Part shown: positions 1 to 64,000 of the stretch, piece by piece | How the letters are laid out: each line of letters begins with the position of its first letter | How positions within the stretch are numbered: position 1 is the stretch's first letter | Assembly: GCA_947589425.1 (NCBI GenBank) | Contig: CANQAV010000003.1 | Coordinates: forward strand, 38,186-102,185 | DNA length: 64,000 nt | Reading direction: 5' to 3' | Source of the DNA: Candidatus Gastranaerophilales bacterium | GTDB lineage: Bacteria; Cyanobacteriota; Vampirovibrionia; Gastranaerophilales; Gastranaerophilaceae | Notes under the pieces: model-generated | What the model saw: the letters and a program-made list of their open reading frames with translations, nothing else | Database searches by the model: none | Told to the model about the DNA's origin: nothing | Position numbers and translations under genes: made by a program

Positions 1-1037
1 TTGAAAATTATTCTCTTTTTATATCAAGTTTAAAAAGTAAAGGATATGACAATTTATCCGATTACACTCAAAATTTAATAACGTCGGGCAAAATAAATAC
101 TAATGAAGAAAATCTTATTAAAAAAGAGCTTGAAATTATTTCAAAATTAATTTCAATCAGTTATGAAGAAATTAAAGAAATATTTACTCAAAAATACCCC
201 GATGATAAAGAAATATTTTCAAATCTTGCTTATTATCAAACCCGCCCTCTTGAATTAAAGCCCGAAAATTTATCACAAAAGAACAGTGAGGATATATATA
301 AAAGCAACAGAACTTTTTTATTCGGCAATGATTTAAAAATTAAACCTTTAAAAACCGACGAACGGCTGAGTTTTAAAAATTTAAAAGGATATAAAGAACA
401 ACAGCGGGTTTTATGGGAAAACACAAATTCATTAATTCAAGGTAAAAAAGTTAACAACATCCTTTTATACGGAGATGCCGGATGCGGTAAATCATCAAGT
501 GTCAGAGCTCTTTTGGGCGAATTTGAAGAAATTAAAATAGTGCAAATTAAAAAAGATAATTTAATTAACATTGATAAATTATATGTTGAATTATCCAATC
601 TCCCTTATAAATTCATAATTTTTGCGGATGATATTTCTTTTGATGAAAATGACAACTCTCTATCTTCAATGAAAGCTTCACTTGAAGGCTCTTTGATTGC
701 GTGTCCTAAAAATGCCGTAATTTATGCTACTTCAAACAGAAGACATTTAATAAAAGAAAGCTTCCAATCAAGAATGGGTGATAATGTTCATCTTCAGGAT
801 ACTTTAAACGAAATAAGCTCTCTTTCAGAGCGCTTCGGAATAAATTTATTGTTTTTAAAGCCCTCTAACGATGAATTTTGCGAAATCGTAAAACTTTTGG
901 CGGATGATTATAATATAACGGAAAATGAAGAAGAATTAATTGCAAAAGCTCAAAAATATGCTTTAATTAAAGGCTCACGCTCCCCAAGAATTGCAAAACA
1001 GTTGATTGATAACATTATTGCAAATGTGAACATATAA
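1..1037 (+). CDS. P-loop ATPase of the DUF815/AAA-like family (N-terminus lies outside the window)
   Basis: Reading frame 3 is open from base 3 to the stop at 1035-1037; the ORF track only begins it at TTG 513. Walker A LLYGDAGCGKSS is at 462-497, followed by FADDISFDE and YATSNRRHLI, the pattern I associate with DUF815 ATPases. Confidence 0.75.
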   Translation, partial: ENYSLFISSLKSKGYDNLSDYTQNLITSGKINTNEENLIKKELEIISKLISISYEEIKEIFTQKYPDDKEIFSNLAYYQTRPLELKPENLSQKNSEDIYKSNRTFLFGNDLKIKPLKTDERLSFKNLKGYKEQQRVLWENTNSLIQGKKVNNILLYGDAGCGKSSSVRALLGEFEEIKIVQIKKDNLINIDKLYVELSNLPYKFIIFADDISFDENDNSLSSMKASLEGSLIACPKNAVIYATSNRRHLIKESFQSRMGDNVHLQDTLNEISSLSERFGINLLFLKPSNDEFCEIVKLLADDYNITENEEELIAKAQKYALIKGSRSPRIAKQLIDNIIANVNI

Positions 1038-1159
1038 ACAAAAAATCCTTTTTGTTGTTAGACATTTTTAAAAAAATCATTAAATAAAATAAAACAAAAA
1101 ACATTTCCCTGATTTTTTGTTTTATAACTCATACATTTGAATGAATTTTTGAAATTTTA

Positions 1160-1187
1160 TTTAATGAAAAAATTCTGTTGTCGAAAA
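1160..1187 (+). promoter_or_regulatory. Weak sigma-28 (FliA)-like promoter candidate upstream of the flagellar block
   Basis: TTAA-N15-GTCGAAAA compared with consensus TAAA-N15-GCCGATAA, about 30 nt upstream of the SLT gene. In A+T-rich DNA this could be a chance match. Confidence 0.2.
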
Positions 1188-1215
1188 CTAAAACAGGGGT
1201 AAGGGTAAATTATTT

Positions 1216-1875
1216 ATGTTCAGTCCTAAAATTCAAAATTATATTAATAACTCAAATCAAGCTCAGGCATATTCTCGTGTTAATGAGCTCAATCATTATA
1301 TAAATTCAATCTATCCCGAAAAAGAAGCTCAAAAACCCGCTAAATCCGCTTTTGAGGAAATTTTGGCTCAATCAAAAGAAGAAATTCAACCGCAAAGCGT
1401 ATTTGATATTGACCTTCCCCCGAACATAAAAAAAGAAAGTATTACCCCAATGCCCTTCGGCTCGCTGTCTAAAGTGCCTCAAGAAAACACTATGCGCACC
1501 AAAGATGAAATCCTCTCTTATGTAAGCGAAATGGGTGAAAAATACGGAGTCGAAGAAAAATTAATCAAAGCACTCATAAAACAAGAATCGGGCTTTAATC
1601 CAAACGCCGTTTCATCAGTCGGAGCCAAAGGCTTAATGCAGTTAATGCCCCAAACGGCAAAATCCATGGGTGTAAACAACATTTTTAATCCCAGAGAAAA
1701 TATAGAAGGCGGTGTAAAATATCTGAAATTAATGCTTGACAGATACCACGGCAACAAAATCCTTGCCCTTGCCGCATATAACGCAGGTCCCGGCGCAGTA
1801 GACAAATATGACGGAGTTCCGCCCTATAAGGAAACACAAAATTACGTAAAAGCGGTTTTAGCAAACTATCTATAG
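1216..1875 (+). CDS. Lytic transglycosylase (SLT domain), probably flagellum-associated
   Basis: SLT catalytic motif [22 protein letters not shown] and [10 protein letters not shown]. It lies 11 nt upstream of fliE. Confidence 0.85.
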
Positions 1876-1886
1876 AAGGATAAAAT

Positions 1887-2201
1887 ATGGATAAATTAAA
1901 CAGAGTTAACTTTTTTCAACAAAATCAAATTCAGCCTATGAATTTAAGCGGAGAAATTTCAATCAATTCAGATGATACAAAAGTGAAAAATTTTAAAGAT
2001 GTTGTATCCGATATGATGATGGAATTAAATGAAGTAACAAACAAGCCCGAGCAATTAACTCAAGATTTTATGCAGGGCAAAGCCGATATCCATGATGTAA
2101 TGACGGCAATCGCACAAAGCGAAATTACAATTCAGGCGGCAACAACCGTTACAAGTAAAATCCTACAAACGTATGAGAAAATTATGCAAATACAGATTTA
2201 A
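1887..2201 (+). CDS. fliE: Flagellar hook-basal body complex protein FliE
   Basis: 104 aa. FliE-like C-terminus (DIHDVMTAIAQSEITIQAATTVTSKILQTYEKIMQIQI). RBS GAAGGA upstream; sits directly before fliF. Confidence 0.85.
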   Translation: MDKLNRVNFFQQNQIQPMNLSGEISINSDDTKVKNFKDVVSDMMMELNEVTNKPEQLTQDFMQGKADIHDVMTAIAQSEITIQAATTVTSKILQTYEKIMQIQI

Positions 2202-2245
2202 CTTAACTTTAAGCAATTAAAATAGTATAATTACAAATATAAAAT

Positions 2246-3955
2246 ATGGAAAAATTTGACCTAAAAAAATTAATGGAAAATAAACCACTTTTTTACACAA
2301 TAGCAGCTTGTGCAGGTACTGTTGTCGTGATGTTTATTATTATGATGGCGGTGTTATTTCAGGTAAACACATCTTCTCCCAAAAATATTAACGGTCAGAT
2401 TAAAACATCTCAAAAAGTTATTAAAAATGACCCCGTTACTCTTTTTACAACGGATAATTCGGGAAAAGCCCTTGAAGTACAAGCACTTTTAGCCAGAGAA
2501 CAAATTACCGCAACAAAAGTGGACAACGGCTCTAAAGTAAGTATTGTTTTAAAAGAATATACTCAAGACGAACGTGACAGGGCGCTTTTAGCTATTGTTA
2601 AAAGCGGACTTGTAGACGAGCACACGGGTCTTGAAATATTTGACAAAGGCGATTTTACCTCAACAAAAGACGATAAAAAAATCAGACTTGTAAGAGCAAT
2701 AAACGGCGAACTTGCAAGATTAATAAGAAAAATACCTCCGATTGAAAACGCACAGGTATTTATTTCAATACCCGAGGAAACTTTCTTCACCCAAAACCAA
2801 AAGCCGATAACGGCAACCGTTCAAATTACCATGCCGTCGGGTGAAAGACTTGATAATATGAAAGTTAAGGCAATATCTAATCTGCTTTTAGGCGCAGTAC
2901 ACGGATTGGAAGCAGATAACATTTCAATTACCGATACAAACGGCACTGTTTATAATTCAATTATCGGTGCATCTGATGATGCTATTGCCAAAATTGAAGA
3001 AAATGATAAATACATGCAGTCAAAAGTAAACACCCAGCTTGATAAACTGTTGGGAAAAGGAAACTATATTGCAACCGTTTCAACATTTTTAACTCAATCA
3101 CCAATTGAAAAATCAAGCATTTTATATAATCCCGACCAAAAAACCGAAGTATCTCAGCAGGAATTTAAAGAAAGCTTGGGCGACAACCATAACGACACAA
3201 CATCTTCAGGAGTTAATCCCGTAAGCTTATATGTTCCCGAAGGCGTAAAAGGCGGAATTCAAAGCGGTACATCAAGCCAAGACAGACAATATTCAAGAAC
3301 TGCGGTCGAAACTCAATACGGAGTATCAAAAACTCAAGTCAACGAATATTTATCGGCAGGCACAATCGAAAAAATCACAATCGCTGTTTCAATTGATGAA
3401 AATGCAATACCGACGAGCATGAGTCTGTATGAACTTAAAACTTTAATTGCAAATGCGGCAAGCCCAAAAGTTAATCCTGATGATGTTTCAATTGCATTTG
3501 TTGAATCAAACAGCCCGACATTAGCGCCCGACAGAGAAAATGAACTTCCGCAAGTCGAAGAATCGGGCAACCAATGGTGGGTTGTGGGAGTAATGCTCCT
3601 TTGCGGTTTAATATTCGGACTGGGTCATATCGGAAAGAAAGTAAAAACCGAAGCCAAAAAACAGGAAGAAGAACTTGAATATTTAAAACAAATTGCAGCA
3701 AGCCAGGAACAACAGTTAAAAGACGTAACGCAGCAGGCATCAAACCTTATAGCACAACAGCAGCAGATGAATCAAAACTTTATAGAACAGAAAAATCAAT
3801 ATGCTCTTGCACTTGAACAGGCAAAATCCGCAGTTGCCAAAGCCGTTCCGAAAAGAAATCTGGCTGATGCTATAGAAGAATTGGAATCTGATTTTAATTC
3901 AATTGATGAAAATGAAGCAATAGAAAAAATTAAAAACTGGATTGAAAGCACATAA
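2246..3955 (+). CDS. fliF: Flagellar M-ring protein FliF
   Basis: 569 aa. N-terminal TM helix, a YscJ/FliF-type periplasmic region, a second TM (WWVVGVMLLCGLIFGLG), and a coiled cytoplasmic tail ending IEKIKNWIEST. Position is between fliE and fliH. Confidence 0.9.
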   Translation: MEKFDLKKLMENKPLFYTIAACAGTVVVMFIIMMAVLFQVNTSSPKNINGQIKTSQKVIKNDPVTLFTTDNSGKALEVQALLAREQITATKVDNGSKVSIVLKEYTQDERDRALLAIVKSGLVDEHTGLEIFDKGDFTSTKDDKKIRLVRAINGELARLIRKIPPIENAQVFISIPEETFFTQNQKPITATVQITMPSGERLDNMKVKAISNLLLGAVHGLEADNISITDTNGTVYNSIIGASDDAIAKIEENDKYMQSKVNTQLDKLLGKGNYIATVSTFLTQSPIEKSSILYNPDQKTEVSQQEFKESLGDNHNDTTSSGVNPVSLYVPEGVKGGIQSGTSSQDRQYSRTAVETQYGVSKTQVNEYLSAGTIEKITIAVSIDENAIPTSMSLYELKTLIANAASPKVNPDDVSIAFVESNSPTLAPDRENELPQVEESGNQWWVVGVMLLCGLIFGLGHIGKKVKTEAKKQEEELEYLKQIAASQEQQLKDVTQQASNLIAQQQQMNQNFIEQKNQYALALEQAKSAVAKAVPKRNLADAIEELESDFNSIDENEAIEKIKNWIEST

Positions 3956-3963
3956 AACAAAAA

Positions 3964-4914
3964 ATGAGCGAGGAAGATTTAAAAAACTTTAATTATGAAG
4001 CGTTTGCTCAGGATTTATCCCAACAGGCAAGCGAAGTTGTACCGAGCGATATCAATAAAGAAGATAAAGACTTCATAATTGATATCATTCGCCGTTTTTG
4101 TTTAATGGCGGGAGAAGCTTTATATAAAGAAGAAAATTCAAAGCTCAACGCTCAGGAAGCAAGCATTGTAACGCAATTTATAGGCGAATGGATATTTCAT
4201 AAATCAATTGATTTAATTCGCTCCGGAATTGAGCCGCAATATCGTGAAGGGATACTTCAAAAAGTGGCTTTCACTGTTTTTGATATTGCAAAAAAGGCAA
4301 TAGAAAAAGAAATTCCTCAAAATAAATTAATTGCTCTTGTCGAGGCACATGTTAAAAAATGCTTTGCAAAAGCCCTTCAAGATTTAAAAGATAAAGGGAT
4401 TATAGACGAACAACATACACAAAATGCGCTTTCACAATCTAACATTGATGCAATGGCTCAAGTACAGGTAAATAACGAAATTGAAGATATTACCTGCATG
4501 AGTGATTCAAAAATAATAAAACTTGCTTCTCTTGCGGTTTTAATGAAAAACTTTAACAGCGATAAAATAAAAAACATTCTTCAACGCTTTAATAAACCCG
4601 AAAGAGAAGTTTTGATAAAATATCTCAAAATGTCTGATTTGGAAGAAAAACTTGATACAAAAGCAACAATCAGATGTTTTGAAGAAATGAAAAATACGCT
4701 ACCGGAGGCAGTTGTCGTGAGTTACGATAAAGCATATAAAAAATTGTATAAAATTGTTAAAAATTCGGACAAAAACGAAATTTTGAATATTATAGATAAA
4801 GAAAGACCTGCAATAAAAGATTTTGTTCTTTCGTGTTACGAACAAAAAAGAAGAAAACTTCCTGCATACGTTGCAGATGTTATATCTAAATATTTAGAAG
4901 AAAACGTTTCATGA
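3964..4914 (+). CDS. Atypical protein in the FliG position; only an internal segment is FliG N-domain-like
   Basis: 316 aa, all-helical in appearance. Residues ~178-250 (SDSKIIKLASLAVLMKNFNSDKIKNILQRFNKPEREVLIKYLKMSDLEE) resemble the FliF-binding FliG N-domain. I could not recognise the canonical middle/C-terminal torque-helix motifs. Confidence 0.45.
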   Translation: MSEEDLKNFNYEAFAQDLSQQASEVVPSDINKEDKDFIIDIIRRFCLMAGEALYKEENSKLNAQEASIVTQFIGEWIFHKSIDLIRSGIEPQYREGILQKVAFTVFDIAKKAIEKEIPQNKLIALVEAHVKKCFAKALQDLKDKGIIDEQHTQNALSQSNIDAMAQVQVNNEIEDITCMSDSKIIKLASLAVLMKNFNSDKIKNILQRFNKPEREVLIKYLKMSDLEEKLDTKATIRCFEEMKNTLPEAVVVSYDKAYKKLYKIVKNSDKNEILNIIDKERPAIKDFVLSCYEQKRRKLPAYVADVISKYLEENVS

Positions 4915-5720
4915 TAATAAGAAAAAAAAATAATCAGGAAAAAAAATCGTCTAAATCCTCAAAAAGTACCGGAGTGGGGCAGAAAAGCTCGGTTATTAAA
5001 AAAGAGGATATAATTTTAGATTTAAAAAATGCAAAAGATACCAATAATAAAAAAGAAGCTCTAACTCCTTCTCAAATGCCAAAAACAGGCGAGCAGCCCG
5101 AAGAATTTGAAAAAATAGATATCTCATCAATTGAATTTAAAGAAAGAATAGAAAGAAGAAGAGGGGACAGAAGAAGAGGATATCGAAGAATTGACGAGCG
5201 CTCGCTTGTAAGCAGAGCTCAGCAGGAAGCCCACTCCATAAAAGAACTTGCGGCACGTGAAGGATATCAAAACGGGCTTAAAAAGGCACAAAGTGAAATT
5301 GATGAAATAAAACAATCGCTCATAGAATTTCTCAACATGAAAGATACAATGTATGAAGAATTTTATCCCCATATTATGGAACTTGCCCTTGAAGCCGCTA
5401 AAAAAATCATTAAAAAAGAAGTAGAAATATCAAGCGATGTATTAAAAAATATAATTATGGAAACTATGGACGAAATAAATTCCGATACTCAAAAGGTTGT
5501 TATAAAAGTAAATTCGGACGACTTAGAATTTGCACAGGCATCACTGCCTGAAATAATTGAAACAAAAAAATTATCGGCAAAAGTAACAACCGAAGCGGAT
5601 GATACAATTGAAAAAGGAAGCTGCATTTTAATTGCCAACAACGGAGTAATTGATGCTAATTTTAAAACACAGTTAAATGTTCTTCAAAGCGCATTCGGAA
5701 TTTACAAAGGGGGGCTTTAG
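4911..5720 (+). CDS. fliH: Flagellar assembly protein FliH
   Basis: ATGA overlap with the preceding gene. Charged, low-complexity N-terminal half. FliH/YscL-like C-terminal half (LALEAAKKIIKKEVEISSDVLKNII...VVIKVNSDDLEFAQ). Confidence 0.7.
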   Translation: MIIRKKNNQEKKSSKSSKSTGVGQKSSVIKKEDIILDLKNAKDTNNKKEALTPSQMPKTGEQPEEFEKIDISSIEFKERIERRRGDRRRGYRRIDERSLVSRAQQEAHSIKELAAREGYQNGLKKAQSEIDEIKQSLIEFLNMKDTMYEEFYPHIMELALEAAKKIIKKEVEISSDVLKNIIMETMDEINSDTQKVVIKVNSDDLEFAQASLPEIIETKKLSAKVTTEADDTIEKGSCILIANNGVIDANFKTQLNVLQSAFGIYKGGL

Positions 5721-5723
5721 AAA

Positions 5724-7808
5724 ATGGCGGCAGCCCCAAAACAAGGTAATCCTGTTTCCGAAATAGCTTTAGCAGGCTTTGTTATAATTTTAATATTGAT
5801 TTTACTTCTGGAGATGCCCAATTGGGTTATAAATTTTTCCATAAGCTTCAATATTACTTTAGGTATCGTACTTTTGATGATATCTCTATATGTTAACAAA
5901 CCCCTTGAATTGGCGGCATTTCCTTCAATCCTTCTTATAGGCACGGTCTTTCGTTTGGTATTATCAATTGCTTCCACTCGTCTGATTTTAGCAAAAGGAG
6001 ATGCGGGAGCCGTTGTTGAAGCATTCGGAAACTTTGTCACGGGCGGAAACATGGTTGTTGGCGGTGTTATTTTCTTAATTATCACCGTTGTTCAATTCAT
6101 GGTAATCACAAAAGGTGCCGAACGTATAGCAGAAGTTAGCGCAAGATTTGCACTTGATGCAATGCCCGGTAAGCAAATGACAATTGATGCCGATTTTAAC
6201 GCAGGTTTAATAGGTCCGGATGAAGCCGTTAAGCGCCGTGAAGATTTGCAAAGAGAGTCTTCGCTCTACGGCTCCATGGATGGTGCCATGAAATTCGTTA
6301 AAGGTGATACGATAGCGGGCATTATCATCACTTTAATCAACATTATAGGCGGTTTAATCATAGGTATATTATTAAACGGCATGAGTCCCGAAGATGCAGT
6401 AAATAAATACACGATTTTGACCATAGGCGACGGTTTGTCATCTCAAGTGCCTTCACTTTTAATGGCTATTTCATCAGGTATAGTTATGACACGTGCAACA
6501 GGAGGCGGAGTTGCTCTGGGGTCAGATTTGGCGGTGCAAATTTTATCAAAACCGACAAGTTTGTTTTTAGCTTCGGGATTTTTGATATTAATTGCCCTGT
6601 CATCAAGCGTAACAGGACTTCCGTGGTTTCCGTTTGTTGTATTTGCAAGCCTGTTAATAATAGGGGGATTATCGGTATTAATTAATCAAGATGTTGCCCA
6701 GCAATTAGGACAGTTGGATGCGGTTAAGCAAAATATGCAGGATTTGGTTAACCCGAATAAAATGTATGAAAGATTGGGCGTTGATGTTCTTTCTCTGCAA
6801 GTGGGAGCAGGTTTATTAATTATTGCAGACCCCGAACAGGACGGGCAACTTTTGGCTAAAATTGCAGCACTTCGTCAAAGAGTAACGGATGATTTAGGCT
6901 ATATCATTCCAAACATAAGAATTATGGATTCGTCCGCAATCGGAGATAATGAATATTTAATTTCAATCAGAGGCAATCCTGTTGCAAAAGGCTCGGTATA
7001 CCCGGGTAAACTTATGGTTATAGCCGATCAATATGATGCATTGGGCAAAAAATTGCCCGAAAATGCAATTGTGTCAATTGAGCCTACTTATCAATCACAG
7101 GCATATTGGCTAAATCCGCAAAATATAGGCAAAAACGATAAAATTCAAGCAATTGATGCGGTTGACGTTATTGTTACACACTTACAGGAGTGTGTCAGAA
7201 AATATGTTGATGAAGTGATGACAAAAACGGATGTCTTAAAGCTTATGGAGCTTGTTAAATCGCAAGACCCGACACTTGTTAATGACCTTGTACCAACAAT
7301 TATATCAACATCAGACTTAAGAAAAATATTTGTAAATTTAATCAGAGAAAAAGTTTCAATTAAAGATATTATCTTTATTTTTGAAAGACTATGCGACTAT
7401 GCAAGATTTTCAAAAGAACCGGATATTTTGTCGGAAAGACTAAGAGCGGCTCTTGGCAGACAAATTTGTCTTTCAAATTCTAATAAAGATAAAGTTTTAT
7501 ATGCTCTTACTCTCTCATCCGAATGGGAAAAAACACTTGATGACAGCTGTCAAAGAACAGAGCTCGGCACAATGTTTTTATTAAATCCTCTGCAGGTGCA
7601 GGAATTAATCGAATCAAGCGCCAACGCTCTTATGCGTGCTCAAAGCACAATAGGAGTACAGCCCGTTATATTATGTTCGCCCAGAATAAGACTTCCTCTG
7701 TATCAAATGCTTGAGCGCCACATTCCTACAATTGTCGTTATTTCGTACTCCGAATTAATAACCGATATAAGGGTTGAAGCAATTGATACAATCGGCGAAG
7801 GTTATTAA
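5724..7808 (+). CDS. flhA: Flagellar type III export gate protein FlhA
   Basis: 694 aa. FHIPEP-family motifs (ITKGAERIAEVSARFALDAMPGKQMTIDAD, MKFVKGD). Multi-TM N-domain plus a large cytoplasmic C-domain. Confidence 0.95.
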   Translation: MAAAPKQGNPVSEIALAGFVIILILILLLEMPNWVINFSISFNITLGIVLLMISLYVNKPLELAAFPSILLIGTVFRLVLSIASTRLILAKGDAGAVVEAFGNFVTGGNMVVGGVIFLIITVVQFMVITKGAERIAEVSARFALDAMPGKQMTIDADFNAGLIGPDEAVKRREDLQRESSLYGSMDGAMKFVKGDTIAGIIITLINIIGGLIIGILLNGMSPEDAVNKYTILTIGDGLSSQVPSLLMAISSGIVMTRATGGGVALGSDLAVQILSKPTSLFLASGFLILIALSSSVTGLPWFPFVVFASLLIIGGLSVLINQDVAQQLGQLDAVKQNMQDLVNPNKMYERLGVDVLSLQVGAGLLIIADPEQDGQLLAKIAALRQRVTDDLGYIIPNIRIMDSSAIGDNEYLISIRGNPVAKGSVYPGKLMVIADQYDALGKKLPENAIVSIEPTYQSQAYWLNPQNIGKNDKIQAIDAVDVIVTHLQECVRKYVDEVMTKTDVLKLMELVKSQDPTLVNDLVPTIISTSDLRKIFVNLIREKVSIKDIIFIFERLCDYARFSKEPDILSERLRAALGRQICLSNSNKDKVLYALTLSSEWEKTLDDSCQRTELGTMFLLNPLQVQELIESSANALMRAQSTIGVQPVILCSPRIRLPLYQMLERHIPTIVVISYSELITDIRVEAIDTIGEGY

Positions 7809-7889
7809 TATTTTTGTAAAGTTTTTTATAAAAACGTATTTTTGAAGTATTATTAATAGTATAGGATTAATTTTGGAGTTTGTCAGATA

Positions 7890-9230
7890 ATGTCCGACGC
7901 AAACACAGTCGTAATTGTAAGCGATAAGGAGGAGCTTGTTAATCAAATTTCTCAAAAACTTGTGCTGTTGAGAAATTTGGACAAAATTAAATCCTGTTCA
8001 ATTGATGAGGCACAAAACCTGCTTGAAGGTTTTTCTCCCAACGTGTGCATAATCCACTGTGAACATAATAACAATTTCGCCCTAAACCTTATCAAAAAAA
8101 TCAAAAAACAAGAAATCTTCAAAAACCTTCCGATTCTTTTAATTAACGAGAACTGTTCCCGTGAAGTTATAATAGATGCCTTTGACAGCGGAATTTCCGA
8201 TGTTCTTTTCATGCCGATTATTGACTATGAACTTTTAATAAGGGTAATCTGGTGTCTTGGCAAAAATGAACTCAATTTGAAAAATGAAGCAAGAGAAAAC
8301 ATACTGGTTGATTTAGGTGTAATACAAAGCGAAACAGGTGTTTATACTCAAAAATACTGTGAAGAAATATTGAAAAATGAAATTTCACAAACCAAAAAAT
8401 ATTCTCAACGAGCTTGTATACTGTTAATTTCTCCGGATAAAAAATATCCCGCATACAAAAGCCCGAAAGAATTTATTGAAGTAATCCAAAAATCCATACG
8501 TATCAACGATTTAATCGTGATAAAAGATGTGGATAAATTTTATGTATATTTGCAAAAAACAAAACTAAACGGAGCATACAGCGTATTTGAACGTATAAAT
8601 AACAATCTCGGAATTGACTGCGGTGCGAACGCAGGAGTTGTTGAAGTTATGGAACAAGAATTTAAAGATATAACGGAAGCGCTTGACGATGCTCTTCAAA
8701 AGGCAAATGAAAATACAAATTCCTTAATCGTTGCATCCGATTTTTATTCCGAACAAACTGAAAATGTGTCTATAGCAAGCTCTGATGAATATTTGGAAAA
8801 ACAGCAGAATAAAATTAACGAACAAGAGAACCAAAAGAAAACGCAAAACCACTCGGGAAAAAAATATGACAAAAACAGTTTAAAACTGTTTAATCAAGCA
8901 TATCTCAGAAAACTTAAAGTGGTTGTTAATCCCGTATTTAAAAAATATGAGGACATTTTAAAAATCAAAAAGCAAGATTTTGCAATAAACTTTTATACGG
9001 GCACTAAATCCTTTTTCAGTGTATCCTCGGGGGATGTAAATGCATCATTTGCCCTTGAATATGACTGCGTAGAAAATGTATGCGTACGCCTCAGCATAAC
9101 GGATAACGACCAAAAAAGGCTGTATGAAACTGAAACAGTAGATTTTACAATATTAGATTACAGAAAAGTATCTCTTATGATGAACGAATTAATTGATAAA
9201 TTCATCTTAATTTTAAAAGACAAATCTTAA
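7890..9230 (+). CDS. Pseudo-receiver (REC-like) + degenerate GGDEF-like domain + ~150-aa C-terminal region of unknown function
   Basis: REC-like fold pattern, but the acceptor position is His (NVCIIHCEH), the conserved Thr/Ser is Asn (PILLIN) and the conserved Lys is Met (DVLFMPI). The GGDEF signature position reads DVDKF (8526-8540). Confidence 0.6.
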   Translation: MSDANTVVIVSDKEELVNQISQKLVLLRNLDKIKSCSIDEAQNLLEGFSPNVCIIHCEHNNNFALNLIKKIKKQEIFKNLPILLINENCSREVIIDAFDSGISDVLFMPIIDYELLIRVIWCLGKNELNLKNEARENILVDLGVIQSETGVYTQKYCEEILKNEISQTKKYSQRACILLISPDKKYPAYKSPKEFIEVIQKSIRINDLIVIKDVDKFYVYLQKTKLNGAYSVFERINNNLGIDCGANAGVVEVMEQEFKDITEALDDALQKANENTNSLIVASDFYSEQTENVSIASSDEYLEKQQNKINEQENQKKTQNHSGKKYDKNSLKLFNQAYLRKLKVVVNPVFKKYEDILKIKKQDFAINFYTGTKSFFSVSSGDVNASFALEYDCVENVCVRLSITDNDQKRLYETETVDFTILDYRKVSLMMNELIDKFILILKDKS

Positions 9231-9436
9231 TTATTGCTTACCATAATTGTTCTGAATGCTGCAAGACCTCTTGCACAGATGCTTTTTGTTGAAGTTTCTC
9301 TCTGTTCTTGTGCGATAGTAAATACTTTAACAATACGTCTTATTTCGTCTGCGCTTTTAATAGTGTTTGTTGCATAAACATTCTGTACTTTTTCCGAGGA
9401 AATGTTAAATAAAGCATTAAGTTCAACTTCTGTCAT
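9227..9436 (-). CDS. Small hypothetical protein (69 aa from ATG 9436; a TTG at 9451 would give 74 aa)
   Basis: Open frame convergent with, and overlapping by 4 nt, the preceding gene. I recognised no motif. Confidence 0.4.
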   Translation of the reverse strand: MTEVELNALFNISSEKVQNVYATNTIKSADEIRRIVKVFTIAQEQRETSTKSICARGLAAFRTIMVSNN

Positions 9437-9628
9437 AACTTCTCTCTTCAATTTAAACTATTAACTTCTATACTTTAATAAAGTATTTTTCTGACAACTA
9501 ATTGCAAAATTAAAGCATTTTGTTACAAAAATTTATTAATTTTTGTAAAGTATTCATGTATTTTTTCTAAAGAATTAGTCATAAACTGCCGTAAAAATGA
9601 AAGAAAGATAAAGAAAGAAAGGTGCAAC

Positions 9629-11092
9629 ATGACATCCGGTGAAATTAAGCTTACGGGGGCGGAACTCATTAGAAACAATATTGCAGAAATAGTTGGAAAC
9701 GCTGCAAATGATAATAGTAATGACTTGGTGGAACAAGGGCTAAAGTGTTTTACTATTGATGAAAAAGATGAAAATGAAAATGTTTCCGTTGATTTTGTAA
9801 ATTCTCTAGGTGATTTTAAAAAGCTAATGGAAGACAATGAAATTTCGTTTGATGATGGACAATATATGGATTTTAGCACAAAATTGTATGAGATTGGGCA
9901 GGCTGACGGCAAAGACGGTTTTTCCAAAGAAGACCTTGAAAAAACATACACATTTGTTGCATCCAAAGCTGAAGACAAAACTGCAGATGAAGCTACAGAT
10001 GAAACTAAAACTGCAGATGAAACTAAAACTGCAGATGAAACTAAAACTGCAACGACTAATGCCGAAACTACAAGTGCAGACCCGGCATCTTCCGCATCGG
10101 AAACAAATAAAAACATGCCGGAATACTTTAAAGGCAGCGCCGTGCAAAATGACAAAATTAAACAAGATGAAAACGGACAGTATTATATTAATGTTGAGCC
10201 ATGGGACGACAACGGCGACAGCTTAAACTGCGTTTCAAGAATTATAAGAAATGTATACGGGGTAAGTCTTTATTCAGAAGAAGGTAAAGATATATACAAT
10301 AAATTAAGAGAACAAAACCCGAATGTATTTCTTAACGAAGATCCGGACTCATACTATATCTACGATAATGACAGGATTAATCTTGTTGATATAAACGCTG
10401 AAAGCAAAAAAACCGAAGATGCTCAAAAAACAGATTCAACAGATTCAACAGATGAAACAACCAAAACCGAAGATGCTCAAAAAACAGATTCAACAGATTC
10501 AACAGATGAAACTGAAGACGTTCAAACCACGCAAACCACGGAAACCGAAAGTGAACTTGAAACCTTATTTAACGAAAACCTATCTCAATATATTGACGAA
10601 AACGGCGACATAGAAGACGTCGAAGGATTTATGAGTGCAACAATAAATGGGCGCAACATGAGCGGAAGCGATTACGTAGAGCTTGCCGGCATATACAATA
10701 AAAAATACAACAAAAGCCTTGTACAACAAATAATTATAAATGAACAAAAGGGAGGCAGAGATAATATATACGAAATAGCAAGCAAACTTGTATATAGCGC
10801 CTATGAAGGCAACTCTAAAGCAATAGATTTAATGTATAATGAAATTAGAAATTGCGTTTACGGAAGCAAAGATAACAACGAAAACTATACAAATTTCATT
10901 ACCGGCATTCTAAGCAGCACTAATCTCGTTCAAAACACGCAAATTTTAGAAAACATATTTGAAAAATGTCCCGACGGATCTAAAAGAAATTTGGTAAGCA
11001 AGATTGAAGATATGATAAATAACTCTTCTGTATTTGACGAAAAAACAAAAAAGAATTATATTTCAAAAATTAAAGATGCGGCAGGCATTTAA
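9629..11092 (+). CDS. Acidic Thr/Asp/Glu-rich repeat protein, function unknown
   Basis: 487 aa. RBS GAAAGG upstream. Two internal tandem-repeat tracts. No obvious signal peptide. Followed by a strong terminator. Confidence 0.6.
   Translation: MTSGEIKLTGAELIRNNIAEIVGNAANDNSNDLVEQGLKCFTIDEKDENENVSVDFVNSLGDFKKLMEDNEISFDDGQYMDFSTKLYEIGQADGKDGFSKEDLEKTYTFVASKAEDKTADEATDETKTADETKTADETKTATTNAETTSADPASSASETNKNMPEYFKGSAVQNDKIKQDENGQYYINVEPWDDNGDSLNCVSRIIRNVYGVSLYSEEGKDIYNKLREQNPNVFLNEDPDSYYIYDNDRINLVDINAESKKTEDAQKTDSTDSTDETTKTEDAQKTDSTDSTDETEDVQTTQTTETESELETLFNENLSQYIDENGDIEDVEGFMSATINGRNMSGSDYVELAGIYNKKYNKSLVQQIIINEQKGGRDNIYEIASKLVYSAYEGNSKAIDLMYNEIRNCVYGSKDNNENYTNFITGILSSTNLVQNTQILENIFEKCPDGSKRNLVSKIEDMINNSSVFDEKTKKNYISKIKDAAGI
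9998..10051 (+). repeat. In-frame 18-bp tandem repeat x3 (gatgaaactaaaactgca = DETKTA)
   Basis: Three exact consecutive copies read directly, preceded by degenerate copies (ADEATDE). Confidence 0.9.
10409..10512 (+). repeat. In-frame 54-bp tandem repeat x2 (KTEDAQKTDSTDSTDET)
   Basis: aaaaccgaagatgctcaaaaaacagattcaacagattcaacagatgaaac occurs twice with a 54-bp period. Each copy contains a gattcaaca doublet. Confidence 0.9.
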
Positions 11093-11112
11093 CACGCACA
11101 AAAATATATTAA

Positions 11113-11134
11113 AGAGGGTTTAAACCCTCTTTTT
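11113..11134. terminator. Bidirectional intrinsic terminator between convergent genes
   Basis: Perfect palindrome AGAGGGTTTAAACCCTCT flanked by A-run and T-run. Confidence 0.75.
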
Positions 11135-11891
11135 ATTTTTGTCTTATAAAATCTAACACCGCATTAATAAAGGTTAAAGGATGTACGGGACAGCCCGGAA
11201 TATATAAATCAATTCTATATTTTTTCAAAAATTCTCTGTTTAATTCCGAAGATTCCTGAAAAACACCGCCCGATAAAGCGCACGCACCGCATAAAATAAC
11301 AACCTTCGGGTCAGGAGTTGATTTATAACAATCTTCAAGAGCATAAGCCATATTTTTTGTAATAGGTCCGGTGATTACAATTCCGTCTGCATGGCGAGCA
11401 GATGCCACAAAATCAATTCCAAATCTTCCCATATCAAAATTAGCATTTGATGCGGCATTAAGCTCCATTTCACAACCGTTGCACCCGCCTGCCGAAACTT
11501 GCCTGAATTTAATTGAACGTTTAAAAATTTTATATATTTCTTTTCTTACTTCAATTGCATTTTCATAATAGCTTTCAGCGGTTGTATCCGCCGTAACGAT
11601 TAATTTTTCTTTGGCATCCGCACCTAATTTATAAAAATTGGTAAAATCTATTGCATTTTTTTCGCAATATCTTTTGCATGCTCCGCAAAATGTACATTTT
11701 GATAAATCTATCGAAAATGGCTCAGTCGAAATTGCACCCGTCGGGCAAATATCAACACAGCCTTTGCAATTTGTGCAATTCTCGGCGCATAATTTCGGAA
11801 GTCCTCGAAATGCGCTTCTCATCGGCGCATTTTTAATGTCCGGAATGTATTTTTTCTTTTGCAATAATTTCATTTTAATAGTATCAAACAT
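11133..11891 (-). CDS. Fusion of a 2x[4Fe-4S] ferredoxin domain (HyfH/HycF-like) with a NuoB/HycG/HyfI-like small subunit
   Basis: N-terminal part has CTNCKGCVDICP and CTFCGACKRYCE. C-terminal part has GGCNGCEMEL, ILCGACALSGG and IPGCPVHP, the NuoB-type cluster ligands. Confidence 0.85.
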   Translation of the reverse strand: MFDTIKMKLLQKKKYIPDIKNAPMRSAFRGLPKLCAENCTNCKGCVDICPTGAISTEPFSIDLSKCTFCGACKRYCEKNAIDFTNFYKLGADAKEKLIVTADTTAESYYENAIEVRKEIYKIFKRSIKFRQVSAGGCNGCEMELNAASNANFDMGRFGIDFVASARHADGIVITGPITKNMAYALEDCYKSTPDPKVVILCGACALSGGVFQESSELNREFLKKYRIDLYIPGCPVHPLTFINAVLDFIRQK

Positions 11892-11906
11892 AATTTTATC
11901 CTGTTC

Positions 11907-13367
11907 TTATAAATCAAATCCGCAGTATGAAAGGTCAAACCCCTTGTTGCAAAGAGGGAAATCCGATATTCCGTTGTTTCTTACCGCCATTGAAAGTCCC
12001 CACCAATTGTTAAATGAAGGGTCTTTTATTTTATACCTTTTTAAATTTCCGTTTTCATCGGTTAAGGCAGCATGCACCAATTCGCCTCTCCAGCTTTCAA
12101 CTATGCTGAGTGCAAAGCTTGCGGGAATTAATTTTTGGGCTTGAGATAAAATGGAATCATCTTTATATTCATCCAATTGCCTTAAAAGATGTTTAGTATA
12201 TGAAATTGACTCCATTACCTCTTTATATCTTATTCTGAACCTTGAATATGCGTCATTTGTAGCTCTGAAGGGTTTTTTCTCTAATCCTTTATAGAATTCG
12301 TCTTCAAAATCAAATCTGCTGTCTAAATCAATTCCGCAGGAGCGCCCTATCATTCCGACAAGATTTAATTCCTGTGCGGTTTCTTGATTTACCACACCTG
12401 TTTTTTCAAGTCTTGACATAACGGTAGAGCTTTTGAGAGATGCTTTTGTCATTTTTTCCACCGTTTTCTTAACTTCGTTTAAGGTATCTTTTATTTTTTC
12501 GGACATTTCTTTATCTATATCGAAATTAACTCCCCCGAAATCAATAAGCCCTCTGCCGAATCTGCTTCCTGAAATTTCTAGCATGGTATTAATTACAAGA
12601 GTTCTTGTAACACCGTAAACTTCTTTTCCCATTAAATATGCAATATCGCCCAAGATAGCTCCCATATCCCCTATATGAATTGCAATTCGTTCCGTTTCAA
12701 GGGCTATTCTTCTTATTATCTTTGCTTTTGTTGAAATTTTCGTATCGGATAGTTCTTCCATAATTTGAGAATATGCCATAGCATAAGCAATAACGCTGTC
12801 TCCGCAGACAGATTCCGCAAGTTGAATTGAAGGTTTTTTAACAATTAAATCTTCAACTCCTCTGTGCTGATAACCGAGCATAATTTCAAGGTTATATACC
12901 TTTTCGCCCTGACAGTTAAAACGAAAATGTCCGGGCTCAATAACTCCTGCGTGTATCGGACCTACCGCAACCTGATGAAGCGAAGAACCTTCCATTTCAA
13001 AAAAGTCATAGCTGTCTAAATTTTTTCTGACAGGTTTAAGCCACGGATGATTTTTAGGTAAAATTCCGAATTGTTCGTAAAATTCCCTTTCAAACATGTG
13101 ATATTGAAGGTTTTCTGCGGTAATTGAGTCATATTCTTTAATATTTTTATCAATTAAAGCGGAGCTCAATTGAATTTCCCCTTTTTCATCATCTCCCAGT
13201 GCGACATAGAGCTTAACAAAGTCACCTTCTCTAACCCCGAAGAACGAAAGCACTCTTAAGTTGCTTGCACACAACTGCGCCCTTAATACTTCAAAATCAA
13301 TAACGGGAATATCAAGGATACTTATTCTTTGATTATTTTTTATAGTTATGTAATCCATGGTTTTCAC
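11907..13367 (-). CDS. Group-4 [NiFe]-hydrogenase-like large subunit (NuoC+NuoD / HycE/HyfG-like) with non-canonical metal-site motifs
   Basis: Shows GPIHAGVIEPGHFRF and LGYQHRG. The N-terminal ligand motif reads ESVCGDS (12795-12806) rather than CGxC. The C-terminus reads FPLCNKGFDLSYCGFDL rather than DPCxxC. Start may be GTG 13367 or ATG 13358. Confidence 0.8.
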   Translation of the reverse strand: MKTMDYITIKNNQRISILDIPVIDFEVLRAQLCASNLRVLSFFGVREGDFVKLYVALGDDEKGEIQLSSALIDKNIKEYDSITAENLQYHMFEREFYEQFGILPKNHPWLKPVRKNLDSYDFFEMEGSSLHQVAVGPIHAGVIEPGHFRFNCQGEKVYNLEIMLGYQHRGVEDLIVKKPSIQLAESVCGDSVIAYAMAYSQIMEELSDTKISTKAKIIRRIALETERIAIHIGDMGAILGDIAYLMGKEVYGVTRTLVINTMLEISGSRFGRGLIDFGGVNFDIDKEMSEKIKDTLNEVKKTVEKMTKASLKSSTVMSRLEKTGVVNQETAQELNLVGMIGRSCGIDLDSRFDFEDEFYKGLEKKPFRATNDAYSRFRIRYKEVMESISYTKHLLRQLDEYKDDSILSQAQKLIPASFALSIVESWRGELVHAALTDENGNLKRYKIKDPSFNNWWGLSMAVRNNGISDFPLCNKGFDLSYCGFDL

Positions 13368-14809
13368 TAAGCTCCAATCGTGTTTCTAATAATAAAATCA
13401 AGATATTTCGGTATATAAATACCTAAAGTAAAAGCTATCACAAGTAAAATTGTTTGAGGGATATACATTGAAGGGTATATTTTTGATATATTTTCCTGTA
13501 TTTGAGTATGTTTTTGGGCATTTCTTTCGCCGAATACCATTTTGATAACAACTTTTGCCATTGCAAAAAGTATTACGGTTAATAAAAACAAAAACAAAGC
13601 GCACAGGATATAGTGTTTTTGAATTATAAGAGTTTTAACCGCCAAAAATTCGCTTATAAATATAACGCTCGGCGGGAAAGCGCAAATTCCCAAAAATGAA
13701 GCTATCCAAAGCCATGCCGTTTTATTATCAAGAGATGATAAGGCATTAATTGATTTAATTTTCTTTGTTTCAAACAGCTCCAAAATATTACCCGAAGTTA
13801 AAAAGTAAGAAGCTTTAATCAAAGAATGACCGATTAAATGGAGCACCATAGCATAATAAGCAACACCGCCCAAAGCGGCAGTTATTGCCAGAATACCCAT
13901 ATTTTCGATTGATGAATATGCAAGCATTCTTTTATAATTTGTTGTGTGGTATAAAAATACTGCCGTCACAAACAAAGACAAAAATCCCATAATCAGCATC
14001 ATAATTCTTGCATAAGCAAAACAATTTGCCGCAATCATTACTTTATATACATTTAAAATTACAAGAAATGCACAGTTTAACAAAGTTGCCGACAATAATG
14101 CCGATATCGGGCTGGGCGCTTGAGAGTGGGCATCGGGAAGCCAAAAATGAACAGGCGCAAGCCCCATTTTAGCCCCCAAACCGAAAAGTATAAATACAAA
14201 CGAAACATTAAGCCAAAAATGGTTGAAATTTTTTGCATTTGCCAATAAATCCGAATAATTAAGCGAGTTTAAGCTTCCTTCAGCCACCGTCAAAAGAATT
14301 ATTCCGACAAAAGCAAGCGCAATACCTATTGAACAAATAAAAACATATTTCCAGGCAGCTTCTATAGAGTGTTTTGTTTTATTAAAATATATCAAATAGG
14401 CGCTGGCTAAAGTTGTGCCTTCAATAAATATCCATGCCAGACCCAAGTTGTCCGCCAAAATTCCCCCTGTCATGGAAAGAACAAATATCAATATCATAAT
14501 TGCATAACGTGTCATCTTTTTTTCATTAAAAAGTTTATCCATGTTCCTTGAATAGCCGATGTTGTAGATTGAAACACCGAGATATACAACGGATAAAACC
14601 AAATAAAAAACTATATTTGAAGAATTTAAGCTAAAATATTGATTTTGTCCTAAATATTGAAGGTTAGTGAAATAAAACACCCCCAAAAGCGAATGCACAA
14701 CAGCATATAAAAAGACGAGAAAACTGTTAAGTCTTTTTTTTCTGAATATGAACATTACTAAACATAATACTAAAGGTAATATCAAAACCAAATTAATCAT
14801 TATTTTCAA
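13367..14809 (-). CDS. Antiporter-like membrane subunit (HyfF/HyfD, NuoM/N family)
   Basis: 480 aa polytopic protein. Proton-conducting-transporter motifs (GLAPVHFWLPDAHSQAP; MLAYSSIENMG). Confidence 0.85.
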   Translation of the reverse strand: MKIMINLVLILPLVLCLVMFIFRKKRLNSFLVFLYAVVHSLLGVFYFTNLQYLGQNQYFSLNSSNIVFYLVLSVVYLGVSIYNIGYSRNMDKLFNEKKMTRYAIMILIFVLSMTGGILADNLGLAWIFIEGTTLASAYLIYFNKTKHSIEAAWKYVFICSIGIALAFVGIILLTVAEGSLNSLNYSDLLANAKNFNHFWLNVSFVFILFGLGAKMGLAPVHFWLPDAHSQAPSPISALLSATLLNCAFLVILNVYKVMIAANCFAYARIMMLIMGFLSLFVTAVFLYHTTNYKRMLAYSSIENMGILAITAALGGVAYYAMVLHLIGHSLIKASYFLTSGNILELFETKKIKSINALSSLDNKTAWLWIASFLGICAFPPSVIFISEFLAVKTLIIQKHYILCALFLFLLTVILFAMAKVVIKMVFGERNAQKHTQIQENISKIYPSMYIPQTILLVIAFTLGIYIPKYLDFIIRNTIGA

Positions 14810-15443
14810 AGTCCTTTAAGTCTGATAAATGTGCTACTTCCATATCTCCCAATTCGGAATTAATTTCCGAAACAAAAAGTCCCAAAATATAAATTGCAAT
14901 AAATACATCCAGCAAAACACCGATGTTTACAAGCATGGGCATTTCTTTTGCAACAGAGAGGGAAAGAAGGAAAATTCCGTTTTCCATTGTGATAAATTCA
15001 ATCACGTTAGATAAAATTTTGTGTTTAATTGTAATTAGCCAAAGGCTTATAATTATTGCGGATAATGCCATACCGAAGCATATCGGATTAATTAAAGACA
15101 GGGAAGGAATTTCCACAACTCCCAATAAAAACCCTCCGAAAAGTATTATGCTTGAAATCAAAAGGCAGTAAAAATGTGCGATATTTGCATCCGTATCCCT
15201 GTTCGAGTGGGTTTTTTTCAATACTTTATTTAAAAACCATGGTATCAAAATTGCTTTTACAACAAGAGTTTCAACCGTTAAAAATAAAACAATGTACCAC
15301 GGTGCCTGTTTAAAGCCTGCCGCACAAATTAAAAACAACAAAACACCCTGTACAATAAGAGTTTTAATGTGTGCAACAAGCCTGCTCGTTGCGGATAGAT
15401 AAAGCATTGTAAGTCCGAATAAAATTATAAAACCATCGACCAT
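14793..15443 (-). CDS. HyfE-like small membrane subunit
   Basis: 216 aa, very hydrophobic. Sits between the HyfC-like and HyfF-like genes, as in E. coli hyf (E. coli HyfE is also 216 aa from memory). Confidence 0.7.
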   Translation of the reverse strand: MVDGFIILFGLTMLYLSATSRLVAHIKTLIVQGVLLFLICAAGFKQAPWYIVLFLTVETLVVKAILIPWFLNKVLKKTHSNRDTDANIAHFYCLLISSIILFGGFLLGVVEIPSLSLINPICFGMALSAIIISLWLITIKHKILSNVIEFITMENGIFLLSLSVAKEMPMLVNIGVLLDVFIAIYILGLFVSEINSELGDMEVAHLSDLKDFENND

Positions 15444-15446
15444 AAA

Positions 15447-16379
15447 TTATACTCCATAAATTTTAACTGCACTCAAAGAAGCGACAACAAGAGCAAGAGA
15501 GGACATGACAAAAATAAATTCAAATACATGGCTCATTCTCAATCTTGCAATTAAAGATTCTATTGTGCCTATAATTACCCCTAAAATAATAAATAAAGCG
15601 ATAAAGCACAAAAGCGAAATCTTAAGCGGTATAGCAGCCGGTATTATCAAATTTCCTATTATACCCATTAAAATAACCATTTTTATACCGTTTGCCCAGC
15701 TTGATAAGGCCAAATCAATGCCCGAATTATCAAGTACCATAACTTCGTGTATCATCGTAAGTTCAAGGTGTGTTGCGGGATCATCCACCGGAACTCTCGA
15801 ACATTCCGTTAAAAGCATAATAAATATTGCGCTTGATGCCGTAATTATAATTAAAATTCCTAATGAGCCGAAATTTTGCGGAAGCTGCGATATGGAAGAA
15901 AAAGTGTAATTTCCGCTTAGGGCAATTAAAGAAGCAAGAATTATAAAAAACGCAGGCTCAATAATTGTTGTAAAACACGCTTCCCTGCTTGCGCCCATTC
16001 CTTCAAAACTGCTTGCAGTATCCATTGCACCTATAAGGGCAAAGAATTTTGAAAAGCCCAAAATATATGAAAAAATTATAAAGGCACACGACGTATTTAT
16101 TATTGAAAAACCCATAACCAAAGGAGCAAAAAGCCCCGCAATCAAAGTTGATACAAACACGATAACGAATGCTATATTAAATATCGGGCTTGTTGAAGAA
16201 CTTATTACTCTTGATTTCTTTAAAAGCCTCAAGAAATCCCAAAAGGGCTGAAATATTGATACGCCTTTTCTTCCGCCCCAGAATGCTTTTGTCTTTTTTA
16301 TAACACCGATTACAAAAAACGGTGCGAATAAAAGTATGGTTAAATTAATTAATGTCATCAAAATTGTATGTTTATCCAT
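15447..16379 (-). CDS. NuoH/HycD/HyfC-like membrane subunit
   Basis: 310 aa polytopic protein. Motifs RVPVDDPATHLELTMIHE and SFEGMGASREA are typical of the NuoH/HycD family. Confidence 0.8.
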   Translation of the reverse strand: MDKHTILMTLINLTILLFAPFFVIGVIKKTKAFWGGRKGVSIFQPFWDFLRLLKKSRVISSSTSPIFNIAFVIVFVSTLIAGLFAPLVMGFSIINTSCAFIIFSYILGFSKFFALIGAMDTASSFEGMGASREACFTTIIEPAFFIILASLIALSGNYTFSSISQLPQNFGSLGILIIITASSAIFIMLLTECSRVPVDDPATHLELTMIHEVMVLDNSGIDLALSSWANGIKMVILMGIIGNLIIPAAIPLKISLLCFIALFIILGVIIGTIESLIARLRMSHVFEFIFVMSSLALVVASLSAVKIYGV

Positions 16380-16383
16380 TGTT

Positions 16384-18354
16384 TTATCCCAATATAACTA
16401 CACCTGAAAGCGCAATAATCAAAAATATAAGTCCGTACATAATATAACTTTGAATATTGCCGTCTTGTATTCTTTCAAATCCCGCAAAGAATTTTTCGAT
16501 TGAATGAATGAAAGGCTCAAGGAAATATGCTTCTTCAACATCTTCCATATGAAGCGAATAATGTGCATCTTTTTCAAAAATTGCTTTGGGTTTTTTAATA
16601 TCAATAACTCTTTTAAATAAAGGGGTAAGCATCTTAATAAAAGGAGATGCATAAGAAGATGCGCTATATTGCATTTTTGGATTATACCTGTTATAACCGC
16701 ATCCCCATGTAGAATTTGTCGTATATTTTCCCCAGATTTTTTGTTTAATTATAAATAAAATTATTGTTAAAGCTATGATTGAAAAAGCACAAATTGAAAT
16801 TATTTTTAAAACCGGACATATTACAAATGAAGGAATTTCTTGAGTAAACAGTGAAGCAGGTTTTACAATAAAATTAAATATCTGCTCGGGTAAAAGCCCT
16901 ATTAATAAACAAAATATACCTAATATTGACATTGGAAACAAAAATATTCCGTTCACATCTTCTTTTACTTTAGAAACATTTTCACTTCTTGCTTCTCCCA
17001 AAAATATTATGCTGAAAGCCTTTGTAAAACACAATATTGCCATTGTGCCCACAAGCGCCAAAGAAGCAATCGCAAGAAGGAATATTATAAATGTTGCAAA
17101 ATTATCAATCTTCAAGCCCCAAAGCATTCCGAAATATATTAAAAATTCACTTATAAAACCGTTGAAAGGGGGAAGTCCGCATATCGCAATTGAGCCGATT
17201 AAAAACAAAACTGCCGTTTTTGGCATTGATTTTATTAATCCGCCCATAACTTCAATATCCCTTGTGTGAGCTTTTGTATAAACTGCACCTGCTCCCAAAA
17301 AGAGAAGTTCTTTAAATATTGAATGGTTTAGAACATGCAAAATTGCGCCCGAAAAGCCCATTAAGCAAACCAAAGGAGAATTGTAAGCAAGTCCCAGCAT
17401 TCCGATTCCGATTCCCATACCGATAATACCGATATTTTCAATACTGTGGTATGCAAGCAGTCTTTTTATATCATGCTGGCTTATGGCATATAAAACTCCA
17501 TAAAGCGCAGAAATTGAGGAAATTACAAGAACGAAAACACCCAAAAATACTTCTTGATGCGGATTTATTGCAATCATTCTTAAAATTCCGTATATTCCGG
17601 TTTTTATCATTACGCCGGACATTATAGCGCTGACGTGGCTAGGAGCACAGGGATGAGCATCGGGAAGCCAATTGTGAAAAGGCACAAAGCCCGCTTTAAT
17701 ACCAAAGCCTATGAATGCAAAAATAAAGACAAGAGTATATAAATCAGCATTGTTTTCCAAAACATTTCCGAAATATGCAAAATCAAAACTTGAAGCATTT
17801 ATTGATAAAATTGCAAAAGCAAGAATTATAAACACAACGGATACATGCATATAAACAAGATATTTAATACCTGCCTTTAAAACTTCTTTTTTATCATTTT
17901 CAAAAATTACAAGGAAGAAAGAAGATAATGACATCACTTCCCAAATAATTAAAAATAAAAGTGCATTTTGCACCGTTACAACCCCAAGCATTGATGCGCA
18001 CAACAGGGGAAGAAATACGCAATGTGCGCTTAAACTTTTACCTTCTTCAATATATGAGGACAAATATCCTTTTGAATAAATAATTCCTAAAGTTGACATT
18101 AAAGATATTACAATTACAAAAAATGCGCTTAAATTATCAAGACAAAATGTGACATTTTGAAAAATCGGCTCAAGCGAAAAAACAGCCTTTGAGTTTTGAA
18201 TAAACAATGCGGAGAATGCGCTTTTCAAACAAAAAACAGACGATATAACAGCGCAGAGCGCAACAATTGTAACTTTCAATTTTTGATTTTTAATTAATAA
18301 GGTAAAAAGCCCGCCAAAAAACAATATGGCCATACCTAAAAACAGATTATCCAT
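16384..18354 (-). CDS. NuoL/HycC/HyfB-like antiporter-type membrane subunit
   Basis: 656 aa. Motifs GFVPFHNWLPDAHPCAPSHVSA and LLAYHSIENIG. First gene of the minus-strand operon. Confidence 0.85.
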   Translation of the reverse strand: MDNLFLGMAILFFGGLFTLLIKNQKLKVTIVALCAVISSVFCLKSAFSALFIQNSKAVFSLEPIFQNVTFCLDNLSAFFVIVISLMSTLGIIYSKGYLSSYIEEGKSLSAHCVFLPLLCASMLGVVTVQNALLFLIIWEVMSLSSFFLVIFENDKKEVLKAGIKYLVYMHVSVVFIILAFAILSINASSFDFAYFGNVLENNADLYTLVFIFAFIGFGIKAGFVPFHNWLPDAHPCAPSHVSAIMSGVMIKTGIYGILRMIAINPHQEVFLGVFVLVISSISALYGVLYAISQHDIKRLLAYHSIENIGIIGMGIGIGMLGLAYNSPLVCLMGFSGAILHVLNHSIFKELLFLGAGAVYTKAHTRDIEVMGGLIKSMPKTAVLFLIGSIAICGLPPFNGFISEFLIYFGMLWGLKIDNFATFIIFLLAIASLALVGTMAILCFTKAFSIIFLGEARSENVSKVKEDVNGIFLFPMSILGIFCLLIGLLPEQIFNFIVKPASLFTQEIPSFVICPVLKIISICAFSIIALTIILFIIKQKIWGKYTTNSTWGCGYNRYNPKMQYSASSYASPFIKMLTPLFKRVIDIKKPKAIFEKDAHYSLHMEDVEEAYFLEPFIHSIEKFFAGFERIQDGNIQSYIMYGLIFLIIALSGVVILG

Positions 18355-18683
18355 TTATTCCTCTTTTGTTAATGTTTCAGCTATAAATTAATTTTTAATC
18401 AAAAAAAATAATAATCAAGATATAAATTAAGATTATTTTTTTAAAGATGTTAACTTTTTTAAATTTTTTTTAAAAGCTCTCTGAAATTAAAACTTTTTGT
18501 TTAAAACAAAAAAAATTCTCAAAAAATCCGCAAATATATCAAATTTTTATATAATATTTTTTCATTTTTTTAAATTTTTTATTTGAAATCAAGAATTTAT
18601 TTTTTTCATACAGCCCGTATCCTTTTGACAAAAAAAGCCAAAAATAAGAAAATAAAAATCATAATATTTCACAAGGAGGAAGT

Positions 18684-20024
18684 ATGACAGATACTCAAGC
18701 ACAAAAAGAACGAATTACGCAGCTATGCGAAGAAAACAACGTAGCACTCATCAGATTACAATTTTGCGACATTAACGGCACAATCAAAAATCTATCTTTG
18801 CCGATTAGCCAGCTTCAAAAAGTTTTAAACAACGAAATTATGCTGGACGGCTCATCAATCAAAGGTTTTAGAAGCATTGAAACTTCGGATATGTATTTCT
18901 TCCCCGACCTCAATACTTTTACAATCCTTCCCTGGTGTGAAAGAAACGGAGAAAATGTAGCAAGAATTATCTGCGATATCCATAACGCAGACGGAACTCC
19001 CTTTGAAGGATGCCCCAGATGCAACTTAAAAAGAATGCTTCAAAGAGCTGAAAAACTCGGCTATAAAATGAATGTAGGTCCCGAAGCGGAATTTTTCATT
19101 TTTGAACGTGACAATGAAGGTCATCCCACAACAAATCCCCATGACAAAGGCGGATATTATGATGCAGCACCTACCGATATGGCAGAAGATATAAGACGTG
19201 ATATTGTTGAAACCCTTCAGGAAATGAATTTTGAAATTGAAGCTTCACACCACGAAGTTGCAGACGGTCAGCATGAAATTGACTTTAAATATGCCGATGC
19301 TCTGACTACGGCAGATAATATTATCACATTTAAATATGTCGTAAAAAGTATTGCAAATGAATACGGTGTCCATGCAACATTTATGCCCAAACCAATCTTT
19401 GGCATAAACGGCTCGGGAATGCACTGTAATCTTTCATTATTTAAAGACGGAAAAAATATATTCTATGCTCAAGACAGAGATTTTCAGCTTTCAAAAGAAG
19501 CTCTTTATTCTATCGGCGGTGTTTTAAAACACGTTAAATCTTTCACGGCAATAACAAATCCTATTGTAAACAGCTACAAAAGGCTTGTTCCCGGCTACGA
19601 AGCTCCTGTTTACCTTGCATGGAGTTTGGCAAACCGCTCGGCATTAATCAGAGTGCCTGCAAAACGTGGTATTGCAACAAGAATTGAGCTTCGCTCTCCC
19701 GACCCTTCCTGCAACCCCTACTTAGCACTTGCAGCAATATTGGGAGCAATTTTAGACGGTATTGAAAATAAAATTGAGCCCCCTCTTCAAGTTGAAGAAA
19801 ATATATATGAAATGACTCCCAAAGAATTAAAGAGAGCTCATATAGATTCACTTCCCGGAAGTCTGATTTCGGCGGTTGAACTTTTGGAAAAAGATGAAGT
19901 TGTTAAAAATGCTCTCGGCGAACATATTTTGAATGAATTTGTAACCGCAAAGCATATTGAGTGGGATAAATACAGAACTTATGTTACTCAATGGGAACTT
20001 GATTCTTATTTGGAAAATTACTAA
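18684..20024 (+). CDS. glnA: Glutamine synthetase type I
   Basis: 446 aa. RBS AAGGAGGA upstream. Motifs [24 protein letters not shown] and [14 protein letters not shown]. Confidence 0.95.
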
Positions 20025-20032
20025 AAGCTTGA

Positions 20033-20063
20033 AAGCTCCTTATTTAATAAGGAGCTTTTTTTT
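20033..20063. terminator. Bidirectional intrinsic terminator (glnA / glgC convergent)
   Basis: AAGCTCCTTA-TTTAA-TAAGGAGCTT followed by a T-run. Confidence 0.8.
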
Positions 20064-21300
20064 AATCTATTATTGCGCCTTTAGGTACAACCGTTATACC
20101 GCCCGAAGAAACGTAAAAACCCCGTCTTAAATCTTCTTCTCTGTTAAAGCCGATTTCGGTATATGGCGGAATATCAACATTTTTATCAATAATTGCTTTG
20201 TTAATCTGGGAATGACGCCCGATATTAACATTTTCCATAAGAATTGAATCACATACGCTTGAATAACTGTTAATTCTTACCATGGGCGATAGAACACATC
20301 TTGATATTACACCGCCCGAGATAATGCATCCTTCGGATACGAGGGAATTTTTTGCAACTCCGACACGTTCATCCTCATCCCAGATAAATTTTGCGGGAGG
20401 AAAATTGTAGTTAAATGTTCTTAAAGGCCAATCCTGAGAATATAAATTCAACTCCGGAGAATACGCCAATAAGTCCATATTTGCCTGCCAGTAGCTATCC
20501 ACATTACCTACATCTCTCCAGTATCCTCTTTCTTTTTCAAGCATACCGTGATATGAATTTTCACTGAAATTATATATATAAACTCTTGAATTATTTTTCA
20601 GCATATTCGGGATAATATTTTTCCCGAAGTCGTGAGAAGAATTTTTGTCTTGAGCATCTTTTTCCAATTCTTCAACCAGTTTTTCAGATTTAAATATGTA
20701 ATTACCCATTGAAGCAAGACATTTTGTCTTGTCGTTGGGAATATGGCGGGGAGTTGAAGAAGGTTTTTCAATAAAATTAGTTAATCTCCAATCATCATCA
20801 ACTTCAATTATTCCGTATTCGCCTGCAAGCTCAATCGGTATTGCAATGGCGGAAATGGTAAGGTCTGCTTGTTTTTTGTTGTGATATTTGAGCATCTGGC
20901 GGACATCCATTTTATAAATATGGTCGCCTCCGAATACGCAAACATGTTTAAATGATTCATCGGTTATTTGATTAATGTTTTGATAAATCGCATCAGCCGT
21001 TCCCTGATACCAAGAGCCGTCCGTCCTCATCTGAGCGGGTACTAAATCCACATATTGATCAATTGATGAAGATAAATTCCAGCCTCTTGAAATATGCTTA
21101 TTCAAAGAATCTGATTTATATTGAGTTAAGACTTTAATTTTGTGAAAACCTGAATTTATAAAATTGTTTAAAACAAAGTCAATAATTCTGTATCTTCCGC
21201 CGAAAGGAACTGCGGGCTTTGCTCTGTCTTTTGTTAAAGGAAGAAGTCTTTTACCCTGACCGCCGGCTAAAATCATTGTTAAAACTTTGTCATGATACAT
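20062..21300 (-). CDS. glgC: Glucose-1-phosphate adenylyltransferase
   Basis: 412 aa. Motif ILAGGQGKRLLPLTKDRAKPAVPFGGRYRIIDF plus C-terminal left-handed beta-helix repeats. Confidence 0.93.
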   Translation of the reverse strand: MYHDKVLTMILAGGQGKRLLPLTKDRAKPAVPFGGRYRIIDFVLNNFINSGFHKIKVLTQYKSDSLNKHISRGWNLSSSIDQYVDLVPAQMRTDGSWYQGTADAIYQNINQITDESFKHVCVFGGDHIYKMDVRQMLKYHNKKQADLTISAIAIPIELAGEYGIIEVDDDWRLTNFIEKPSSTPRHIPNDKTKCLASMGNYIFKSEKLVEELEKDAQDKNSSHDFGKNIIPNMLKNNSRVYIYNFSENSYHGMLEKERGYWRDVGNVDSYWQANMDLLAYSPELNLYSQDWPLRTFNYNFPPAKFIWDEDERVGVAKNSLVSEGCIISGGVISRCVLSPMVRINSYSSVCDSILMENVNIGRHSQINKAIIDKNVDIPPYTEIGFNREEDLRRGFYVSSGGITVVPKGAIID

Positions 21301-21450
21301 AATTTCACCTGTTTTCTATATTCTTATTTTACTTATGAAAATAACTAAAAACAATAATTCAAATATATGTTTTATGGATGATTACAATTAAAGCCAAAAC
21401 ATCATTTTTGTAGTACAATCAAAAAAAGACTCTTATTATAAGGAACATTT

Positions 21451-22179
21451 ATGACTTCAACCATAGCCCTGATAGGTAAATCCGGAAGCGGAAAAACAAC
21501 TTTAAGCAAAGCATTTTTAACTCTTATAAAAAGAAAATTTCCAACAGCCGCAATTCTTCTTGTTGATTGCGACCTTACACTTGAATTATCGGATAGTTTC
21601 GGAATTAAAACAAGAAACACAATTTACGGAATAAAATCAGGCAAGCACGAATATAAAACAGGTATCCCCGAAGGAATGACAAAACAGGAATATATTGACT
21701 GGGCGCTTGAGGATATTATTACAGAAGTTGATGAAAATGTTGATTTAATTACATCATGGCTTGTAACTCCCAAAGATTGCAAATGTCCCGCAACAAAATT
21801 AATGCGGGATGCCTTAATAAAACTTATTGAAAGATATGATTTTGTTATTTTTGACTGCGAATTTGACCTTAAATATTTAAATTCGCTTGTTGATTATCCG
21901 ATTAATGAAGCCATAATTGTAAGCGGATGCAAAAAAGAAGATATAACTCTTGCTTCAAAAATTGCTGATTTTTCAAAAAAATATGCAGCGGAAGGACAGC
22001 TCGGAATTATATTAAACAGAACAAAAAATGAAAACTTAAATTCAACCCTCGACCTTCTTGATTGCCTTGAATTAAATTTATTGGGAACAATTGAAGAATT
22101 TGATGAAATTAATTTTGAAAATATTGCAAATAAACTTGATTTATTGTACACAAGGATGAACCTGCCTCAGGTCGACTAA
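21451..22179 (+). CDS. ParA/MinD/CooC-like P-loop ATPase
   Basis: Deviant Walker A GKSGSGKTT near the N-terminus; LLVDCD and FDCEFD segments. First gene of a tightly packed operon with folD, alr and gcv genes. Confidence 0.6.
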   Translation: MTSTIALIGKSGSGKTTLSKAFLTLIKRKFPTAAILLVDCDLTLELSDSFGIKTRNTIYGIKSGKHEYKTGIPEGMTKQEYIDWALEDIITEVDENVDLITSWLVTPKDCKCPATKLMRDALIKLIERYDFVIFDCEFDLKYLNSLVDYPINEAIIVSGCKKEDITLASKIADFSKKYAAEGQLGIILNRTKNENLNSTLDLLDCLELNLLGTIEEFDEINFENIANKLDLLYTRMNLPQVD

Positions 22180-22193
22180 AGGGAAGGATATCA

Positions 22194-23036
22194 ATGGCAA
22201 TGATTTTAGACGGAAAAAAAACCGCTCAAAAAATTTTGGATAATCTTAAACAAAACATTTCAAAATATGATAAAAAGCCTTCTCTTGCGGTAATTCTTGC
22301 AAACGACAGCGAAGCAAGCAAAATTTACGTTGCAAACAAAGAAAAAACCGCAAAAGAAACAGGTTTTAATTTTAAAATGTATCAATTTGACAAGAGCGTA
22401 ACAAAAGAACAGCTGAAAAATCTCATTCTTGAGTTAAACCTTGATAACAGTGTCCATGGGATTATTGTTCAGCTTCCGCTTTTTAATCATCTTGACGGCA
22501 AAGAAATTATCGGACTGATTGACCCGAAAAAAGATGTTGACGGCTTTCATCCGTATAACATGGGAAAACTTGCGCAGGGAAACCCTTCATTGATATGCGC
22601 TACTCCTAAAGGAATTATGACTTTATTTAAAGAATATAATATTTTACTTCAAGGAAAAAATGTTCTTGTTATAGGGCGCTCAAATATTGTGGGGAAGCCC
22701 GTAAGCCTGCTTTTAATCAATGAAGGGGCAACCGTATTTTGTGCAAATTCAAAAACAAAAAATCTAAAACAAATCGCTCTCAACTCGGATATTATAATAA
22801 GCGCAACGGGACATAAAAACCTTGTTACAAAAGATATGGTAAAAGAAGGCGCAATTATTATCGATGTCGGAATATCAAGAGAAGGTAACCGCATCAGAGG
22901 GGATGTTGATTTTGAAAACGTAAAAGATATCGCAGGCTGGATTACTCCCGTTCCGAAAGGAGTAGGTCCGATGACTATTGCATCATTAATGGAAAACACT
23001 TTTGAAGCGTTTTTGACTTTGGAAGGATTAAAATAA
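22194..23036 (+). CDS. folD: Bifunctional methylenetetrahydrofolate dehydrogenase/cyclohydrolase
   Basis: 280 aa. Motifs VHGIIVQLPL, VDGFHPYNMGKL, VIGRSNIVGKP and PVPKGVGPMT. Confidence 0.95.
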   Translation: MAMILDGKKTAQKILDNLKQNISKYDKKPSLAVILANDSEASKIYVANKEKTAKETGFNFKMYQFDKSVTKEQLKNLILELNLDNSVHGIIVQLPLFNHLDGKEIIGLIDPKKDVDGFHPYNMGKLAQGNPSLICATPKGIMTLFKEYNILLQGKNVLVIGRSNIVGKPVSLLLINEGATVFCANSKTKNLKQIALNSDIIISATGHKNLVTKDMVKEGAIIIDVGISREGNRIRGDVDFENVKDIAGWITPVPKGVGPMTIASLMENTFEAFLTLEGLK

Positions 23037-23037
23037 A

Positions 23038-24189
23038 ATGCAAAATTTTAGAGGAACATACATCAATAAAAACAGGGATGCCTGGGTTGAAATTAACCTC
23101 GGAAACTTAGAACACAATGTTTTGGAAATAAAAAAATTTCTTAAAGAACACACCAAAAAAGAGCCCGATCTTTTTGCGGTAATTAAAGCAGACGGATACG
23201 GACACGGCTCTTTAATGTGTGCGCCTGTTTTAAGTGCATGTAAAGTTAGGGAATACGGTGTTGCAAGTATTGATGAAGGAATAGAACTGAGAGAAAACAA
23301 AATAACCGATGAAATTCTTGTATTGGGAGCATCTCCCCTATGGGCTTTTGAAAATGCAATTAAATATGATATAACACTCTCAATTTTCAATAATGAACAT
23401 CTTGAAGTTGCTCAACAGCTTTATGAAAGGCTTAATAAAAAAGTAAAAGTGCACATTAAAATTGACACCGGAATGAACAGAATAGGAATAAGTTCTTATA
23501 TGGCGGATGATTTTATAAAAAAGGTATTGAATGCCCCCTATCTCGATTTCAGGGGAATTTTCACCCACTTTGCGGATGTTGAAAACGAAAAAATATTTAA
23601 CCGCCAAATAAATGAATTTCAAAGCGTGATTGAACCATATAAACAAGAATTTAAGAAAAGAGGAATTAAAATACACTGTCTTAATTCGCCCGCTATATTT
23701 ATGTATCCCGAGTATTCATACGATATGGTAAGAATGGGAGTTACAATGTGGGGAATGAATCCTTTTTCAAAGCATGATTTTAAATCGTATAATATGCTTC
23801 CCGTTATGGGTTTAAAAGCAAGAATTACAAATATACACACTCTGAGAAAAGGGGACGGCATAAGCTACGGACATACATATATCGCCCAAAAAGATACAAA
23901 AATTGCAACCATTCCGATAGGATATGCGGACGGATTGGACAGAAAACTCTCGGGTAAAATCAGCGCATATTTAAACGGAAAGCAAATTAAACAAGTCGGA
24001 AGAATTACCATGGATCAAACAATGTTTGATGTTGAAGGAGTGGATTGCGCAGTCGGAGATGTCATCATTTTGCTGGGTGAAGAAAATAAAGTTGATACAA
24101 TTGACAGCTGGGCGCAAAAGCTTGATACAATAAATTATGAATTAACATGCAGGCTTAAAATGCGTCTTGCAAGAATTTATGTGAGGTAA
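23038..24189 (+). CDS. alr: Alanine racemase
   Basis: 383 aa. PLP-lysine motif AVIKADGYGHG; C-terminal NYELTCRL motif. Confidence 0.93.
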   Translation: MQNFRGTYINKNRDAWVEINLGNLEHNVLEIKKFLKEHTKKEPDLFAVIKADGYGHGSLMCAPVLSACKVREYGVASIDEGIELRENKITDEILVLGASPLWAFENAIKYDITLSIFNNEHLEVAQQLYERLNKKVKVHIKIDTGMNRIGISSYMADDFIKKVLNAPYLDFRGIFTHFADVENEKIFNRQINEFQSVIEPYKQEFKKRGIKIHCLNSPAIFMYPEYSYDMVRMGVTMWGMNPFSKHDFKSYNMLPVMGLKARITNIHTLRKGDGISYGHTYIAQKDTKIATIPIGYADGLDRKLSGKISAYLNGKQIKQVGRITMDQTMFDVEGVDCAVGDVIILLGEENKVDTIDSWAQKLDTINYELTCRLKMRLARIYVR

Positions 24190-24191
24190 AA

Positions 24192-25370
24192 ATGGTTGTG
24201 AAAGAAGAAATCGAAGCTAAAAAAACAATTTTGTATGACGAACATATTAAATTAGGCGCAAAAATGGTGCCTTTCGGAGGCTGGCTGATGCCTGTTCAAT
24301 ATGAAGGAATTATTAAAGAACATAATGCTTCAAGAAATTCGGCAGGGCTCTTTGACGTATCTCATATGGGAGAAATTTTTATTAAAGGTATTGATGCAAC
24401 AGATTTTTTAAATTCCATCACTCCTGCCGATATATCCGCTCTTAAACCGGCAAGTGCCGTATATACCCAATTACCGAACGAAACGGGCGGAGTTGTTGAT
24501 GATTTAATAATTTATAATTCGAGAGGGATAATCGAAAACATTGATTATTTAATTGTAATAAACGCTTCTCGAATTAAAGAAGATGTTGAATTTATGCAAA
24601 ATAAGGCAAAAAAATTTGATGTTGAGGTGATAAATAAAAGTGATGATTTTGCAATGGTTGCCCTTCAAGGTCCAAAGGCAAAATATGTAATTGAAAAAAT
24701 CGGTGTAAATTTAGATTTACAGCCTTCTTTTTTCACATTTAAAAATGCAAAATTAAATGATATTCCATGTCTTTTAACAAGAACGGGTTACACCGGCGAA
24801 GACGGTTTTGAGATTATTTTGGACAACAAAAATGCAAAAAAATTATGGACGGATATTTTATCTTACAAAGATGAATTTAATATTCATCCCGCAGGTCTTG
24901 GGGCAAGAGATACACTGAGGCTTGAAGCGGGCTTACCCCTGTACGGTCATGAATTAAACGAAAACACAACTCCGATTGAAAGCTCTCTGGGGAATTTTGT
25001 ACCCGAAAATAAAACTGCGCAATATAGCGCCAAAGATTTTATTTTAGGACAAAAAACAGGCAAAATCCCTCTAAGGCGCAAGCTTTTACCCTTTATTATG
25101 CAAGACAGACAAATCGCAAGAGAAGGTTATGAAGTTTATATTGAAGGAAAACTTTGCGGAAAAGTAACTTCGGGAGCTCCGTCAATAACTCTCGGAAAAA
25201 ACATAGGCTTTTGTATGATTGAATTTTCATCGCTTGAAGATAATTTAGTATCAATTCTTAACAATAGTAAAGAAAATATTGGCATGGACATTCAAATCAT
25301 GGTAAGAAATAAATTATATAATGCAAAAATTACAAAAAAACCTTTTGTGAAAAAGAATTACGAAAAATAA
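24192..25370 (+). CDS. gcvT: Glycine cleavage system aminomethyltransferase (T protein)
   Basis: 392 aa. Motifs GGWLMPVQYEG, LFDVSHMGE, TRTGYTGEDGFEI and ARDTLRLEAG. Confidence 0.95.
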   Translation: MVVKEEIEAKKTILYDEHIKLGAKMVPFGGWLMPVQYEGIIKEHNASRNSAGLFDVSHMGEIFIKGIDATDFLNSITPADISALKPASAVYTQLPNETGGVVDDLIIYNSRGIIENIDYLIVINASRIKEDVEFMQNKAKKFDVEVINKSDDFAMVALQGPKAKYVIEKIGVNLDLQPSFFTFKNAKLNDIPCLLTRTGYTGEDGFEIILDNKNAKKLWTDILSYKDEFNIHPAGLGARDTLRLEAGLPLYGHELNENTTPIESSLGNFVPENKTAQYSAKDFILGQKTGKIPLRRKLLPFIMQDRQIAREGYEVYIEGKLCGKVTSGAPSITLGKNIGFCMIEFSSLEDNLVSILNNSKENIGMDIQIMVRNKLYNAKITKKPFVKKNYEK

Positions 25371-25382
25371 TAGGAGAATATA

Positions 25383-25760
25383 ATGAATATACCTGAGGGA
25401 ATTTTAGTTTCTAAGACCCACGAATGGGTGCTTGAAGACGACAACGGCTCGACAATCGGACTTACCCCGTGGGCGCTTGAACAATTGGGCGATGTTGTTT
25501 TTGTTGAACTTCCCGAAATCGGAACAACGTTTTCAAAAGGAGAAACCTTTGGGACAATAGAATCCGTTAAAGCGGCAAGCGAAATGTACATGCCCGTCGG
25601 CGGAGAAATTGTTGAAATAAACGAAAGTCTTATAAATTCACCCGAATTGCTTAACGAGGATGCATTTTCAAATTGGCTTATTAAAGTAAAAGCCGATAAT
25701 TTTCAGGAAGATTCATCCGAACTTCTTGAATACAACGATTATCAAGATGAAGTTCAATAA
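25383..25760 (+). CDS. gcvH: Glycine cleavage system H protein
   Basis: 125 aa. Lipoyl-lysine motif GTIESVKAASEMYMPV. Confidence 0.95.
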   Translation: MNIPEGILVSKTHEWVLEDDNGSTIGLTPWALEQLGDVVFVELPEIGTTFSKGETFGTIESVKAASEMYMPVGGEIVEINESLINSPELLNEDAFSNWLIKVKADNFQEDSSELLEYNDYQDEVQ

Positions 25761-25771
25761 AGGCAAAATAA

Positions 25772-27031
25772 ATGTATAATTTTGAAGCTCTAAACGATAA
25801 AGACAGAATGTCCATGCTCCAATCAATCGGTGTTAAATCCGTTGATGAATTATTTGATTCCATTCCAAAATCCGCTCTTATGACATCTTTTGATTTGGAT
25901 GAGGGTAAAGATGAGATGAGCGCCCAAAAAGATTTAGAGAAAATTTCAAAACAAAATAAAACAAATTATCTCTATTTTTTGGCAGGAGGGGCAAAAAAAA
26001 GATATATTCCCCCCGTTATATATGATGTTGCTTCCAGGTTTGAATTTTTATCCTCATATACACCTTATCAGGCAGAAATTTCTCAAGGAACTCTTGAAGC
26101 GATGTATGAATTTCAGTCCGTGATGACAACCCTTACAAATCAGGATGTGTCAAATGCTTCTGTTTATGACGGCGCTTGCGCAAGTGCGGAAGCGATATTA
26201 ATGACTTCAAGAATTACAAAAAACAACATTGTCTTAATTGATGAAGATATCAATTCTAATTATCTGGAAGTAATCAAAACTTATCTTTGGGCGCAGGGGG
26301 TTGAAATTACTTATGATAAAAATACAAACGAACAAAATCTCTGTGCAAAAATATATCAAACTCCGAACAAATACGGCGAATTTGTTCCCATGCCTTCAAA
26401 AAACAATAAGGAATTAATTATTGCAATTGTTGACCTTGTAAGTCTGGGATTGTTTGAGCCTCCAAAATCCGATATAACCGTCGGAGATATTCAATCTCTC
26501 GGTTTAAATTTGAATTTTGGCGGAGCATACGGCGGTTTTATAGCCTGCAAAGATATGTATAAAAGACAATTATCCGGAAGAATAGCGGGGAAAACCGTTG
26601 ACAACAGGGGAAATACCGCATATTGCTTAACTCTTCAGGCAAGAGAACAACACATAAGAAGAGAAAAGGCAACTTCAAATATCTGCTCAAATCAAGCGCT
26701 TTGTGCGTTTATTGCAAATTTATATCTCAGAAAAACAGGCAAAACAAACTTCCGAAAAATAGCAAAAATGTCTTATGATAACGCTCACAACCTTGCACAA
26801 AAGCTTGGTGAACTCGGTTTTGAATTAAAGAATAAAGATTTCTTTGATGATTTTACAATTAATGTCGGCAACAGCGAAAAATTCCTTTTGTTTATGAAAG
26901 AGAAAGGAATTTTAGCGGGCACAAAACTTGATAATTCAAATATTTTAGTAGGTGTCAGCGAATTAAACGACGAAGAAGAAATTGAAAAATATGTTCAATG
27001 CGCAAAAAGTTTGTCTTTAATCAGAATATAG
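25772..27031 (+). CDS. gcvPA: Glycine dehydrogenase (decarboxylating) subunit 1
   Basis: 419 aa. Motifs SYTPYQAEISQGTLEAMYEFQ and REQHIRREKATSNICSNQAL. No subunit-2 gene follows. Confidence 0.9.
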   Translation: MYNFEALNDKDRMSMLQSIGVKSVDELFDSIPKSALMTSFDLDEGKDEMSAQKDLEKISKQNKTNYLYFLAGGAKKRYIPPVIYDVASRFEFLSSYTPYQAEISQGTLEAMYEFQSVMTTLTNQDVSNASVYDGACASAEAILMTSRITKNNIVLIDEDINSNYLEVIKTYLWAQGVEITYDKNTNEQNLCAKIYQTPNKYGEFVPMPSKNNKELIIAIVDLVSLGLFEPPKSDITVGDIQSLGLNLNFGGAYGGFIACKDMYKRQLSGRIAGKTVDNRGNTAYCLTLQAREQHIRREKATSNICSNQALCAFIANLYLRKTGKTNFRKIAKMSYDNAHNLAQKLGELGFELKNKDFFDDFTINVGNSEKFLLFMKEKGILAGTKLDNSNILVGVSELNDEEEIEKYVQCAKSLSLIRI

Positions 27032-27104
27032 TATTAGACAAACTAACCAATGAATTTAAAAGACCTTCATATTAACATTTAAAAGTTAATTAAAGGAGGT
27101 TGTT

Positions 27105-27371
27105 ATGTGCGCTACATATGATGCTATTTATGAATTGTCAAACCATGTTGAATCCGATATTTTAATCTGCTCCTTAAATCATCTTAAGGTTGAAGGAAGA
27201 TTATACAACTGTGAAAAAGAATTCGGAGAAAAAGAATGTTATGACGGCATTATCACGCTTAAAGACGCAATTGTAAAATGCCCCGAAAGCGATTATACCA
27301 AAGAATATAAATGGCTTAATATTTCATCAAAACACATTCTCGCATTTGCTTTTAAATGCTGTGAAAAATAA
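27105..27371 (+). CDS. Small Cys-rich hypothetical protein (88 aa, 7 Cys)
   Basis: Strong RBS AAAGGAGG 6 nt upstream of the ATG and its own terminator downstream. I recognised no family. Confidence 0.6.
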   Translation: MCATYDAIYELSNHVESDILICSLNHLKVEGRLYNCEKEFGEKECYDGIITLKDAIVKCPESDYTKEYKWLNISSKHILAFAFKCCEK

Positions 27372-27373
27372 TT

Positions 27374-27400
27374 AAAAGCCCCCTAGAAGGGCTTTTTTAA
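27374..27400 (+). terminator. Intrinsic terminator
   Basis: AAAAGCCC-CCTAGAA-GGGCTTTT followed by further T residues. Confidence 0.7.
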
Positions 27401-27434
27401 TGACTAATTTTATAATTTTTGCTAAAATCTATTT

Positions 27435-28205
27435 ATGGAAGAATTTGATGCAAAAATTACCGCAATAATAAAAACCAAAAATTCCGGAGATTTTCTCTGT
27501 AATACCCTTGAAAGTCTTAGTGATTCGGATGAAATCTTTATTCTTGACGAACATTCAAACGACGACACAATAGATATTGCAAAGGAATATAAGGCAAAAG
27601 TTATCTTTATTGACAAACTCAACCCGCTTTCGTCTTTTAATCAGGCTCTTGAAGAAGCACGGGGCGAGTGGTTTTTAATTGTTCATGATGATGAAATTAT
27701 TCCCGAGAGATTATTTTTTGAATTGAAAAAATATTCTCAAAATCCAAAAAAAGGAAAATACGCAGTATCAGTAAGCCAAAAATATTTTTATCTCAACAAA
27801 GAAATTAAATGTGCAAGAAAAAAAGATATTCTGCGGTTTTTCAAAAAAGGATATGCGGAATTTAAAAATTTTACACCTTTTGAAATCACAAAAAAGCAAA
27901 CAAAAGTTTATAGGCTGAACAGAAATTTTAAAATTAAAAATGCATCCCTTTTAAAATATTCCAAAGATAATATTATAAAAACACTTGAAGATAATCTTGA
28001 AGAATATAAACTTAAAGCAAAAACAATCAAAAAAATAAATCCCTCTATAATCATCAAACCCAAACTTGCCTTCCTTTATTTTTATTTTATAAAAGGAGCT
28101 GTATTTCAAGGGTTTAGAGGATATATTTATTCAAAGCAAAAAGAGTATAATTGCTTTATTGAAAATGCCGTAATGTATGAAAAAAAGGTGAAAAATAATG
28201 ATTAA
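27435..28205 (+). CDS. Family 2 glycosyltransferase
   Basis: GT-A N-terminus (ITAIIKTKNSGDFLCNTLESL, ILDEHSNDDTIDIAKEY, HDDE). Confidence 0.75.
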   Translation: MEEFDAKITAIIKTKNSGDFLCNTLESLSDSDEIFILDEHSNDDTIDIAKEYKAKVIFIDKLNPLSSFNQALEEARGEWFLIVHDDEIIPERLFFELKKYSQNPKKGKYAVSVSQKYFYLNKEIKCARKKDILRFFKKGYAEFKNFTPFEITKKQTKVYRLNRNFKIKNASLLKYSKDNIIKTLEDNLEEYKLKAKTIKKINPSIIIKPKLAFLYFYFIKGAVFQGFRGYIYSKQKEYNCFIENAVMYEKKVKNND

Positions 28206-28656
28206 TGATAAAAAAGAAAATGCGCACAAATATTATTCTCAATTGAATAAAACATTAAAAGCAGCACTTGAGCGTCTCAGCGAATATGATTTTATCAATA
28301 TGAAAGACGGAAGATATGAAGACAAAGATAACTGCTATATGAATGTTCAAACCCTTGTCACAAAACAAAAAGAACACCAAAAATGGGAAGCGCACAGAAA
28401 ATATATTGATATCCAATATGTAATAAAGGGGAAGGAACGTATGGGCTTTGGGAAAAAAGAAGATTTCACAAAGGTTTTAATCCCCTATGACAAAGAAAAA
28501 GATATTGAATTTCTTGACGGAGATAAATACGATTATATTGATGTCAAGGAAGGAGAATTTGTTATATTTTTCCCCGAAGATATCCATGCACCAATGCTTT
28601 CCGTTGATAAAGACATCGCAATCAAAAAAGTAATTATTAAAGTTCCTGTTTCATAA
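28198..28656 (+). CDS. YhcH/YjgK/YiaL family (DUF386) protein
   Basis: 152 aa. Motifs EAHRKYIDIQYVIKGKERMG and FFPEDIHAP. Overlaps the GT2 gene by 8 nt. Confidence 0.75.
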   Translation: MINDKKENAHKYYSQLNKTLKAALERLSEYDFINMKDGRYEDKDNCYMNVQTLVTKQKEHQKWEAHRKYIDIQYVIKGKERMGFGKKEDFTKVLIPYDKEKDIEFLDGDKYDYIDVKEGEFVIFFPEDIHAPMLSVDKDIAIKKVIIKVPVS

Positions 28657-28662
28657 AAAATT

Positions 28663-28683
28663 AAACCCGTTTAAAACGGGTTT
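28663..28683. terminator. Bidirectional hairpin between convergent genes (YhcH-like / gyrA)
   Basis: AAACCCGT-TTAAA-ACGGGTTT with flanking A/T runs. Confidence 0.65.
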
Positions 28684-28687
28684 AATT

Positions 28688-31225
28688 TTATTCAAATATA
28701 TTTTTCTGTTCAACCGAACTTGCCAATTCTTCTTTTGCCTCTTCTATAAGGGCTTTTTTGCTTTTTTCATCTTCTTCGTCTTCATTCACAACCTTGTTAA
28801 CGGATACTACTTTATCATCTCCGTCAAGGCTTTGAACTTTAACACCGGTTGCGCTTCTGCCCTGACGTGAAATATCTGAAGCAGAAACTCTTGTAACAAC
28901 TCCGTTAGCCGTTACAACCATAATTTCATCCGTTTCTTTTACGATAGATAAATCAACAAGTCTTGAAGAGGATGATTTAAATTTAGTTGCTATAAGACCC
29001 AAACCGCCTCTGTTTTGAGTTCTGAATTCCGAAACTTTAGAGCGTTTTCCGAAACCGTCCGAAGTTATAACAAGCAAATCGGCATCATAATTTTTCGGAA
29101 CTACATCAGTACCTATGATTTCATCCTGCGCTCTTAATTTCATTGAGTTAACCCCTCGTGCGCTTCTGCCCAAAGGTCTTAAATCTTCAATCGGGAAGCG
29201 AATTGCCATACCGCAGGAAGTGCCTATTATAATTTCGTCATTTCCGTATGCAAGTTTTACCCAGTTCAGAGTATCATTTTCTTCCAAACCTATTGCAATT
29301 AAACCGTTTCTTCGAATTGAAGTGAAGTTATCAAGAGAAATTCTTTTGATATATCCTTTTTTGGTAAGCATAATAAGGTTTAAATCTTCCTTAAATTCGG
29401 ACACCGGAACAATTGCCGTTATTTTTTCATCCTGTTCAATCGGCAGTACGTTAATTATTGGCAATCCCTTTGATTGGCGGGAGCCTTCGGGAAAATCATA
29501 AACGGAAAGCGAATATACAAGCCCTTTTGATGAGAAGAACAATACTTTATCATGCATCATAGCAGTAAAGAAATGTGCAACATCATCATCCTCTTTTGTT
29601 TTCATTCCGCCTTTGCCTCTTGTTGCACGGTTTTGACGTACAAAAGTATCAAGAGGTGTTCTCTTAATATATCCTTGACGGGTGATAAACACAGCCATTT
29701 GAGTATTCGGAGTAAGGTCTTCAACGGACATTTCGCCGACTTCGGGAACAATAGCCGTTTTTCTTTCATCGCCGTATTTTTCTTTATCTTCAAGAAGTTC
29801 TACTTTAATTAAAGCAAGGATTTTTTCTCTTGAGGACAAAAGTTCTTCATATTCTTTAATTTTCTTTAATAGGTCGGCATGTTCGGCTCTGATTTTATCC
29901 TGTTCAAGTCCCGTTAATCTTCTTAATTGCATTTCCAGAATTGCATTTGCCTGTTCCGTATCAAGACCGAATTTTGAAATCAAGCCTTCTCTTGCGCTTT
30001 CGGTATTTGGTGATTTCTTTATCAATTCGATTACTTCATCCAATGAATTAAGAGCAATCATCAAACCTTCCAAAATATGCGCTCTTGAGCGTGCTTTTTT
30101 AAGGAAAAACATTGTTCTTCTTGTGATAACGTCAACTCTGTGTTCAACAAACTCGGATAAAACTTCATATAAATTTAACAATCTCGGCTGTTGACCCACA
30201 AGCGCCACCATATTAAAACCAAAGCTTGATGACATTGCCGTCTGTTTATAAAGATTGTTTCTTACAACATCGGGCTTTGCATCACGTTTTAATTCTATTA
30301 CTATTCTCATTCCTTCTCTGTCTGATTCGTCACGAAGGTCTGAGATGCCGTTTAATTTTCCTTCTTTTACAAGCTCCGCAATTTTTCTTATTAATTCGGC
30401 TTTGTTAACCTGATATGGAATTTCGGTTACAACAATTGCCGTTTTCCCTTGTCTGCCGGGAAGTTCTTCGATTGATGAAACGGCTCTCATTTTAATTGAG
30501 CCTCTTCCTGTTTCATAAGATTTTTTAATTTCGGAAGTGCCCACAATTGTAGCGCCCGTCGGAAAATCGGGACCTTTAATATATTGCATCAGTCCTTCCG
30601 TTGTAATGTCGGGATTATCAATAAGAGCAATTGTACCGTCTACAACTTCATCCAAATTATGAGGCGGAATATTTGTTGCCATACCTACGGCAATACCTGA
30701 AGTTCCGTTCAAAAGGAGCATAGGCAGTCTTGTAGGCAATACGGAAGGCTCTTCCAAAGAGCCGTCAAAGTTCGGCACAAAATTAACAGTTTCACAATCT
30801 ATATCAGCAAGCATTGCGGTTGTAATTTTGTGCATTCTTGCTTCCGTATAACGCATTGCGGCAGCGCCGTCGCCGTCTACCGAGCCGAAATTTCCGTGAC
30901 CGTCAACGGTCAAATATCTTGTTGAAAAGTCCTGCGCCATACGAACAAGTGCTTCATATACCGAAGAATCGCCGTGGGGGTGATATTTACCCAAAACCTC
31001 TCCGACTATACGAGCGCATTTTTTAAAGGGCTTATCGGGTGTCATACCAAGTTCGTTCATTGCGAACAGTATACGTCTGTGTACGGGTTTTAATCCGTCC
31101 CTGACATCAGGGAGTGCACGTCCTACAATTACGCTCATTGCGTAATCTATATAACAGCGTTTCATTTCTTCACGAATATTAACGGGAACAATCTTTCCGT
31201 CATCGAACAGGGTAGTTTGTGCCAA
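28688..31225 (-). CDS. gyrA: DNA gyrase subunit A
   Basis: Motifs [36 protein letters not shown] and [10 protein letters not shown], plus C-terminal beta-pinwheel repeats. I prefer the TTG start at 31225, which has AAGGAG 6 nt upstream. The longest ORF begins at TTG 31267. Confidence 0.95.
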
Positions 31226-31345
31226 AGTAAGCTCCTTCTCAACTAGTCTATTGATAATATTATACAATAAAGGGAAAACTAATGCAAAAGAAGGAAAAGA
31301 ATTAATTTAATATCATTACAAAAAACAATATGCTACTATAAAGCT

Positions 31346-32581
31346 ATGAAAGGCAAATACCCGAGAGAATATTTTCATAATCCCGACATCAATAAGCCCC
31401 TTGAAGAAATATGGGATGATATTGATGCATACAGCGGTGAGTTTTTTGAGGACGAAAAAAACTACCATGAAAAAATTGATTTTGTTATTCCAATCCCGCC
31501 CCTTAAATATAAAAATAAAATAATAAAAGGAGCTATGTTCTCGCAGGGATTAGAATATATTTTAAAATTATTTCCTCAATTAAAAAGAATATTTTTTATG
31601 GGCGCATATACAATGTGGTCAAGCTATTCATGGTGCGATAAGGCGGATTTTTACCTTACATGCTATGAAAATAAGCCGAGAGAAGAATATCATAAAAGAA
31701 AATATCAAAATAAAAAAGATATCATTTTTATCCCGCTTCAGGATGCCGATTTTATAAATGAATATAAAATTGCGCCTGCTTTTAATAAAGAAAAAAATAT
31801 TGATATTTTAAGCGTTGCAACGGCGCTTGAAGTAAAAAATCTTCCCGTTGTGGCAGAAGCCGTTAAAATATATGCAAAAAAATATAACAGATTTCCTAAG
31901 ACAACCTTTGTTTTAGGGTCAAAATTAATTACAAAAAAAGAAGACGGCTCTTTGGATTATTCAAAAGAAAAAGAAGGAACTCAAAAACAGCTGAAAATGG
32001 TGGAAGAAATCCTAAAAGAAGATATAAAAAAAGTTGAATTTATCCCCTGGCTTGATCAAGCTGAGCTTATAAAATACTATACAAGAGCAAGATGCACTGT
32101 CTTAGCTTCTTTAATTGAAGGGAAAAACCGCTCAATAAATGAGTCAATGAGCTGTGATACACCTGTTATATTGTTTAAAGCGCATAATCAATGGGCAAGA
32201 GGTAATCATCCCCTATTTTTCTCAAACAGCGGAGAGCTCGTTGAAAAATTCTCTCCCGAAGCACTTTGCGACACTATAGATAAAGTTATATTCAACCAAA
32301 ATAAATATGAGCCGAGGAAAAATTATTTAATTTATAACGGAAGAAAAAACTTTGTAAATAAACTTGCAAATTATATACCCTACTACAGAGAAAATCTGCC
32401 CAACTTTAACCCCAGAAGCTTTGCTTCAAACCTCTGGATTGATTTAGCATGTCAAAATAATTATCAAATAGGCTACTATGACTTTTTATACGGTAAAAAC
32501 CCCGCAATTTTTCATGTCAGAGGTATTAAAGCCATTGAAAAGCTTGCAGATTTCTTCTTTAAAAGATTTGATATATTTTAA
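31346..32581 (+). CDS. Putative GT-B (family 1/4-like) glycosyltransferase
   Basis: The C-terminal half matches the Glycos_transf_1 pattern (IDILSVATALEVKNLPVV...; LASLIEGKNRSINESMSCDTPVILF). Confidence 0.55.
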   Translation: MKGKYPREYFHNPDINKPLEEIWDDIDAYSGEFFEDEKNYHEKIDFVIPIPPLKYKNKIIKGAMFSQGLEYILKLFPQLKRIFFMGAYTMWSSYSWCDKADFYLTCYENKPREEYHKRKYQNKKDIIFIPLQDADFINEYKIAPAFNKEKNIDILSVATALEVKNLPVVAEAVKIYAKKYNRFPKTTFVLGSKLITKKEDGSLDYSKEKEGTQKQLKMVEEILKEDIKKVEFIPWLDQAELIKYYTRARCTVLASLIEGKNRSINESMSCDTPVILFKAHNQWARGNHPLFFSNSGELVEKFSPEALCDTIDKVIFNQNKYEPRKNYLIYNGRKNFVNKLANYIPYYRENLPNFNPRSFASNLWIDLACQNNYQIGYYDFLYGKNPAIFHVRGIKAIEKLADFFFKRFDIF

Positions 32582-33066
32582 GGCAGCAGTTCAATTATTT
32601 TCGCAGTACCGAATTTATCAATTTTTACTTTCGCATAACCGCCTTTTGAAAGGCTTCTTTCAAATTCATGCGCTTTTTTTCGCTCCGTGAAATAGCTTTC
32701 TATTCCATAATTTATTTTGAGCATATCTTTTCTTTTGAACACAATTTTACCTTTTATATAAAGTTCGCTCTTCGGTTTATCAAGGGAAAAACCTTTAGGA
32801 TAAGCGATATTTCTTCTATCAGTATTTAATATTACATAAATCGGTTTATTGTAGTAACGGCCCTGAACAAGTTCTTGAGCATCTTTTATTTCCGTAATAT
32901 CGAATTTTAAATTAACATAATTTCCTCTTAAAAGCTCTCTGGGGTCAACGGGAGTTGTTTTTAGCAACACTTCTTTACCGAAGAAAAATACCGCCTCGTT
33001 ATATACCGCAAAAGAGCAAACCGTTAAAAACCAAAAAGCCATTATATAAAAAACTGTTTTTTTCAT
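32578..33066 (-). CDS. GDYXXLXY-domain membrane-anchored protein
   Basis: N-terminal anchor (MKKTVFYIMAFWFLTVCSFA). Motif variant RGNYVNLKF in DPRELLRGNYVNLKFDI. Confidence 0.7.
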   Translation of the reverse strand: MKKTVFYIMAFWFLTVCSFAVYNEAVFFFGKEVLLKTTPVDPRELLRGNYVNLKFDITEIKDAQELVQGRYYNKPIYVILNTDRRNIAYPKGFSLDKPKSELYIKGKIVFKRKDMLKINYGIESYFTERKKAHEFERSLSKGGYAKVKIDKFGTAKIIELLP

Positions 33067-33067
33067 A

Positions 33068-34207
33068 TTATTCTCCTTTTAGTTTTTTTCTTTTTTCACT
33101 GTAAATACCAAGCCCTATAAGGATTACACCGCCTAAGATAAAATAGAAAGCACCGAGGTGGTAATTAATTCCAAAACGTATATAATTTACAATCAAATAT
33201 ATTGCAAGCATTTTATTGGCAAGGTTAACAAATCCTTGTTCATCATTTTTATAACCCCAATAATATTGAAGGTAAATCATTAAAATAATGAAAATATTTG
33301 ATATGAGCCCCAATAAAAAGACATTAAATCCGTTTGCCAATGTAAGAATTAAAACGAAAAATAAAACTGCCGATAAATAATAAGATTCAATTTTTAACAA
33401 GCGCTCATCTTTATTTAAATACAGATTTATGACATTCCAAACAAGAAGAAAGCAAAGAGGAAGAACATAAAAGATTAAAGAGCCCGAAAGCTCAAGCTTC
33501 AAATTTGTTTCCCAAAAGGTTAAAATAAGCATAACGATATAAATTGCAAAAAGAGCGGTCAGTTTATATAAAACGGAAAAATTTCGATAATCTTGCCGAA
33601 CTTTTTTGACGTTTGCAAAAATGTAAAATAAGCCTCCCAAAAGAGAAGGTACATAAATAAACCAGATATATTCATTATCAAAAGGCAATTTTGCGTATGA
33701 AAATATTGTGAATAAAATAAATAAAACGCACGATAAAACATTTATTGCGCTGCTTTTGAATATAAAAGCAAGGGGGAAAACGCTTAAAAACCAAATAAAA
33801 TATAGAATGGGAGCATTTGCTTCAAAATTATATATTTGTCCGATAAGGTTATAGACAGAGCCTATTAATAATGTTGATAAAAATATCAAAGACGAGCCTA
33901 ATTTCGGAAATTTAGAATTTTCATATCTTAATTGATATCCGCCCCAAAAAGAGCCCAGTGCAAGCAAAAAAACTATTGAAATTTTAAGGAAATGTAATTT
34001 GTTTAACAATTCCAAAATCCAATTATTTGCGCTTATAAAAAGAATTATCCCGAAGCCCGTAAGAATTGTGCCTATGATATAAAGAGCAACTTGCATTCTA
34101 ACTTTTGCGGTTTTTTCTTTTTCTTTCCTGTAATCCTTTAAAAGGGTCAAATATTGTTCTTTTGAAATCATCCCTTTTACAAACCATCTGTCTAAAAATT
34201 TTTGCAT
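33068..34207 (-). CDS. Polytopic membrane protein, DUF2157-like
   Basis: 379 aa, about 10 hydrophobic helices, cytoplasmic N-terminal segment. Sits 1 nt upstream of the GDYXXLXY gene, a pairing I recall as recurrent. Confidence 0.55.
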   Translation of the reverse strand: MQKFLDRWFVKGMISKEQYLTLLKDYRKEKEKTAKVRMQVALYIIGTILTGFGIILFISANNWILELLNKLHFLKISIVFLLALGSFWGGYQLRYENSKFPKLGSSLIFLSTLLIGSVYNLIGQIYNFEANAPILYFIWFLSVFPLAFIFKSSAINVLSCVLFILFTIFSYAKLPFDNEYIWFIYVPSLLGGLFYIFANVKKVRQDYRNFSVLYKLTALFAIYIVMLILTFWETNLKLELSGSLIFYVLPLCFLLVWNVINLYLNKDERLLKIESYYLSAVLFFVLILTLANGFNVFLLGLISNIFIILMIYLQYYWGYKNDEQGFVNLANKMLAIYLIVNYIRFGINYHLGAFYFILGGVILIGLGIYSEKRKKLKGE

Positions 34208-34277
34208 TTCATATCTCCGTTAAAATTCATTTTATCATTTTGTTGTAAAAAAACATAGTTGATAATAAAATTAGCTT

Positions 34278-35396
34278 ATGGATAAAAAAATAAAAATAGC
34301 TCTTGTATTCGGCACACGCCCCGAAGCGATTAAAATGTGTCCTTTGGTTAAAAGATTAAAAGCAAATTCAAAATTTGAAACACTTACCATTGTAACGGCA
34401 CAGCACAGACAAATGCTTGACAGCGTGCTTGAACTGTTTAAGATTACCCCCGACTATGATTTAAATTTAATGAAACCCAATCAAAATCTTTGGGAATTAT
34501 CTTCCGAAATACTTTTAAAAACAAAAGAAGTATTTGAAAAAGAAAAACCCGATTTGGTTTTGGTGCACGGAGATACAACAACGGCAAGCATGAGTGCTTT
34601 AAGCGCATATTATTCCAAAATGAAAATAGGGCATGTCGAAGCGGGATTAAGGACGTTTGACAAAAATTATCCTTTCCCCGAAGAAATAAACAGGGTAATC
34701 GTAGATAGTGTATGTGATTTTATGTTCGCTCCGACAGAGCGTTCAATTGAAAATCTTAAAAATTCGGGAATTGCAAAAGGCATTTATAGAACCGGAAACA
34801 CGGTAATTGATGCACTTTTATATGTTGTTCAAAATAAAAGTTATGATTTAAGTTTTATCGGGCTGAATTCAAATTTAAAAACAATTCTTTTAACATCCCA
34901 CAGAAGGGAAAATTTTGGAAAACCGCTTGAGAATATATGTTATGCAATTAAAGAACTGGTTGAAAAAAACAAAGATATTCAAGTGGTTTATCCGATGCAT
35001 TTAAATCCCAATGTAAGAAATACTGTTATGCCCATACTTAAAGAGGTTGAAAGGGTTAAATTAATTGAGCCTTTGGATTATGTTCCGTTTTGTTTTTTGA
35101 TGAAACAATCTCACATAATTTTAACGGATTCCGGCGGAGTTCAAGAAGAAGCACCTTCTTTGGGAGTTCCCGTTTTTGTTTTGAGAGATGAAACCGAACG
35201 TCCCGAAGCTCTTGAATTTGGGGGAGTTAAACTCGTCGGCGCTCATAAAGAAAAAATTGTATCAAATGTTCAAACTCTGCTTGATGACAAAAAAGAATAC
35301 GACAAAATGTCAAAAGCAATAAATCCTTATGGGGACGGAAGAGCTTGCGAATATATTGAAAATATTATTGAAGAGCATTTTCTTAACCGTCAATAA
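34278..35396 (+). CDS. wecB: UDP-N-acetylglucosamine 2-epimerase (non-hydrolysing)
   Basis: 372 aa. Motifs FGTRPEAIKM, VHGDTTT, HVEAGLRT, TDSGGVQEEAPSLGVPV and NPYGDG. Confidence 0.92.
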   Translation: MDKKIKIALVFGTRPEAIKMCPLVKRLKANSKFETLTIVTAQHRQMLDSVLELFKITPDYDLNLMKPNQNLWELSSEILLKTKEVFEKEKPDLVLVHGDTTTASMSALSAYYSKMKIGHVEAGLRTFDKNYPFPEEINRVIVDSVCDFMFAPTERSIENLKNSGIAKGIYRTGNTVIDALLYVVQNKSYDLSFIGLNSNLKTILLTSHRRENFGKPLENICYAIKELVEKNKDIQVVYPMHLNPNVRNTVMPILKEVERVKLIEPLDYVPFCFLMKQSHIILTDSGGVQEEAPSLGVPVFVLRDETERPEALEFGGVKLVGAHKEKIVSNVQTLLDDKKEYDKMSKAINPYGDGRACEYIENIIEEHFLNRQ

Positions 35397-36750
35397 CGGG
35401 TTTCATTTTGTTTTTGAATTTGGTGGTTGCGCCGAAGAACAATAAATCTACTTTTCCCGTGGGGCCGTTACGCTGTTTTTCAACAAGAATTTGAGCTTTG
35501 TTTTTATATTCGGGATTTTCTTTATCGTAATATTCATCCCTGTGAACAAACATAACAACATCAGCATCCTGCTCAATTGCGCCTGAGTCCCTTAAGTCGG
35601 AAAGCATCGGACGTTTGTCGTTTCTTTCTTCCGTTTTTCTTGATAATTGAGAAAGGGCAATTATAGGAATATTTAATTCACGTGCAATTGACTTAAGACC
35701 CCTTGAAATACCCGCTATGGCTTGATTTCTGTCCATTGTGGATTTATCTTCAATTAACTGCAGATAATCTATTATTATAAGCCCCAAATCGGGATATTTT
35801 GTTTTAATTCTCCTTGCTTTGGCACGAATATCCGATAGGGTGACTCCCGAAGAATCATCTATCAATATCGGTGCTTCATGGAGCTTATTCATAACTTCAA
35901 ATATTTGCTGCCATTCTGATTCGTTTAATTCTCCCGTCCTTGCTCTTTGTGCATTAATTTCGGCTTCGGAACACAAAATACGCTGTGTTAATTGAGATGA
36001 AGCCATTTCCAAAGAAAATATCAAAACAGGTATATGCTGTACAATTCCGATATTTTGTGCGATGTTAAGCGCAAAAGCCGTTTTACCCATTGAAGGACGT
36101 GCCGCAAGAATAATTAAATCCGATTTTTGAAAACCCGCAAGCATTGCATCAAGGTCATAAAACCCGCTCGGTACACCGGTATATGAGCCTTTATTGTTAT
36201 AACGATATTCCAATTGCTCAATTGTTTCCATTAATAAATTTGTAATGGGCTGAACGTCTTTTGATGACTTTTGCTGGGCAATTTCAAAAATTGTTTTTTC
36301 GGCTATTTCAAGGGATGTGTCGGCTTCGGGATTTTTAAAAACTTCTTCAATAATTGTTGTGCCGGCATTTATCAGCTTCCTTTTAAGAGCATTTTCTTTG
36401 ATTATTTGAGCATAGTATTCAATATTGGATGATAAAACGGTATCTAAACCCAATTCGCTTAAATATTCAACACCGCCTATATCATCAAGCTTATTTCTTG
36501 AGCTGAAATATTCGGCAATTGAAAGTCCGTCAATGGGTTTATTTTGATTATTAAGAGTAAAGATTGCTTCATAAATTAATTTATTTTGAGGAGAATAGAA
36601 AAAATCAGGCTCCAAAATTTCAATAACCCTGTTAACACTTTCCGGATTAATCAAGATTGAGCCCAAAACCGCACATTCCGCTTCCAAATTATGCGGGGGG
36701 ACATGCTTAATTGAAGATACCGTTTGCGGTGGTTTAAACGCCATTTTCAT
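35383..36750 (-). CDS. dnaB: Replicative DNA helicase
   Basis: 455 aa. N-terminal PPHNLEAECAVLGSIL; Walker A ARPSMGKTAFALN; also IIDYLQL and LSQLSR. No intein. Confidence 0.95.
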   Translation of the reverse strand: MKMAFKPPQTVSSIKHVPPHNLEAECAVLGSILINPESVNRVIEILEPDFFYSPQNKLIYEAIFTLNNQNKPIDGLSIAEYFSSRNKLDDIGGVEYLSELGLDTVLSSNIEYYAQIIKENALKRKLINAGTTIIEEVFKNPEADTSLEIAEKTIFEIAQQKSSKDVQPITNLLMETIEQLEYRYNNKGSYTGVPSGFYDLDAMLAGFQKSDLIILAARPSMGKTAFALNIAQNIGIVQHIPVLIFSLEMASSQLTQRILCSEAEINAQRARTGELNESEWQQIFEVMNKLHEAPILIDDSSGVTLSDIRAKARRIKTKYPDLGLIIIDYLQLIEDKSTMDRNQAIAGISRGLKSIARELNIPIIALSQLSRKTEERNDKRPMLSDLRDSGAIEQDADVVMFVHRDEYYDKENPEYKNKAQILVEKQRNGPTGKVDLLFFGATTKFKNKMKPVIDG

Positions 36751-36939
36751 TCCTGCAAAATAACAAACTTTTCATGGCTATTCTACCATGGATATTATAC
36801 TTTAGTTTAGCAAAATTCTAACTTATTTATAATTCTTTATAATACCTAAAAATTCTAATATGAGTATATGCATGAATTGCCCCATTAATTATGCAAAATA
36901 AAAAAGATATGTAAATCTAACTGGTGATGGCAATACAGT

Positions 36940-36970
36940 GGGTTAAACCATAAGTTTAACCCCTTTTTTT
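36940..36970 (+). terminator. Orphan canonical intrinsic terminator on the plus strand
   Basis: GGGTTAAAC-CATAA-GTTTAACCC, then C and seven T. There is no plus-strand CDS upstream (dnaB is on the minus strand). Confidence 0.7.
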
Positions 36971-37092
36971 ATCCCGAGCCAAATGAGTCTTAGTTCGCAG
37001 GGCGAACTTGACGAACGACGGCGAGGGCATAAGAGTGCGAAGCCCGTGACGGCAGACCGTTGAGGTCTGGCGGACAGGGCGAAGACATTTCT
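36971..37092. repeat. 122-bp G+C-rich repeat, copy A
   Basis: Identical base-for-base to 37129-37250 by my reading. Contains hairpins AGTTCGC-AGG-GCGAACT and CAGACC-GTTGA-GGTCTG. Confidence 0.9.
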
Positions 37093-37128
37093 ATGGCGAC
37101 GTGGAAATCTCTGATTTCCTCAGGAGCA

Positions 37129-37250
37129 ATCCCGAGCCAAATGAGTCTTAGTTCGCAGGGCGAACTTGACGAACGACGGCGAGGGCATAAGAGTGCGAAG
37201 CCCGTGACGGCAGACCGTTGAGGTCTGGCGGACAGGGCGAAGACATTTCT
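37129..37250. repeat. 122-bp G+C-rich repeat, copy B
   Basis: Perfect copy of 36971-37092. The two copies are separated by a 36-bp spacer (37093-37128) that contains the hairpin GGAAATC-TCTG-ATTTCC. Confidence 0.9.
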
Positions 37251-37419
37251 GAATCCGAATGAAGCGAGCTTTAGTGCGAGGGCACTTAGCGAAAACTTGA
37301 CTGTAAATTCCCAAAAAGCGCATCTTAAATTTAGTACACTAACACCGGCAAACATTTTACATATTTTAAAAATTTTACCCCTACCCATACAATAATTAAG
37401 AAATTGTTTATTTTTTTAA

Positions 37420-39330
<1,911 letters not shown>

Positions 39331-39341
39331 CAAATTAAAAA

Positions 39342-39368
39342 AGAGCCCTTTAAAAAGGGCTCTTTTTT
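39342..39368. terminator. Bidirectional intrinsic terminator after dnaK
   Basis: AGAGCCCTT-TAAAA-AGGGCTCT flanked by A-run and T-run. Confidence 0.8.
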
Positions 39369-40257
39369 ATGCCGTTGTCGGGTCATTAAATATAATTTTT
39401 GATGATTTAAATAAATCGCCTTCTTTAATTTGTTGAAAATAATCTTTTGCCAAAATTTCGCTTTTTGAAACAAATTCAGCGTTGTTTTCTTTAAGAATTG
39501 CCATAATTTCTTTGGAATTCATAAAATAATCTTTAACTTTGATAAACAAAAGCGCATTTTTGTTTTTTTGTTTTACTTTTGAATAGATATATTTTATTGC
39601 ATCAACCAAATAAATGTTATACACGGAATCTATTGAAAAATTAATATAGTAATTATGATTATCTTTTGTTGATACTTCAAAATAGCCTAAAATTTGATTT
39701 TCCTCGTCGTTATAGAAAACATATTTTGAATATCCGTTAAAAAACTGATAATTTTCTCTTGAGAAGGTAAATCTGTTATAAGAATTAATGTTTTGGTTAT
39801 AAAATTCTTTTATTCCATTAACACTCTCTTTTTTAAATGGTCTTAGGATTAAAGAATAGCTTGAATTTATGGGATTAATTTTATACAGATGTTCCAGGGA
39901 GCACATTCTGAAATTTAATTCGTTTTTAAAAATATTCAATAATTCACTGTGCAATTCGTCAACAACAACATAAAACGAACTTGCGCCCTGCGCCCGATAG
40001 CGTGTTATAACATAATTTACAAGTTCTTTTGCAATGGAAGGGTTTTCCAAAATTAATTTTGTAATTTTAAATCGGCTGTTGCTTTTTGAATCTTTTTCAA
40101 GGGTTATAAGAGCTTGAATTTTATTGTCAACAAGGGCAACAAAACTTTCGTTTGCAAATTTCAGCCTTATTGGCAGAAGATGATTTATAAAGCAGAAAAA
40201 ACACTTTATAGGATTAAATTTAATTTTTGTAAAAACTATGTTTTTTATCTCAACCAT
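39367..40257 (-). CDS. Hypothetical protein, possibly tandem GNAT-like folds
   Basis: 296 aa. Only loose resemblance to acetyltransferase topology (…LVNYVITRYRAQGASSFYVVVDE…). Confidence 0.35.
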   Translation of the reverse strand: MVEIKNIVFTKIKFNPIKCFFCFINHLLPIRLKFANESFVALVDNKIQALITLEKDSKSNSRFKITKLILENPSIAKELVNYVITRYRAQGASSFYVVVDELHSELLNIFKNELNFRMCSLEHLYKINPINSSYSLILRPFKKESVNGIKEFYNQNINSYNRFTFSRENYQFFNGYSKYVFYNDEENQILGYFEVSTKDNHNYYINFSIDSVYNIYLVDAIKYIYSKVKQKNKNALLFIKVKDYFMNSKEIMAILKENNAEFVSKSEILAKDYFQQIKEGDLFKSSKIIFNDPTTA

Positions 40258-40271
40258 AAATTTATTTTATA

Positions 40272-41069
40272 TTATTTATAACATTTTTGATATGCCCAGG
40301 CATTATGATTGTGGATTGATTCTTGAGCTTCTATTTCAACTTCATAGAAATTAATTATATCCGTTTTATCAAGTTTTTCAACAATTTCTCGAATAACATC
40401 TTCGACAAACTTCGGATTTTGATAGGCATGCTCTGTTACATATTTTTCATCTTCCCTTTTTAAAAGAGGATAAATTTCGCTTGATGCACAGCTTTGTGCA
40501 AGTTCAATCAAATCTTCAAGCCAAATTTCTTTATCGTTATCATAGCTGACTTTAATTTTTAAAAGCGCTCTTTGATTGTGTGCGCCAAAATCCGAAATTT
40601 CTTTTGAACAGGGGCAGAGGGTTGTAATCGGGACTTTTGTAATCAAATAGAATTTATAATTATCGTCTTCATCCGCTTCGCCTTCAAAAGCACAATCATA
40701 ACACATCATTGAACTGAGTTTGCTTTTCGGCGCCTGCTTTTTGATAAAATATTTAAAAGCAAATTTTACATAAGCACTTTTTGCATTAAGTTTTTTTTTC
40801 ATATCAAAAAGAACATTCTCAATATCGTCGCAATTGAGGCTTTCTTTTTGATATTTATTCAAAATTTCAATAAATCGGGACATGTGTGTCCCTTTATAAT
40901 GAGAAGGAAGAGCGACGGACATTTTTGCAAGCGCATAAACAACTTCCAATAAATCTTTATTATCTTGGGATTTTCTTTTAATTTTTAAAGGGATTTCAAC
41001 ATCTTTAACCCCGACTTTTTGAATTGGGATATTTCTGTTGTCTTTTTGATTTTGAACATCCTTAATCAT
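40272..41069 (-). CDS. folE2: GTP cyclohydrolase I type 2 (FolE2/MptA family)
   Basis: 265 aa. Motifs IQKVGVKDVEIPL, GTHMSRF and TLCPCSKEISDFGAHNQR. Confidence 0.85.
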   Translation of the reverse strand: MIKDVQNQKDNRNIPIQKVGVKDVEIPLKIKRKSQDNKDLLEVVYALAKMSVALPSHYKGTHMSRFIEILNKYQKESLNCDDIENVLFDMKKKLNAKSAYVKFAFKYFIKKQAPKSKLSSMMCYDCAFEGEADEDDNYKFYLITKVPITTLCPCSKEISDFGAHNQRALLKIKVSYDNDKEIWLEDLIELAQSCASSEIYPLLKREDEKYVTEHAYQNPKFVEDVIREIVEKLDKTDIINFYEVEIEAQESIHNHNAWAYQKCYK

Positions 41070-41072
41070 AAA

Positions 41073-41402
41073 TTATTCTTCAAAGCTGTTTCTTTCAAGG
41101 GCAAGAAGAAGCTTAAGGGCGGCAACTCTTTGAGTTTTGGGGTCAGCTTGTCTTAACATTTCAACAGCTTTAATCATAACAGGGTCGTTATCATACCAGC
41201 GATTACCTTTTCCCTGATATTGCGTTACTATTTGATAAATTCTTTCAATAACATCCTGAGCGACATCTTCCTGAAGGCTCATCATAAAATCTTTTGCCTG
41301 TTCTTTTTGATCGTCGGTAGAAAGTCTTAACAGTTCCAATGCTTCTTTTAAAATCGGGTCTCTGTCGTACCAGCGTTTGGTATAATTTTTTTGTTCGTTC
41401 AT
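41073..41402 (-). CDS. Small protein with an internal duplication (RWYDxDP...A.E.LR twice), function unknown
   Basis: 109 aa. RWYDRDPILKEALELLR and RWYDNDPVMIKAVEMLR are about 60 residues apart. The gene ends 3 nt before folE2. Confidence 0.55.
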   Translation of the reverse strand: MNEQKNYTKRWYDRDPILKEALELLRLSTDDQKEQAKDFMMSLQEDVAQDVIERIYQIVTQYQGKGNRWYDNDPVMIKAVEMLRQADPKTQRVAALKLLLALERNSFEE

Positions 41403-41564
41403 TATTCTGCCTTTCTCATGACAATTAGTATAGCAAATTTTTATAAAATTTAAAAGTTTAACAATAATTTTAATTCCACTTTTTTTGCAATTTTACCCGA
41501 ATGTCTAATTTTAATTTACATTCTTAATTCATAAAATAATTGAAAATAAGGAGAAATTTTAACC

Positions 41565-42428
41565 ATGCAAAATCAAGAAACAGCATTTATCACCCCTCCT
41601 AAAGTAGAATTAGAGGAGTTAAAAAATCTATTTATTCAATTATGTACAAAAACCTGCAACTTAAAATGCAAACACTGCTACATCAAAAAAAATCCCTATA
41701 AAAATGAAGAAGATTTTATACCGTTAGAAAAGGTTAAACAATCTTTGATGTTTATAAAAAATCAAAAACTGAATTCAATTTATTTAACGGGGGGCGAGCC
41801 TTTGATGCACCCTGATTTTAACCAGATTTTAAGAATGTGTTTAAAAATCTCAGATACTACGGTTATGTCAAACGGGGTTATGATAAACGATAAAAAGGCA
41901 AGATTTTTAAGAAAAATTGATGATGAAAGCCAGTTTGAAACAATTTATCGAATCAGTCTTGATTCAACGGATGAATTGGAAAATGATGCCCTAAGAGGCA
42001 GAGGAAGCTTTAGAAAAGCGCTTGTTGCAATAATGAGCCTTTTAAAATATGAATTTAACCCCATTATAAGTGTTGTTAACTACAAAAACAGAGATAAAAA
42101 AGAAATTTTTGAAGAATTTCAAAGCTATTTTGCAAAAAAAGATTTTGAAATTGATGACATCAATCTGAAAATAATTCCGTATTTCCCGGAAAACGATAAC
42201 AGAGAAATTAATTTTCCCGATATTATAAATACAAAAAAACTTGACTGCGCAACTTCAAGAGTTGTTTCAAGAAACGGAATTTACGCCTGCCCCATATTAT
42301 CTGATGATTACAGGGCAAGACTCGGCTCAAGCCTTGATGATTGTTCAAGAATTAATTATCTCGATTGTGAAAAATGCTGTGTTTGCGCCTTTTCAAACCA
42401 AAAAATACAAATTAACGATTGGATGTAA
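41565..42428 (+). CDS. Radical SAM protein with a Cys-rich SPASM-like C-terminal region
   Basis: CNLKCKHCY (CxxxCxxC) near the N-terminus and GGEPL. The C-terminal part has CATSR...YACP...CSRINYLDCEKCCVC. Confidence 0.8.
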   Translation: MQNQETAFITPPKVELEELKNLFIQLCTKTCNLKCKHCYIKKNPYKNEEDFIPLEKVKQSLMFIKNQKLNSIYLTGGEPLMHPDFNQILRMCLKISDTTVMSNGVMINDKKARFLRKIDDESQFETIYRISLDSTDELENDALRGRGSFRKALVAIMSLLKYEFNPIISVVNYKNRDKKEIFEEFQSYFAKKDFEIDDINLKIIPYFPENDNREINFPDIINTKKLDCATSRVVSRNGIYACPILSDDYRARLGSSLDDCSRINYLDCEKCCVCAFSNQKIQINDWM

Positions 42429-42459
42429 AAAAGCTGTCTTAAATTAAGACAGCTTTTAA
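42427..42459. terminator. Bidirectional intrinsic terminator (radical SAM gene / fabI)
   Basis: AAGCTGTCTT-AAATT-AAGACAGCTT flanked by A-run and T-run. Confidence 0.75.
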
Positions 42460-42475
42460 GTATAAATTTATTTGA

Positions 42476-43282
42476 TTATTCAAATTTAATCTGAGACATT
42501 TCATCAATTGAAGCAAATACTTCGCTTGCACCGCAATCAACGAATTGTACCTGTGCGGTAACTGCCGAAGATAAATCGGACAACAAATATAATGCTGCTT
42601 TTCCGACTTCAGCCACTTCGGGAGTTCTCTTAAGAGGCGCTTTTAATACATTTGCTTTTAACATTCTGTCAAATCCGCCGATACCTTTTGCTGCCATTGT
42701 TTTAATCGGGCCTGCGGATAAGCAGTTGCATCTGATATTATATTTTCCTAAATCGCCTGCAATGAATCTCATTGATGATTCAAGAGCGGCTTTTGCCACA
42801 CCCATGATATTATAGTTTGCAACAACTTTGGTTGAGCCCAAATATGTCATAGCTAAAATTGAGCCGCCGCCTGATGCTTCCATTTGAGGTTTAGCATATC
42901 TTGCAATTGTAACCAAAGAATATGCGCTTACATGCATTGCCAAATCCCAGCCTTCACGAGAAACGGTGTAAAAATCGCCCGTTAAATCGTCTTTATTTGC
43001 AAAAGCTACGGCATGCACTACGAAATCAAGCTTGTCATAAGTTTTTTGATATTCTTCAAATACTTTTTTAACGTCTTCATCTTTTGTAACGTCGCATTCC
43101 ATGCAAATTTTAGCGTTCATGCTTTCTGCAATCGGACGAACTCTTTTTTCCATTGCTTCGTTTGCATAAGTAAAAGCAATTTCAGCTCCCTCGGAATACA
43201 ATTGTTCTGCTATTGCGTTTGCAATTCCGAATTTATTTGAAACGCCGAATATAATACCTTTTTTACCGTCCATTAAACCCAT
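42476..43282 (-). CDS. fabI: Enoyl-ACP reductase (NADH), FabI
   Basis: 268 aa SDR. Motifs GKKGIIFGVSNKFGIA, YNIMGVAKAALE and RCNCLSAGPIKT. Confidence 0.92.
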   Translation of the reverse strand: MGLMDGKKGIIFGVSNKFGIANAIAEQLYSEGAEIAFTYANEAMEKRVRPIAESMNAKICMECDVTKDEDVKKVFEEYQKTYDKLDFVVHAVAFANKDDLTGDFYTVSREGWDLAMHVSAYSLVTIARYAKPQMEASGGGSILAMTYLGSTKVVANYNIMGVAKAALESSMRFIAGDLGKYNIRCNCLSAGPIKTMAAKGIGGFDRMLKANVLKAPLKRTPEVAEVGKAALYLLSDLSSAVTAQVQFVDCGASEVFASIDEMSQIKFE

Positions 43283-43336
43283 ATAACTCTCTCCTTTTAA
43301 AACGGGTAATCCTCACCTAATTATAATATAAAAATG

Positions 43337-44614
43337 TTATTGTTCAAATCTTGTAAATATATTATCAATGTTTTTGAGATATTTTTCTTCGCTGAAACAA
43401 TCTTCAAGATCTTTGTCATTCAGATATTTTTTCATGTTTTCCTTAAAATTGCCGTTATTATTATAAGCGTCAAGTGCTTCTTTTTGGACAATTTTATATG
43501 CTTCTTCACGGGTCATATTAAATTGTGTAAGCTTTAATAAACAACTTTGAGAATAAATTATTCCGCCGTATTTTTTTGTATTTTGTATCATGTTTTCTTT
43601 TTTTATAACAAGATTTTCTAAAACATCATAAAAGCGGTTTAACATATAATCAATTAATATTGTGCTGTCGGGGAAAATCACTCTTTCAACACTTGAGTGG
43701 GATATATCTCTTTCATGCCAGAGAGCAATATTTTCCGAAGCCGATATTGTATTGCTTCTTAAAATCCTTGCAAGTCCGGATAAATTTTCGCACGAAACGG
43801 GATTTTTCTTGTGGGGCATTGCAGATGAGCCTTTCTGCCCTTTTGAAAAACCTTCTTCAACTTCTCCTACTTCAAAACGTCCCAGATGTCTTATCTCAAT
43901 TGCAAAATTTTCTATTACACATCCGATTAGAGAAATTGCCTGAATATAAAAAGCGTGTCTGTCACGTGCAATTATCTGGGTTGAAATTTTTGCGCTTTTA
44001 AGTCCCAAAATTTCACATGTTTTTGCTTCGATTTCGGGGCTTATATTTGTATATGTCCCGCAAGGACCTGATATCTGACCTTCTAAAATGTCATTCAGAG
44101 CATAATTAAATCTTTTTTGCGCTCTTTGTAACATATCAAGCAAATTAAGCAGTTTAAACCCGAAAGTAATAATTTCTGCCGCCATTCCGTGGCTTCTGCC
44201 GAGGCAGACGGTGTTCTTGTGTTTAAATGCCAGAGTTTTTACAAGTTCTATTAATTTATCGAGGTCATTATTGATTATTTTTGAAGCATCTCTTATCTGA
44301 AGCGCAAATGCGGTGTCTATGACATCCGAGCTTGTTAAACCCCTGTGGATATACGGAGAATATTTTCTGCCTACATTTTCATTAACATTTTCCAAAAAAG
44401 CAATCACATCATGACGGGTTATTTTTTCAATTTCATCTATTCTTTTAAGGTCAAATTTTGCGGTTTTTTTGATGTTTTCATAAACTTCCCTTTCAAACTC
44501 GCCCGCTTCAACCCTTGCTTTAATAACCGCAAGTTCAACTTCAAGGTAATAAGAAAATTTGGAATTTAAATCCCAAATTTTAGACATTTCTTCTCTTGAA
44601 TATCTTTCAATCAT
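43337..44614 (-). CDS. purB: Adenylosuccinate lyase
   Basis: Starts MIERYSREEM. Fumarate-lyase signature GSSAMPHKKNP. The longer ORF-track start at 44650 falls inside the hsp20 terminator stem, so I prefer ATG 44614. Confidence 0.93.
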   Translation of the reverse strand: MIERYSREEMSKIWDLNSKFSYYLEVELAVIKARVEAGEFEREVYENIKKTAKFDLKRIDEIEKITRHDVIAFLENVNENVGRKYSPYIHRGLTSSDVIDTAFALQIRDASKIINNDLDKLIELVKTLAFKHKNTVCLGRSHGMAAEIITFGFKLLNLLDMLQRAQKRFNYALNDILEGQISGPCGTYTNISPEIEAKTCEILGLKSAKISTQIIARDRHAFYIQAISLIGCVIENFAIEIRHLGRFEVGEVEEGFSKGQKGSSAMPHKKNPVSCENLSGLARILRSNTISASENIALWHERDISHSSVERVIFPDSTILIDYMLNRFYDVLENLVIKKENMIQNTKKYGGIIYSQSCLLKLTQFNMTREEAYKIVQKEALDAYNNNGNFKENMKKYLNDKDLEDCFSEEKYLKNIDNIFTRFEQ

Positions 44615-44643
44615 AGTTTGATTATACAAAAAAATTAAAAATA

Positions 44644-44700
44644 AAACCACCTTATGAATTTGAGCGCAATTTACCCAAATTCATATTACACAGGTGGTTT
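44644..44700 (-). terminator. Long intrinsic terminator downstream of hsp20
   Basis: Outer stem AAACCACC/GGTGGTTT and inner stem TATGAATTT/AAATTCATA. On the minus strand it is followed by a T-rich run. Confidence 0.7.
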
Positions 44701-44742
44701 ATATATAATAAAAAAGAAATATGATATCAAAAGAACACAATA

Positions 44743-45207
44743 TTAATTTATTTGCAGTTTTTTAATGTCTTCTTTTTTATCTTCTTCTATTTTTGGAAGT
44801 TCAATATGAAGCACTCCGTTTTTAAATTCGCTTTTTGCTTCATCGGGATTAATTTCGTGTTCAAAAGGAATTACCCTTGTAAATTTTCCATAGCGAAATT
44901 CTGATGTTTTTATGTTTTCATCATCTTTGCATTCTTCAAACTTAGATTCCGCTTTGATTGATATTGCGCTGTTTGTAAGTTCAACATCAATATCTTCTTT
45001 ATTTACGTTTGGAAGTTCAACTTTAATTTTATATTGGTCTTTCTTTTCTTTAATTTCAACAGCAGGACGAAAAGCTTTAAATATCGGTGCATTTGTTTTA
45101 TCCAAATATTCAATATCGCCGAAAGTATCCTTTAAAAAACGATTTAAGTCTTCATGGATATTTTCAAAAAAGTATGAAGGCTCTCTTTTAATAATGCTAA
45201 ATCTCAT
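44743..45207 (-). CDS. Small heat-shock protein (Hsp20/alpha-crystallin)
   Basis: 154 aa. Alpha-crystallin pattern (FRPAVEIKEKKDQYKIKVELPNVNKEDIDVEL...GVLHIELPK). Confidence 0.9.
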   Translation of the reverse strand: MRFSIIKREPSYFFENIHEDLNRFLKDTFGDIEYLDKTNAPIFKAFRPAVEIKEKKDQYKIKVELPNVNKEDIDVELTNSAISIKAESKFEECKDDENIKTSEFRYGKFTRVIPFEHEINPDEAKSEFKNGVLHIELPKIEEDKKEDIKKLQIN

Positions 45208-45288
45208 TTAATTATCTCCTTTAAAACTCGATAATTTATTTTGAGATAATTTTAAAAAGATAACATTGCCTGATAGAATATATTCTTT

Positions 45289-46278
45289 TTATTGCGGTGT
45301 TTGGGAAGCAGGTATATCTTCCCTCACTTCAATAATTACGTTTTGCTCCTCGTTGGGCTCGGGCTCGGGCTCCGGCTCGGGCGCTTGTTCGACTTTAACG
45401 GGGATTTTGTTTTCTTCATTTTCCGATTTAATTGATTTAGGCTCATCTAAGCAAAGATAGTATGAGTCGTCCCACCTTAAATCTATATATTTAATTTTCT
45501 CTTTTGTCTTTTGAGCAACCGGAAGGATTGAGGCTATATTTTTTGCACGATTGAAGGAAGAATCATTAATTTCACCAAAGCGCACAAGATAGTCTTTAAG
45601 CATGATATAAACATCATTCGGATTTCTTAAGTCAACATATTGCACTTGCTGGTTTGAATATGCTTCAATTGCTTTTGTAAGCTTCAAAAGTTCTTCAACA
45701 CGTTTTTTGTCCCAAACTTCGTCCACCCCGTCACGCACGCCGTATGTAAGTAATTTTTTAGCCTTAATTGAAGGACTGAAAGGAATGTAATCATGGTCAA
45801 TTAAAACACCGTCGGTTGAAAGTGCGGAATTAGGCTCTGATTCAAGATTGGGAGCTAATAAAAATGCGGGAGTTCTTTCATCTATTGTAATTATAAGCCT
45901 TGCAGGAAACCAATATCTTCTTATGTATACTTTTTTAACGGGCTGCAATTGGGATATATTTTCTTCAAGTTCTTTTGTATCGAGCCTGAAAATTTGAGTT
46001 GCGGGAAGCTGTGTCTGGCGGACCATATTTACTATTTTATAGTCAGGGGTTATTATATTGCCTTGAATTTTAATAACTGAAGGGTCGGCATGGGCAAGTT
46101 TTGTACTGTCTATATACCATTGAGAAAGTTTTAAAACCTTATAGCTGAAAAAACAAATGCCGATAATCATAAGCAGGGCAAAGAGTACTCTTATACGCTG
46201 CAAAAATACACGTGTGGATGCAATTTGTCTTTTTATTTTATTAACTTTTAATCTTCTTCTTTGGTAATATAAGCTCAA
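45289..46278 (-). CDS. ftsQ: Cell division protein FtsQ/DivIB
   Basis: 329 aa. Single TM, then a POTRA-like and FtsQ-type region. Follows ddl in the dcw order. The C-terminal tail carries a (PE)5 repeat. Apparent TTG start. Confidence 0.8.
   Translation of the reverse strand: MSLYYQRRRLKVNKIKRQIASTRVFLQRIRVLFALLMIIGICFFSYKVLKLSQWYIDSTKLAHADPSVIKIQGNIITPDYKIVNMVRQTQLPATQIFRLDTKELEENISQLQPVKKVYIRRYWFPARLIITIDERTPAFLLAPNLESEPNSALSTDGVLIDHDYIPFSPSIKAKKLLTYGVRDGVDEVWDKKRVEELLKLTKAIEAYSNQQVQYVDLRNPNDVYIMLKDYLVRFGEINDSSFNRAKNIASILPVAQKTKEKIKYIDLRWDDSYYLCLDEPKSIKSENEENKIPVKVEQAPEPEPEPEPNEEQNVIIEVREDIPASQTPQ
45355..45382. repeat. Hexanucleotide repeat encoding PEPEPEPEPE in the FtsQ tail
   Basis: gggctc gggctc gggctc cggctc gggc read directly. 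Confidence 0.85.
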
Positions 46279-46289
46279 CTTTATTCCCT

Positions 46290-47243
46290 TTATTTAAGTA
46301 AAGATGATTTCAAGATAATATCAACAAGTTCATTATAGCTAATTCCCATGGCATTTGCCTGTGCGGGTAAATCAGAAGTATCCGTCATGCCGGGGTTTGT
46401 ATTTATCTCTAATACATATGGTATGTCATTATATATTAAAAAGTCAACTCTTGAAACACCCGAACATCCGCAGGCTTTGTGAGCGGATATGGCTATGTCT
46501 TGAATTTTTTTCGTTAAAGCTTCATCAAATTCGGCAGGGAGAATAAATTCCGTTAAACCTTTTGTATATTTTGCTTCATAATCATACCATTCCGTTTTTG
46601 TCTTAAAAGCAAGTATGGGAGTTGCAAAAGTTTCAATGGAGTTATCCTCTCTTTTTCGCTCCAATACCCCGACAGTTGCGGAAGTACCTTTAAGATATTC
46701 TTCAATTAAAATTTCTTTATCGCACTCAAGCGCCTTATCCATTGCGCAATCTAATTCATCAATTGAATTAACTTTTGTCATGCCGATTGATGAGCCTTCG
46801 TTTGCGGGTTTTATGATTATGGGGTAATTAAGTTCTTTTACTTTTTCTTTATAGTTGTCTTTTGTGGCGTTTACGGATTTAATAAGGGGAATATTCGCTG
46901 ATTTTAGCACTTTTTTAGTCATTATTTTATCCATGCAAACAGCACTTGATTTAACATTGCAGCCTGAATAAGGTATCCCTAAAATCTCTAAAACACCTTG
47001 AATACAGCCATCTTCACCATACCTTCCATGGAGCACATTTATTACAAATTCAATTTTTGTATCAATTAATACCTGTGCAATATTTTTATCCGCATCAATG
47101 AGGGTAACATCTTTATATCCAAGTTCAATCAGTGCTTTAAATACATTTTTACCCGAGCGCAAAGATACTTCTCTTTCGTTTGATAAACCGCCAAAAAGTA
47201 CCGCTATTTTTGAATTTTTATCTATTTTTTTAATATTTTCCAT
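46290..47243 (-). CDS. ddl: D-alanine--D-alanine ligase
   Basis: 317 aa ATP-grasp protein. Motifs VLFGGLSNEREVSLRSG, HGRYGEDGCIQG and EINTNPGMT. Confidence 0.93.
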   Translation of the reverse strand: MENIKKIDKNSKIAVLFGGLSNEREVSLRSGKNVFKALIELGYKDVTLIDADKNIAQVLIDTKIEFVINVLHGRYGEDGCIQGVLEILGIPYSGCNVKSSAVCMDKIMTKKVLKSANIPLIKSVNATKDNYKEKVKELNYPIIIKPANEGSSIGMTKVNSIDELDCAMDKALECDKEILIEEYLKGTSATVGVLERKREDNSIETFATPILAFKTKTEWYDYEAKYTKGLTEFILPAEFDEALTKKIQDIAISAHKACGCSGVSRVDFLIYNDIPYVLEINTNPGMTDTSDLPAQANAMGISYNELVDIILKSSLLK

Positions 47244-48151
47244 TTTTCTTTTTCTTCCTCGCTCATATTTCCGATATAAATAATTTCAGGCTCAAGTTCA
47301 ATATTGAATTTTTCTTTTACTTTTTGATAAATTTCAAAAACTAAATTAGTATAATCCGCACTTGTTGCATTTCCTTTGTTGATTATAAAGTTGCAATGAT
47401 TTTGATATATCTCGCAATCGCCTATACTGTATCCTCTTAAATCACATTTATCAATTAAAGCTCCTGCGGATAGCTCGCAATTAATCGGATTTTTGAAAAC
47501 AGAGCCGGCATTAGGCAGAGATAAATTCGGCTGTCTTGTTTTTCTGAAGATTAAATTTTCATCCATTTTTGATTTAATTTCGTCGGGGTTTGCTTTTTTC
47601 AAATCAAACTTAGCGGATAAAATAACATAAGGTTTTTCTTTTATGATTGAATGTCTGTATGAAAAATCCATTTCTTCTTTTTTTAAGTTAAATACTTTTG
47701 CGTTTGCTTTATCATATATTTTAACGCTCAATAAATAATCGCTTATTGTCTGTTTGTGAGCGCCCGCATTCATACAGATTGCACCGCCTAAGGAAGCGGG
47801 TATTCCTATTAAAAATTCAAAACCCGATAAACCTCTTTCATAGGCAAATTTTGAAAGTTTCTGTGTGCTGTATCCCGCTTCAACATCAATTAGTGTACCG
47901 AGATTTAAAATTGTATCAATTTTACCGGTATATATAACGGGCTCATCAACCCCCAAAGACGAAAATAAAACATTTGAGCCGTTACCTAAAACAATCGGAT
48001 TTTTGTCTTTAAATTTTTTTAAAAGGGTAATTAATTCGGCGCAATTTTCGGGCATGTAGAACACTTTTGCACGTGATTTAATTTTAAGAGTATTAAAATT
48101 GCTCATGTAAAAATCATCATAATGTTTTACGTCATTTTGCGAGAATATCAT
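47222..48151 (-). CDS. murB: UDP-N-acetylenolpyruvoylglucosamine reductase
   Basis: 309 aa. FAD-binding N-domain (LGNGSNVLF); NAGSVFKNP; C-terminal EPEIIYIG. Confidence 0.92.
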   Translation of the reverse strand: MIFSQNDVKHYDDFYMSNFNTLKIKSRAKVFYMPENCAELITLLKKFKDKNPIVLGNGSNVLFSSLGVDEPVIYTGKIDTILNLGTLIDVEAGYSTQKLSKFAYERGLSGFEFLIGIPASLGGAICMNAGAHKQTISDYLLSVKIYDKANAKVFNLKKEEMDFSYRHSIIKEKPYVILSAKFDLKKANPDEIKSKMDENLIFRKTRQPNLSLPNAGSVFKNPINCELSAGALIDKCDLRGYSIGDCEIYQNHCNFIINKGNATSADYTNLVFEIYQKVKEKFNIELEPEIIYIGNMSEEEKEKWKILKK

Positions 48152-49502
48152 TTATTACCCCGCCTATTTCCGTAATATCTCCCGCACCAAGAGTTAAAAG
48201 AAGGTCGTTTTCTTTTAACTCGGGCGCAATTTTTTTGCCCGCTTCTTTAATTGTTCCTTCTACATATTTTGCATCAATTCCTTTTTTTGAAATTTCGGAT
48301 GCGAAATTTTTAGAATTATAGGTAACATCAAACTTATCTCCGGCAGTGAAAACATCAACCAAATAAAGTTTATCAATTGTATTAAAACTATCTAAAAATT
48401 CATCCCACAAAGCTTTTAGTCTTGTATATCTGTGAGGCTGAAAAATTACGACTTTTCTTTTTTTGTAATTTTTAATCGCATTCAGGGTTGATTTGATTTC
48501 GTTCGGATGATGAGCGTAATCATCAATAATTTTAACCCCTTTTGTTTGTGCTATAAATTGAAATCTTCTTCCCATGCCGGAAAAAGTTTTAAAATGTTTT
48601 TTATAATCATCAAATTTATAACCCAATCTATCAAGCACGCAAACAACTGCAAGTGCGTTGTAAACATTGTGCTCGCCGGGTATAATAAGTTCAATTTCTC
48701 CTAATTTTTCATTTGCTTTATATATATCAAAAGAAGAACTTAATTCATCATATTCAATGTTTTTTGCGCAATAATCGGCGGTTTGTTTAATCGAATAAGT
48801 AATAACTTCTTGTTTAACTCTGTTTTTAAACTTTTGACAGCCGAAATTATCAATATTTAAAAAGATTTTTGAATTTTTATACGTTGAATTTGTCAATTCT
48901 TCAAAAGTATCAAGAATATCCGATAAACCGTTTTTATAGTGGTCAAGGTGGTCTTCATCAAGATTATTTATTACAAGATAATTCGGCTTATATTTTACGA
49001 TTGTTCCGTCTGATTCATCAAGCTCCGCTATAAAATATTTGCTGTTTTTTTCGGATAGTGCATTTGTGTTGATGTCGGGAATAATTCCCCCTATTGCACA
49101 ACTCGGCTTTAAATTCATTTTCTCCATTACATAGCTTAAAAGTCCGGATGTCGTGGTTTTACCGTGCGTACCCGAAAAACCTATAAAACAGGGAAATTTT
49201 TCCGATATATATTTTAAACAATCCGAGCGGTGAATTATTTCAAGTTTAAGTTCTTTTGCACGGATTAATTCGGGGTTATCTTCCTTAATTGCGGATGAAA
49301 TAACAACTTTAGGAGTTCCTTTGATATTTTGGGCGCTGTGGCCTATGTAAATTTTTGCCCCTTGAGATTGAATAAGCTTTGTATATTTGCTTTCTTCAAT
49401 ATCGGAGCCCGAAACATTGTAACCCAGGCAAAGAAGAATTTTTGCAAGCGCCGATTGTCCCACTCCTCCGACAGCTATAAAATGAAAATCAACTTTATCC
49501 AT
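48132..49502 (-). CDS. murC: UDP-N-acetylmuramate--L-alanine ligase
   Basis: Motifs HFIAVGGVGQSALA and GFSGTHGKTTT. I prefer ATG 49502 (MDKVDFHF), 4 nt after the upstream stop. The ORF-track TTG 49517 is an extension. Confidence 0.92.
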   Translation of the reverse strand: MDKVDFHFIAVGGVGQSALAKILLCLGYNVSGSDIEESKYTKLIQSQGAKIYIGHSAQNIKGTPKVVISSAIKEDNPELIRAKELKLEIIHRSDCLKYISEKFPCFIGFSGTHGKTTTSGLLSYVMEKMNLKPSCAIGGIIPDINTNALSEKNSKYFIAELDESDGTIVKYKPNYLVINNLDEDHLDHYKNGLSDILDTFEELTNSTYKNSKIFLNIDNFGCQKFKNRVKQEVITYSIKQTADYCAKNIEYDELSSSFDIYKANEKLGEIELIIPGEHNVYNALAVVCVLDRLGYKFDDYKKHFKTFSGMGRRFQFIAQTKGVKIIDDYAHHPNEIKSTLNAIKNYKKRKVVIFQPHRYTRLKALWDEFLDSFNTIDKLYLVDVFTAGDKFDVTYNSKNFASEISKKGIDAKYVEGTIKEAGKKIAPELKENDLLLTLGAGDITEIGGVINDILAK

Positions 49503-50856
49503 TAAATTCCGCCTCAACTAAATCTGATGCAACGCCATGGCGGGTTTTGCCCCAATCCATGGTCTTTTTGGTAAATATTATTTTAAATATGATAATAATT
49601 GCTATCGGAAACCAAATAGTAATGAAATAAACAGATGTCAGGCAGGATTCCCAAAAAGCCTTTAAAAATGAATAATTGCAATATTTTCTTAAACTGTATA
49701 TAAACCCCGATAAAAAGAATACCGCAGTTGACAAGATTAAAATAATTGAAGATAAAATGCAGTTTGTATCCCCTTTAACAAAGTGAAATGCCTGAATAAA
49801 AATTTCCGCAATAAGCCAGAAAGGAAGCAAAAATTCCGTGATATAGGCAATTAAATCAAAACCGACACGAAGGGACATATCTTTTGAAAAGAATACATCT
49901 TTTGCATATTCAAGATATCTTCGAATTGAGCCTTCAACCCACCTTCTTCTTTGCCTGATTAAAGGAATAAAACCTATAACCCCTTCTTCATATACTTTTG
50001 TATCCGGACAAAAACGAATATCCCAGCCTTTTACGTGTAATCTTGTTGACATATCAAGGTCATCCGTGATTGTTTCTTCATTCCAGCCTTCTATACTGTT
50101 TAGCGCTTCTCTTTTAATTAATTCTCCGTTTCCTCTTAATTCTACTGCGCCTCGAACGGCATCTCTGCCCGTTTGTATGTGAGTATCAAGAATATATTCA
50201 TTAAATTGACATTTTGTTAAAAAATTCTGTTTTGCATTAACTATAACTTTCTGTGCTTGAACTGCGCCAACGTCAACGGGCGCTAAATTAACAATCATTT
50301 TAGTAAGAAAATCGGGTTTAATTTTTGCATCCGCATCAAAAACCAAAATCGCATCTCCTTTTGCAATTTTCATTGCATCATTTAAAACTGCGGATTTGCC
50401 GGGGGTTGCTTCTTTTCTTCTTATGATTGCTTTGATTTTATCGTATTTTTCGGCAAGATTTCTTACAATTGATGCCGTATCGTCCGTACTTCTGTCATCA
50501 ATTAAAATAATTTCAAAATCACTATATTGAAGCTCAAGAACATTTAAAGCGGTTTTTTCAATAACTTCGCTTTCGTTGTGGCAGGGGATTAAAACGGACA
50601 CAAAGGGGTGATAATCATAATTCAAAAGAGGGGGATTTTTTTTAAGTTTTCTTTTTCGGTATTTTGTAACAACCCACATATAAATGCAGTACAAAAACAT
50701 AAACCCGATTAAAAACAATAAAGCCCAGGTTGTATTAAAATAATTCTGGAAAATGACCAAAAATGCTATAAGGAATGAAATTATGATTAATAGAGTAATT
50801 CTTTCTTTCATTGATGGATTTTTCAATCTCCCCCGATTATATTTTGATTTTATCAA
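49495..50856 (-). CDS. Processive family-2 glycosyltransferase (NodC/IcaA/cellulose-synthase-like)
   Basis: Motifs LIPCHNE, ILIDDRSTDDT, VFDADA, TITDDLD and QRRRW, with TM helices at both ends. Start is uncertain (TTG 50856 or ATG 50811). Confidence 0.85.
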   Translation of the reverse strand: MIKSKYNRGRLKNPSMKERITLLIIISFLIAFLVIFQNYFNTTWALLFLIGFMFLYCIYMWVVTKYRKRKLKKNPPLLNYDYHPFVSVLIPCHNESEVIEKTALNVLELQYSDFEIILIDDRSTDDTASIVRNLAEKYDKIKAIIRRKEATPGKSAVLNDAMKIAKGDAILVFDADAKIKPDFLTKMIVNLAPVDVGAVQAQKVIVNAKQNFLTKCQFNEYILDTHIQTGRDAVRGAVELRGNGELIKREALNSIEGWNEETITDDLDMSTRLHVKGWDIRFCPDTKVYEEGVIGFIPLIRQRRRWVEGSIRRYLEYAKDVFFSKDMSLRVGFDLIAYITEFLLPFWLIAEIFIQAFHFVKGDTNCILSSIILILSTAVFFLSGFIYSLRKYCNYSFLKAFWESCLTSVYFITIWFPIAIIIIFKIIFTKKTMDWGKTRHGVASDLVEAEFNG

Positions 50857-50886
50857 AAACAGTTAAAAAAATAAAAAAAGATACAT

Positions 50887-52113
50887 TTATTCATATCTCA
50901 GCGCATCTATCGGATTTAATAAAGATGCTTTATAAGCAGGATAATACCCGAAACCTATTCCGACAAGTCCCGAAAAACCAAAAGACAAAAGTATGGGCGA
51001 AATTGTAATTACAATTGCCGTTTGAAACAATGCTCCCACTAAAAGAGCGATAATTATTCCCGATATTACTCCGATTAACCCGCCGATTAAAGATAAAACC
51101 AATGCTTCAATTAAAAACTGCATTCTGATATCCTGCGCCCTTGCTCCTATTGCCATACGAATTCCGATTTCTTTTGTACGCTCCGTAACGGATACAAGCA
51201 TAATATTCATAATGCCTATACCTCCTACAATTAAAGAAACGGAAGCAATTGAAGCCAAAAGTATTCCGAAGGTTTGTACCGTTGATTTCATTTTTTCCTG
51301 AAATTCCGCACTGTTTCTTATTTCAAAGTCGTTTTCCTGAGTTTTACCGAGATTATGACGGCGCCTTAAAACTTCTTCTATATCTTTTTGAGCAATATCG
51401 GTATCTTCAAGCGAAAGCGCCTTTACGATTATTTGATTAACGCTTCCGGGGAAATCCGTTCCGAAAACTTTTCTTTGAGCGGTTGTTATCGGGATAAATA
51501 TTAAATCATCCTGATCCATCGGCCCCATTTGACCTTTTGATTTGAGAGTGCCTATTATTTTAAAAGGAACATTCCCGACTCTTATTGTTTTAGAGAGGGA
51601 ATTGACATCTCCAAAAAGCTCTCTTTCAACGGTTGAGCCTATTATGGCTACTTTTGAAGCGTTTAATTCATCATCATAAGTAAAAGCTCTTCCTGATTGA
51701 ATTTCATAATTTTTTACGTACAGATAAGGCGTAGTTATTCCGTATACCGAAGTCTGCCAGTTTTGATTGCCGTACATTACCTGTTTTGATGAATTTATAA
51801 CGGGAGCAACGGCATCAACCCCTCTTGCGGTTTTTTTAATAGCATCGGCATCTTTTAGGCTCAGAGTGGGTTTTGTACCTATACCCATTGAAATACCGCC
51901 TGTTTTTGCGGTTGCGGAACGTATTGTAAGAAGGTTTGAGCCCATGGATTCCATATTTGCCTGCACCTGTTTATTTGCGCCCGAGCCGATTGCAAGCATT
52001 ATAATAACGGCGCTCACCCCGATAATTATACCTAAAGACGTCAAAGCAGAGCGCATTTTATTAACTTTTAGCGAATTTAGAGCTATTCTGAATGTAGATT
52101 TATAGTCAATCAT
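50887..52113 (-). CDS. MacB/DevC-type ABC permease (MacB periplasmic domain + FtsX)
   Basis: FRIALNSLKVNKMRSALTSLGIIIG, a large periplasmic loop and a C-terminal FtsX 4-TM region. I prefer ATG 52113. The longest ORF starts at 52155 and overlaps the ATPase gene by 31 nt. Confidence 0.88.
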   Translation of the reverse strand: MIDYKSTFRIALNSLKVNKMRSALTSLGIIIGVSAVIIMLAIGSGANKQVQANMESMGSNLLTIRSATAKTGGISMGIGTKPTLSLKDADAIKKTARGVDAVAPVINSSKQVMYGNQNWQTSVYGITTPYLYVKNYEIQSGRAFTYDDELNASKVAIIGSTVERELFGDVNSLSKTIRVGNVPFKIIGTLKSKGQMGPMDQDDLIFIPITTAQRKVFGTDFPGSVNQIIVKALSLEDTDIAQKDIEEVLRRRHNLGKTQENDFEIRNSAEFQEKMKSTVQTFGILLASIASVSLIVGGIGIMNIMLVSVTERTKEIGIRMAIGARAQDIRMQFLIEALVLSLIGGLIGVISGIIIALLVGALFQTAIVITISPILLSFGFSGLVGIGFGYYPAYKASLLNPIDALRYE

Positions 52114-52124
52114 ATATTTAATAC

Positions 52125-52841
52125 CTAGGTTTCTCTGTTTCTTTGCTTCATCCACTCTTTTTTGGGCAAATCGGATACGATTTTTCCGTCTTTAAATTTA
52201 ATTATTCTTTTTGTATATTGCGCAATATCAGGTTCATGAGTAACCAGAACTACCGTTTTTTGAAATTTTTCATTTAAGCTCACAAAAAATTCCATAACAT
52301 CAATACTTGTTTTGGTATCTAAATTACCCGTAGGCTCATCCGCCAATATTAAAGGCGCATCATTTACAATTGCACGGGCAATTGCAACCCTTTGCTGCTG
52401 ACCGCCGGACATTTGAGAGGGCATGTTGTTTTCTTTTTTATCTAAGCCCACAATTTTCAGTGCTTCACGGGCTTTTTCATATCTTTTTTCTTCGGGTATT
52501 CCTTTGTATATCATTGGCAAACACACATTATCAATTGCGGATGTTCTTGAAATCAAATTAAAACCCTGAAAAACAAAACCTATTTTATTGTTTCTTATAT
52601 CGGACAATTCATCGCTTGAAAGGGAAAATACGTCAACTCCATCAAGATGATATTGTCCCGAAGTAGGTCTATCAAGGGTCCCGAGCATATTCATACAGGT
52701 TGATTTACCCGAGCCCGACGTACCCATGATTGCAACAAATTCGCCCTCTTCAACACTGAAAGATATATCATTTAAAGCGAAAAACTCCTCTTCGCCCATT
52801 TGATATATCTTAATTGCATGCTCAACTTCAATTAATGCCAT
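52125..52841 (-). CDS. ABC transporter ATP-binding protein (MacB/LolD/DevA type)
   Basis: Walker A GTSGSGKST, signature SGGQQQRVAIARA, Walker B LILADEPT. Confidence 0.95.
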   Translation of the reverse strand: MALIEVEHAIKIYQMGEEEFFALNDISFSVEEGEFVAIMGTSGSGKSTCMNMLGTLDRPTSGQYHLDGVDVFSLSSDELSDIRNNKIGFVFQGFNLISRTSAIDNVCLPMIYKGIPEEKRYEKAREALKIVGLDKKENNMPSQMSGGQQQRVAIARAIVNDAPLILADEPTGNLDTKTSIDVMEFFVSLNEKFQKTVVLVTHEPDIAQYTKRIIKFKDGKIVSDLPKKEWMKQRNRET

Positions 52842-52848
52842 TTTTCAC

Positions 52849-53994
52849 CTACATCGGACGTCTTGGGACTGCGGATTTTTTATTTTTTTTGCCTGATTCG
52901 GATATTATTACCCTGTCTTTTTCTTTAATTTCTTTTGATATTATCTGAGTTTTGTTATCATCCGAAGCACCCAGTTCAACATCATATCTTTTAGGTCCTG
53001 TTTTAGTCAGTATCCAAATGCCCTGTTTTTCATATTTTTTGGTATTATCCGAAGGTGTGAATTTTAATGCTTTATTATCTACGCACAAAACATCTTTTAC
53101 TTCGTTTGTGATTATGGAAACATTTGCGCTCATTCCCGGTATTACAAGTCCTTCGTCGTTATCAACCGAGATAATTACCGTATATGTTACAACGTTATTT
53201 GTTGTGGTTGATGCAAGGCGAACTTGAGTCACCTTGCCTTCAAAAATTCTGTCCTGATAGCCGTCAAGCGTATACTGAGCAGTCTGTCCCACTTTAATTT
53301 TGCCGATATCCGCTTCCGATACGCTTGTTTCAATCTGCATTTTCGTTAAATCTTTTGCAACTTCAAACAACGTAGGAGTGTTAAAGCTTGCCGCAACCGT
53401 TTGACCGACATCAACCGCACGGGATATAACGGTACCGTCAACGGGAGATACGATTTTTGAATATCTTAAATTTGTTTTATTATTGTCCAAAGTTGCGCTT
53501 GCTGCGCTTACTTCGGCTTTTGTTGCATCAACTTCGGCTTTTGCTTGAAGGTAATTTGCCTGTGCAAGTTCAACGTCGTCTTTTGAAACATAATTTTTTT
53601 CATACAGATGTTTATATCTTTGATAATTATTTTTCTTATAAGCAAGAGTAGAGCTTGCTTTTTGATAACTTGCTTTTGCGTTTCTTAATTTTGCTTCCGC
53701 CTGTTCAACGTTTGCCTGAAACAAGCTGGGGTCAAGCTCTGCTAACAGGTCGCCTTTTTTTACAACCGAATTGAAATCAACATAAATTTTTTGTACCGTT
53801 CCCGATACTTGAGTACCGACCGTAATTGTATTAATCGGTTTAATTGTGCCTGAAGCTTCAACATATTGCGTAATTGACTGTTTTGTTATTTCTTTTGTAA
53901 CATATTTCGTTGAATGACGGATTATTGCGCCAATTAAAACAAATGCCAAGATTACCGCTAAAACCGATGCTGTTATTATATACCGTTTTTTCAT
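52849..53994 (-). CDS. HlyD/MacA/DevB-family periplasmic adaptor
   Basis: 381 aa. N-terminal anchor, lipoyl-like half motifs (GDLLAELDP; SPVDGTV) and a coiled-coil hairpin. Confidence 0.9.
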   Translation of the reverse strand: MKKRYIITASVLAVILAFVLIGAIIRHSTKYVTKEITKQSITQYVEASGTIKPINTITVGTQVSGTVQKIYVDFNSVVKKGDLLAELDPSLFQANVEQAEAKLRNAKASYQKASSTLAYKKNNYQRYKHLYEKNYVSKDDVELAQANYLQAKAEVDATKAEVSAASATLDNNKTNLRYSKIVSPVDGTVISRAVDVGQTVAASFNTPTLFEVAKDLTKMQIETSVSEADIGKIKVGQTAQYTLDGYQDRIFEGKVTQVRLASTTTNNVVTYTVIISVDNDEGLVIPGMSANVSIITNEVKDVLCVDNKALKFTPSDNTKKYEKQGIWILTKTGPKRYDVELGASDDNKTQIISKEIKEKDRVIISESGKKNKKSAVPRRPM

Positions 53995-55562
53995 TTAACC
54001 CCCATGGATTTGAGTAGAGTTTCTCTTGCAACATTATAATTAAACACGGCTTCAACAAAATTGAGCTGTGAATTGTTGTAGTTTGTAAGTGCATCCTGTA
54101 ATTCGACATAGTTGTTAAGACCGACGCTGTATCTTCCGTCCGCAAGTTCAAAGTTTTCTAAAGTTGCTTTTACTTTTAAATTCATAAGAGGAATTTTGCG
54201 CTCTAATTGGCGCATATTAATGTAGTTAGTCTGAACTTCCCAAAATATGTCGGATTTTGCAATGTTTAAATTGTGATATGCAATATCAAGATAATTCTGT
54301 CCTTCTTTTACCTGATAGTGAATTCCGTATGGATTAACAGAGCCGATTCCGATACTTGCTCCGATTTGAAGAGGACTTGAATATGTTGATTCGTTTTTTG
54401 TGTAGCCCCAGCTTAAATCCCCCGTAATTTCGGGAGCATAAGAGCGTTTTATTGCCTTAAGGGATTCTTCCTGCACTTGTGCAAGCATTTCGTTTGATTT
54501 TAAATCGGGTCTTAATTCAAGAGCCTGATCAACTGCTTCTTGTCTTGAAAGAACAAGCGGTTTAAATTCAAAATTTTGAATTATATCCTTGTGCTCAATT
54601 CCGCTTGTGAGCATTATAAGTCCGTCGGGAGTCTTTTTAAAGCCTTCCTGAGGTTTAATTGTGGTAAAACTTTCAACTTTTTTTCTGTAGTCTGCTTTTA
54701 AAAATCCGAAATTTTCGGTATTTTTGACAATAAAATCTTCATCTTCCTGATAATACATGGAATTTTTTAAAGCTACAATAGCCGTTTCAAGAGTATTTTG
54801 CCCTTCAACAAGCTGTATTTTGGCATCGGTTAAATTAACCTGTGCGTTAACAACGTCGATTTTAGACTTTAAACCCTCGTCAAACATTGCTTTTGTACGT
54901 TCATAGTTAAGGGTTTGTATTCTGACATTTTGTTCATATATATCAAGATTTGCAAGTGCGGATAACACCCTGTAATAGTTGATTTTAACGTCATATACAA
55001 CATTTAATACTTCATAATCATAATCATATTGGGCAGACATTGTGTCATATTTTGCCATATTAATTCTTGCCGCAGTTCTGCCAAAATCCCATATCATCTC
55101 TGAAATTCCGACATTAAAGCCGATTGAATTATCATGAGAATTAACAATTCTTGTACCGCTGTTTCCGCTGTGATTATAGCTGACCCTTCCAGTCAGGCGG
55201 GGAGCATAATTTGAGCGGGCTTCCCCGATTGCAGCTTTAGAAGCTTCAATTCTGTTTTGAGAAATTGCCAAATCGGGATTATGCAAAAGTGCATAATCAA
55301 CGCAATCATCAATTGTCATAACGGAGAGATTTTGGCTTCTTCTTCCCAATGATGTAATTTTCGGAAGTTTTATTTCTTCAACCTTTGATTTTCTTTTGGA
55401 AGCTTTCGGGGGTTTTTGGGTTTTATTTTTGTTAAACCATAAAAAATGTTTTTTATTTTGATTTTCATTCGGCACATTTTCTTCAATGGCAAAACAAGCT
55501 GTGCTATTGAAGAAAGATAAAATTAAAATTGACGACAAAAATATTTTTTTAATATTTTTCAC
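53991..55562 (-). CDS. TolC-family outer membrane channel
   Basis: 523 aa. Signal peptide (FFNSTACFA) and two OEP repeats with long coiled segments. 4-nt overlap with the adaptor gene. GTG start. Confidence 0.88.
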   Translation of the reverse strand: MKNIKKIFLSSILILSFFNSTACFAIEENVPNENQNKKHFLWFNKNKTQKPPKASKRKSKVEEIKLPKITSLGRRSQNLSVMTIDDCVDYALLHNPDLAISQNRIEASKAAIGEARSNYAPRLTGRVSYNHSGNSGTRIVNSHDNSIGFNVGISEMIWDFGRTAARINMAKYDTMSAQYDYDYEVLNVVYDVKINYYRVLSALANLDIYEQNVRIQTLNYERTKAMFDEGLKSKIDVVNAQVNLTDAKIQLVEGQNTLETAIVALKNSMYYQEDEDFIVKNTENFGFLKADYRKKVESFTTIKPQEGFKKTPDGLIMLTSGIEHKDIIQNFEFKPLVLSRQEAVDQALELRPDLKSNEMLAQVQEESLKAIKRSYAPEITGDLSWGYTKNESTYSSPLQIGASIGIGSVNPYGIHYQVKEGQNYLDIAYHNLNIAKSDIFWEVQTNYINMRQLERKIPLMNLKVKATLENFELADGRYSVGLNNYVELQDALTNYNNSQLNFVEAVFNYNVARETLLKSMGVK

Positions 55563-55619
55563 TCATCTCCTCCGAGGTTAATCAAAATTATAACCCAATA
55601 AACAAAAAAATACACTATC

Positions 55620-56876
55620 TTAATATTTGTTTTTAAGAAGCTCTTCAACAACGGCAATGAGTGCAATTTTAACGTGGAAATAACTCAAGCCGCCCTGTAA
55701 ATATATGGCATAAGGAAATCTTACGGGGCCGTCCGCCGATAATTCTATAGTAGAGCCTTCAATGAAACTTCCGCCCGCCATAAGCAGATTACAGTCATAT
55801 CCGGGAACTGTATCGGGAATTGGAGTAAGATAGCTTTCAATCGGGGAATTTTTTTGTATCATTGCACAAAATGCCTGTTGTTCTTTTTCATTATTTAATT
55901 TTATTGTCTGAATTAAGTCTGTTCTTTTTGTTTGATGTGAAGGAAACGTGCAAAAGCCCATATCTTCAAACACTTTCGCAGCTAAAATCGAGCCTTTGAG
56001 TGCATTTGAAACTATATTCGGAGCCATAAAAAATCCTTGAAGAATAATTCTTGTTTGATTATGCATAGCTCCGCCCTGCGCACCTATTCCGGGCGCCGTC
56101 AGACGGCGTGATGCCATATCCACATATTCTTTTTTCCCTGCTATATAGCCTCCGGCTTCTACTATACCCCCTCCGGGGTTTTTAATTAAACTTCCGGCAA
56201 TTAAGTCGGCTCCGACTTCGGTCGGCTCTTTTTTTTCGCAAAATTCGCCATAGCAGTTATCAACAAAACAACAGATATCGGGATTTTTATTTTTAACTTT
56301 TTTTATAATTTTTTCTATATCATCAATTGTCAGAGGATGTCTTAGGGAATATCCTCTTGAGCGCTGAATTAAAACCATTTTTGTATCGGGAAGAAGATAT
56401 TTTTCAATATTGTCAAAATCAACTTCAATTCCGTCTTTTAAAGGAACTTCGCTATATTTAACCCCATGCCCCATAAGGCTTGTATTAAAATCATCACAAT
56501 TAGGACGTGAGCCTATTATTTGCTGCATCGTATCATAAGGCTCTCCCGCAATTGAAACAAGCCTGTCATTGTGCCTTAAAACTCCAAACAAAGCACAGGC
56601 AATCGTATGAGAGCCCGAAACAAAATGCGGACGCACAATTGCGCTTTCGGTCTTGAAAACATCTTTATATACGCAATCAAGGGCTTCTCTGCCGATATCG
56701 TCGTGTCCGTAGCCTGTTACCGTGTAAAAATGTTCTTCCCCTATTTTATTTTTACAAAAAGCATCAAGGACTTTTTTTTGATTAAATTCATTTATTTCAT
56801 CACACTCGAGGAAAATATCCCGAAGGCTTTCCTGCGCATTATTTACAATTTCTTTTGCTTTTGTTGAGATATCCAT
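55620..56876 (-). CDS. YnbB-like PLP-dependent enzyme (methionine gamma-lyase / aluminium-resistance family)
   Basis: 418 aa. HFYTVTGYGHDDIGREALD, RPHFVSGSHTIA and SLIKNPGGG match my memory of the YnbB family. Confidence 0.7.
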   Translation of the reverse strand: MDISTKAKEIVNNAQESLRDIFLECDEINEFNQKKVLDAFCKNKIGEEHFYTVTGYGHDDIGREALDCVYKDVFKTESAIVRPHFVSGSHTIACALFGVLRHNDRLVSIAGEPYDTMQQIIGSRPNCDDFNTSLMGHGVKYSEVPLKDGIEVDFDNIEKYLLPDTKMVLIQRSRGYSLRHPLTIDDIEKIIKKVKNKNPDICCFVDNCYGEFCEKKEPTEVGADLIAGSLIKNPGGGIVEAGGYIAGKKEYVDMASRRLTAPGIGAQGGAMHNQTRIILQGFFMAPNIVSNALKGSILAAKVFEDMGFCTFPSHQTKRTDLIQTIKLNNEKEQQAFCAMIQKNSPIESYLTPIPDTVPGYDCNLLMAGGSFIEGSTIELSADGPVRFPYAIYLQGGLSYFHVKIALIAVVEELLKNKY

Positions 56877-56897
56877 AGAGCAATTTTAACACAAAAA

Positions 56898-56920
56898 AAT
56901 CACCTTATAAAAAGGTGATT
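56898..56920 (-). terminator. Intrinsic terminator after the 56939-57310 gene
   Basis: AATCACCTT-ATAAA-AAGGTGATT, followed by a T-run on the minus strand. Confidence 0.7.
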
Positions 56921-56938
56921 TGCTATATTAAATCTTTC

Positions 56939-57310
56939 TTATTCGCCGTAGTACATAATTTCAACGGCATAATCAGGAGCATCAATCATAGCGCCGTATT
57001 TAGAATATTTAAAAGGCTCTGATTGTTTTTCGCCATGTTGAAATATATTTTTTAATATTGCAAGACCGCCTGCAATAACTGCGCCGATACCTGCATATCT
57101 TAAAATTGAACGGCTTTGAGCACGCTGTGACATAACGGCTTTGCTGAAAGTATCTTTATTAAATACGGAAGAAAGGTCTTTTTTAGCAGGCAAAACATAG
57201 CGTGAAAGCGCACCAACAGAAGCACCCGCAGCGGTTGCAAGCATAACGTGTGCATTTCTTCTTTTTGGTGTTTGTGCTGAATTAATTGCCTTAATTTCCA
57301 TTTTATTCAC
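56939..57310 (-). CDS. Small membrane protein, unknown function
   Basis: 123 aa with two Gly/Ala-rich hydrophobic segments (VMLATAAGASVGAL; AGIGAVIAGGLAIL). Start is GTG 57310 or ATG 57301. Confidence 0.5.
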   Translation of the reverse strand: MNKMEIKAINSAQTPKRRNAHVMLATAAGASVGALSRYVLPAKKDLSSVFNKDTFSKAVMSQRAQSRSILRYAGIGAVIAGGLAILKNIFQHGEKQSEPFKYSKYGAMIDAPDYAVEIMYYGE

Positions 57311-57500
57311 GCTTTCTTCACAAGGTAATCATGTCAAAATCCCTTTTTTAAAAGGTTTGACACTAACAACTTACTCATCTTGATTTGGATTAAACTCAAA
57401 TCAGGTGTTTTAAAAATTTGATTTTGCCTAACGAATTCTCAAATTTTTACTATTGTATCACATAAAAATCACTATGTCAACACATGAAAAAATATAAAAA

Positions 57501-57782
57501 TTAATTTTCGGGGATTTGAATTTCGCTTCCGCTTTCTAAGGAAGAAGGAAGGATTTTAGAAGGGTCAAGCGTTCCCTGCGAGAACATTTCTTCGAGTCTT
57601 TTCTTTGTTTCTTTAAAAAGCTGTTCTTTTTCTTTGGGAGAAAAATTAAATTTATCGATAGCCGCTCTGATTTCTTCATCACTTGGCATTGTAAGGGCAT
57701 TTTGGATTGTATTTTCATCTTGTGCCAGTGCAACATTTAAAAATAAAAGCAGACTTAAAAATAAAAAAGTTAATTTTTTCAT
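57501..57782 (-). CDS. Small secreted protein, unknown function
   Basis: 93 aa. Clear signal peptide MKKLTFLFLSLLLFLNVALAQ. Confidence 0.55.
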   Translation of the reverse strand: MKKLTFLFLSLLLFLNVALAQDENTIQNALTMPSDEEIRAAIDKFNFSPKEKEQLFKETKKRLEEMFSQGTLDPSKILPSSLESGSEIQIPEN

Positions 57783-57817
57783 ATTTTTCTCCTTCTTTTT
57801 TATTATAGAATATTTTT

Positions 57818-59188
57818 ATGAGTTTTGTAAATGAGTTAAAAAATGCATGTCCTAATGATTTTCTTTCAAAAAAAGAAGATTTATTTGTATATGCTTATGA
57901 CACAACAAAAAATCCCGATAAAATCAATCTTCCTTTAGCGGTTGTGCATCCGAGAAATGCTTTTGAAGTATCTGAAGCAGTTAAAGTGTGTCAAAAATAT
58001 AATGTGGCAATTGTACCGAGAGCAAAAGGCACAAACCACTGCGGAGCAACAAGAATAGGAGAAAAATCAATTGTTGTTCATTTTTCAAAAATGGATAAAA
58101 TTATATCAATTGATAAAGAAAATCTTATTGCAATAGTTGAGCCCAATGTTGTAATCGGGGATTTGAATAAAGAGCTTGATAAATATAATCTTTTCTTTCC
58201 TCCCGATCCTTCAAATTTAAGCGTTTCAACAATAGGAGGGGCAATTGCTCTATGTTCCGGCGGACCGAGAACATTTAAATACGGAAATACAAAAGATTAT
58301 GTTATAAATCTGGAAGTGGTTTTAGCGGACGGAACGATTATCGAAACATCAAAAAATATTGCAAAAAATGTAACAGGATATAATATCACCTCTTTGTTTA
58401 CGGGCTCCGAAGGCACTTTAGGACTTATTACAAAAGCAACATTAAGGCTTATTCCAAAACCCCAGAGCCGTCTTTTAACTCTTGCATATTTTAACACCTT
58501 GGAAGATGCGGCAAAATGTACGAATAATATTATTAATCAAGGTTTTATACCTTCAACGATTGATTTAGTCGATAAAATTACTTTGCAGACAATTGAAAAA
58601 TATAATCCCTGCGGGCTTTTAGACAGTTATGAAGCCGCACTTTTAATTGAATTGGACGGTTTTTTTGATTGTGTTTTAATTGAAAACGAAATTTTAAAGA
58701 AAATTCTTGTTAATTCAAATGCAAAAAATATTGTTCAGGCAAAAAATGACGAAGAAAATGAAAATATCTGGAGAGCAAGAAGGAGCGCATTCAGTGCTTT
58801 GGGGCAGTTAAAGCCCAATGTTGTGACCGAAGATATTGTTGTAAAAAGAAGCGATATTATTAAATGTATTAAAAAAATCGCAGAACTGGCGGATAAATAT
58901 TCAATAATTACCGCTATAATGGGTCATATAGGAGACGGAAATATTCATCCCAACTTTGCACTTGACCTTGAGGATAAAATTCAAAAAGAAAATTTTGAAA
59001 AATTAAAAGACGAATTATTTCATTTTGCAATTTCAATCGGAGGAACTCTCTCAGCAGAGCACGGTATAGGGAATGAAAAGAAAAAATATCTTGAAGATGC
59101 GCTTGATAGGGGAGCTCATCAAATGATGAAAAAAATCAAAAATCTTCTTGATGAAAATTCTATCTTTAACCCTGATAAATCAATATGA
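57818..59188 (+). CDS. FAD-linked oxidase (GlcD / D-lactate dehydrogenase family)
   Basis: 456 aa. PCMH-type FAD-binding domain (PLAVVHPRNAFEVSEAVKVC...IVPRAKGTN) and C-terminal HGIGNEKKKY. Confidence 0.85.
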   Translation: MSFVNELKNACPNDFLSKKEDLFVYAYDTTKNPDKINLPLAVVHPRNAFEVSEAVKVCQKYNVAIVPRAKGTNHCGATRIGEKSIVVHFSKMDKIISIDKENLIAIVEPNVVIGDLNKELDKYNLFFPPDPSNLSVSTIGGAIALCSGGPRTFKYGNTKDYVINLEVVLADGTIIETSKNIAKNVTGYNITSLFTGSEGTLGLITKATLRLIPKPQSRLLTLAYFNTLEDAAKCTNNIINQGFIPSTIDLVDKITLQTIEKYNPCGLLDSYEAALLIELDGFFDCVLIENEILKKILVNSNAKNIVQAKNDEENENIWRARRSAFSALGQLKPNVVTEDIVVKRSDIIKCIKKIAELADKYSIITAIMGHIGDGNIHPNFALDLEDKIQKENFEKLKDELFHFAISIGGTLSAEHGIGNEKKKYLEDALDRGAHQMMKKIKNLLDENSIFNPDKSI

Positions 59189-60528
59189 TAAACAAAATTA
59201 AAGAATATAAAAATATAATTTTAGATATAATCAAGCTTTCCGTACCTATTTTGGGCGGAAATGTTTCACAAATTCTTATCGGATTTATTGACACCATAGC
59301 GGCAGGAAGATATTCAACACAGGCGCTCGGCGCAATCAGCGTTGCAAGCGCAATTGTAATGACTTTTACAATAGGTGCAATAGGTATAATTTTAAGTATC
59401 AGCCCCGCTATTTCAAATATGAGAGGGCAAAAGCTCCCTTCAAAAAGATATTTCAAGCTTACAATTTTATTTTCGCTTTTGATTTCAATACCTTTTTTTG
59501 TTCTTCTTGAAATTTTTCTTTCAAATCTTGACAGAATAGGTCTCAGTTTTGAAATTAAGGATATGGTTAAAGAATATATAGCTATATGCGCATGGAGTAT
59601 ATTTCCCGCAGTATTGTTCAGCGCAATTAAAGAATTTTTACAGGCATGGGAAAAAGTTGTTTTTGCAAATATTCTTATGATTTTTATGGTTGTTTTAAAT
59701 GCGGTTTTAAATTTTGTTTTGGTTTTCGGGCTTGATTTTTCTTTTATTCACATATCATCTCTCGGGGTTAGGGGTATTGCCCTTGCAACACTTATTTCAA
59801 AGACATTATCGGGAATTATTATATTTTTATATGTCATTCCTTTGCTAAAAGCTCCCTTTCAATATTCAAAAAAATATATTAAAGATTTATTTAAAATCGG
59901 ACTTCCGATATCATTTGCAATATTTTTTGAATTTTTGGGATTTAATTTATCCGCTGTTTTAATAGGAAAATTTTCGGCTCTTTTTGCTGCAGTGCATAAT
60001 ATAATTTTGTGTATTGCAAACTTTACTTTTATGATAGTCCTTTCGGTTGCAAACGCTGCAAGCATTAAAATAGGTTTTTATAACGGAAGAAACGACAAAA
60101 AAAGCATTAAAAAATATACAATTTCATCAATTATAATATCAATGAGCGTCTGCCTTATAACGTTTATTATTCTTATTTTCTTCTCAGATGGCGTTATTAA
60201 GATATTTTCAGGCGATATTGAAGTAATTAATTTATCAAAGAAAATTTTAAAAATCGCAGTCGCATTTTTGTTTTTCGACGGTATGCAGGGAACTTGCGTG
60301 GGTATTTTAAAAGGTTTAAAAGACACAAAAATCATTATGGCAACAATGCTTTTTGCATATCTGGTAATTGCCCTGCCTTTCGGCTCATATCTTGCATTTT
60401 ATAAAAACATTGTACTTGAAGGCTATTGGCTGGGCTTTGCATTGGCGTTGTTTTTTGCTTCAGTTGTTACACTGTCGAGGGTGGTTTTTGATATTAAAAA
60501 GATGAAAGAAATTGGGCATGAATTTTGA
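59185..60528 (+). CDS. MATE-family efflux transporter
   Basis: 447 aa with 12 predicted TM helices. The N-terminus (ILDIIKLSVPILGGNVSQILIGFIDTIAAGR) is typical of the NorM/MATE family. ATGA overlap with the upstream gene. Confidence 0.88.
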   Translation: MINKIKEYKNIILDIIKLSVPILGGNVSQILIGFIDTIAAGRYSTQALGAISVASAIVMTFTIGAIGIILSISPAISNMRGQKLPSKRYFKLTILFSLLISIPFFVLLEIFLSNLDRIGLSFEIKDMVKEYIAICAWSIFPAVLFSAIKEFLQAWEKVVFANILMIFMVVLNAVLNFVLVFGLDFSFIHISSLGVRGIALATLISKTLSGIIIFLYVIPLLKAPFQYSKKYIKDLFKIGLPISFAIFFEFLGFNLSAVLIGKFSALFAAVHNIILCIANFTFMIVLSVANAASIKIGFYNGRNDKKSIKKYTISSIIISMSVCLITFIILIFFSDGVIKIFSGDIEVINLSKKILKIAVAFLFFDGMQGTCVGILKGLKDTKIIMATMLFAYLVIALPFGSYLAFYKNIVLEGYWLGFALALFFASVVTLSRVVFDIKKMKEIGHEF

Positions 60529-60646
60529 TTATCGAAAGCAAAGTGAAACAATTTGCAATATTTTCACGTGCACTTAAGCACCTTGCCATGTCGCAATAAA
60601 CTCAAACAAGCTTCATAAACCTTCTTTTTTACCTTCTACCCCTCAG

Positions 60647-60667
60647 ACCCTGAAATAAATTCAGGGT
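60647..60667. repeat. Hairpin module ACCCTGAA-N5-TTCAGGGT, preceded by CTACCCCTCAG
   Basis: Read directly. The same module recurs at 62389-62409. Confidence 0.8.
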
Positions 60668-60726
60668 GACAGCATACAAGGATGTCGGTATTCTAACACT
60701 CAACTACACATGTCATGCTGAATTCA

Positions 60727-60806
60727 TTTCAGCATCTGACCAAGCCTCGGAATACTCAATAATGTTGCAAACCATGTTCCTTTCATTCCCTACCCCTCAG
60801 ACCCTG
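60727..60806. repeat. 80-nt interspersed repeat block, left copy
   Basis: tttcagcatctGaccaagcctcggaatactcaataatgttgcaaaccatgttcctttcattccctacccctcagaccctg. Differs from 62315-62394 at one base (G/T). A second shared 24-nt block lies at 60841-60864 and 62452-62475. Confidence 0.9.
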
Positions 60807-60992
60807 TAAACACCTCGGCTTCGCCTACAGATACAGGCTCACAAGGCTCGTACCTCGCCTGTTCATTTTGTTACAATCTTCGACAAAGCTCAGATGTTCA
60901 CTTTTGTAAAATCCTGCTCCCGCAACCAATTAAATTCAAAAACCATTCCATACGGGAGGGTTTTTTATTATAGAGCTTGCTATCGCTACATT

Positions 60993-61394
60993 TTACTTCC
61001 AATAAGTTTTAAAATCTTCAATTTGTTTTAGTGTATTTTGATAATCTCCATTGAACCCGATTGCTCTATCATCAAGATAGATATAGGCGGGCTCTTTGAC
61101 GTTAGTTACGTCTTTAAAATATTTATCCATTTTATTTTCTATCAACCATTTTGTTGCTTCAAGGTTGTTTCTTGTTGTGAATAAAACTAAATCATAATCT
61201 ATATTTAACTTCTGTACAAATTCTCTTGCACCTTGTCTAAGTTTGGGCAGTTTATTTTCATCATATTTTCCCTCATACATATTCAAGACCCCGTCAAGGT
61301 CAATCATAATCGTTTTTCTTTTTTCCATATCTGCCCCCTTAACCATAGGAATGCTAAAGGCAAAAATCAACACCAGAATTAAAAATTTTTTCAT
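60993..61394 (-). CDS. Secreted HAD-like hydrolase (5-prime(3-prime)-nucleotidase-like)
   Basis: 133 aa. Signal peptide, then the DxD motif IMIDLDGVL and LVLFTTR. Confidence 0.6.
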   Translation of the reverse strand: MKKFLILVLIFAFSIPMVKGADMEKRKTIMIDLDGVLNMYEGKYDENKLPKLRQGAREFVQKLNIDYDLVLFTTRNNLEATKWLIENKMDKYFKDVTNVKEPAYIYLDDRAIGFNGDYQNTLKQIEDFKTYWK

Positions 61395-61506
61395 AAAATA
61401 CGAGCCTTATGAATTAACTATATTACATTTACCCATACTATGTAATAGTATAAATGAATATATAATATTGTTATTATAAAGTCAAGTTAAATATAGGTAT
61501 ATATAA

Positions 61507-61680
61507 ATGACTTTTGACAGAAAACTAATCCGAAATGGCAATGGTTGGGCAATGACTCTCAATTCAACTATATTGGAATTTTTGGATGTAAATCCTGAAA
61601 TTAATATGGTAAAATATACTCTTTATAATAATATGCTTGTTATTAAAAAGAGTAGTAAAAAAGTAGAGATAAAAAAATAA
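61507..61680 (+). CDS. AbrB/MazE/SpoVT-like small DNA-binding protein, paralog 1 (57 aa; not in the ORF track)
   Basis: My own translation gives MTFDRKLIRNGNGWAMTLNSTILEFLDVNPEINMVKYTLYNNMLVIKKSSKKVEIKK. Clearly paralogous to the ORF at 61770-61949. Confidence 0.6.
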   Translation: MTFDRKLIRNGNGWAMTLNSTILEFLDVNPEINMVKYTLYNNMLVIKKSSKKVEIKK

Positions 61681-61769
61681 TTATTATACATATAGGTACT
61701 AAGTAAGATTATTAAATAATACATACAAAATATATGATAATTAAAATTACTTTGTTAGGAAATTATCAT

Positions 61770-61949
61770 ATGGCACTTGACAGAAAATTAATCCGAAACG
61801 GCAATGGATGGGCATTGACAATAAATTCAACTATTTTAGGCTTGTTGGATGTAGACCCTGAAGTCAATATGGTTAGATATAACGTTGAAAATGACAAATT
61901 GATTATAACAAAGAGCGAAAAAACGGTAGAAAAGAAGACTGTTGATTAA
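61770..61949 (+). CDS. AbrB/MazE/SpoVT-like small DNA-binding protein, paralog 2 (59 aa)
   Basis: MALDRKLIRNGNGWALTINSTILGLLDVDPEVNMVRYNVENDKLIITKSEK.... AGGAA lies 8 nt upstream of ATG 61770. The ORF-track start at 61734 is an extension. Confidence 0.65.
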   Translation: MALDRKLIRNGNGWALTINSTILGLLDVDPEVNMVRYNVENDKLIITKSEKTVEKKTVD

Positions 61950-62187
61950 AGCTGTGCAATATATAAATTTAAGAAAATTCATCAAGAAAAGGCGCCTAGA
62001 GAACGATATTTCTCTTAATTCTTTTGCATTTGAAAATGATATCGACCCTGCGATTTTATCCAGAATTGAGAACTTGAAGCAAAACATTAAATTGAATATT
62101 TTAGAAAAAATTGCGCAAGGTTTTAGCGCAACTCCTGCACAATTTTTGACGGAGTTTGAAAATGATGATGGTGTTTTTGATAAATAA
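61942..62187 (+). CDS. XRE-family helix-turn-helix regulator
   Basis: LRKFIKKRRLENDISLNSFAFENDIDPAILSRIENLKQNIKLNILEKIAQGF is a Cro/C1-type HTH. The TTG start overlaps the stop of the previous gene; GTG 61954 is an alternative start. Confidence 0.7.
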   Translation: MIKAVQYINLRKFIKKRRLENDISLNSFAFENDIDPAILSRIENLKQNIKLNILEKIAQGFSATPAQFLTEFENDDGVFDK

Positions 62188-62314
62188 ATTTTTTGTTTAG
62201 AGAATTTAATTTTGAAGGCAAAAATATTTAGGGGTAGATGTTTAATGGTTTCAATTGTCACGCTGAACTGACTGGAAAATAGCGTGCATCGTGATTTTCT
62301 GTCCTCTGTGAGTG

Positions 62315-62394
62315 TTTCAGCATCTTACCAAGCCTCGGAATACTCAATAATGTTGCAAACCATGTTCCTTTCATTCCCTACCCCTCAGACCCTG
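62315..62394. repeat. 80-nt interspersed repeat block, right copy
   Basis: Same orientation as 60727-60806, with one mismatch. Followed by hairpin 62389-62409 and two more TTCAGGG(T/C)GAC words. Confidence 0.9.
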
Positions 62395-62594
62395 AAACGA
62401 GTTCAGGGTGACAAAGGAAAGGGTGATGTGATTAATGCATACTTCAGGGCGACAAGGCTCGTACCTCGCCTGTTCGCTTTGTAAAATTCAGGGTGACGGG
62501 GTAGAGCAACCTCTTTCGTTTGCACTTAATAAATTAAACTTTACTTTCCTAAAACCTGCATTCTTCCTTACACCAAGAAGGACAACCCTTTCAA

Positions 62595-63341
62595 CTACAT
62601 AACAACCGTTGTAATCAAAGGTCCTTCATCCGAAGCAACAACCGTATGTTCAAAATGTGCGGAAGGCTTTTTATCATCCGTTACGACAGTCCATTCATCC
62701 TGCAGGGTATGAACTTCATCACATCCTAAATTCAACATAGGCTCAATTGCAATTGCGCAATTTCTTTTAATTATAATATTTGAATTTGTTCTGTAATTAA
62801 ACAAAAAAGGTTCTTCATGCATATTATGTCCGACGCCATGCCCGCCATACTGCCTTACTATACCAAGATTTGCACTTTTTGCGACATCTTCAATTGCACC
62901 TGATATATTTTCAAGCCTGTTATCCGGTATCATCTGTTCAATTCCTTTAAAAAGCGCTTTTTCGGTTGTTTCTAAAAGCATTTTAATATCATCTGAAATA
63001 TTACCTACGGGATATGTCCATGCCCCGTCCCCCACAAGACCTCTGAATGTTGCGCCGACATCAATTGACACTATATCACCTTCTTTTAAAATTATATCTT
63101 TCGAAGGTATTCCATGCACCACCTGTTCATTAATTGAAGTACAGATTGAATTAGGAAAACCGTTATAGCCTAAAAATGTCGGAATTGCTTTATTTTTCTT
63201 TATTATGTTATATGCGATATTATCAAGCTCAAGGGTTGAAATACTCGGCTCTATAACTTTTTTCATTTCCTGATGAACAAGCGCTACAATATTACCCGCC
63301 ATACGCATTAATTTAATTTCTTCTCTTGATTTTTTATTCAT
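62595..63341 (-). CDS. map: Methionine aminopeptidase type I
   Basis: Starts MNKKSREEIKLMRMAG. Motifs VVHGIP, VSIDVG, GHGVGHNMHEEP and FEHTV. ATG 63341 overlaps the upstream gene's stop by 8 nt. The ORF-track start at 63431 is an extension. Confidence 0.93.
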   Translation of the reverse strand: MNKKSREEIKLMRMAGNIVALVHQEMKKVIEPSISTLELDNIAYNIIKKNKAIPTFLGYNGFPNSICTSINEQVVHGIPSKDIILKEGDIVSIDVGATFRGLVGDGAWTYPVGNISDDIKMLLETTEKALFKGIEQMIPDNRLENISGAIEDVAKSANLGIVRQYGGHGVGHNMHEEPFLFNYRTNSNIIIKRNCAIAIEPMLNLGCDEVHTLQDEWTVVTDDKKPSAHFEHTVVASDEGPLITTVVM

Positions 63342-64000
63342 TATTTTTTCCTTCCAAATTGTCGAATTTAACGGCTTGAGGGTTAAGTGCAAGCCATCTG
63401 TAAACATCTTGTTCTCCTTCAGGCATTTCAACTATAAAAATTCCGCCTGATTTACCCCTTTTTGAAATAAGGTTTCCGCCCCTGAAAAGTTCTCTGAGCG
63501 CTCTTCTTACGGTATTCGGGCTGACATTTAAAATTTTGGCAAGTTCTCTTATGGGGGCAATTTTATCTCCCGCTTCATAATTTTCGCTTATATGCTTTTT
63601 AATTACGGGAAGTGCTTTCTGCCAGGAATATTCATAGCTTATTGATGCTGTTTTTTTTCTTTCGGAACTTGTATATTGCGTTTTTAGATTTTGATTTTTT
63701 CCAAGATATATAGTTCCGTATTTACCCCTTCGTGATAAAATTATTTTCTTATTGTTGAGGATTTTCATGGCATCGTTAATTGTTTTAATGCTTACCCCGA
63801 ACATCCTTGAAAAAGCCATGTTGGGAAGTATCTTCTCCCCTTGTTTATAGGTTTTTTTGATATAACTTTCTATTTTTTCAATTAATTGATGAGTAAGGGT
63901 AAAATTTTCGTCTTTAAGCCCGTTTTCAATTTCTTCTTTTGTGAGTTCAAATTCTTTTATATAAATTCGTGAAAACTTATTTCCCTTGAGGCGGATTTTT
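63334..64000 (-). CDS. Regulator with two GntR-type winged-helix domains (N-terminus outside window)
   Basis: The frame stays open from 63819 to the window edge. Two wHTH units are visible: GEKILPNMAFSRMFGVSIKTINDAMKILNNKKIILSRRGKYGTIY and GDKIAPIRELAKILNVSPNTVRRALRELFRGGNLISKRGKSGGIF. Confidence 0.7.
   Translation of the reverse strand, partial: KIRLKGNKFSRIYIKEFELTKEEIENGLKDENFTLTHQLIEKIESYIKKTYKQGEKILPNMAFSRMFGVSIKTINDAMKILNNKKIILSRRGKYGTIYLGKNQNLKTQYTSSERKKTASISYEYSWQKALPVIKKHISENYEAGDKIAPIRELAKILNVSPNTVRRALRELFRGGNLISKRGKSGGIFIVEMPEGEQDVYRWLALNPQAVKFDNLEGKNNE

What the first reader, a model, noticed from the sequence alone, without database searches (positions are those of the whole stretch)
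36971..37250. Perfect 122-bp G+C-rich direct repeat (two copies, 36-bp spacer) in the dnaB-dnaK divergent intergenic region
The dnaB-dnaK gap is 732 bp, unusually long for this tightly packed window. In it, a 122-bp unit (atcccgagccaaatgag...gggcgaagacatttct) occurs at 36971-37092 and again, base-for-base identical by my reading, at 37129-37250. The unit is visibly much more G+C-rich than the A+T-rich surroundings. It contains stable hairpins (AGTTCGC-AGG-GCGAACT; CAGACC-GTTGA-GGTCTG) and internal sub-repeats (TTCGCCCTG twice on the minus strand). It starts on the base immediately after an orphan terminator. It has neither CRISPR geometry nor an ORF with credible composition. It shares short G+C-rich words (CAGGGCGA, GGCTTCGC) with the non-coding modules at 60.6 and 62.3 kb. 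Identity of the two copies implies either a very recent duplication or active homogenisation. Candidate explanations are a tandem pair of structured sRNAs, a MITE/REP-like element, or a protein-binding array that controls dnaK or dnaB.
Basis: seen in the sequence. Interest (0 to 1): 0.7.

Follow-up and report, generated by a model that had tools for sequence, protein, structure and literature searches.

The report
Modular hairpin repeat array, Gastranaerophilales
The perfect 122-base duplication is real, and it is two tandem units of a previously undescribed family of hairpin-rich intergenic repeats scattered through gut Melainabacteria genomes, comparable to the BOX or REP repeats of other bacteria rather than a dnaK-specific switch.

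Summary
A 122-nt unit occurs twice, base for base, at 36971-37092 and 37129-37250, inside the most G+C-rich island of a 34% G+C window. The organism is a Gastranaerophilales (Melainabacteria) bacterium.

The unit is not specific to the dnaB-dnaK gap. Translating a spurious ORF over it recovered related copies at seven other loci in several species. These lie beside rpsR, rpsO, 16S rRNA, SRP RNA, tRNA-Leu and a flagellar gene, singly or in arrays of up to about 1 kb.

Each unit holds three hairpin modules. The core is a 39-nt hairpin with a GWUGA loop and conserved internal loops. Its stems covary (6 of 12 pairs change on both sides, 98.8% of cells paired).

The 36-nt "spacer" is the third module of the family, a variable-stem hairpin between GCGACGT and CAGGAGC. 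It is not a spacer.

Two loci place the array between a stop codon and the terminator, in sense orientation. The + strand always folds better than the - strand. Three assemblies of the same strain carry one unit, so copy number varies or was collapsed.

Best reading: a new BOX/REP-like modular interspersed repeat that acts, if at all, as structured RNA in transcripts. No Rfam family or paper matches it.

The parts
36940..36970 (+). Terminator-like hairpin (GGGTTAAAC-CATAA-GTTTAACCC) with a T-run. It forms the left boundary of the array. No + strand gene lies upstream.
   Evidence: terminator scan; inverted repeat I2. The stretch 36805-36970 folds no better than shuffles (z -0.86).
36971..37092 (+). 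Copy 1 of the perfect 122-nt repeat. It comprises the tail CCCGAG of a preceding module, module M1 with hairpin H1, and module M2 with core hairpin H2.
   Evidence: The + strand folds at -50.8 kcal/mol (z -4.24). The - strand folds at -41.1 (z -2.87).
36992..37008 (+). H1 hairpin, AGTTCGC-AGG-GCGAACT. The stem varies across the family while the flanks stay as TTAG...CTTAG or CTTGAC.
   Evidence: Variant stems at the same position are AGTTTGC/GCAAACT (L022), AGCCA/TGGCT (L023) and AGTCC/GGACT versus ACTCC/GGAGT (L022, D4).
37042..37080 (+). H2 core hairpin of copy 1. It reads P1 GCCC/GGGC, internal loop GUGA/GACA, P2 CG/CG with a bulged G on each side, P3 CAGACC/GGUCUG, and loop GUUGA.
   Evidence: Model R1 hits 37028-37102 at 99.5 bits. 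Covariation is shown.
37093..37128 (+). It holds the conserved ATGGCGACGT (37093-37102), variable-stem hairpin H3 GGAAATC-TCT-GATTTCC (37103-37119) and the conserved CAGGAGC (37121-37127).
   Evidence: There are eight M3 instances with six different perfect stems between the same flanks. The window's version recurs in L023, from another sample.
37129..37250 (+). Copy 2 of the 122-nt repeat (M1 + M2). H1 lies at 37150-37166 and H2 at 37200-37238. No M3 module follows it.
   Evidence: Model R1 hits 37186-37260 at 83.9 bits.
37251..37305 (+). Degenerate partial third unit. It is M1-like (CCGAATGAAGCGAGCTTTAG followed by hairpin AGTGC-GAGG-GCACT at 37273-37286) and marks the end of the G+C-rich island.
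   Evidence: The local alignment to M1 is only marginal (10 of 300 shuffles reach it). The hairpin and flanks fit the H1 pattern and resemble L018 units.
36990..37388 (-). A 132-aa ORF called as a protein in the public record (P0241). It reads the two copies in different frames and is judged spurious.
   Evidence: It has no Pfam domain. Its only relatives are ORFs lying over other copies of the repeat.
37391..37482 (+). Conserved dnaK promoter and leader. It is not part of the repeat and marks where orthologous sequence resumes.
   Evidence: BLAST alignments of L015 and L016 to the window start at 37391.

Best explanation
The region is a short tandem array, in module order M1-M2-M3-M1-M2-M1', of an undescribed family of modular, hairpin-rich interspersed repeats found in Gastranaerophilales (Melainabacteria) genomes.

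**Shown**
- The family is dispersed, sitting at unrelated intergenic sites in several species, singly or in arrays of up to about 1 kb.
- Each unit has three hairpins. Stems change by compensatory substitutions while loops and flanks stay fixed.
- The core H2 keeps its GWUGA loop, its GUGA/GACA internal loop and its bulged Gs.
- Arrays contain perfect local duplicates.
- Near-identical genomes differ by exactly one 158-nt period at this locus.

**Inferred**
- The perfect 122-nt identity comes from a recent gain or loss of one period by unequal recombination or slippage within the array. This is how boxB numbers change in pneumococcal BOX elements.
- The one-copy form is a deletion, or an assembly collapse, of the two-copy form. 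The 36 nt lost with it are a canonical family module, so they are unlikely to be filler.
- The element acts as RNA on the + strand, the strand of dnaK, when it is co-transcribed. It would form stable 3'-UTR or leader structures that block 3'-to-5' exonucleases, attenuate read-through, or bind a protein at H2.
- At this locus it is more likely a tolerated insertion with at most a modulating effect than a dedicated dnaK regulator.
- How the family spreads is unknown.
For: **Family and dispersal**
- The pseudo-ORF search found P0242 and P0243, which led to loci L017 and L018.
- The 23-mer core scan of metagenomes found L019, L020 and L021.
- A profile of the pseudo-ORFs gave 16 cluster representatives among 1.84 billion proteins. 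This led to L022 and L023.
- The neighbours are rpsR (L017), 16S rRNA (L019), SRP RNA (L020), a flagellar gene (L021), tRNA-Leu (L022) and rpsO (L023).
- L022 is another species, with dnaK 84% identical at nucleotide level.

**Structure**
- Model R1 finds 14 + 2 copies.
- On alignment A6, 98.8% of cells are paired, 6 of 12 pairs change on both sides, 0 of 500 shuffles reach the observed values, and slid controls give 23-44% paired.
- P1 occurs as GCCC/GGGC, GCUC/GAGC, GCAC/GUGC and GUCC/GGAC. P3 occurs as CAGACC/GGUCUG, CAGUCC/GGACUG and CAAUGC/GCAUUG.
- H3 has six different perfect stems between fixed flanks.

**RNA and strand**
- L023 has the order rpsO stop codon, array, intrinsic terminator, in sense orientation. 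L021 has the same layout.
- The + strand folds 16-34% more stably than the - strand at all 8 loci.

**Copy number**
- L001, L002 and L003 are 99.9-100% identical to the window over 3-5.7 kb but hold one unit and no M3.
- The L014 contig breaks inside the unit.
- Other arrays hold perfect duplicates of 84 and 49 nt.

**Analogy**
- BOX elements are modular. Their tandem boxB number varies between strains, ORFs get called over them, and 3' adducts are proposed to impede exonucleases (PMC3049150).
- REPs act as 3'-UTR terminators and stabilisers (bioRxiv 10.64898/2026.03.23.713779).
Against: - There are no expression data, so transcription and strand are inferred only from layout and folding.
- At this locus the array lies after a terminator and upstream of the dnaK promoter, not inside a defined UTR. 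It may not be transcribed here at all.
- The sample is small, 16 core copies with several from the same arrays. The covariation counts were made on an alignment fitted to the model.
- Most double-sided changes come from L022 and L023.
- Density looks low. There is one locus in this 64-kb window and none in about 75 kb of relatives' DNA.
- A 20-mer from the H1 module, the part that varies between copies, had only two chance hits among 185,579 species genomes. This says little about the core, because the conserved 23-mer was never scanned there.
- Hairpin covariation would also fit a single-stranded DNA function.
- The one-copy contigs come from assemblies at about 3x coverage, which could have collapsed the loop.
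Confidence: 0.65

Rival explanations
1. Selfish mobile DNA acting at the DNA level. The hairpins, especially H2 with its fixed loop, would be recognition or cleavage sites for a single-strand DNA transposase (IS200/IS605, RAYT-like) or another recombinase. The arrays would be products of its activity and have no host function.
For: - The distribution is patchy between loci and species, and the element is absent from orthologous sites in relatives.
- An island invariant in most copies sits amid variable sequence.
- Local perfect duplicates occur and modules are shuffled.
- REPs are cleaved by RAYTs at hairpin-adjacent tags (PMC3733652).
Against: - No transposase, reverse transcriptase or integrase was found among the Pfam-scanned ORFs around the window locus and around 55.6-63.8 kb, nor in the precomputed Pfam gene tables of the fetched loci.
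- No terminal inverted repeats were found.
- No GTAG or CGTC tag sits in the REP position.
- Sense orientation relative to flanking transcription, and the consistent + strand folding advantage, point to RNA.
Confidence: 0.2
2. A tandem pair of independent small RNA genes (trans-acting sRNAs), each unit being its own transcript.
For: - The fold is stable and covarying.
- Multicopy tandem sRNA genes are known in other bacteria (own knowledge).
Against: - No promoter-like or terminator-like site lies inside a unit.
- In L023 and L021 the units lie inside a 3' UTR ahead of the gene's terminator.
- Module number and order differ between loci.
Confidence: 0.08
3. A locus-specific cis-regulator of dnaK or dnaB, such as a leader RNA, an RNA thermometer or an operator array.
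For: - It lies in the divergent dnaB-dnaK gap and is co-oriented with dnaK.
- BOX modules can alter expression of downstream genes (PMC3049150).
Against: - The unit is absent upstream of dnaK in species with 94-95% identical DnaK, which keep only the conserved promoter.
- The same unit occurs at seven unrelated loci.
- The array ends about 85 nt before the conserved promoter block.
Confidence: 0.04
4. The duplication is an assembly artefact and the true genome has one unit.
For: - Three independent contigs of the same strain show one unit.
- One contig breaks inside the unit.
Against: - The extra 36 nt are unique in the window and form a canonical family module in the canonical position. A misjoin would not invent that.
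- The two-copy form is what the 149-kb public contig carries (P0241).
- The one-copy contigs have about 3x coverage, where a 158-nt loop is easily dropped.
Confidence: 0.1
5. A real protein-coding gene (the 132-aa ORF P0241), or a CRISPR-like repeat-spacer-repeat.
For: - An ORF is annotated and has "homologues".
- The geometry is repeat, 36 nt, repeat.
Against: - The period of 158 is not a multiple of 3, so the two copies are read in different frames.
- There is no Pfam domain, and conservation follows base-pairing rather than codons.
- The "spacer" is conserved in another species.
- No cas genes were seen among the ORFs scanned with Pfam.
Confidence: 0.02

Closest known systems
BOX elements of Streptococcus pneumoniae and S. 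suis (boxA, boxB in tandem, boxC)
   Same: - It is a composite, modular intergenic repeat of about 50-nt hairpin-forming modules.
- The number of tandem internal modules is variable and changes between strains.
- It is clustered with other repeat types.
- ORFs are spuriously formed over large elements.
- It is transcribed with neighbouring genes and proposed to act through RNA structure (PMC3049150).
   Different: - No sequence relationship is known, and the host phylum is different.
- No boxA/boxC-type terminal modules with inverted-repeat ends were found.
- It is G+C-rich in an A+T-rich genome.
- The core hairpin has conserved loop nucleotides with covarying stems.
REP sequences and BIMEs (repetitive extragenic palindromes, bacterial interspersed mosaic elements)
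   Same: - The hairpins are short, G+C-rich and extragenic.
- They often lie between a stop codon and the terminator.
- They form mosaic clusters.
- Stems are maintained by compensatory changes.
- Proposed roles are mRNA stabilisation and termination.
   Different: - No GTAG or CGTC tag sits in the defining position.
- Modules are all in direct orientation, not alternating as in BIMEs.
- No RAYT gene was seen.
- Density is apparently much lower.
- The unit of about 155 nt with three different hairpins is far larger than one REP.
MIRU-type intergenic minisatellites (VNTR loci)
   Same: It is an intergenic tandem unit whose copy number differs between near-identical genomes. Here that is 1 versus 2 periods of 158 nt.
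   Different: MIRUs are defined in mycobacteria and are not structured three-hairpin modules (own knowledge). This family also occurs as single dispersed copies (L019, L021).

Membership tests
REP (GTAG- or CGTC-tagged palindromic repeats) | An unpaired GTAG or CGTC tetranucleotide at one end of a 20-40 nt palindrome (PMC3733652) | tested here: not met
   The flanks are GCGACGT and CAGGAGC for H3, TTAG and CTTAG for H1, and GUGA and GACA inside H2. The 5' flank of H3 reads GACGT, not CGTC. CGTC appears only 3' of the hairpin on the opposite strand.
REP (GTAG- or CGTC-tagged palindromic repeats) | High copy number (often over 100 per genome), with a RAYT transposase gene flanked by REPs for the GTAG type | not testable with these tools
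   Only 64 kb of this genome is held. It contains one locus, and no Y1 transposase was found among the ORFs scanned. The whole genome could not be searched.
BIME | REPs regularly spaced in alternating orientation | tested here: not met
   All model R1 hits within an array lie on the same strand. The modules are direct repeats.
BOX elements | Composite of distinct modules with a variable tandem number of an internal module, varying between strains | tested here: met
   Modules M1, M2 and M3 occur in varying number and order. The same strain shows 1 or 2 periods. This is a likeness of behaviour, not of sequence.
BOX elements | Sequence homology to boxA, boxB or boxC, with terminal inverted repeats and target-site duplication | tested here: not met
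   No terminal inverted repeats were found at single-copy elements or at the array ends. Homology to the box modules was not tested directly because no model was available. Target duplication is inconclusive because no empty site was found.
MITE | Terminal inverted repeats and target-site duplications flanking a short non-coding element | tested here: not met
   One search found no terminal inverted repeats in L021, L019 or the window. Target-site duplications could not be assessed.
CRISPR array | Short repeats of 23-50 nt, unique spacers, and usually cas genes | tested here: not met
   The repeat is 122 nt. The "spacer" recurs in L023 and is a conserved module. No cas domains were found among the neighbours scanned.
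Any Rfam 15 RNA family | A covariance-model score at or above the family's gathering threshold | tested here: not met
   Rfam gave 0 hits for the window. The related loci hit only tRNA, SSU rRNA and SRP RNA. E-value mode gave only chance-level hits over the arrays.
Structured RNA element (generic) | Conserved secondary structure supported by compensatory changes, with a strand preference | tested here: met
   One search shows 6 of 12 pairs changing on both sides and 98.8% of cells paired, against 23-44% when the partners are slid. One search shows the + strand more stable at 8 of 8 loci. Caveats are the small, partly non-independent sample and an alignment fitted to the model.

The most novel reading that the evidence does not exclude
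The core hairpin H2 (fixed GWUGA loop, tandem G-A-type internal loop GUGA/GACA, bulged Gs, freely covarying stems) could be a dedicated RNA recognition module for an unknown protein in Melainabacteria. Arrays of it would sit in the UTRs and flanks of highly expressed translation-related genes (rpsO, rpsR, 16S rRNA, SRP RNA, tRNA-Leu, dnaK). By expanding and contracting, they would form a heritable, rapidly tunable post-transcriptional dial. That would make it a new RNA-protein regulatory system rather than junk repeats.
Probability: 0.15. Interest if true: 0.65.

Novelty: new member of a known kind. Interest (0 to 1): 0.4.

Why it matters
- Melainabacteria are uncultured gut relatives of cyanobacteria, and their non-coding genome is essentially uncharted.
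- This gives a concrete, searchable definition of one of their repeat families: a covariance model of the core plus the module grammar.
- It explains a class of spurious "hypothetical proteins" in public records.
- It flags a locus where near-identical strains differ by one repeat period, which is useful for strain typing and as a warning for assembly.
- If the core hairpin proves to be a protein-binding RNA module placed next to translation genes, it would be a new handle on post-transcriptional control in this lineage.

Tried and rejected
**Searches that found nothing useful**
- Rfam, on the whole window and on the related arrays, at gathering score and in E-value mode, found nothing.
- An exact DnaB look-up with the ORF start from the ORF listing failed. 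The recorded protein starts two residues later (then).
- A genome-contig scan with a 20-mer from H1 gave only two chance hits, in Lysobacter and Tardiphaga. In hindsight the H1 stem is the variable part, and the invariant 23-mer of H2 would have been the better pattern.
- The first metagenome scan used a 34-mer that included variable bases and found nothing. The second, with the 23-mer, found three loci.
- Viral contigs gave 0 for the unit, the spacer and the core.
- Phages, plasmids and E. coli genomes gave only chance hits by blastn.
- A literature search for Melainabacteria or Gastranaerophilales repeats returned nothing relevant.

**Analyses that did not work or did not hold**
- Synteny comparison through DnaB homologues failed because dnaB is not next to dnaK in relatives.
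- Direct similarity of the unit to the 60.6 and 62.3 kb modules was not significant.
- A MAFFT alignment of the H3 module was unusable for pair counting, partly because I gave wrong coordinates. A scripted table was used instead.
- Alignment A4 contained a padded base in L019. It was discarded and rebuilt as A5.

**Ideas rejected**
- CIRCE/HrcA operator. There is no TTAGCACTC-N9-GAGTGCTAA (read from the sequence).
- attC site. The unit is not one long imperfect palindrome.
- Group II intron fragment inserted after a terminator. No Rfam intron hit was found.
- C/D-box or K-turn sRNA. The only support is a chance-level hit at E = 4.7.

Full report
**1.
The window carries a 122-nt unit at 36971-37092 and again at 37129-37250. 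The two copies are 100% identical and separated by 36 nt. They lie in the 732-nt gap between dnaB (35383-36750, minus strand) and dnaK (ATG at 37483).

The stretch 36967-37293 reaches 65% G+C in a window that averages 34.3%, and it is the richest island present. A terminator-like hairpin with a T-run ends on the base before copy 1. A 122-nt perfect repeat cannot be chance.

**2. The organism.**
The closest named relatives of DnaB and DnaK are from Candidatus Gastranaerophilales and "Cyanobacteria bacterium SIG27". That places the organism among the non-photosynthetic Melainabacteria. The exact DnaK, the exact DnaB and the ORF over the repeat are all recorded on a 149,303-nt public contig.

**3. 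It is not a dnaK or dnaB device.**
- Species with 83-86% identical DnaB have a flagellin gene upstream of dnaB, not dnaK.
- Species with 94-95% identical DnaK have only 100-145 nt upstream. That stretch holds a conserved promoter block, which the window also has from 37391 onward, and no G+C-rich unit.
- The unit is therefore an addition to a lineage-specific gene junction and lies outside the conserved promoter.

**4. Finding the family.**
- DNA searches with parts of the unit against phages, plasmids, viral contigs and 185,579 species genomes gave nothing but chance hits.
- The breakthrough came from the 132-aa minus-strand ORF over the repeat. This ORF reads the two copies in two different frames because 158 is not a multiple of 3.
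- Searching the ORF as a protein returned itself (P0241) and two other "proteins", P0242 and P0243. Their contigs, L018 and L017, carry tandem copies of a related unit.
- These copies revealed an invariant 27-nt core, GGCAGACCGTTGAGGTCTGGCGGACAG.
- A 23-mer of that core found three more loci in JGI metagenomes: L019, L020 and L021.
- A profile of the three pseudo-ORFs found 16 cluster representatives among 1.84 billion proteins. Two of them led to L022 and L023.

**5. Where the copies sit.**

| Locus | Position of the element |
|---|---|
| L017 | Upstream of rpsR. It comes from the same sample, at the same coverage, as a contig of the window's own strain, and its genes are recorded on a 344-kb contig of an NCBI assembly |
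| L019 | About 190 nt upstream of a 16S rRNA gene |
| L020 | Just downstream of an SRP RNA gene |
| L021 | Between the stop codon of a flagellar gene and its terminator |
| L022 | A roughly 1-kb array between a radical-SAM gene and the promoter of tRNA-Leu |
| L023 | A two-unit array between the stop codon of rpsO and its intrinsic terminator |

L022 belongs to another species, with dnaK 84% identical at nucleotide level. Wherever orientation is informative, the element points the same way as the flanking transcription unit (5 of 5 loci).

**6. Anatomy.**
In the orientation of the window's + strand, a full unit is about 155 nt and has three modules.
- **M1.** ...CCCGAG...AATGAG-TTAG-[H1 stem-loop]-CTTAG/CTTGAC....
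- **M2.** GAGGGCATAAGAGTGCGAAG-[H2]-CG-AGACATTTCTATG. H2 reads P1 (4 bp), internal loop GUGA/GACA, P2 (2 bp) with a bulged G on each side, P3 (4-6 bp) and loop GWUGA.
- **M3.** GCGACGT-[H3 stem-loop]-N-CAGGAGC, followed by the CCCGAG that opens the next unit.

After copy 2 there is no M3. A degenerate M1-like piece follows instead (37251-37305). The window array is therefore M1-M2-M3-M1-M2-M1'.

**7. Structure is conserved, sequence is not.**
- A covariance model of the 75-nt core (R1) finds 14 copies in 159 kb of held DNA and two more in L023. It finds nothing else in the window even with filters off.
- On the model alignment, 98.8% of cells form standard pairs and 6 of 12 pairs change on both sides. 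No shuffle out of 500 reaches the observed values, and sliding the partners drops pairing to 23-44%.
- P1 occurs as GCCC/GGGC, GCUC/GAGC, GCAC/GUGC and GUCC/GGAC.
- P3 occurs as CAGACC/GGUCUG, CAGUCC/GGACUG and CAAUGC/GCAUUG, while the loop stays GUUGA or GAUGA.
- L022 also holds further hairpins with the same GTTGA loop on quite different stems.
- H3 shows six different perfect stems between the same flanks in eight instances.
- H1 shows AGTTCGC/GCGAACT, AGTTTGC/GCAAACT, AGCCA/TGGCT, AGTCC/GGACT and ACTCC/GGAGT.
- Caveats: the sample is small, several copies share an array, and the alignment was fitted to the model.

**8. Strand and likely level of action.**
- The full 158-nt unit folds into three domains at -63 kcal/mol (z -3.75).
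- At all eight loci the + strand folds 16-34% more stably than its complement.
- Two loci place the array inside a 3' UTR in sense orientation.
- Together these favour a role as + strand RNA when co-transcribed. It would be a stable 3' structure of the kind proposed for BOX 3' adducts (PMC3049150) and shown for a model REP as a terminator and stabiliser (bioRxiv 10.64898/2026.03.23.713779).
- This step is inference, because no expression data were available.
- In the window the array follows a terminator and precedes the dnaK promoter, so it may be transcribed only by read-through, or not at all.

**9. The perfect identity and the copy-number difference.**
- Three contigs from other samples (L001, L002, L003) are 99.9-100% identical to the window over 3-5.7 kb. 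They carry one unit, with no M3 and no second copy, so they are exactly one 158-nt period shorter.
- A fourth contig breaks inside the unit.
- The missing 36 nt are a canonical family module in the canonical place, and they recur nearly unchanged in L023. The two-copy form is therefore authentic and not a misjoin.
- The one-copy form is either a deletion by recombination between the two 122-nt repeats or a collapse in assemblies of about 3x coverage. I cannot tell which without reads.
- Perfect local duplicates are typical of the family. L022 has 84-nt and 49-nt perfect pairs and a 59-nt pair at 98%. In contrast, L018's neighbouring units are only 79% alike.
- Arrays therefore turn over by gain and loss of periods, as boxB arrays do.

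**10. What it is not.**
- It is not a known RNA family.
- It is not CRISPR. The repeat is 122 nt, the "spacer" is conserved, and no cas domains were found among the scanned neighbours.
- It is not a MITE by the usual criteria, because no terminal inverted repeats were found.
- It is not a tagged REP, because no GTAG or CGTC tag sits in position.
- It is not a BIME, because all modules are in direct orientation.
- It is not a protein. The frames differ between copies, there is no Pfam domain, and conservation follows base-pairing.
- No transposase, reverse transcriptase or integrase was found near the window locus or in the fetched loci.

**11. Relation to the 60.6 and 62.3 kb modules.**
The unit itself has no significant similarity to them. 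However, their 30-nt hairpin, TCAGACCCTGAAA..TTCAGGGTGACA, and the word CACCTCGGCTTCGCCT occur inside the L017 array and beside the L019 element. These genomes therefore hold several repeat modules that cluster together. This again resembles pneumococcal repeats.

**12. Verdict.**
The finding is real and has been explained in kind. It is two tandem units of a new, lineage-specific, modular hairpin repeat, and its closest analogues are BOX elements and REP/BIME clusters. The family appears undescribed: no Rfam match, and no paper in the searchable library.

Its means of spread and any host function remain open. The most interesting open possibility is that the core hairpin is a specific protein-binding RNA module placed next to translation-related genes. 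Interest is moderate. It would not surprise a specialist in bacterial repeats, but it is a clean new family in an uncultured phylum, with good structural evidence and a strain-level length polymorphism.

Noticed in passing
window 60560-60960 and 62230-62540: Two non-coding modules share an 83-nt direct repeat at 97.6% identity (60727-60809 and 62315-62397). They flank about 1.5 kb that holds a NIF-like phosphatase ORF, two paralogous small ORFs (61507-61680 and about 61771-61949, with no Pfam hit) and an HTH_3 ORF (61942-62187). This looks like a small island bracketed by repeats. Its 30-nt hairpin also occurs in arrays of the family studied here.
   Followed up: partly
window 36751-36970: A clean intrinsic-terminator-like hairpin (36940-36970) has no + strand gene before it. 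A weak promoter-like site lies at 36769-36798. The stretch 36805-36970 folds no better than shuffles (z -0.86). Whether a small transcript ends here is unknown.
   Followed up: partly
window 37391-37482; L015 2522-2616; L016 2904-3000: The block AATTAAGAAATTGTTTATTTTTTTAAKAWTTTGAAAAAACRGTGTTAT and the leader upstream of dnaK are conserved across species whose dnaK is only about 84% identical. This is probably the real dnaK promoter or operator.
   Followed up: no
window 36990-37388 (minus strand): The public record annotates a 132-aa protein (P0241) over the repeat. About a dozen other "proteins" in public collections (P0242-P0256) are likewise translations of copies of this repeat and are probably spurious gene calls.
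   Followed up: yes
L020 550-804 and 1100-1384: An SRP RNA gene (RF01854, 60.6 bits) is followed by the core element. After that comes a different G+C-rich module of about 190 nt, present twice (GCCGAAGGCGGTTGCTCCGCCACG...GGCGTAAGCCGGTGCGGAAACGGCTTGTGATGAACAAGACG).
   Followed up: no
L021 66-133: The 3' arm of the variable hairpin H3 (TAGTCCCTCA) is complementary to an arm of the terminator that follows it, so the two could pair as an alternative structure. No such relation was seen at the window or in L023.
   Followed up: no
L022 215-1200 (minus strand): Several hairpins keep the loop GTTGA on unrelated stems (GGAGC/GCTC, ACAAGC/GCTTGG, GCAAGT/ACTTGC, GGCTTGC/GCAAGCC). This suggests the loop, not the stem, is the conserved feature of a wider hairpin class.
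   Followed up: partly
window 9970-10546: Perfect tandem repeats of 18, 9 and 54 nt lie inside the ORF 9629-11092, pointing to a repetitive protein segment.
   Followed up: no

What the first reader, a model, noticed from the sequence alone, without database searches (positions are those of the whole stretch)
60727..62394. ~1.5-kb accessory cassette bracketed by near-identical 80-nt direct repeats and shared mosaic modules
The 80-nt block at 60727-60806 recurs in the same orientation at 62315-62394 with a single G/T difference. A second 24-nt block (acaaggctcgtacctcgcctgttc) follows both copies, at 60841-60864 and 62452-62475. The interval between the copies carries only small accessory-type genes: a secreted HAD-like protein on the minus strand, two AbrB/MazE-like paralogs, and an XRE regulator. 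It sits between housekeeping genes (MATE pump, map). Direct repeats flanking a small regulator-rich cassette resemble att-like scars of an integrated or decaying element, or a recombination substrate that can delete or amplify the cassette. No integrase or transposase is present, so any mobility would have to act in trans or be extinct.
Basis: partly seen in the sequence, partly recalled or inferred. Interest (0 to 1): 0.65.

Follow-up and report, generated by a model that had tools for sequence, protein, structure and literature searches.

The report
Hairpin repeat arrays bracket gene cassette
The 80-base direct repeat is real, but it is two copies of a small hairpin-repeat unit (a REP-type element of the kind recognised by Ssn single-strand nucleases) that is scattered through this rabbit-gut bacterium and its relatives. 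Arrays of these repeats recur around this small phosphatase-plus-regulators cassette, so the site is more likely a recombination hot spot than the scar of an integrated element.

Summary
The blocks 60727-60806 and 62315-62394 differ at one base, and the 24-nt block is exact in both copies. The window is core chromosome of a Gastranaerophilales (Melainabacteria) bacterium from rabbit gut.

The repeats are not cassette-specific att sites. Both long intergenic regions are mosaic arrays built around a 29-nt TGTC-tagged stem-loop: an 8-bp stem with compensatory variation, a 5-nt loop and a 3-nt tail. This fits the CGTC-tagged REP superfamily (Di Nocera 2013) and the repeats associated with Ssn GIY-YIG nucleases (Chenal 2025).

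The 80-mer is the inner part of a REP dimer: half a hairpin, a 57-nt spacer, and half of the inverted partner hairpin. In the source metagenome the hairpin and the 24-nt block occur at roughly 30-50 copies per genome. The 80-mer core occurs at only about 3-6.

The cassette family is nevertheless linked to these arrays. A HAD-like phosphatase with divergent small regulators is bracketed by them in 3 of 4 genomes, and it is tandemly duplicated in one. No empty-site or junction polymorphism was found in five samples of the same species.

This is a new member of a known kind and is of moderate interest.

The parts
60529..60992 (.). Left intergenic region (464 nt, 41% GC) between the convergent 3' ends of MATE and the HAD-like gene. 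It is a mosaic array of dispersed short repeats, comparable to a Neisseria NIME or an E. coli BIME.
   Evidence: Short-read contigs of the same species end between 60684 and 60799, several of them inside the left 80-mer.
60573..60642 (+). Decayed copy of the dimer spacer. Together with REP-1 it forms an older copy of the 80-mer unit, 61% identical.
   Evidence: (family D1)
60643..60671 (-). REP-1, a complete tagged hairpin. On the + strand it reads TCAG-ACCCTGAA-ataaa-TTCAGGGT-GACA, so the TGTC tag is on the - strand.
   Evidence: DNA fold -7.7 kcal/mol, z=-3.8.
60711..60739 (+). REP-2, a complete hairpin: TGTC-ATGCTGAA-ttcat-TTCAGCAT-CTGA. The left 80-mer starts in its loop. This is the highest-copy module in the source metagenome, at about 45-50 copies per genome equivalent.
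   Evidence: Fold -8.3 kcal/mol, z=-3.1.
60727..60806 (+). Left 80-mer: the 3' half of REP-2, a 57-nt spacer (60740-60796), and the 5' half of an inverted REP (TCAGACCCTG). This is the inner part of a REP dimer with tags outward; its right hairpin is cut off in the loop.
   Evidence: No fold of its own, z=+1.07. Core depth is only 16-30x against 5x for single-copy sequence.
60809..60870 (+). '24-nt block' module, about 62 nt and extending to 60908 in some relatives. It is a dispersed repeat specific to Gastranaerophilales and is analogous to the RS elements of Neisseria arrays.
   Evidence: 84-95% identity to 15 places in five other Gastranaerophilales MAGs, whereas coding DNA is about 74% identical to MAG SIG26.
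60938..60968 (.). Terminator-like hairpin with A/T runs on both sides, about 25 nt beyond the HAD-like stop codon. It is a candidate bidirectional terminator, which would place the REP array in the 3' UTR of the MATE gene.
   Evidence: -6.2 kcal/mol, z=-2.7. The simple terminator scan did not call it.
60993..61394 (-). HAD-like small phosphatase with an N-terminal hydrophobic leader. It is the conserved core gene of the cassette family.
   Evidence: Homologues reach 88% aa identity in rabbit Gastranaerophilales MAGs.
61507..61680 (+). Small paralog 1 (57 aa), a possible AbrB/MazE-type DNA-binding protein.
   Evidence: (D2)
61770..61949 (+). Small paralog 2 (59 aa from the ATG at 61770; gene callers give 71 aa from 61734).
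61954..62187 (+). XRE-family HTH regulator (77 aa from the GTG at 61954; 81 aa from the TTG at 61942). It is 91.7% identical at the nucleotide level to the XRE gene of the L034 cassette.
62188..62594 (.). Right intergenic region (407 nt, 41% GC) between the convergent 3' ends of XRE and map. It is the second mosaic repeat array.
   Evidence: It is 81-83% identical to the arrays that follow the HAD genes in L033.
62256..62327 (+). REP-4, a hairpin split in its loop: 5' half TGTCACGCTGAA (62256-62267), a 48-nt insert, then 3' half TTCAGCATCTTA (62316-62327). The right 80-mer begins at 62315, the last base of the insert.
   Evidence: The same half-hairpin followed by CTGACTrGAAAATAgCG recurs in other contigs (table 5c).
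62315..62394 (+). Right 80-mer, the same inner part of the dimer. Here the right hairpin is complete.
62385..62413 (-). REP-5, a complete hairpin: TCAG-ACCCTGAA-acgag-TTCAGGGT-GACA.
   Evidence: Fold -7.5 kcal/mol, z=-2.3.
62443..62534 (+). Second copy of the 24-nt block module, flanked by the REP-like half sites TTCAGGGCGACA and TTCAGGGTGAC, plus a tail module. A third copy of this stretch, in inverted orientation, lies about 2.8 kb beyond the end of the window (L007:7111-7186, 92%).

Best explanation
The two long intergenic regions are mosaic arrays of dispersed short repeats.

The core unit is a 29-nt tagged stem-loop, 5'-TGTC | A-Y-N-C-Y-G-A-A | 5-nt loop | T-T-C-R-G-N-R-T | CTN-3'. It belongs to the CGTC-tagged REP superfamily. 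Those are the hairpin repeats now known as NTS or Ssn-related motifs, which small GIY-YIG nucleases of the Ssn family bind and cut as single-stranded DNA.

The 80-mer is not an independent element. It is the inner part of a REP dimer with tags outward: the 3' half of one hairpin, a 57-nt spacer, and the 5' half of the inverted partner. The locus holds three copies of this dimer: one old copy (61% identical) and two nearly identical ones. Each of the two recent copies is interrupted in a hairpin loop by other short modules.

The arrays bracket a small accessory unit (a HAD-like phosphatase plus divergently transcribed small regulators). The same kind of unit is bracketed by the same kind of array in related genomes.

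Most likely mechanism:
1. The hairpins spread and are reshuffled as non-autonomous repeats. The agent is probably an Ssn-type nuclease encoded elsewhere in the genome, together with breakage and repair at extruded hairpins.
2. The resulting direct repeats on either side of the cassette give homologous substrates for RecA-type deletion, duplication and allelic exchange. This resembles Neisseria intergenic mosaic arrays and minimal mobile elements.

Shown: the identity, copy number, structure and distribution of the repeats; their association with the cassette family; and the duplication in a relative.

Inferred: the involvement of Ssn in this particular genome, and any actual gain or loss at this site.
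For: Repeat anatomy.

Hairpin structure:
- The window's hairpins fold with z from -2.3 to -3.8, whereas the 80-mer alone has z=+1.07.
- Sixty unique hairpins that were not part of any search pattern are 97.9% paired. Pair 6-22 occurs as GC 27, CG 16 and UA 13. Pair 8-20 occurs as UA 46 and CG 9. None of 500 shuffles reaches this.

Dispersal:
- Depth is 225-258x (hairpin) and 96-212x (24-nt block) against about 5x for unique sequence, with many different loose ends.
- The 24-nt block 18-mer hits 15 places in five other Gastranaerophilales MAGs.
- The hairpin occurs in at least 120 metagenome and 15 viral contigs, usually as an inverted doublet with tags outward.
- 88% of placeable hairpins are intergenic.

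Match to a published family: tag CGTC or TGTC, 8-9 bp stem, 4-5 nt loop, 3-nt tail, and heterodimers with tags outward and 20-100 bp spacers (PMC3733652).

Link to Ssn:
- GIY-YIG genes chosen by protein similarity are framed by the same hairpins in Gastranaerophilales (L172, L095).
- The same holds in all 6 isolate replicons inspected, from 4 phyla or classes.
- This agrees with Chenal et al. 2025 (PMC11893778).

Cassette association.

Closest described architecture: Neisseria NIME arrays made of dRS3 plus RS elements (PMC3898611).
Against: - The published SRM search string does not match the window's hairpins, nor those flanking the Gastranaerophilales Ssn homologues (0 hits).
- The 3-nt tail is CTN, not the CCA consensus.
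- No ssn gene lies in the 64-kb window or in the further ~9 kb held for this species. The only hint is an Ssn-like fragment at about 6x depth in the same metagenomes, which cannot be linked to this genome.
- No deletion, duplication or empty-site allele was seen in same-species contigs from five samples. Short-read contigs cannot resolve recombination across an 80-nt repeat.
- One homologous cassette (L034) has no REPs at its flanks.
- L028 carries a distant XRE/HAD pair about 4 kb downstream of its MATE gene without REPs. The cassette could therefore be an old neighbour rather than an import.
Confidence: 0.7

Rival explanations
1. The 80-mers are attL/attR scars of an element that integrated by site-specific recombination and is now decaying or mobilised in trans.
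For: The near-identical direct repeats bracket a low-GC cassette (28% against 34%) of accessory-type genes, at a point where synteny with relatives ends immediately downstream of MATE.
Against: No integrase was found among the ~58 larger ORFs of the window that were scanned. The repeat ends lie in the loops of multi-copy hairpins. The hairpin and the 24-nt block are present at tens of copies. Homologous cassettes in L032 and L033 are bracketed by repeats that share only the hairpin, not the 80-mer. A third, decayed copy lies 154 nt upstream of the left one.
Confidence: 0.06
2. Coincidence. REP arrays simply accumulate in long convergent intergenic regions, and the two 80-mers reflect local duplication or gene conversion between neighbouring arrays. 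They have no bearing on the cassette, which is an ordinary, vertically inherited gene group.
For: Both arrays lie between convergent 3' ends. Hairpins are somewhat commoner per intergenic region in convergent ones (0.36 against 0.21-0.28). All same-species contigs are identical in arrangement. L028 has a distant XRE/HAD pair near MATE without REPs.
Against: By coordinates in the ORF list, the seven other convergent intergenic regions in the window are each under 50 nt, and none carries a REP; the REP scan and self-BLAST find the modules nowhere else in intergenic sequence. Three arrays lie within about 6 kb here. Cassette-flanking intergenic regions are strongly enriched for REPs across four genomes (6 of 9 against about 2 of 137). 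L033 shows a tandem duplication whose unit is the cassette plus its array. The XRE gene is 91.7% identical at the nucleotide level to that of L034, although the best MATE homologue anywhere is 70% at the protein level.
Confidence: 0.22
3. The conserved blocks act mainly at the RNA level, as 3'-UTR stabilisers or terminators for MATE and the XRE operon, or as duplicated small-RNA genes.
For: They are located at 3' ends. The hairpins are stable. REPs in E. coli are known to stabilise upstream mRNA (general knowledge). A terminator-like hairpin lies distal to the array.
Against: No Rfam family matches, even at E<=5. The hairpins occur in both orientations within one array. The 80-mer has no structure. 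Hairpins are also common in divergent and 5'-proximal intergenic regions. SsnA does not act on RNA (PMC11893778). No RNA runs are available. This role does not exclude the best explanation.
Confidence: 0.1
4. The 80-nt repeat is a target-site duplication. The cassette was inserted into a single pre-existing REP dimer after staggered cuts at the two hairpin loops.
For: The left copy keeps the whole left hairpin and only the 5' half of the right hairpin. The right copy keeps the whole right hairpin. Both ends of the shared block lie at or next to hairpin loops. REP hairpins are recurrent insertion points elsewhere (L033, in the loop; L175, just past it in the 3' stem).
Against: The 5' half of the left hairpin of the right copy is present 48 nt upstream (62256-62267), so that hairpin is interrupted rather than truncated. 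The interrupting sequence and the 24-nt block are themselves dispersed modules, not cassette DNA. Ssn cuts 5' of the tag, not in the loop.
Confidence: 0.04
5. The repeats are integron attC sites (a cluster of attC sites without an integrase), or the ends of an IS200/IS605-type or RAYT-mobilised element.
For: Hairpin-forming direct repeats separate small gene units. Arrays of cassette plus repeat occur in L033.
Against: The 80-mer does not fold. The cassette has four genes in two orientations with its own divergent promoter region. There is no GTAG tag. No Y1 transposase, TnpB or integron integrase was found among the scanned ORFs of the window.
Confidence: 0.02

Closest known systems
CGTC-tagged REPs (Di Nocera, De Gregorio and Rocco 2013, BMC Genomics 14:522; PMC3733652)
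   Same: An unpaired 4-nt tag at one end (CGTC, often TGTC). An 8-9 bp stem starting with A. A 4-5 nt loop and a 3-nt unpaired tail. Mostly inverted dimers with tags outward, made of unlike partners, with 20-100 bp spacers. Intergenic, with tens to thousands of copies.
   Different: The stem is AT-richer (AYNCYGAA). The tail is CTN instead of CCA. The host is a Gastranaerophilales bacterium; that paper found only GTAG repeats in the phylum Cyanobacteria. The same hairpin occurs in very diverse metagenomes and in viral contigs.
NTS / Ssn-related motifs with Ssn GIY-YIG single-strand nucleases (Chenal et al. 2025, Nat Commun 16:2388; PMC11893778)
   Same: Oriented hairpin repeats with a GTC-containing 5' flank. 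They frame small single-domain GIY-YIG genes in related Gastranaerophilales genomes (L172, L095). They cluster around particular genes in a repeat-gene-repeat layout.
   Different: The published degenerate search string does not match these hairpins. No ssn gene is visible in the sequence available for this genome. Cleavage, and any effect on transformation, are untested; competence is not known for this group.
Neisserial intergenic mosaic elements (dRS3 plus RS repeats) and minimal mobile elements (PMC3898611)
   Same: Intergenic arrays of 200-2700 bp built from a short hairpin repeat alternating with 30-160 bp repeat modules. The arrays flank variable or accessory genes. Identical repeats on both sides are proposed as insertion or deletion sites. 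A small cassette lies between conserved housekeeping genes.
   Different: The phylum and the module sequences differ. No strain-to-strain cassette replacement has been shown here.
E. coli BIMEs and Pseudomonas REPINs with RAYT transposases
   Same: Mosaic intergenic arrays of inverted REP hairpins. They are non-autonomous repeats presumably spread by a single-copy enzyme that is itself framed by the repeats.
   Different: Those carry a GTAG tag and a Y1 (HUH) transposase. Here the tag is TGTC/CGTC and the associated enzyme family is GIY-YIG. The two hairpins of a dimer here do not pair with each other.
Integron gene cassettes with attC sites
   Same: Small gene units separated by structured direct repeats, and tandem arrays of unit plus repeat in a relative (L033).
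   Different: There is no integrase. The repeat as a whole is not an imperfect palindrome. The units hold several genes in two orientations with their own promoters.

Membership tests
CGTC-tagged REP superfamily | Unpaired terminal tag CGTC (TGTC or CCTC allowed) at one end of the hairpin | tested here: met
   TGTC at 60711-60714. GACA (the reverse complement of TGTC) at 60668-60671 and 62410-62413. CGTC in the related copies that flank GIY-YIG genes.
CGTC-tagged REP superfamily | Stem of 8-9 bp, with A and T in the first two positions, and a loop of 4-5 nt | tested here: met
   8-bp stems: ATGCTGAA (REP-2) and ACCCTGAA (REP-1 and REP-5, where the second base is C). Loops are 5 nt. Covariation in 60 independent copies.
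CGTC-tagged REP superfamily | Short unpaired 3-nt tail, consensus CCA | tested here: inconclusive
   A conserved 3-nt tail exists, but it reads CTG, CTT or CTA rather than CCA.
CGTC-tagged REP superfamily | Multi-copy, mainly intergenic, and mostly inverted dimers with tags outward | tested here: met
   About 45-50 copies per genome equivalent. 88% intergenic. Doublets with tags outward in most of 150 occurrences. In the window, REP-2/REP-3 and REP-4/REP-5 form such dimers.
Ssn-related motif (SRM/NTS) | Matches the published degenerate search string HGTCWYN(0-2)YYVSBRHN(0-5)WNVSBRGN(0-2)RNCYNB | tested here: not met
   0 matches in the window, L172, L173, L095, L032 and L033. There are matches in the proteobacterial controls L180, L181 and L183.
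Ssn-related motif (SRM/NTS) | The same hairpin frames an ssn (single-domain GIY-YIG) gene in the genome | tested here: inconclusive
   Met in related Gastranaerophilales contigs. In L172 the ORF lies inside a perfect inverted pair of hairpins; L095 is similar. It cannot be checked for the window's own genome, of which only about 73 kb is held. An Ssn-like fragment at about 6x depth is present in the same metagenomes.
Ssn-related motif (SRM/NTS) | Bound and cut as single-stranded DNA by the cognate Ssn nuclease | not testable with these tools
   This needs biochemistry.
REPIN / RAYT (GTAG REPs) | GTAG tag, and a Y1 transposase gene framed by the repeats | tested here: not met
   No GTAG tag. 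No Y1_Tnp hit among the window ORFs scanned.
Integrated element with att sites (prophage, ICE, IME) | A recombinase gene, and boundary repeats that are specific to the element | tested here: not met
   No integrase was found among the ~58 larger ORFs of the window that were scanned. The boundary repeats are made of multi-copy modules.
Integrated element with att sites (prophage, ICE, IME) | An empty-site allele with a single repeat in other strains | tested here: inconclusive
   Five samples of the same species all carry the cassette. The nearest other species are only 70% identical in MATE and are not collinear downstream of it. Contigs built from 31-mers cannot reveal recombination across 80 nt.
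Integron attC / attC cluster without integrase | The repeat folds as one imperfect palindrome with RYYYAAC...GTTRRRY ends, and each cassette holds one promoterless ORF | tested here: not met
   80-mer fold z=+1.07. The cassette has four genes, two orientations and an internal divergent promoter region.
Minimal mobile element (Neisseria type) | Different whole-gene cassettes between the same two conserved genes in different strains | tested here: inconclusive
   No strain variation was seen. In other species the position after MATE holds different genes: L027 has a GntR-like gene, and L028 and L030 have a response-regulator-HD gene.
AbrB/MazE/SpoVT swapped-hairpin proteins (the two small paralogs) | Sequence-profile match, or a significant fold match to the beta-beta-alpha-beta-beta swapped-hairpin domain | tested here: inconclusive
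   No Pfam or PDB sequence hit. The model has the right order of elements. MazE, AbrB-N and C56/C68 are among the top Foldseek hits, but E>0.2 and TM is 0.25-0.44.

The most novel reading that the evidence does not exclude
In Melainabacteria, arrays of these TGTC-tagged hairpins, together with an Ssn-type single-strand nuclease, form an integrase-free cassette-exchange system. Under this reading 'array-cassette-array' units are what is duplicated, lost and passed between species. Breakpoints would lie at hairpin loops, and the nuclease would gate which incoming single-stranded DNA can recombine. That would extend the Neisseria NTS/minimal-mobile-element idea to an unrelated phylum of gut bacteria.
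Probability: 0.2. Interest if true: 0.6.

Novelty: new member of a known kind. Interest (0 to 1): 0.4.

Why it matters
This finding places CGTC-type REP / Ssn-related hairpins in the non-photosynthetic, Cyanobacteria-related gut lineage Gastranaerophilales.

The published search string for Ssn-related motifs misses an AT-rich variant. That variant is nonetheless abundant across sediment, groundwater, lake, wetland and gut metagenomes and in viral contigs. The reach of the Ssn/repeat system is therefore probably underestimated.

There is also a practical consequence. These arrays are where short-read assemblies of this organism break: contigs end between 60684 and 60799, in or just before the left 80-mer. 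They contribute to MAG fragmentation and can create chimeric joins.

The recurrent bracketing of one accessory cassette family by such arrays offers a concrete, testable case for repeat-mediated gene flux in an uncultured gut lineage.

Tried and rejected
- **Rfam** at gathering and at permissive thresholds, and a **tRNA/tmRNA** scan: nothing relevant.
- **RNA runs**: none available.
- **Exact scan of the 80-mer core in JGI metagenomes**: no hit. The contexts of the few extra copies therefore remain unseen.
- **Apparent 'joints' in Logan contigs** (for example 60724->62290 and 60671->62425): rejected as deletions. They carry extra letters between the two sides and represent other mosaic loci.
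- **L003**: it diverges from the window beyond 62534 into an 82-nt palindromic element. This was not accepted as a junction polymorphism, because it lies in the last 77 nt of a 3x contig that ends inside repeat modules.
- **Protein families recurrently next to the hairpins**: only the small GIY-YIG gene emerged.
- **The search for related loci for that protein in viral contigs**: it returned only the locus already held.
- **A first idea that the GIY-YIG/REP link was new**: dropped after finding Chenal et al. 2025.
- **Target-site-duplication model**: considered and largely rejected (see rival explanations).
- **Sequence searches for the AbrB-like paralogs in Pfam and PDB**: nothing found.


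Full report
**Observation.** The 80-nt block at 60727-60806 recurs in direct orientation at 62315-62394 with one difference (G at 60738, T at 62326). With a 1-nt gap the match runs to 85 nt. The 24-nt block is exact at 60841-60864 and 62452-62475. Neither is expected by chance: 0 matches in 100 shuffles. Both copies lie in unusually long, GC-richer non-coding regions between convergent gene ends. The left region is 60529-60992 (MATE> <HAD-like) and the right is 62188-62594 (XRE> <map). Each is 41% GC, against 34% for the window and 28% for the cassette. A third copy of the 80-mer, 61% identical, sits at 60573-60655.

**Gene content.** The 'AbrB/MazE-like' label for the two paralogs (65% identical) rests only on a moderate-confidence model with the right beta-beta-alpha-beta-beta order and on non-significant fold hits to MazE, AbrB and C56/C68. 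Pfam and PDB sequence searches found nothing.

**Organism and setting.** The stretch is held by rabbit-gut metagenome runs. The 18-mer core of the 24-nt block hits MAGs labelled Candidatus Gastranaerophilales or 'Cyanobacteria bacterium SIG26', several of them from rabbit. The window is ordinary core chromosome. It carries flagellar export genes, a hydrogenase-4-like complex, glnA, glgC, folD, alr, the glycine cleavage system, gyrA, dnaB, dnaK, mur genes and ddl. No transposase, integrase or GIY-YIG gene was found among the ~58 larger ORFs scanned.

**What the repeats are.** A short palindromic unit recurs only in these two intergenic regions of the window. Written in full it is TGTC-AYNCYGAA-(5 nt)-TTCRGNRT-CTN.
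- There are three complete copies: 60643-60671 and 62385-62413 in one orientation, and 60711-60739 in the other.
- There is one copy split in its loop by 48 nt (62256-62267 and 62316-62327).
- There are several half copies.

Each complete copy folds as an 8-bp stem with a 5-nt loop (z from -2.3 to -3.8). The 80-mer itself has no fold (z=+1.07). The 80-mer starts at the last loop base of one hairpin and ends in the 5' stem of the inverted partner, two bases short of its loop. It is therefore the inner part of a hairpin dimer with a 57-nt spacer, not an autonomous unit.

**Dispersal.** When Logan contigs of the two source runs are laid on 60630-60880, unique flanks have depth of about 5. The hairpin at 60711-60737 reaches 225-258 and the 24-nt block 96-212. 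The core of the 80-mer reaches only 16-30, where about 10 is expected from the two local copies. Many unrelated loose ends are seen. The hairpin and the 24-nt block are thus high-copy dispersed repeats, at roughly 30-50 copies per genome equivalent. The particular dimer spacer is low-copy.
- A further copy of the right-hand module lies about 2.8 kb beyond the end of the window, in inverted orientation (L007:7111-7186).
- The 62-nt module around the 24-nt block occurs at 15 places in five other Gastranaerophilales MAGs at 84-95% identity. Coding DNA between this genome and SIG26 is only about 74% identical.
- The hairpin is far more widespread. It is usually followed after 3-30 nt by a second hairpin in inverted orientation with a different stem.
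- Among 60 unique second hairpins, which were not part of the search pattern, 97.9% of stem cells pair. Fully compensatory variants occur (GC, CG and UA at one pair; UA and CG at another), and no shuffle of 500 reaches this level.
- The hairpins are 88% intergenic, with only a mild preference for convergent intergenic regions.

**Known family.** These features match the CGTC-tagged REP superfamily of Di Nocera et al. 2013: tag CGTC or TGTC, an 8-9 bp stem beginning with A, a 4-5 nt loop, a 3-nt tail, and dimers with tags outward made of unlike partners with 20-100 bp spacers (PMC3733652). That paper found no dedicated transposase.

While looking for proteins recurrently next to the hairpins, I found only a small GIY-YIG gene, framed by hairpins on both sides.
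- Loci chosen by the protein alone confirmed the link. In L172, which is SIG26-like, the ORF lies inside a perfect inverted pair CGTC-ACCCTGAA-cttga-TTCAGGGT-CTA.
- So did 6 of 6 isolate replicons: Azospirillum, Sinorhizobium, Novosphingobium, Neisseria, Spirosoma and Planktothrix.

This link is already published. Chenal et al. 2025 describe the Ssn family of site-specific single-strand DNases. Their hairpin repeats are called NTS or Ssn-related motifs. The authors report the repeat-ssnA-repeat layout, clustering of the repeats around particular genes, and reduced transformation by repeat-bearing DNA in Neisseria meningitidis (PMC11893778). Their degenerate search string does not match the window's hairpins or those flanking the Gastranaerophilales homologues, although it does match the proteobacterial controls. 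The hairpins here are therefore an AT-richer variant that the published pattern misses.

The overall array design is a short hairpin alternating with 30-160 nt repeat modules in 200-2700 bp intergenic arrays next to variable genes. This is what is called a neisserial intergenic mosaic element (PMC3898611).

**The cassette.** Contigs of the same species from five samples (99.5-100% identical) all carry the same arrangement. Short-read assemblies break inside or just before the left 80-mer. The nearest other species have MATE proteins at most 70% identical. FAD-oxidase>MATE is conserved, but what follows MATE differs: a GntR-like gene in L027, and a response-regulator-HD gene in L028 and L030. 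No comparable empty site exists.

The HAD-like gene has homologues up to 88% identical, and each is divergently paired with small HTH regulators in different contexts.
- In L032 the unit is bracketed by direct repeats of 32, 51 and 32 nt (94-97%) that include the same hairpin.
- In L033 the unit plus its array is tandemly duplicated (1570-nt period; segments 83-100% identical) and followed by a third HAD 3' fragment. Its arrays are 81-83% identical to the window's right-hand array.
- L034 has no hairpins, but its XRE gene is 91.7% identical at the nucleotide level to the window's.

Across the four genomes, 6 of 9 cassette-flanking intergenic regions carry hairpins, against about 2 of 137 others (plus manual count). 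By coordinates in the ORF list, the seven other convergent intergenic regions in the window are each under 50 nt, and none carries a hairpin. Hairpins are also recurrent breakpoints, in or just next to the loop. Examples are 48 nt in the loop at 62268-62315, about 125 nt in the loop in L033, and about 125 nt just past the loop, in the 3' stem, in L175.

**Interpretation.** The repeats are dispersed REP-type hairpin dimers and companion modules, not att sites. This part is well supported. Their recurrent bracketing of this cassette family, and the duplication seen in L033, make it likely that the arrays act as recombination boundaries for gain, loss, duplication or exchange of the cassette. An Ssn-type nuclease may spread or break the hairpins. 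This part is inferred. No polymorphism was seen at this site, no ssn gene is visible in the roughly 73 kb held for this genome, and only an unlinked Ssn-like fragment at similar depth is present in the same metagenomes.

**Rivals.**
- Site-specific integration scars: disfavoured.
- Coincidental accumulation of REPs: plausible, but it does not explain the enrichment or the duplication.
- RNA-level roles: not exclusive of the main explanation.
- An 80-nt target duplication: weak.
- Integron or IS200-type ends: the defining features are not met.

**Verdict.** This is a new member (an AT-rich, TGTC-tagged variant in a new lineage) of a known kind, namely CGTC REP / Ssn-related repeats arranged in mosaic arrays. 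Interest is moderate.

Noticed in passing
L036-L170 (metagenome and viral contigs fetched by the hairpin pattern): The exact hairpin TGTCACCCTGAA-N5-TTCAGGGTCT occurs in at least 120 contigs from very different habitats (GC 30-59%) and in 15 IMG/VR contigs. It is mostly part of a doublet with a second, unlike hairpin (typically AGATGCTGAAACAAGTTCAGCATGACA). The published Ssn-related-motif search string does not match this class.
   Followed up: partly
L172:1452-1832; L095:11295-11734; L180-L185: Small GIY-YIG (Ssn-family) genes are framed by inverted CGTC/TGTC hairpins in Gastranaerophilales contigs and in all 6 isolate replicons inspected. In Azospirillum lipoferum 4B the gene sits between sufB and sufC. 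In Sinorhizobium meliloti it sits between gltA and lpxB, with about 175-nt direct repeats (whole REP dimers) on both sides. This agrees with Chenal et al. 2025.
   Followed up: yes
window 62268-62315; L033:6576-6702 and 8143-8268; L175:1373-1486: REP hairpins are interrupted in or just past the loop by recurrent inserts of 48 to about 125 nt. The L033 insert begins 'actgtcttgg', and the same insert start appears in the viral contig L158. This suggests a second layer of small elements that target the hairpins.
   Followed up: no
L033:5992-8351: There is a tandem duplication (1570-nt period) of the HAD-like gene plus its REP array. The last 75 nt of the two HAD genes are 100% identical while the first 300 nt are 83% identical. 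A third, 5'-truncated HAD fragment follows the second array. The pattern looks like repeated unequal recombination or gene conversion.
   Followed up: partly
window 61948-62198 vs L034:5117-5367: The XRE regulator gene is 91.7% identical at the nucleotide level to that of another rabbit MAG (GCA_947587615.1). The neighbouring HAD-like gene is 83% identical, and the middle regulators differ in kind (AbrB-like here, two more XRE genes there). The cassette interior is therefore mosaic, which may reflect exchange between species.
   Followed up: no
L003:1-77 (joins the window at 62534): One same-species contig (99.5% identical) continues beyond 62534 into a different sequence. That sequence is an 82-nt near-perfect palindromic element with ends GTGCACTTAGTGAAATATTACTGC. 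It is either a strain-specific insertion next to map or an assembly switch inside a repeat module.
   Followed up: partly
L007:6864-7194 (about 2.8 kb beyond the window's end): A third repeat array lies in the next long intergenic region. It includes a 92% copy of window 62453-62528 in inverted orientation, so that map, the GntR-like gene and a 474-aa gene of unknown function lie between inverted repeat modules.
   Followed up: no
window 60684-60799 (ends of contigs L001-L005): Independent short-read assemblies of this species all end between 60684 and 60799, in or just before the left 80-mer. These repeat arrays are therefore a cause of MAG fragmentation here.
   Followed up: yes
window 14852 (inside ORF 14793-15443, hydrogenase-4-like membrane subunit): The relaxed hairpin detector (at most 1 stem mismatch) gave one hit inside a coding region. 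It may be a chance match or an intragenic REP.
   Followed up: no
window 55620-60528 vs L028:2388-9326: The order Met-gamma-lyase ... FAD-oxidase > MATE is conserved with a relative whose MATE is 70% identical. Collinearity stops exactly at the left repeat array. L028 carries a distant XRE/HAD pair about 4 kb further downstream, without hairpins.
   Followed up: partly
window 2246-7808: Flagellar genes (fliF, fliH-like, flhA) and a lytic transglycosylase are present. This is consistent with the flagellated lifestyle reported for gut Melainabacteria (my own recollection, not checked here).
   Followed up: no
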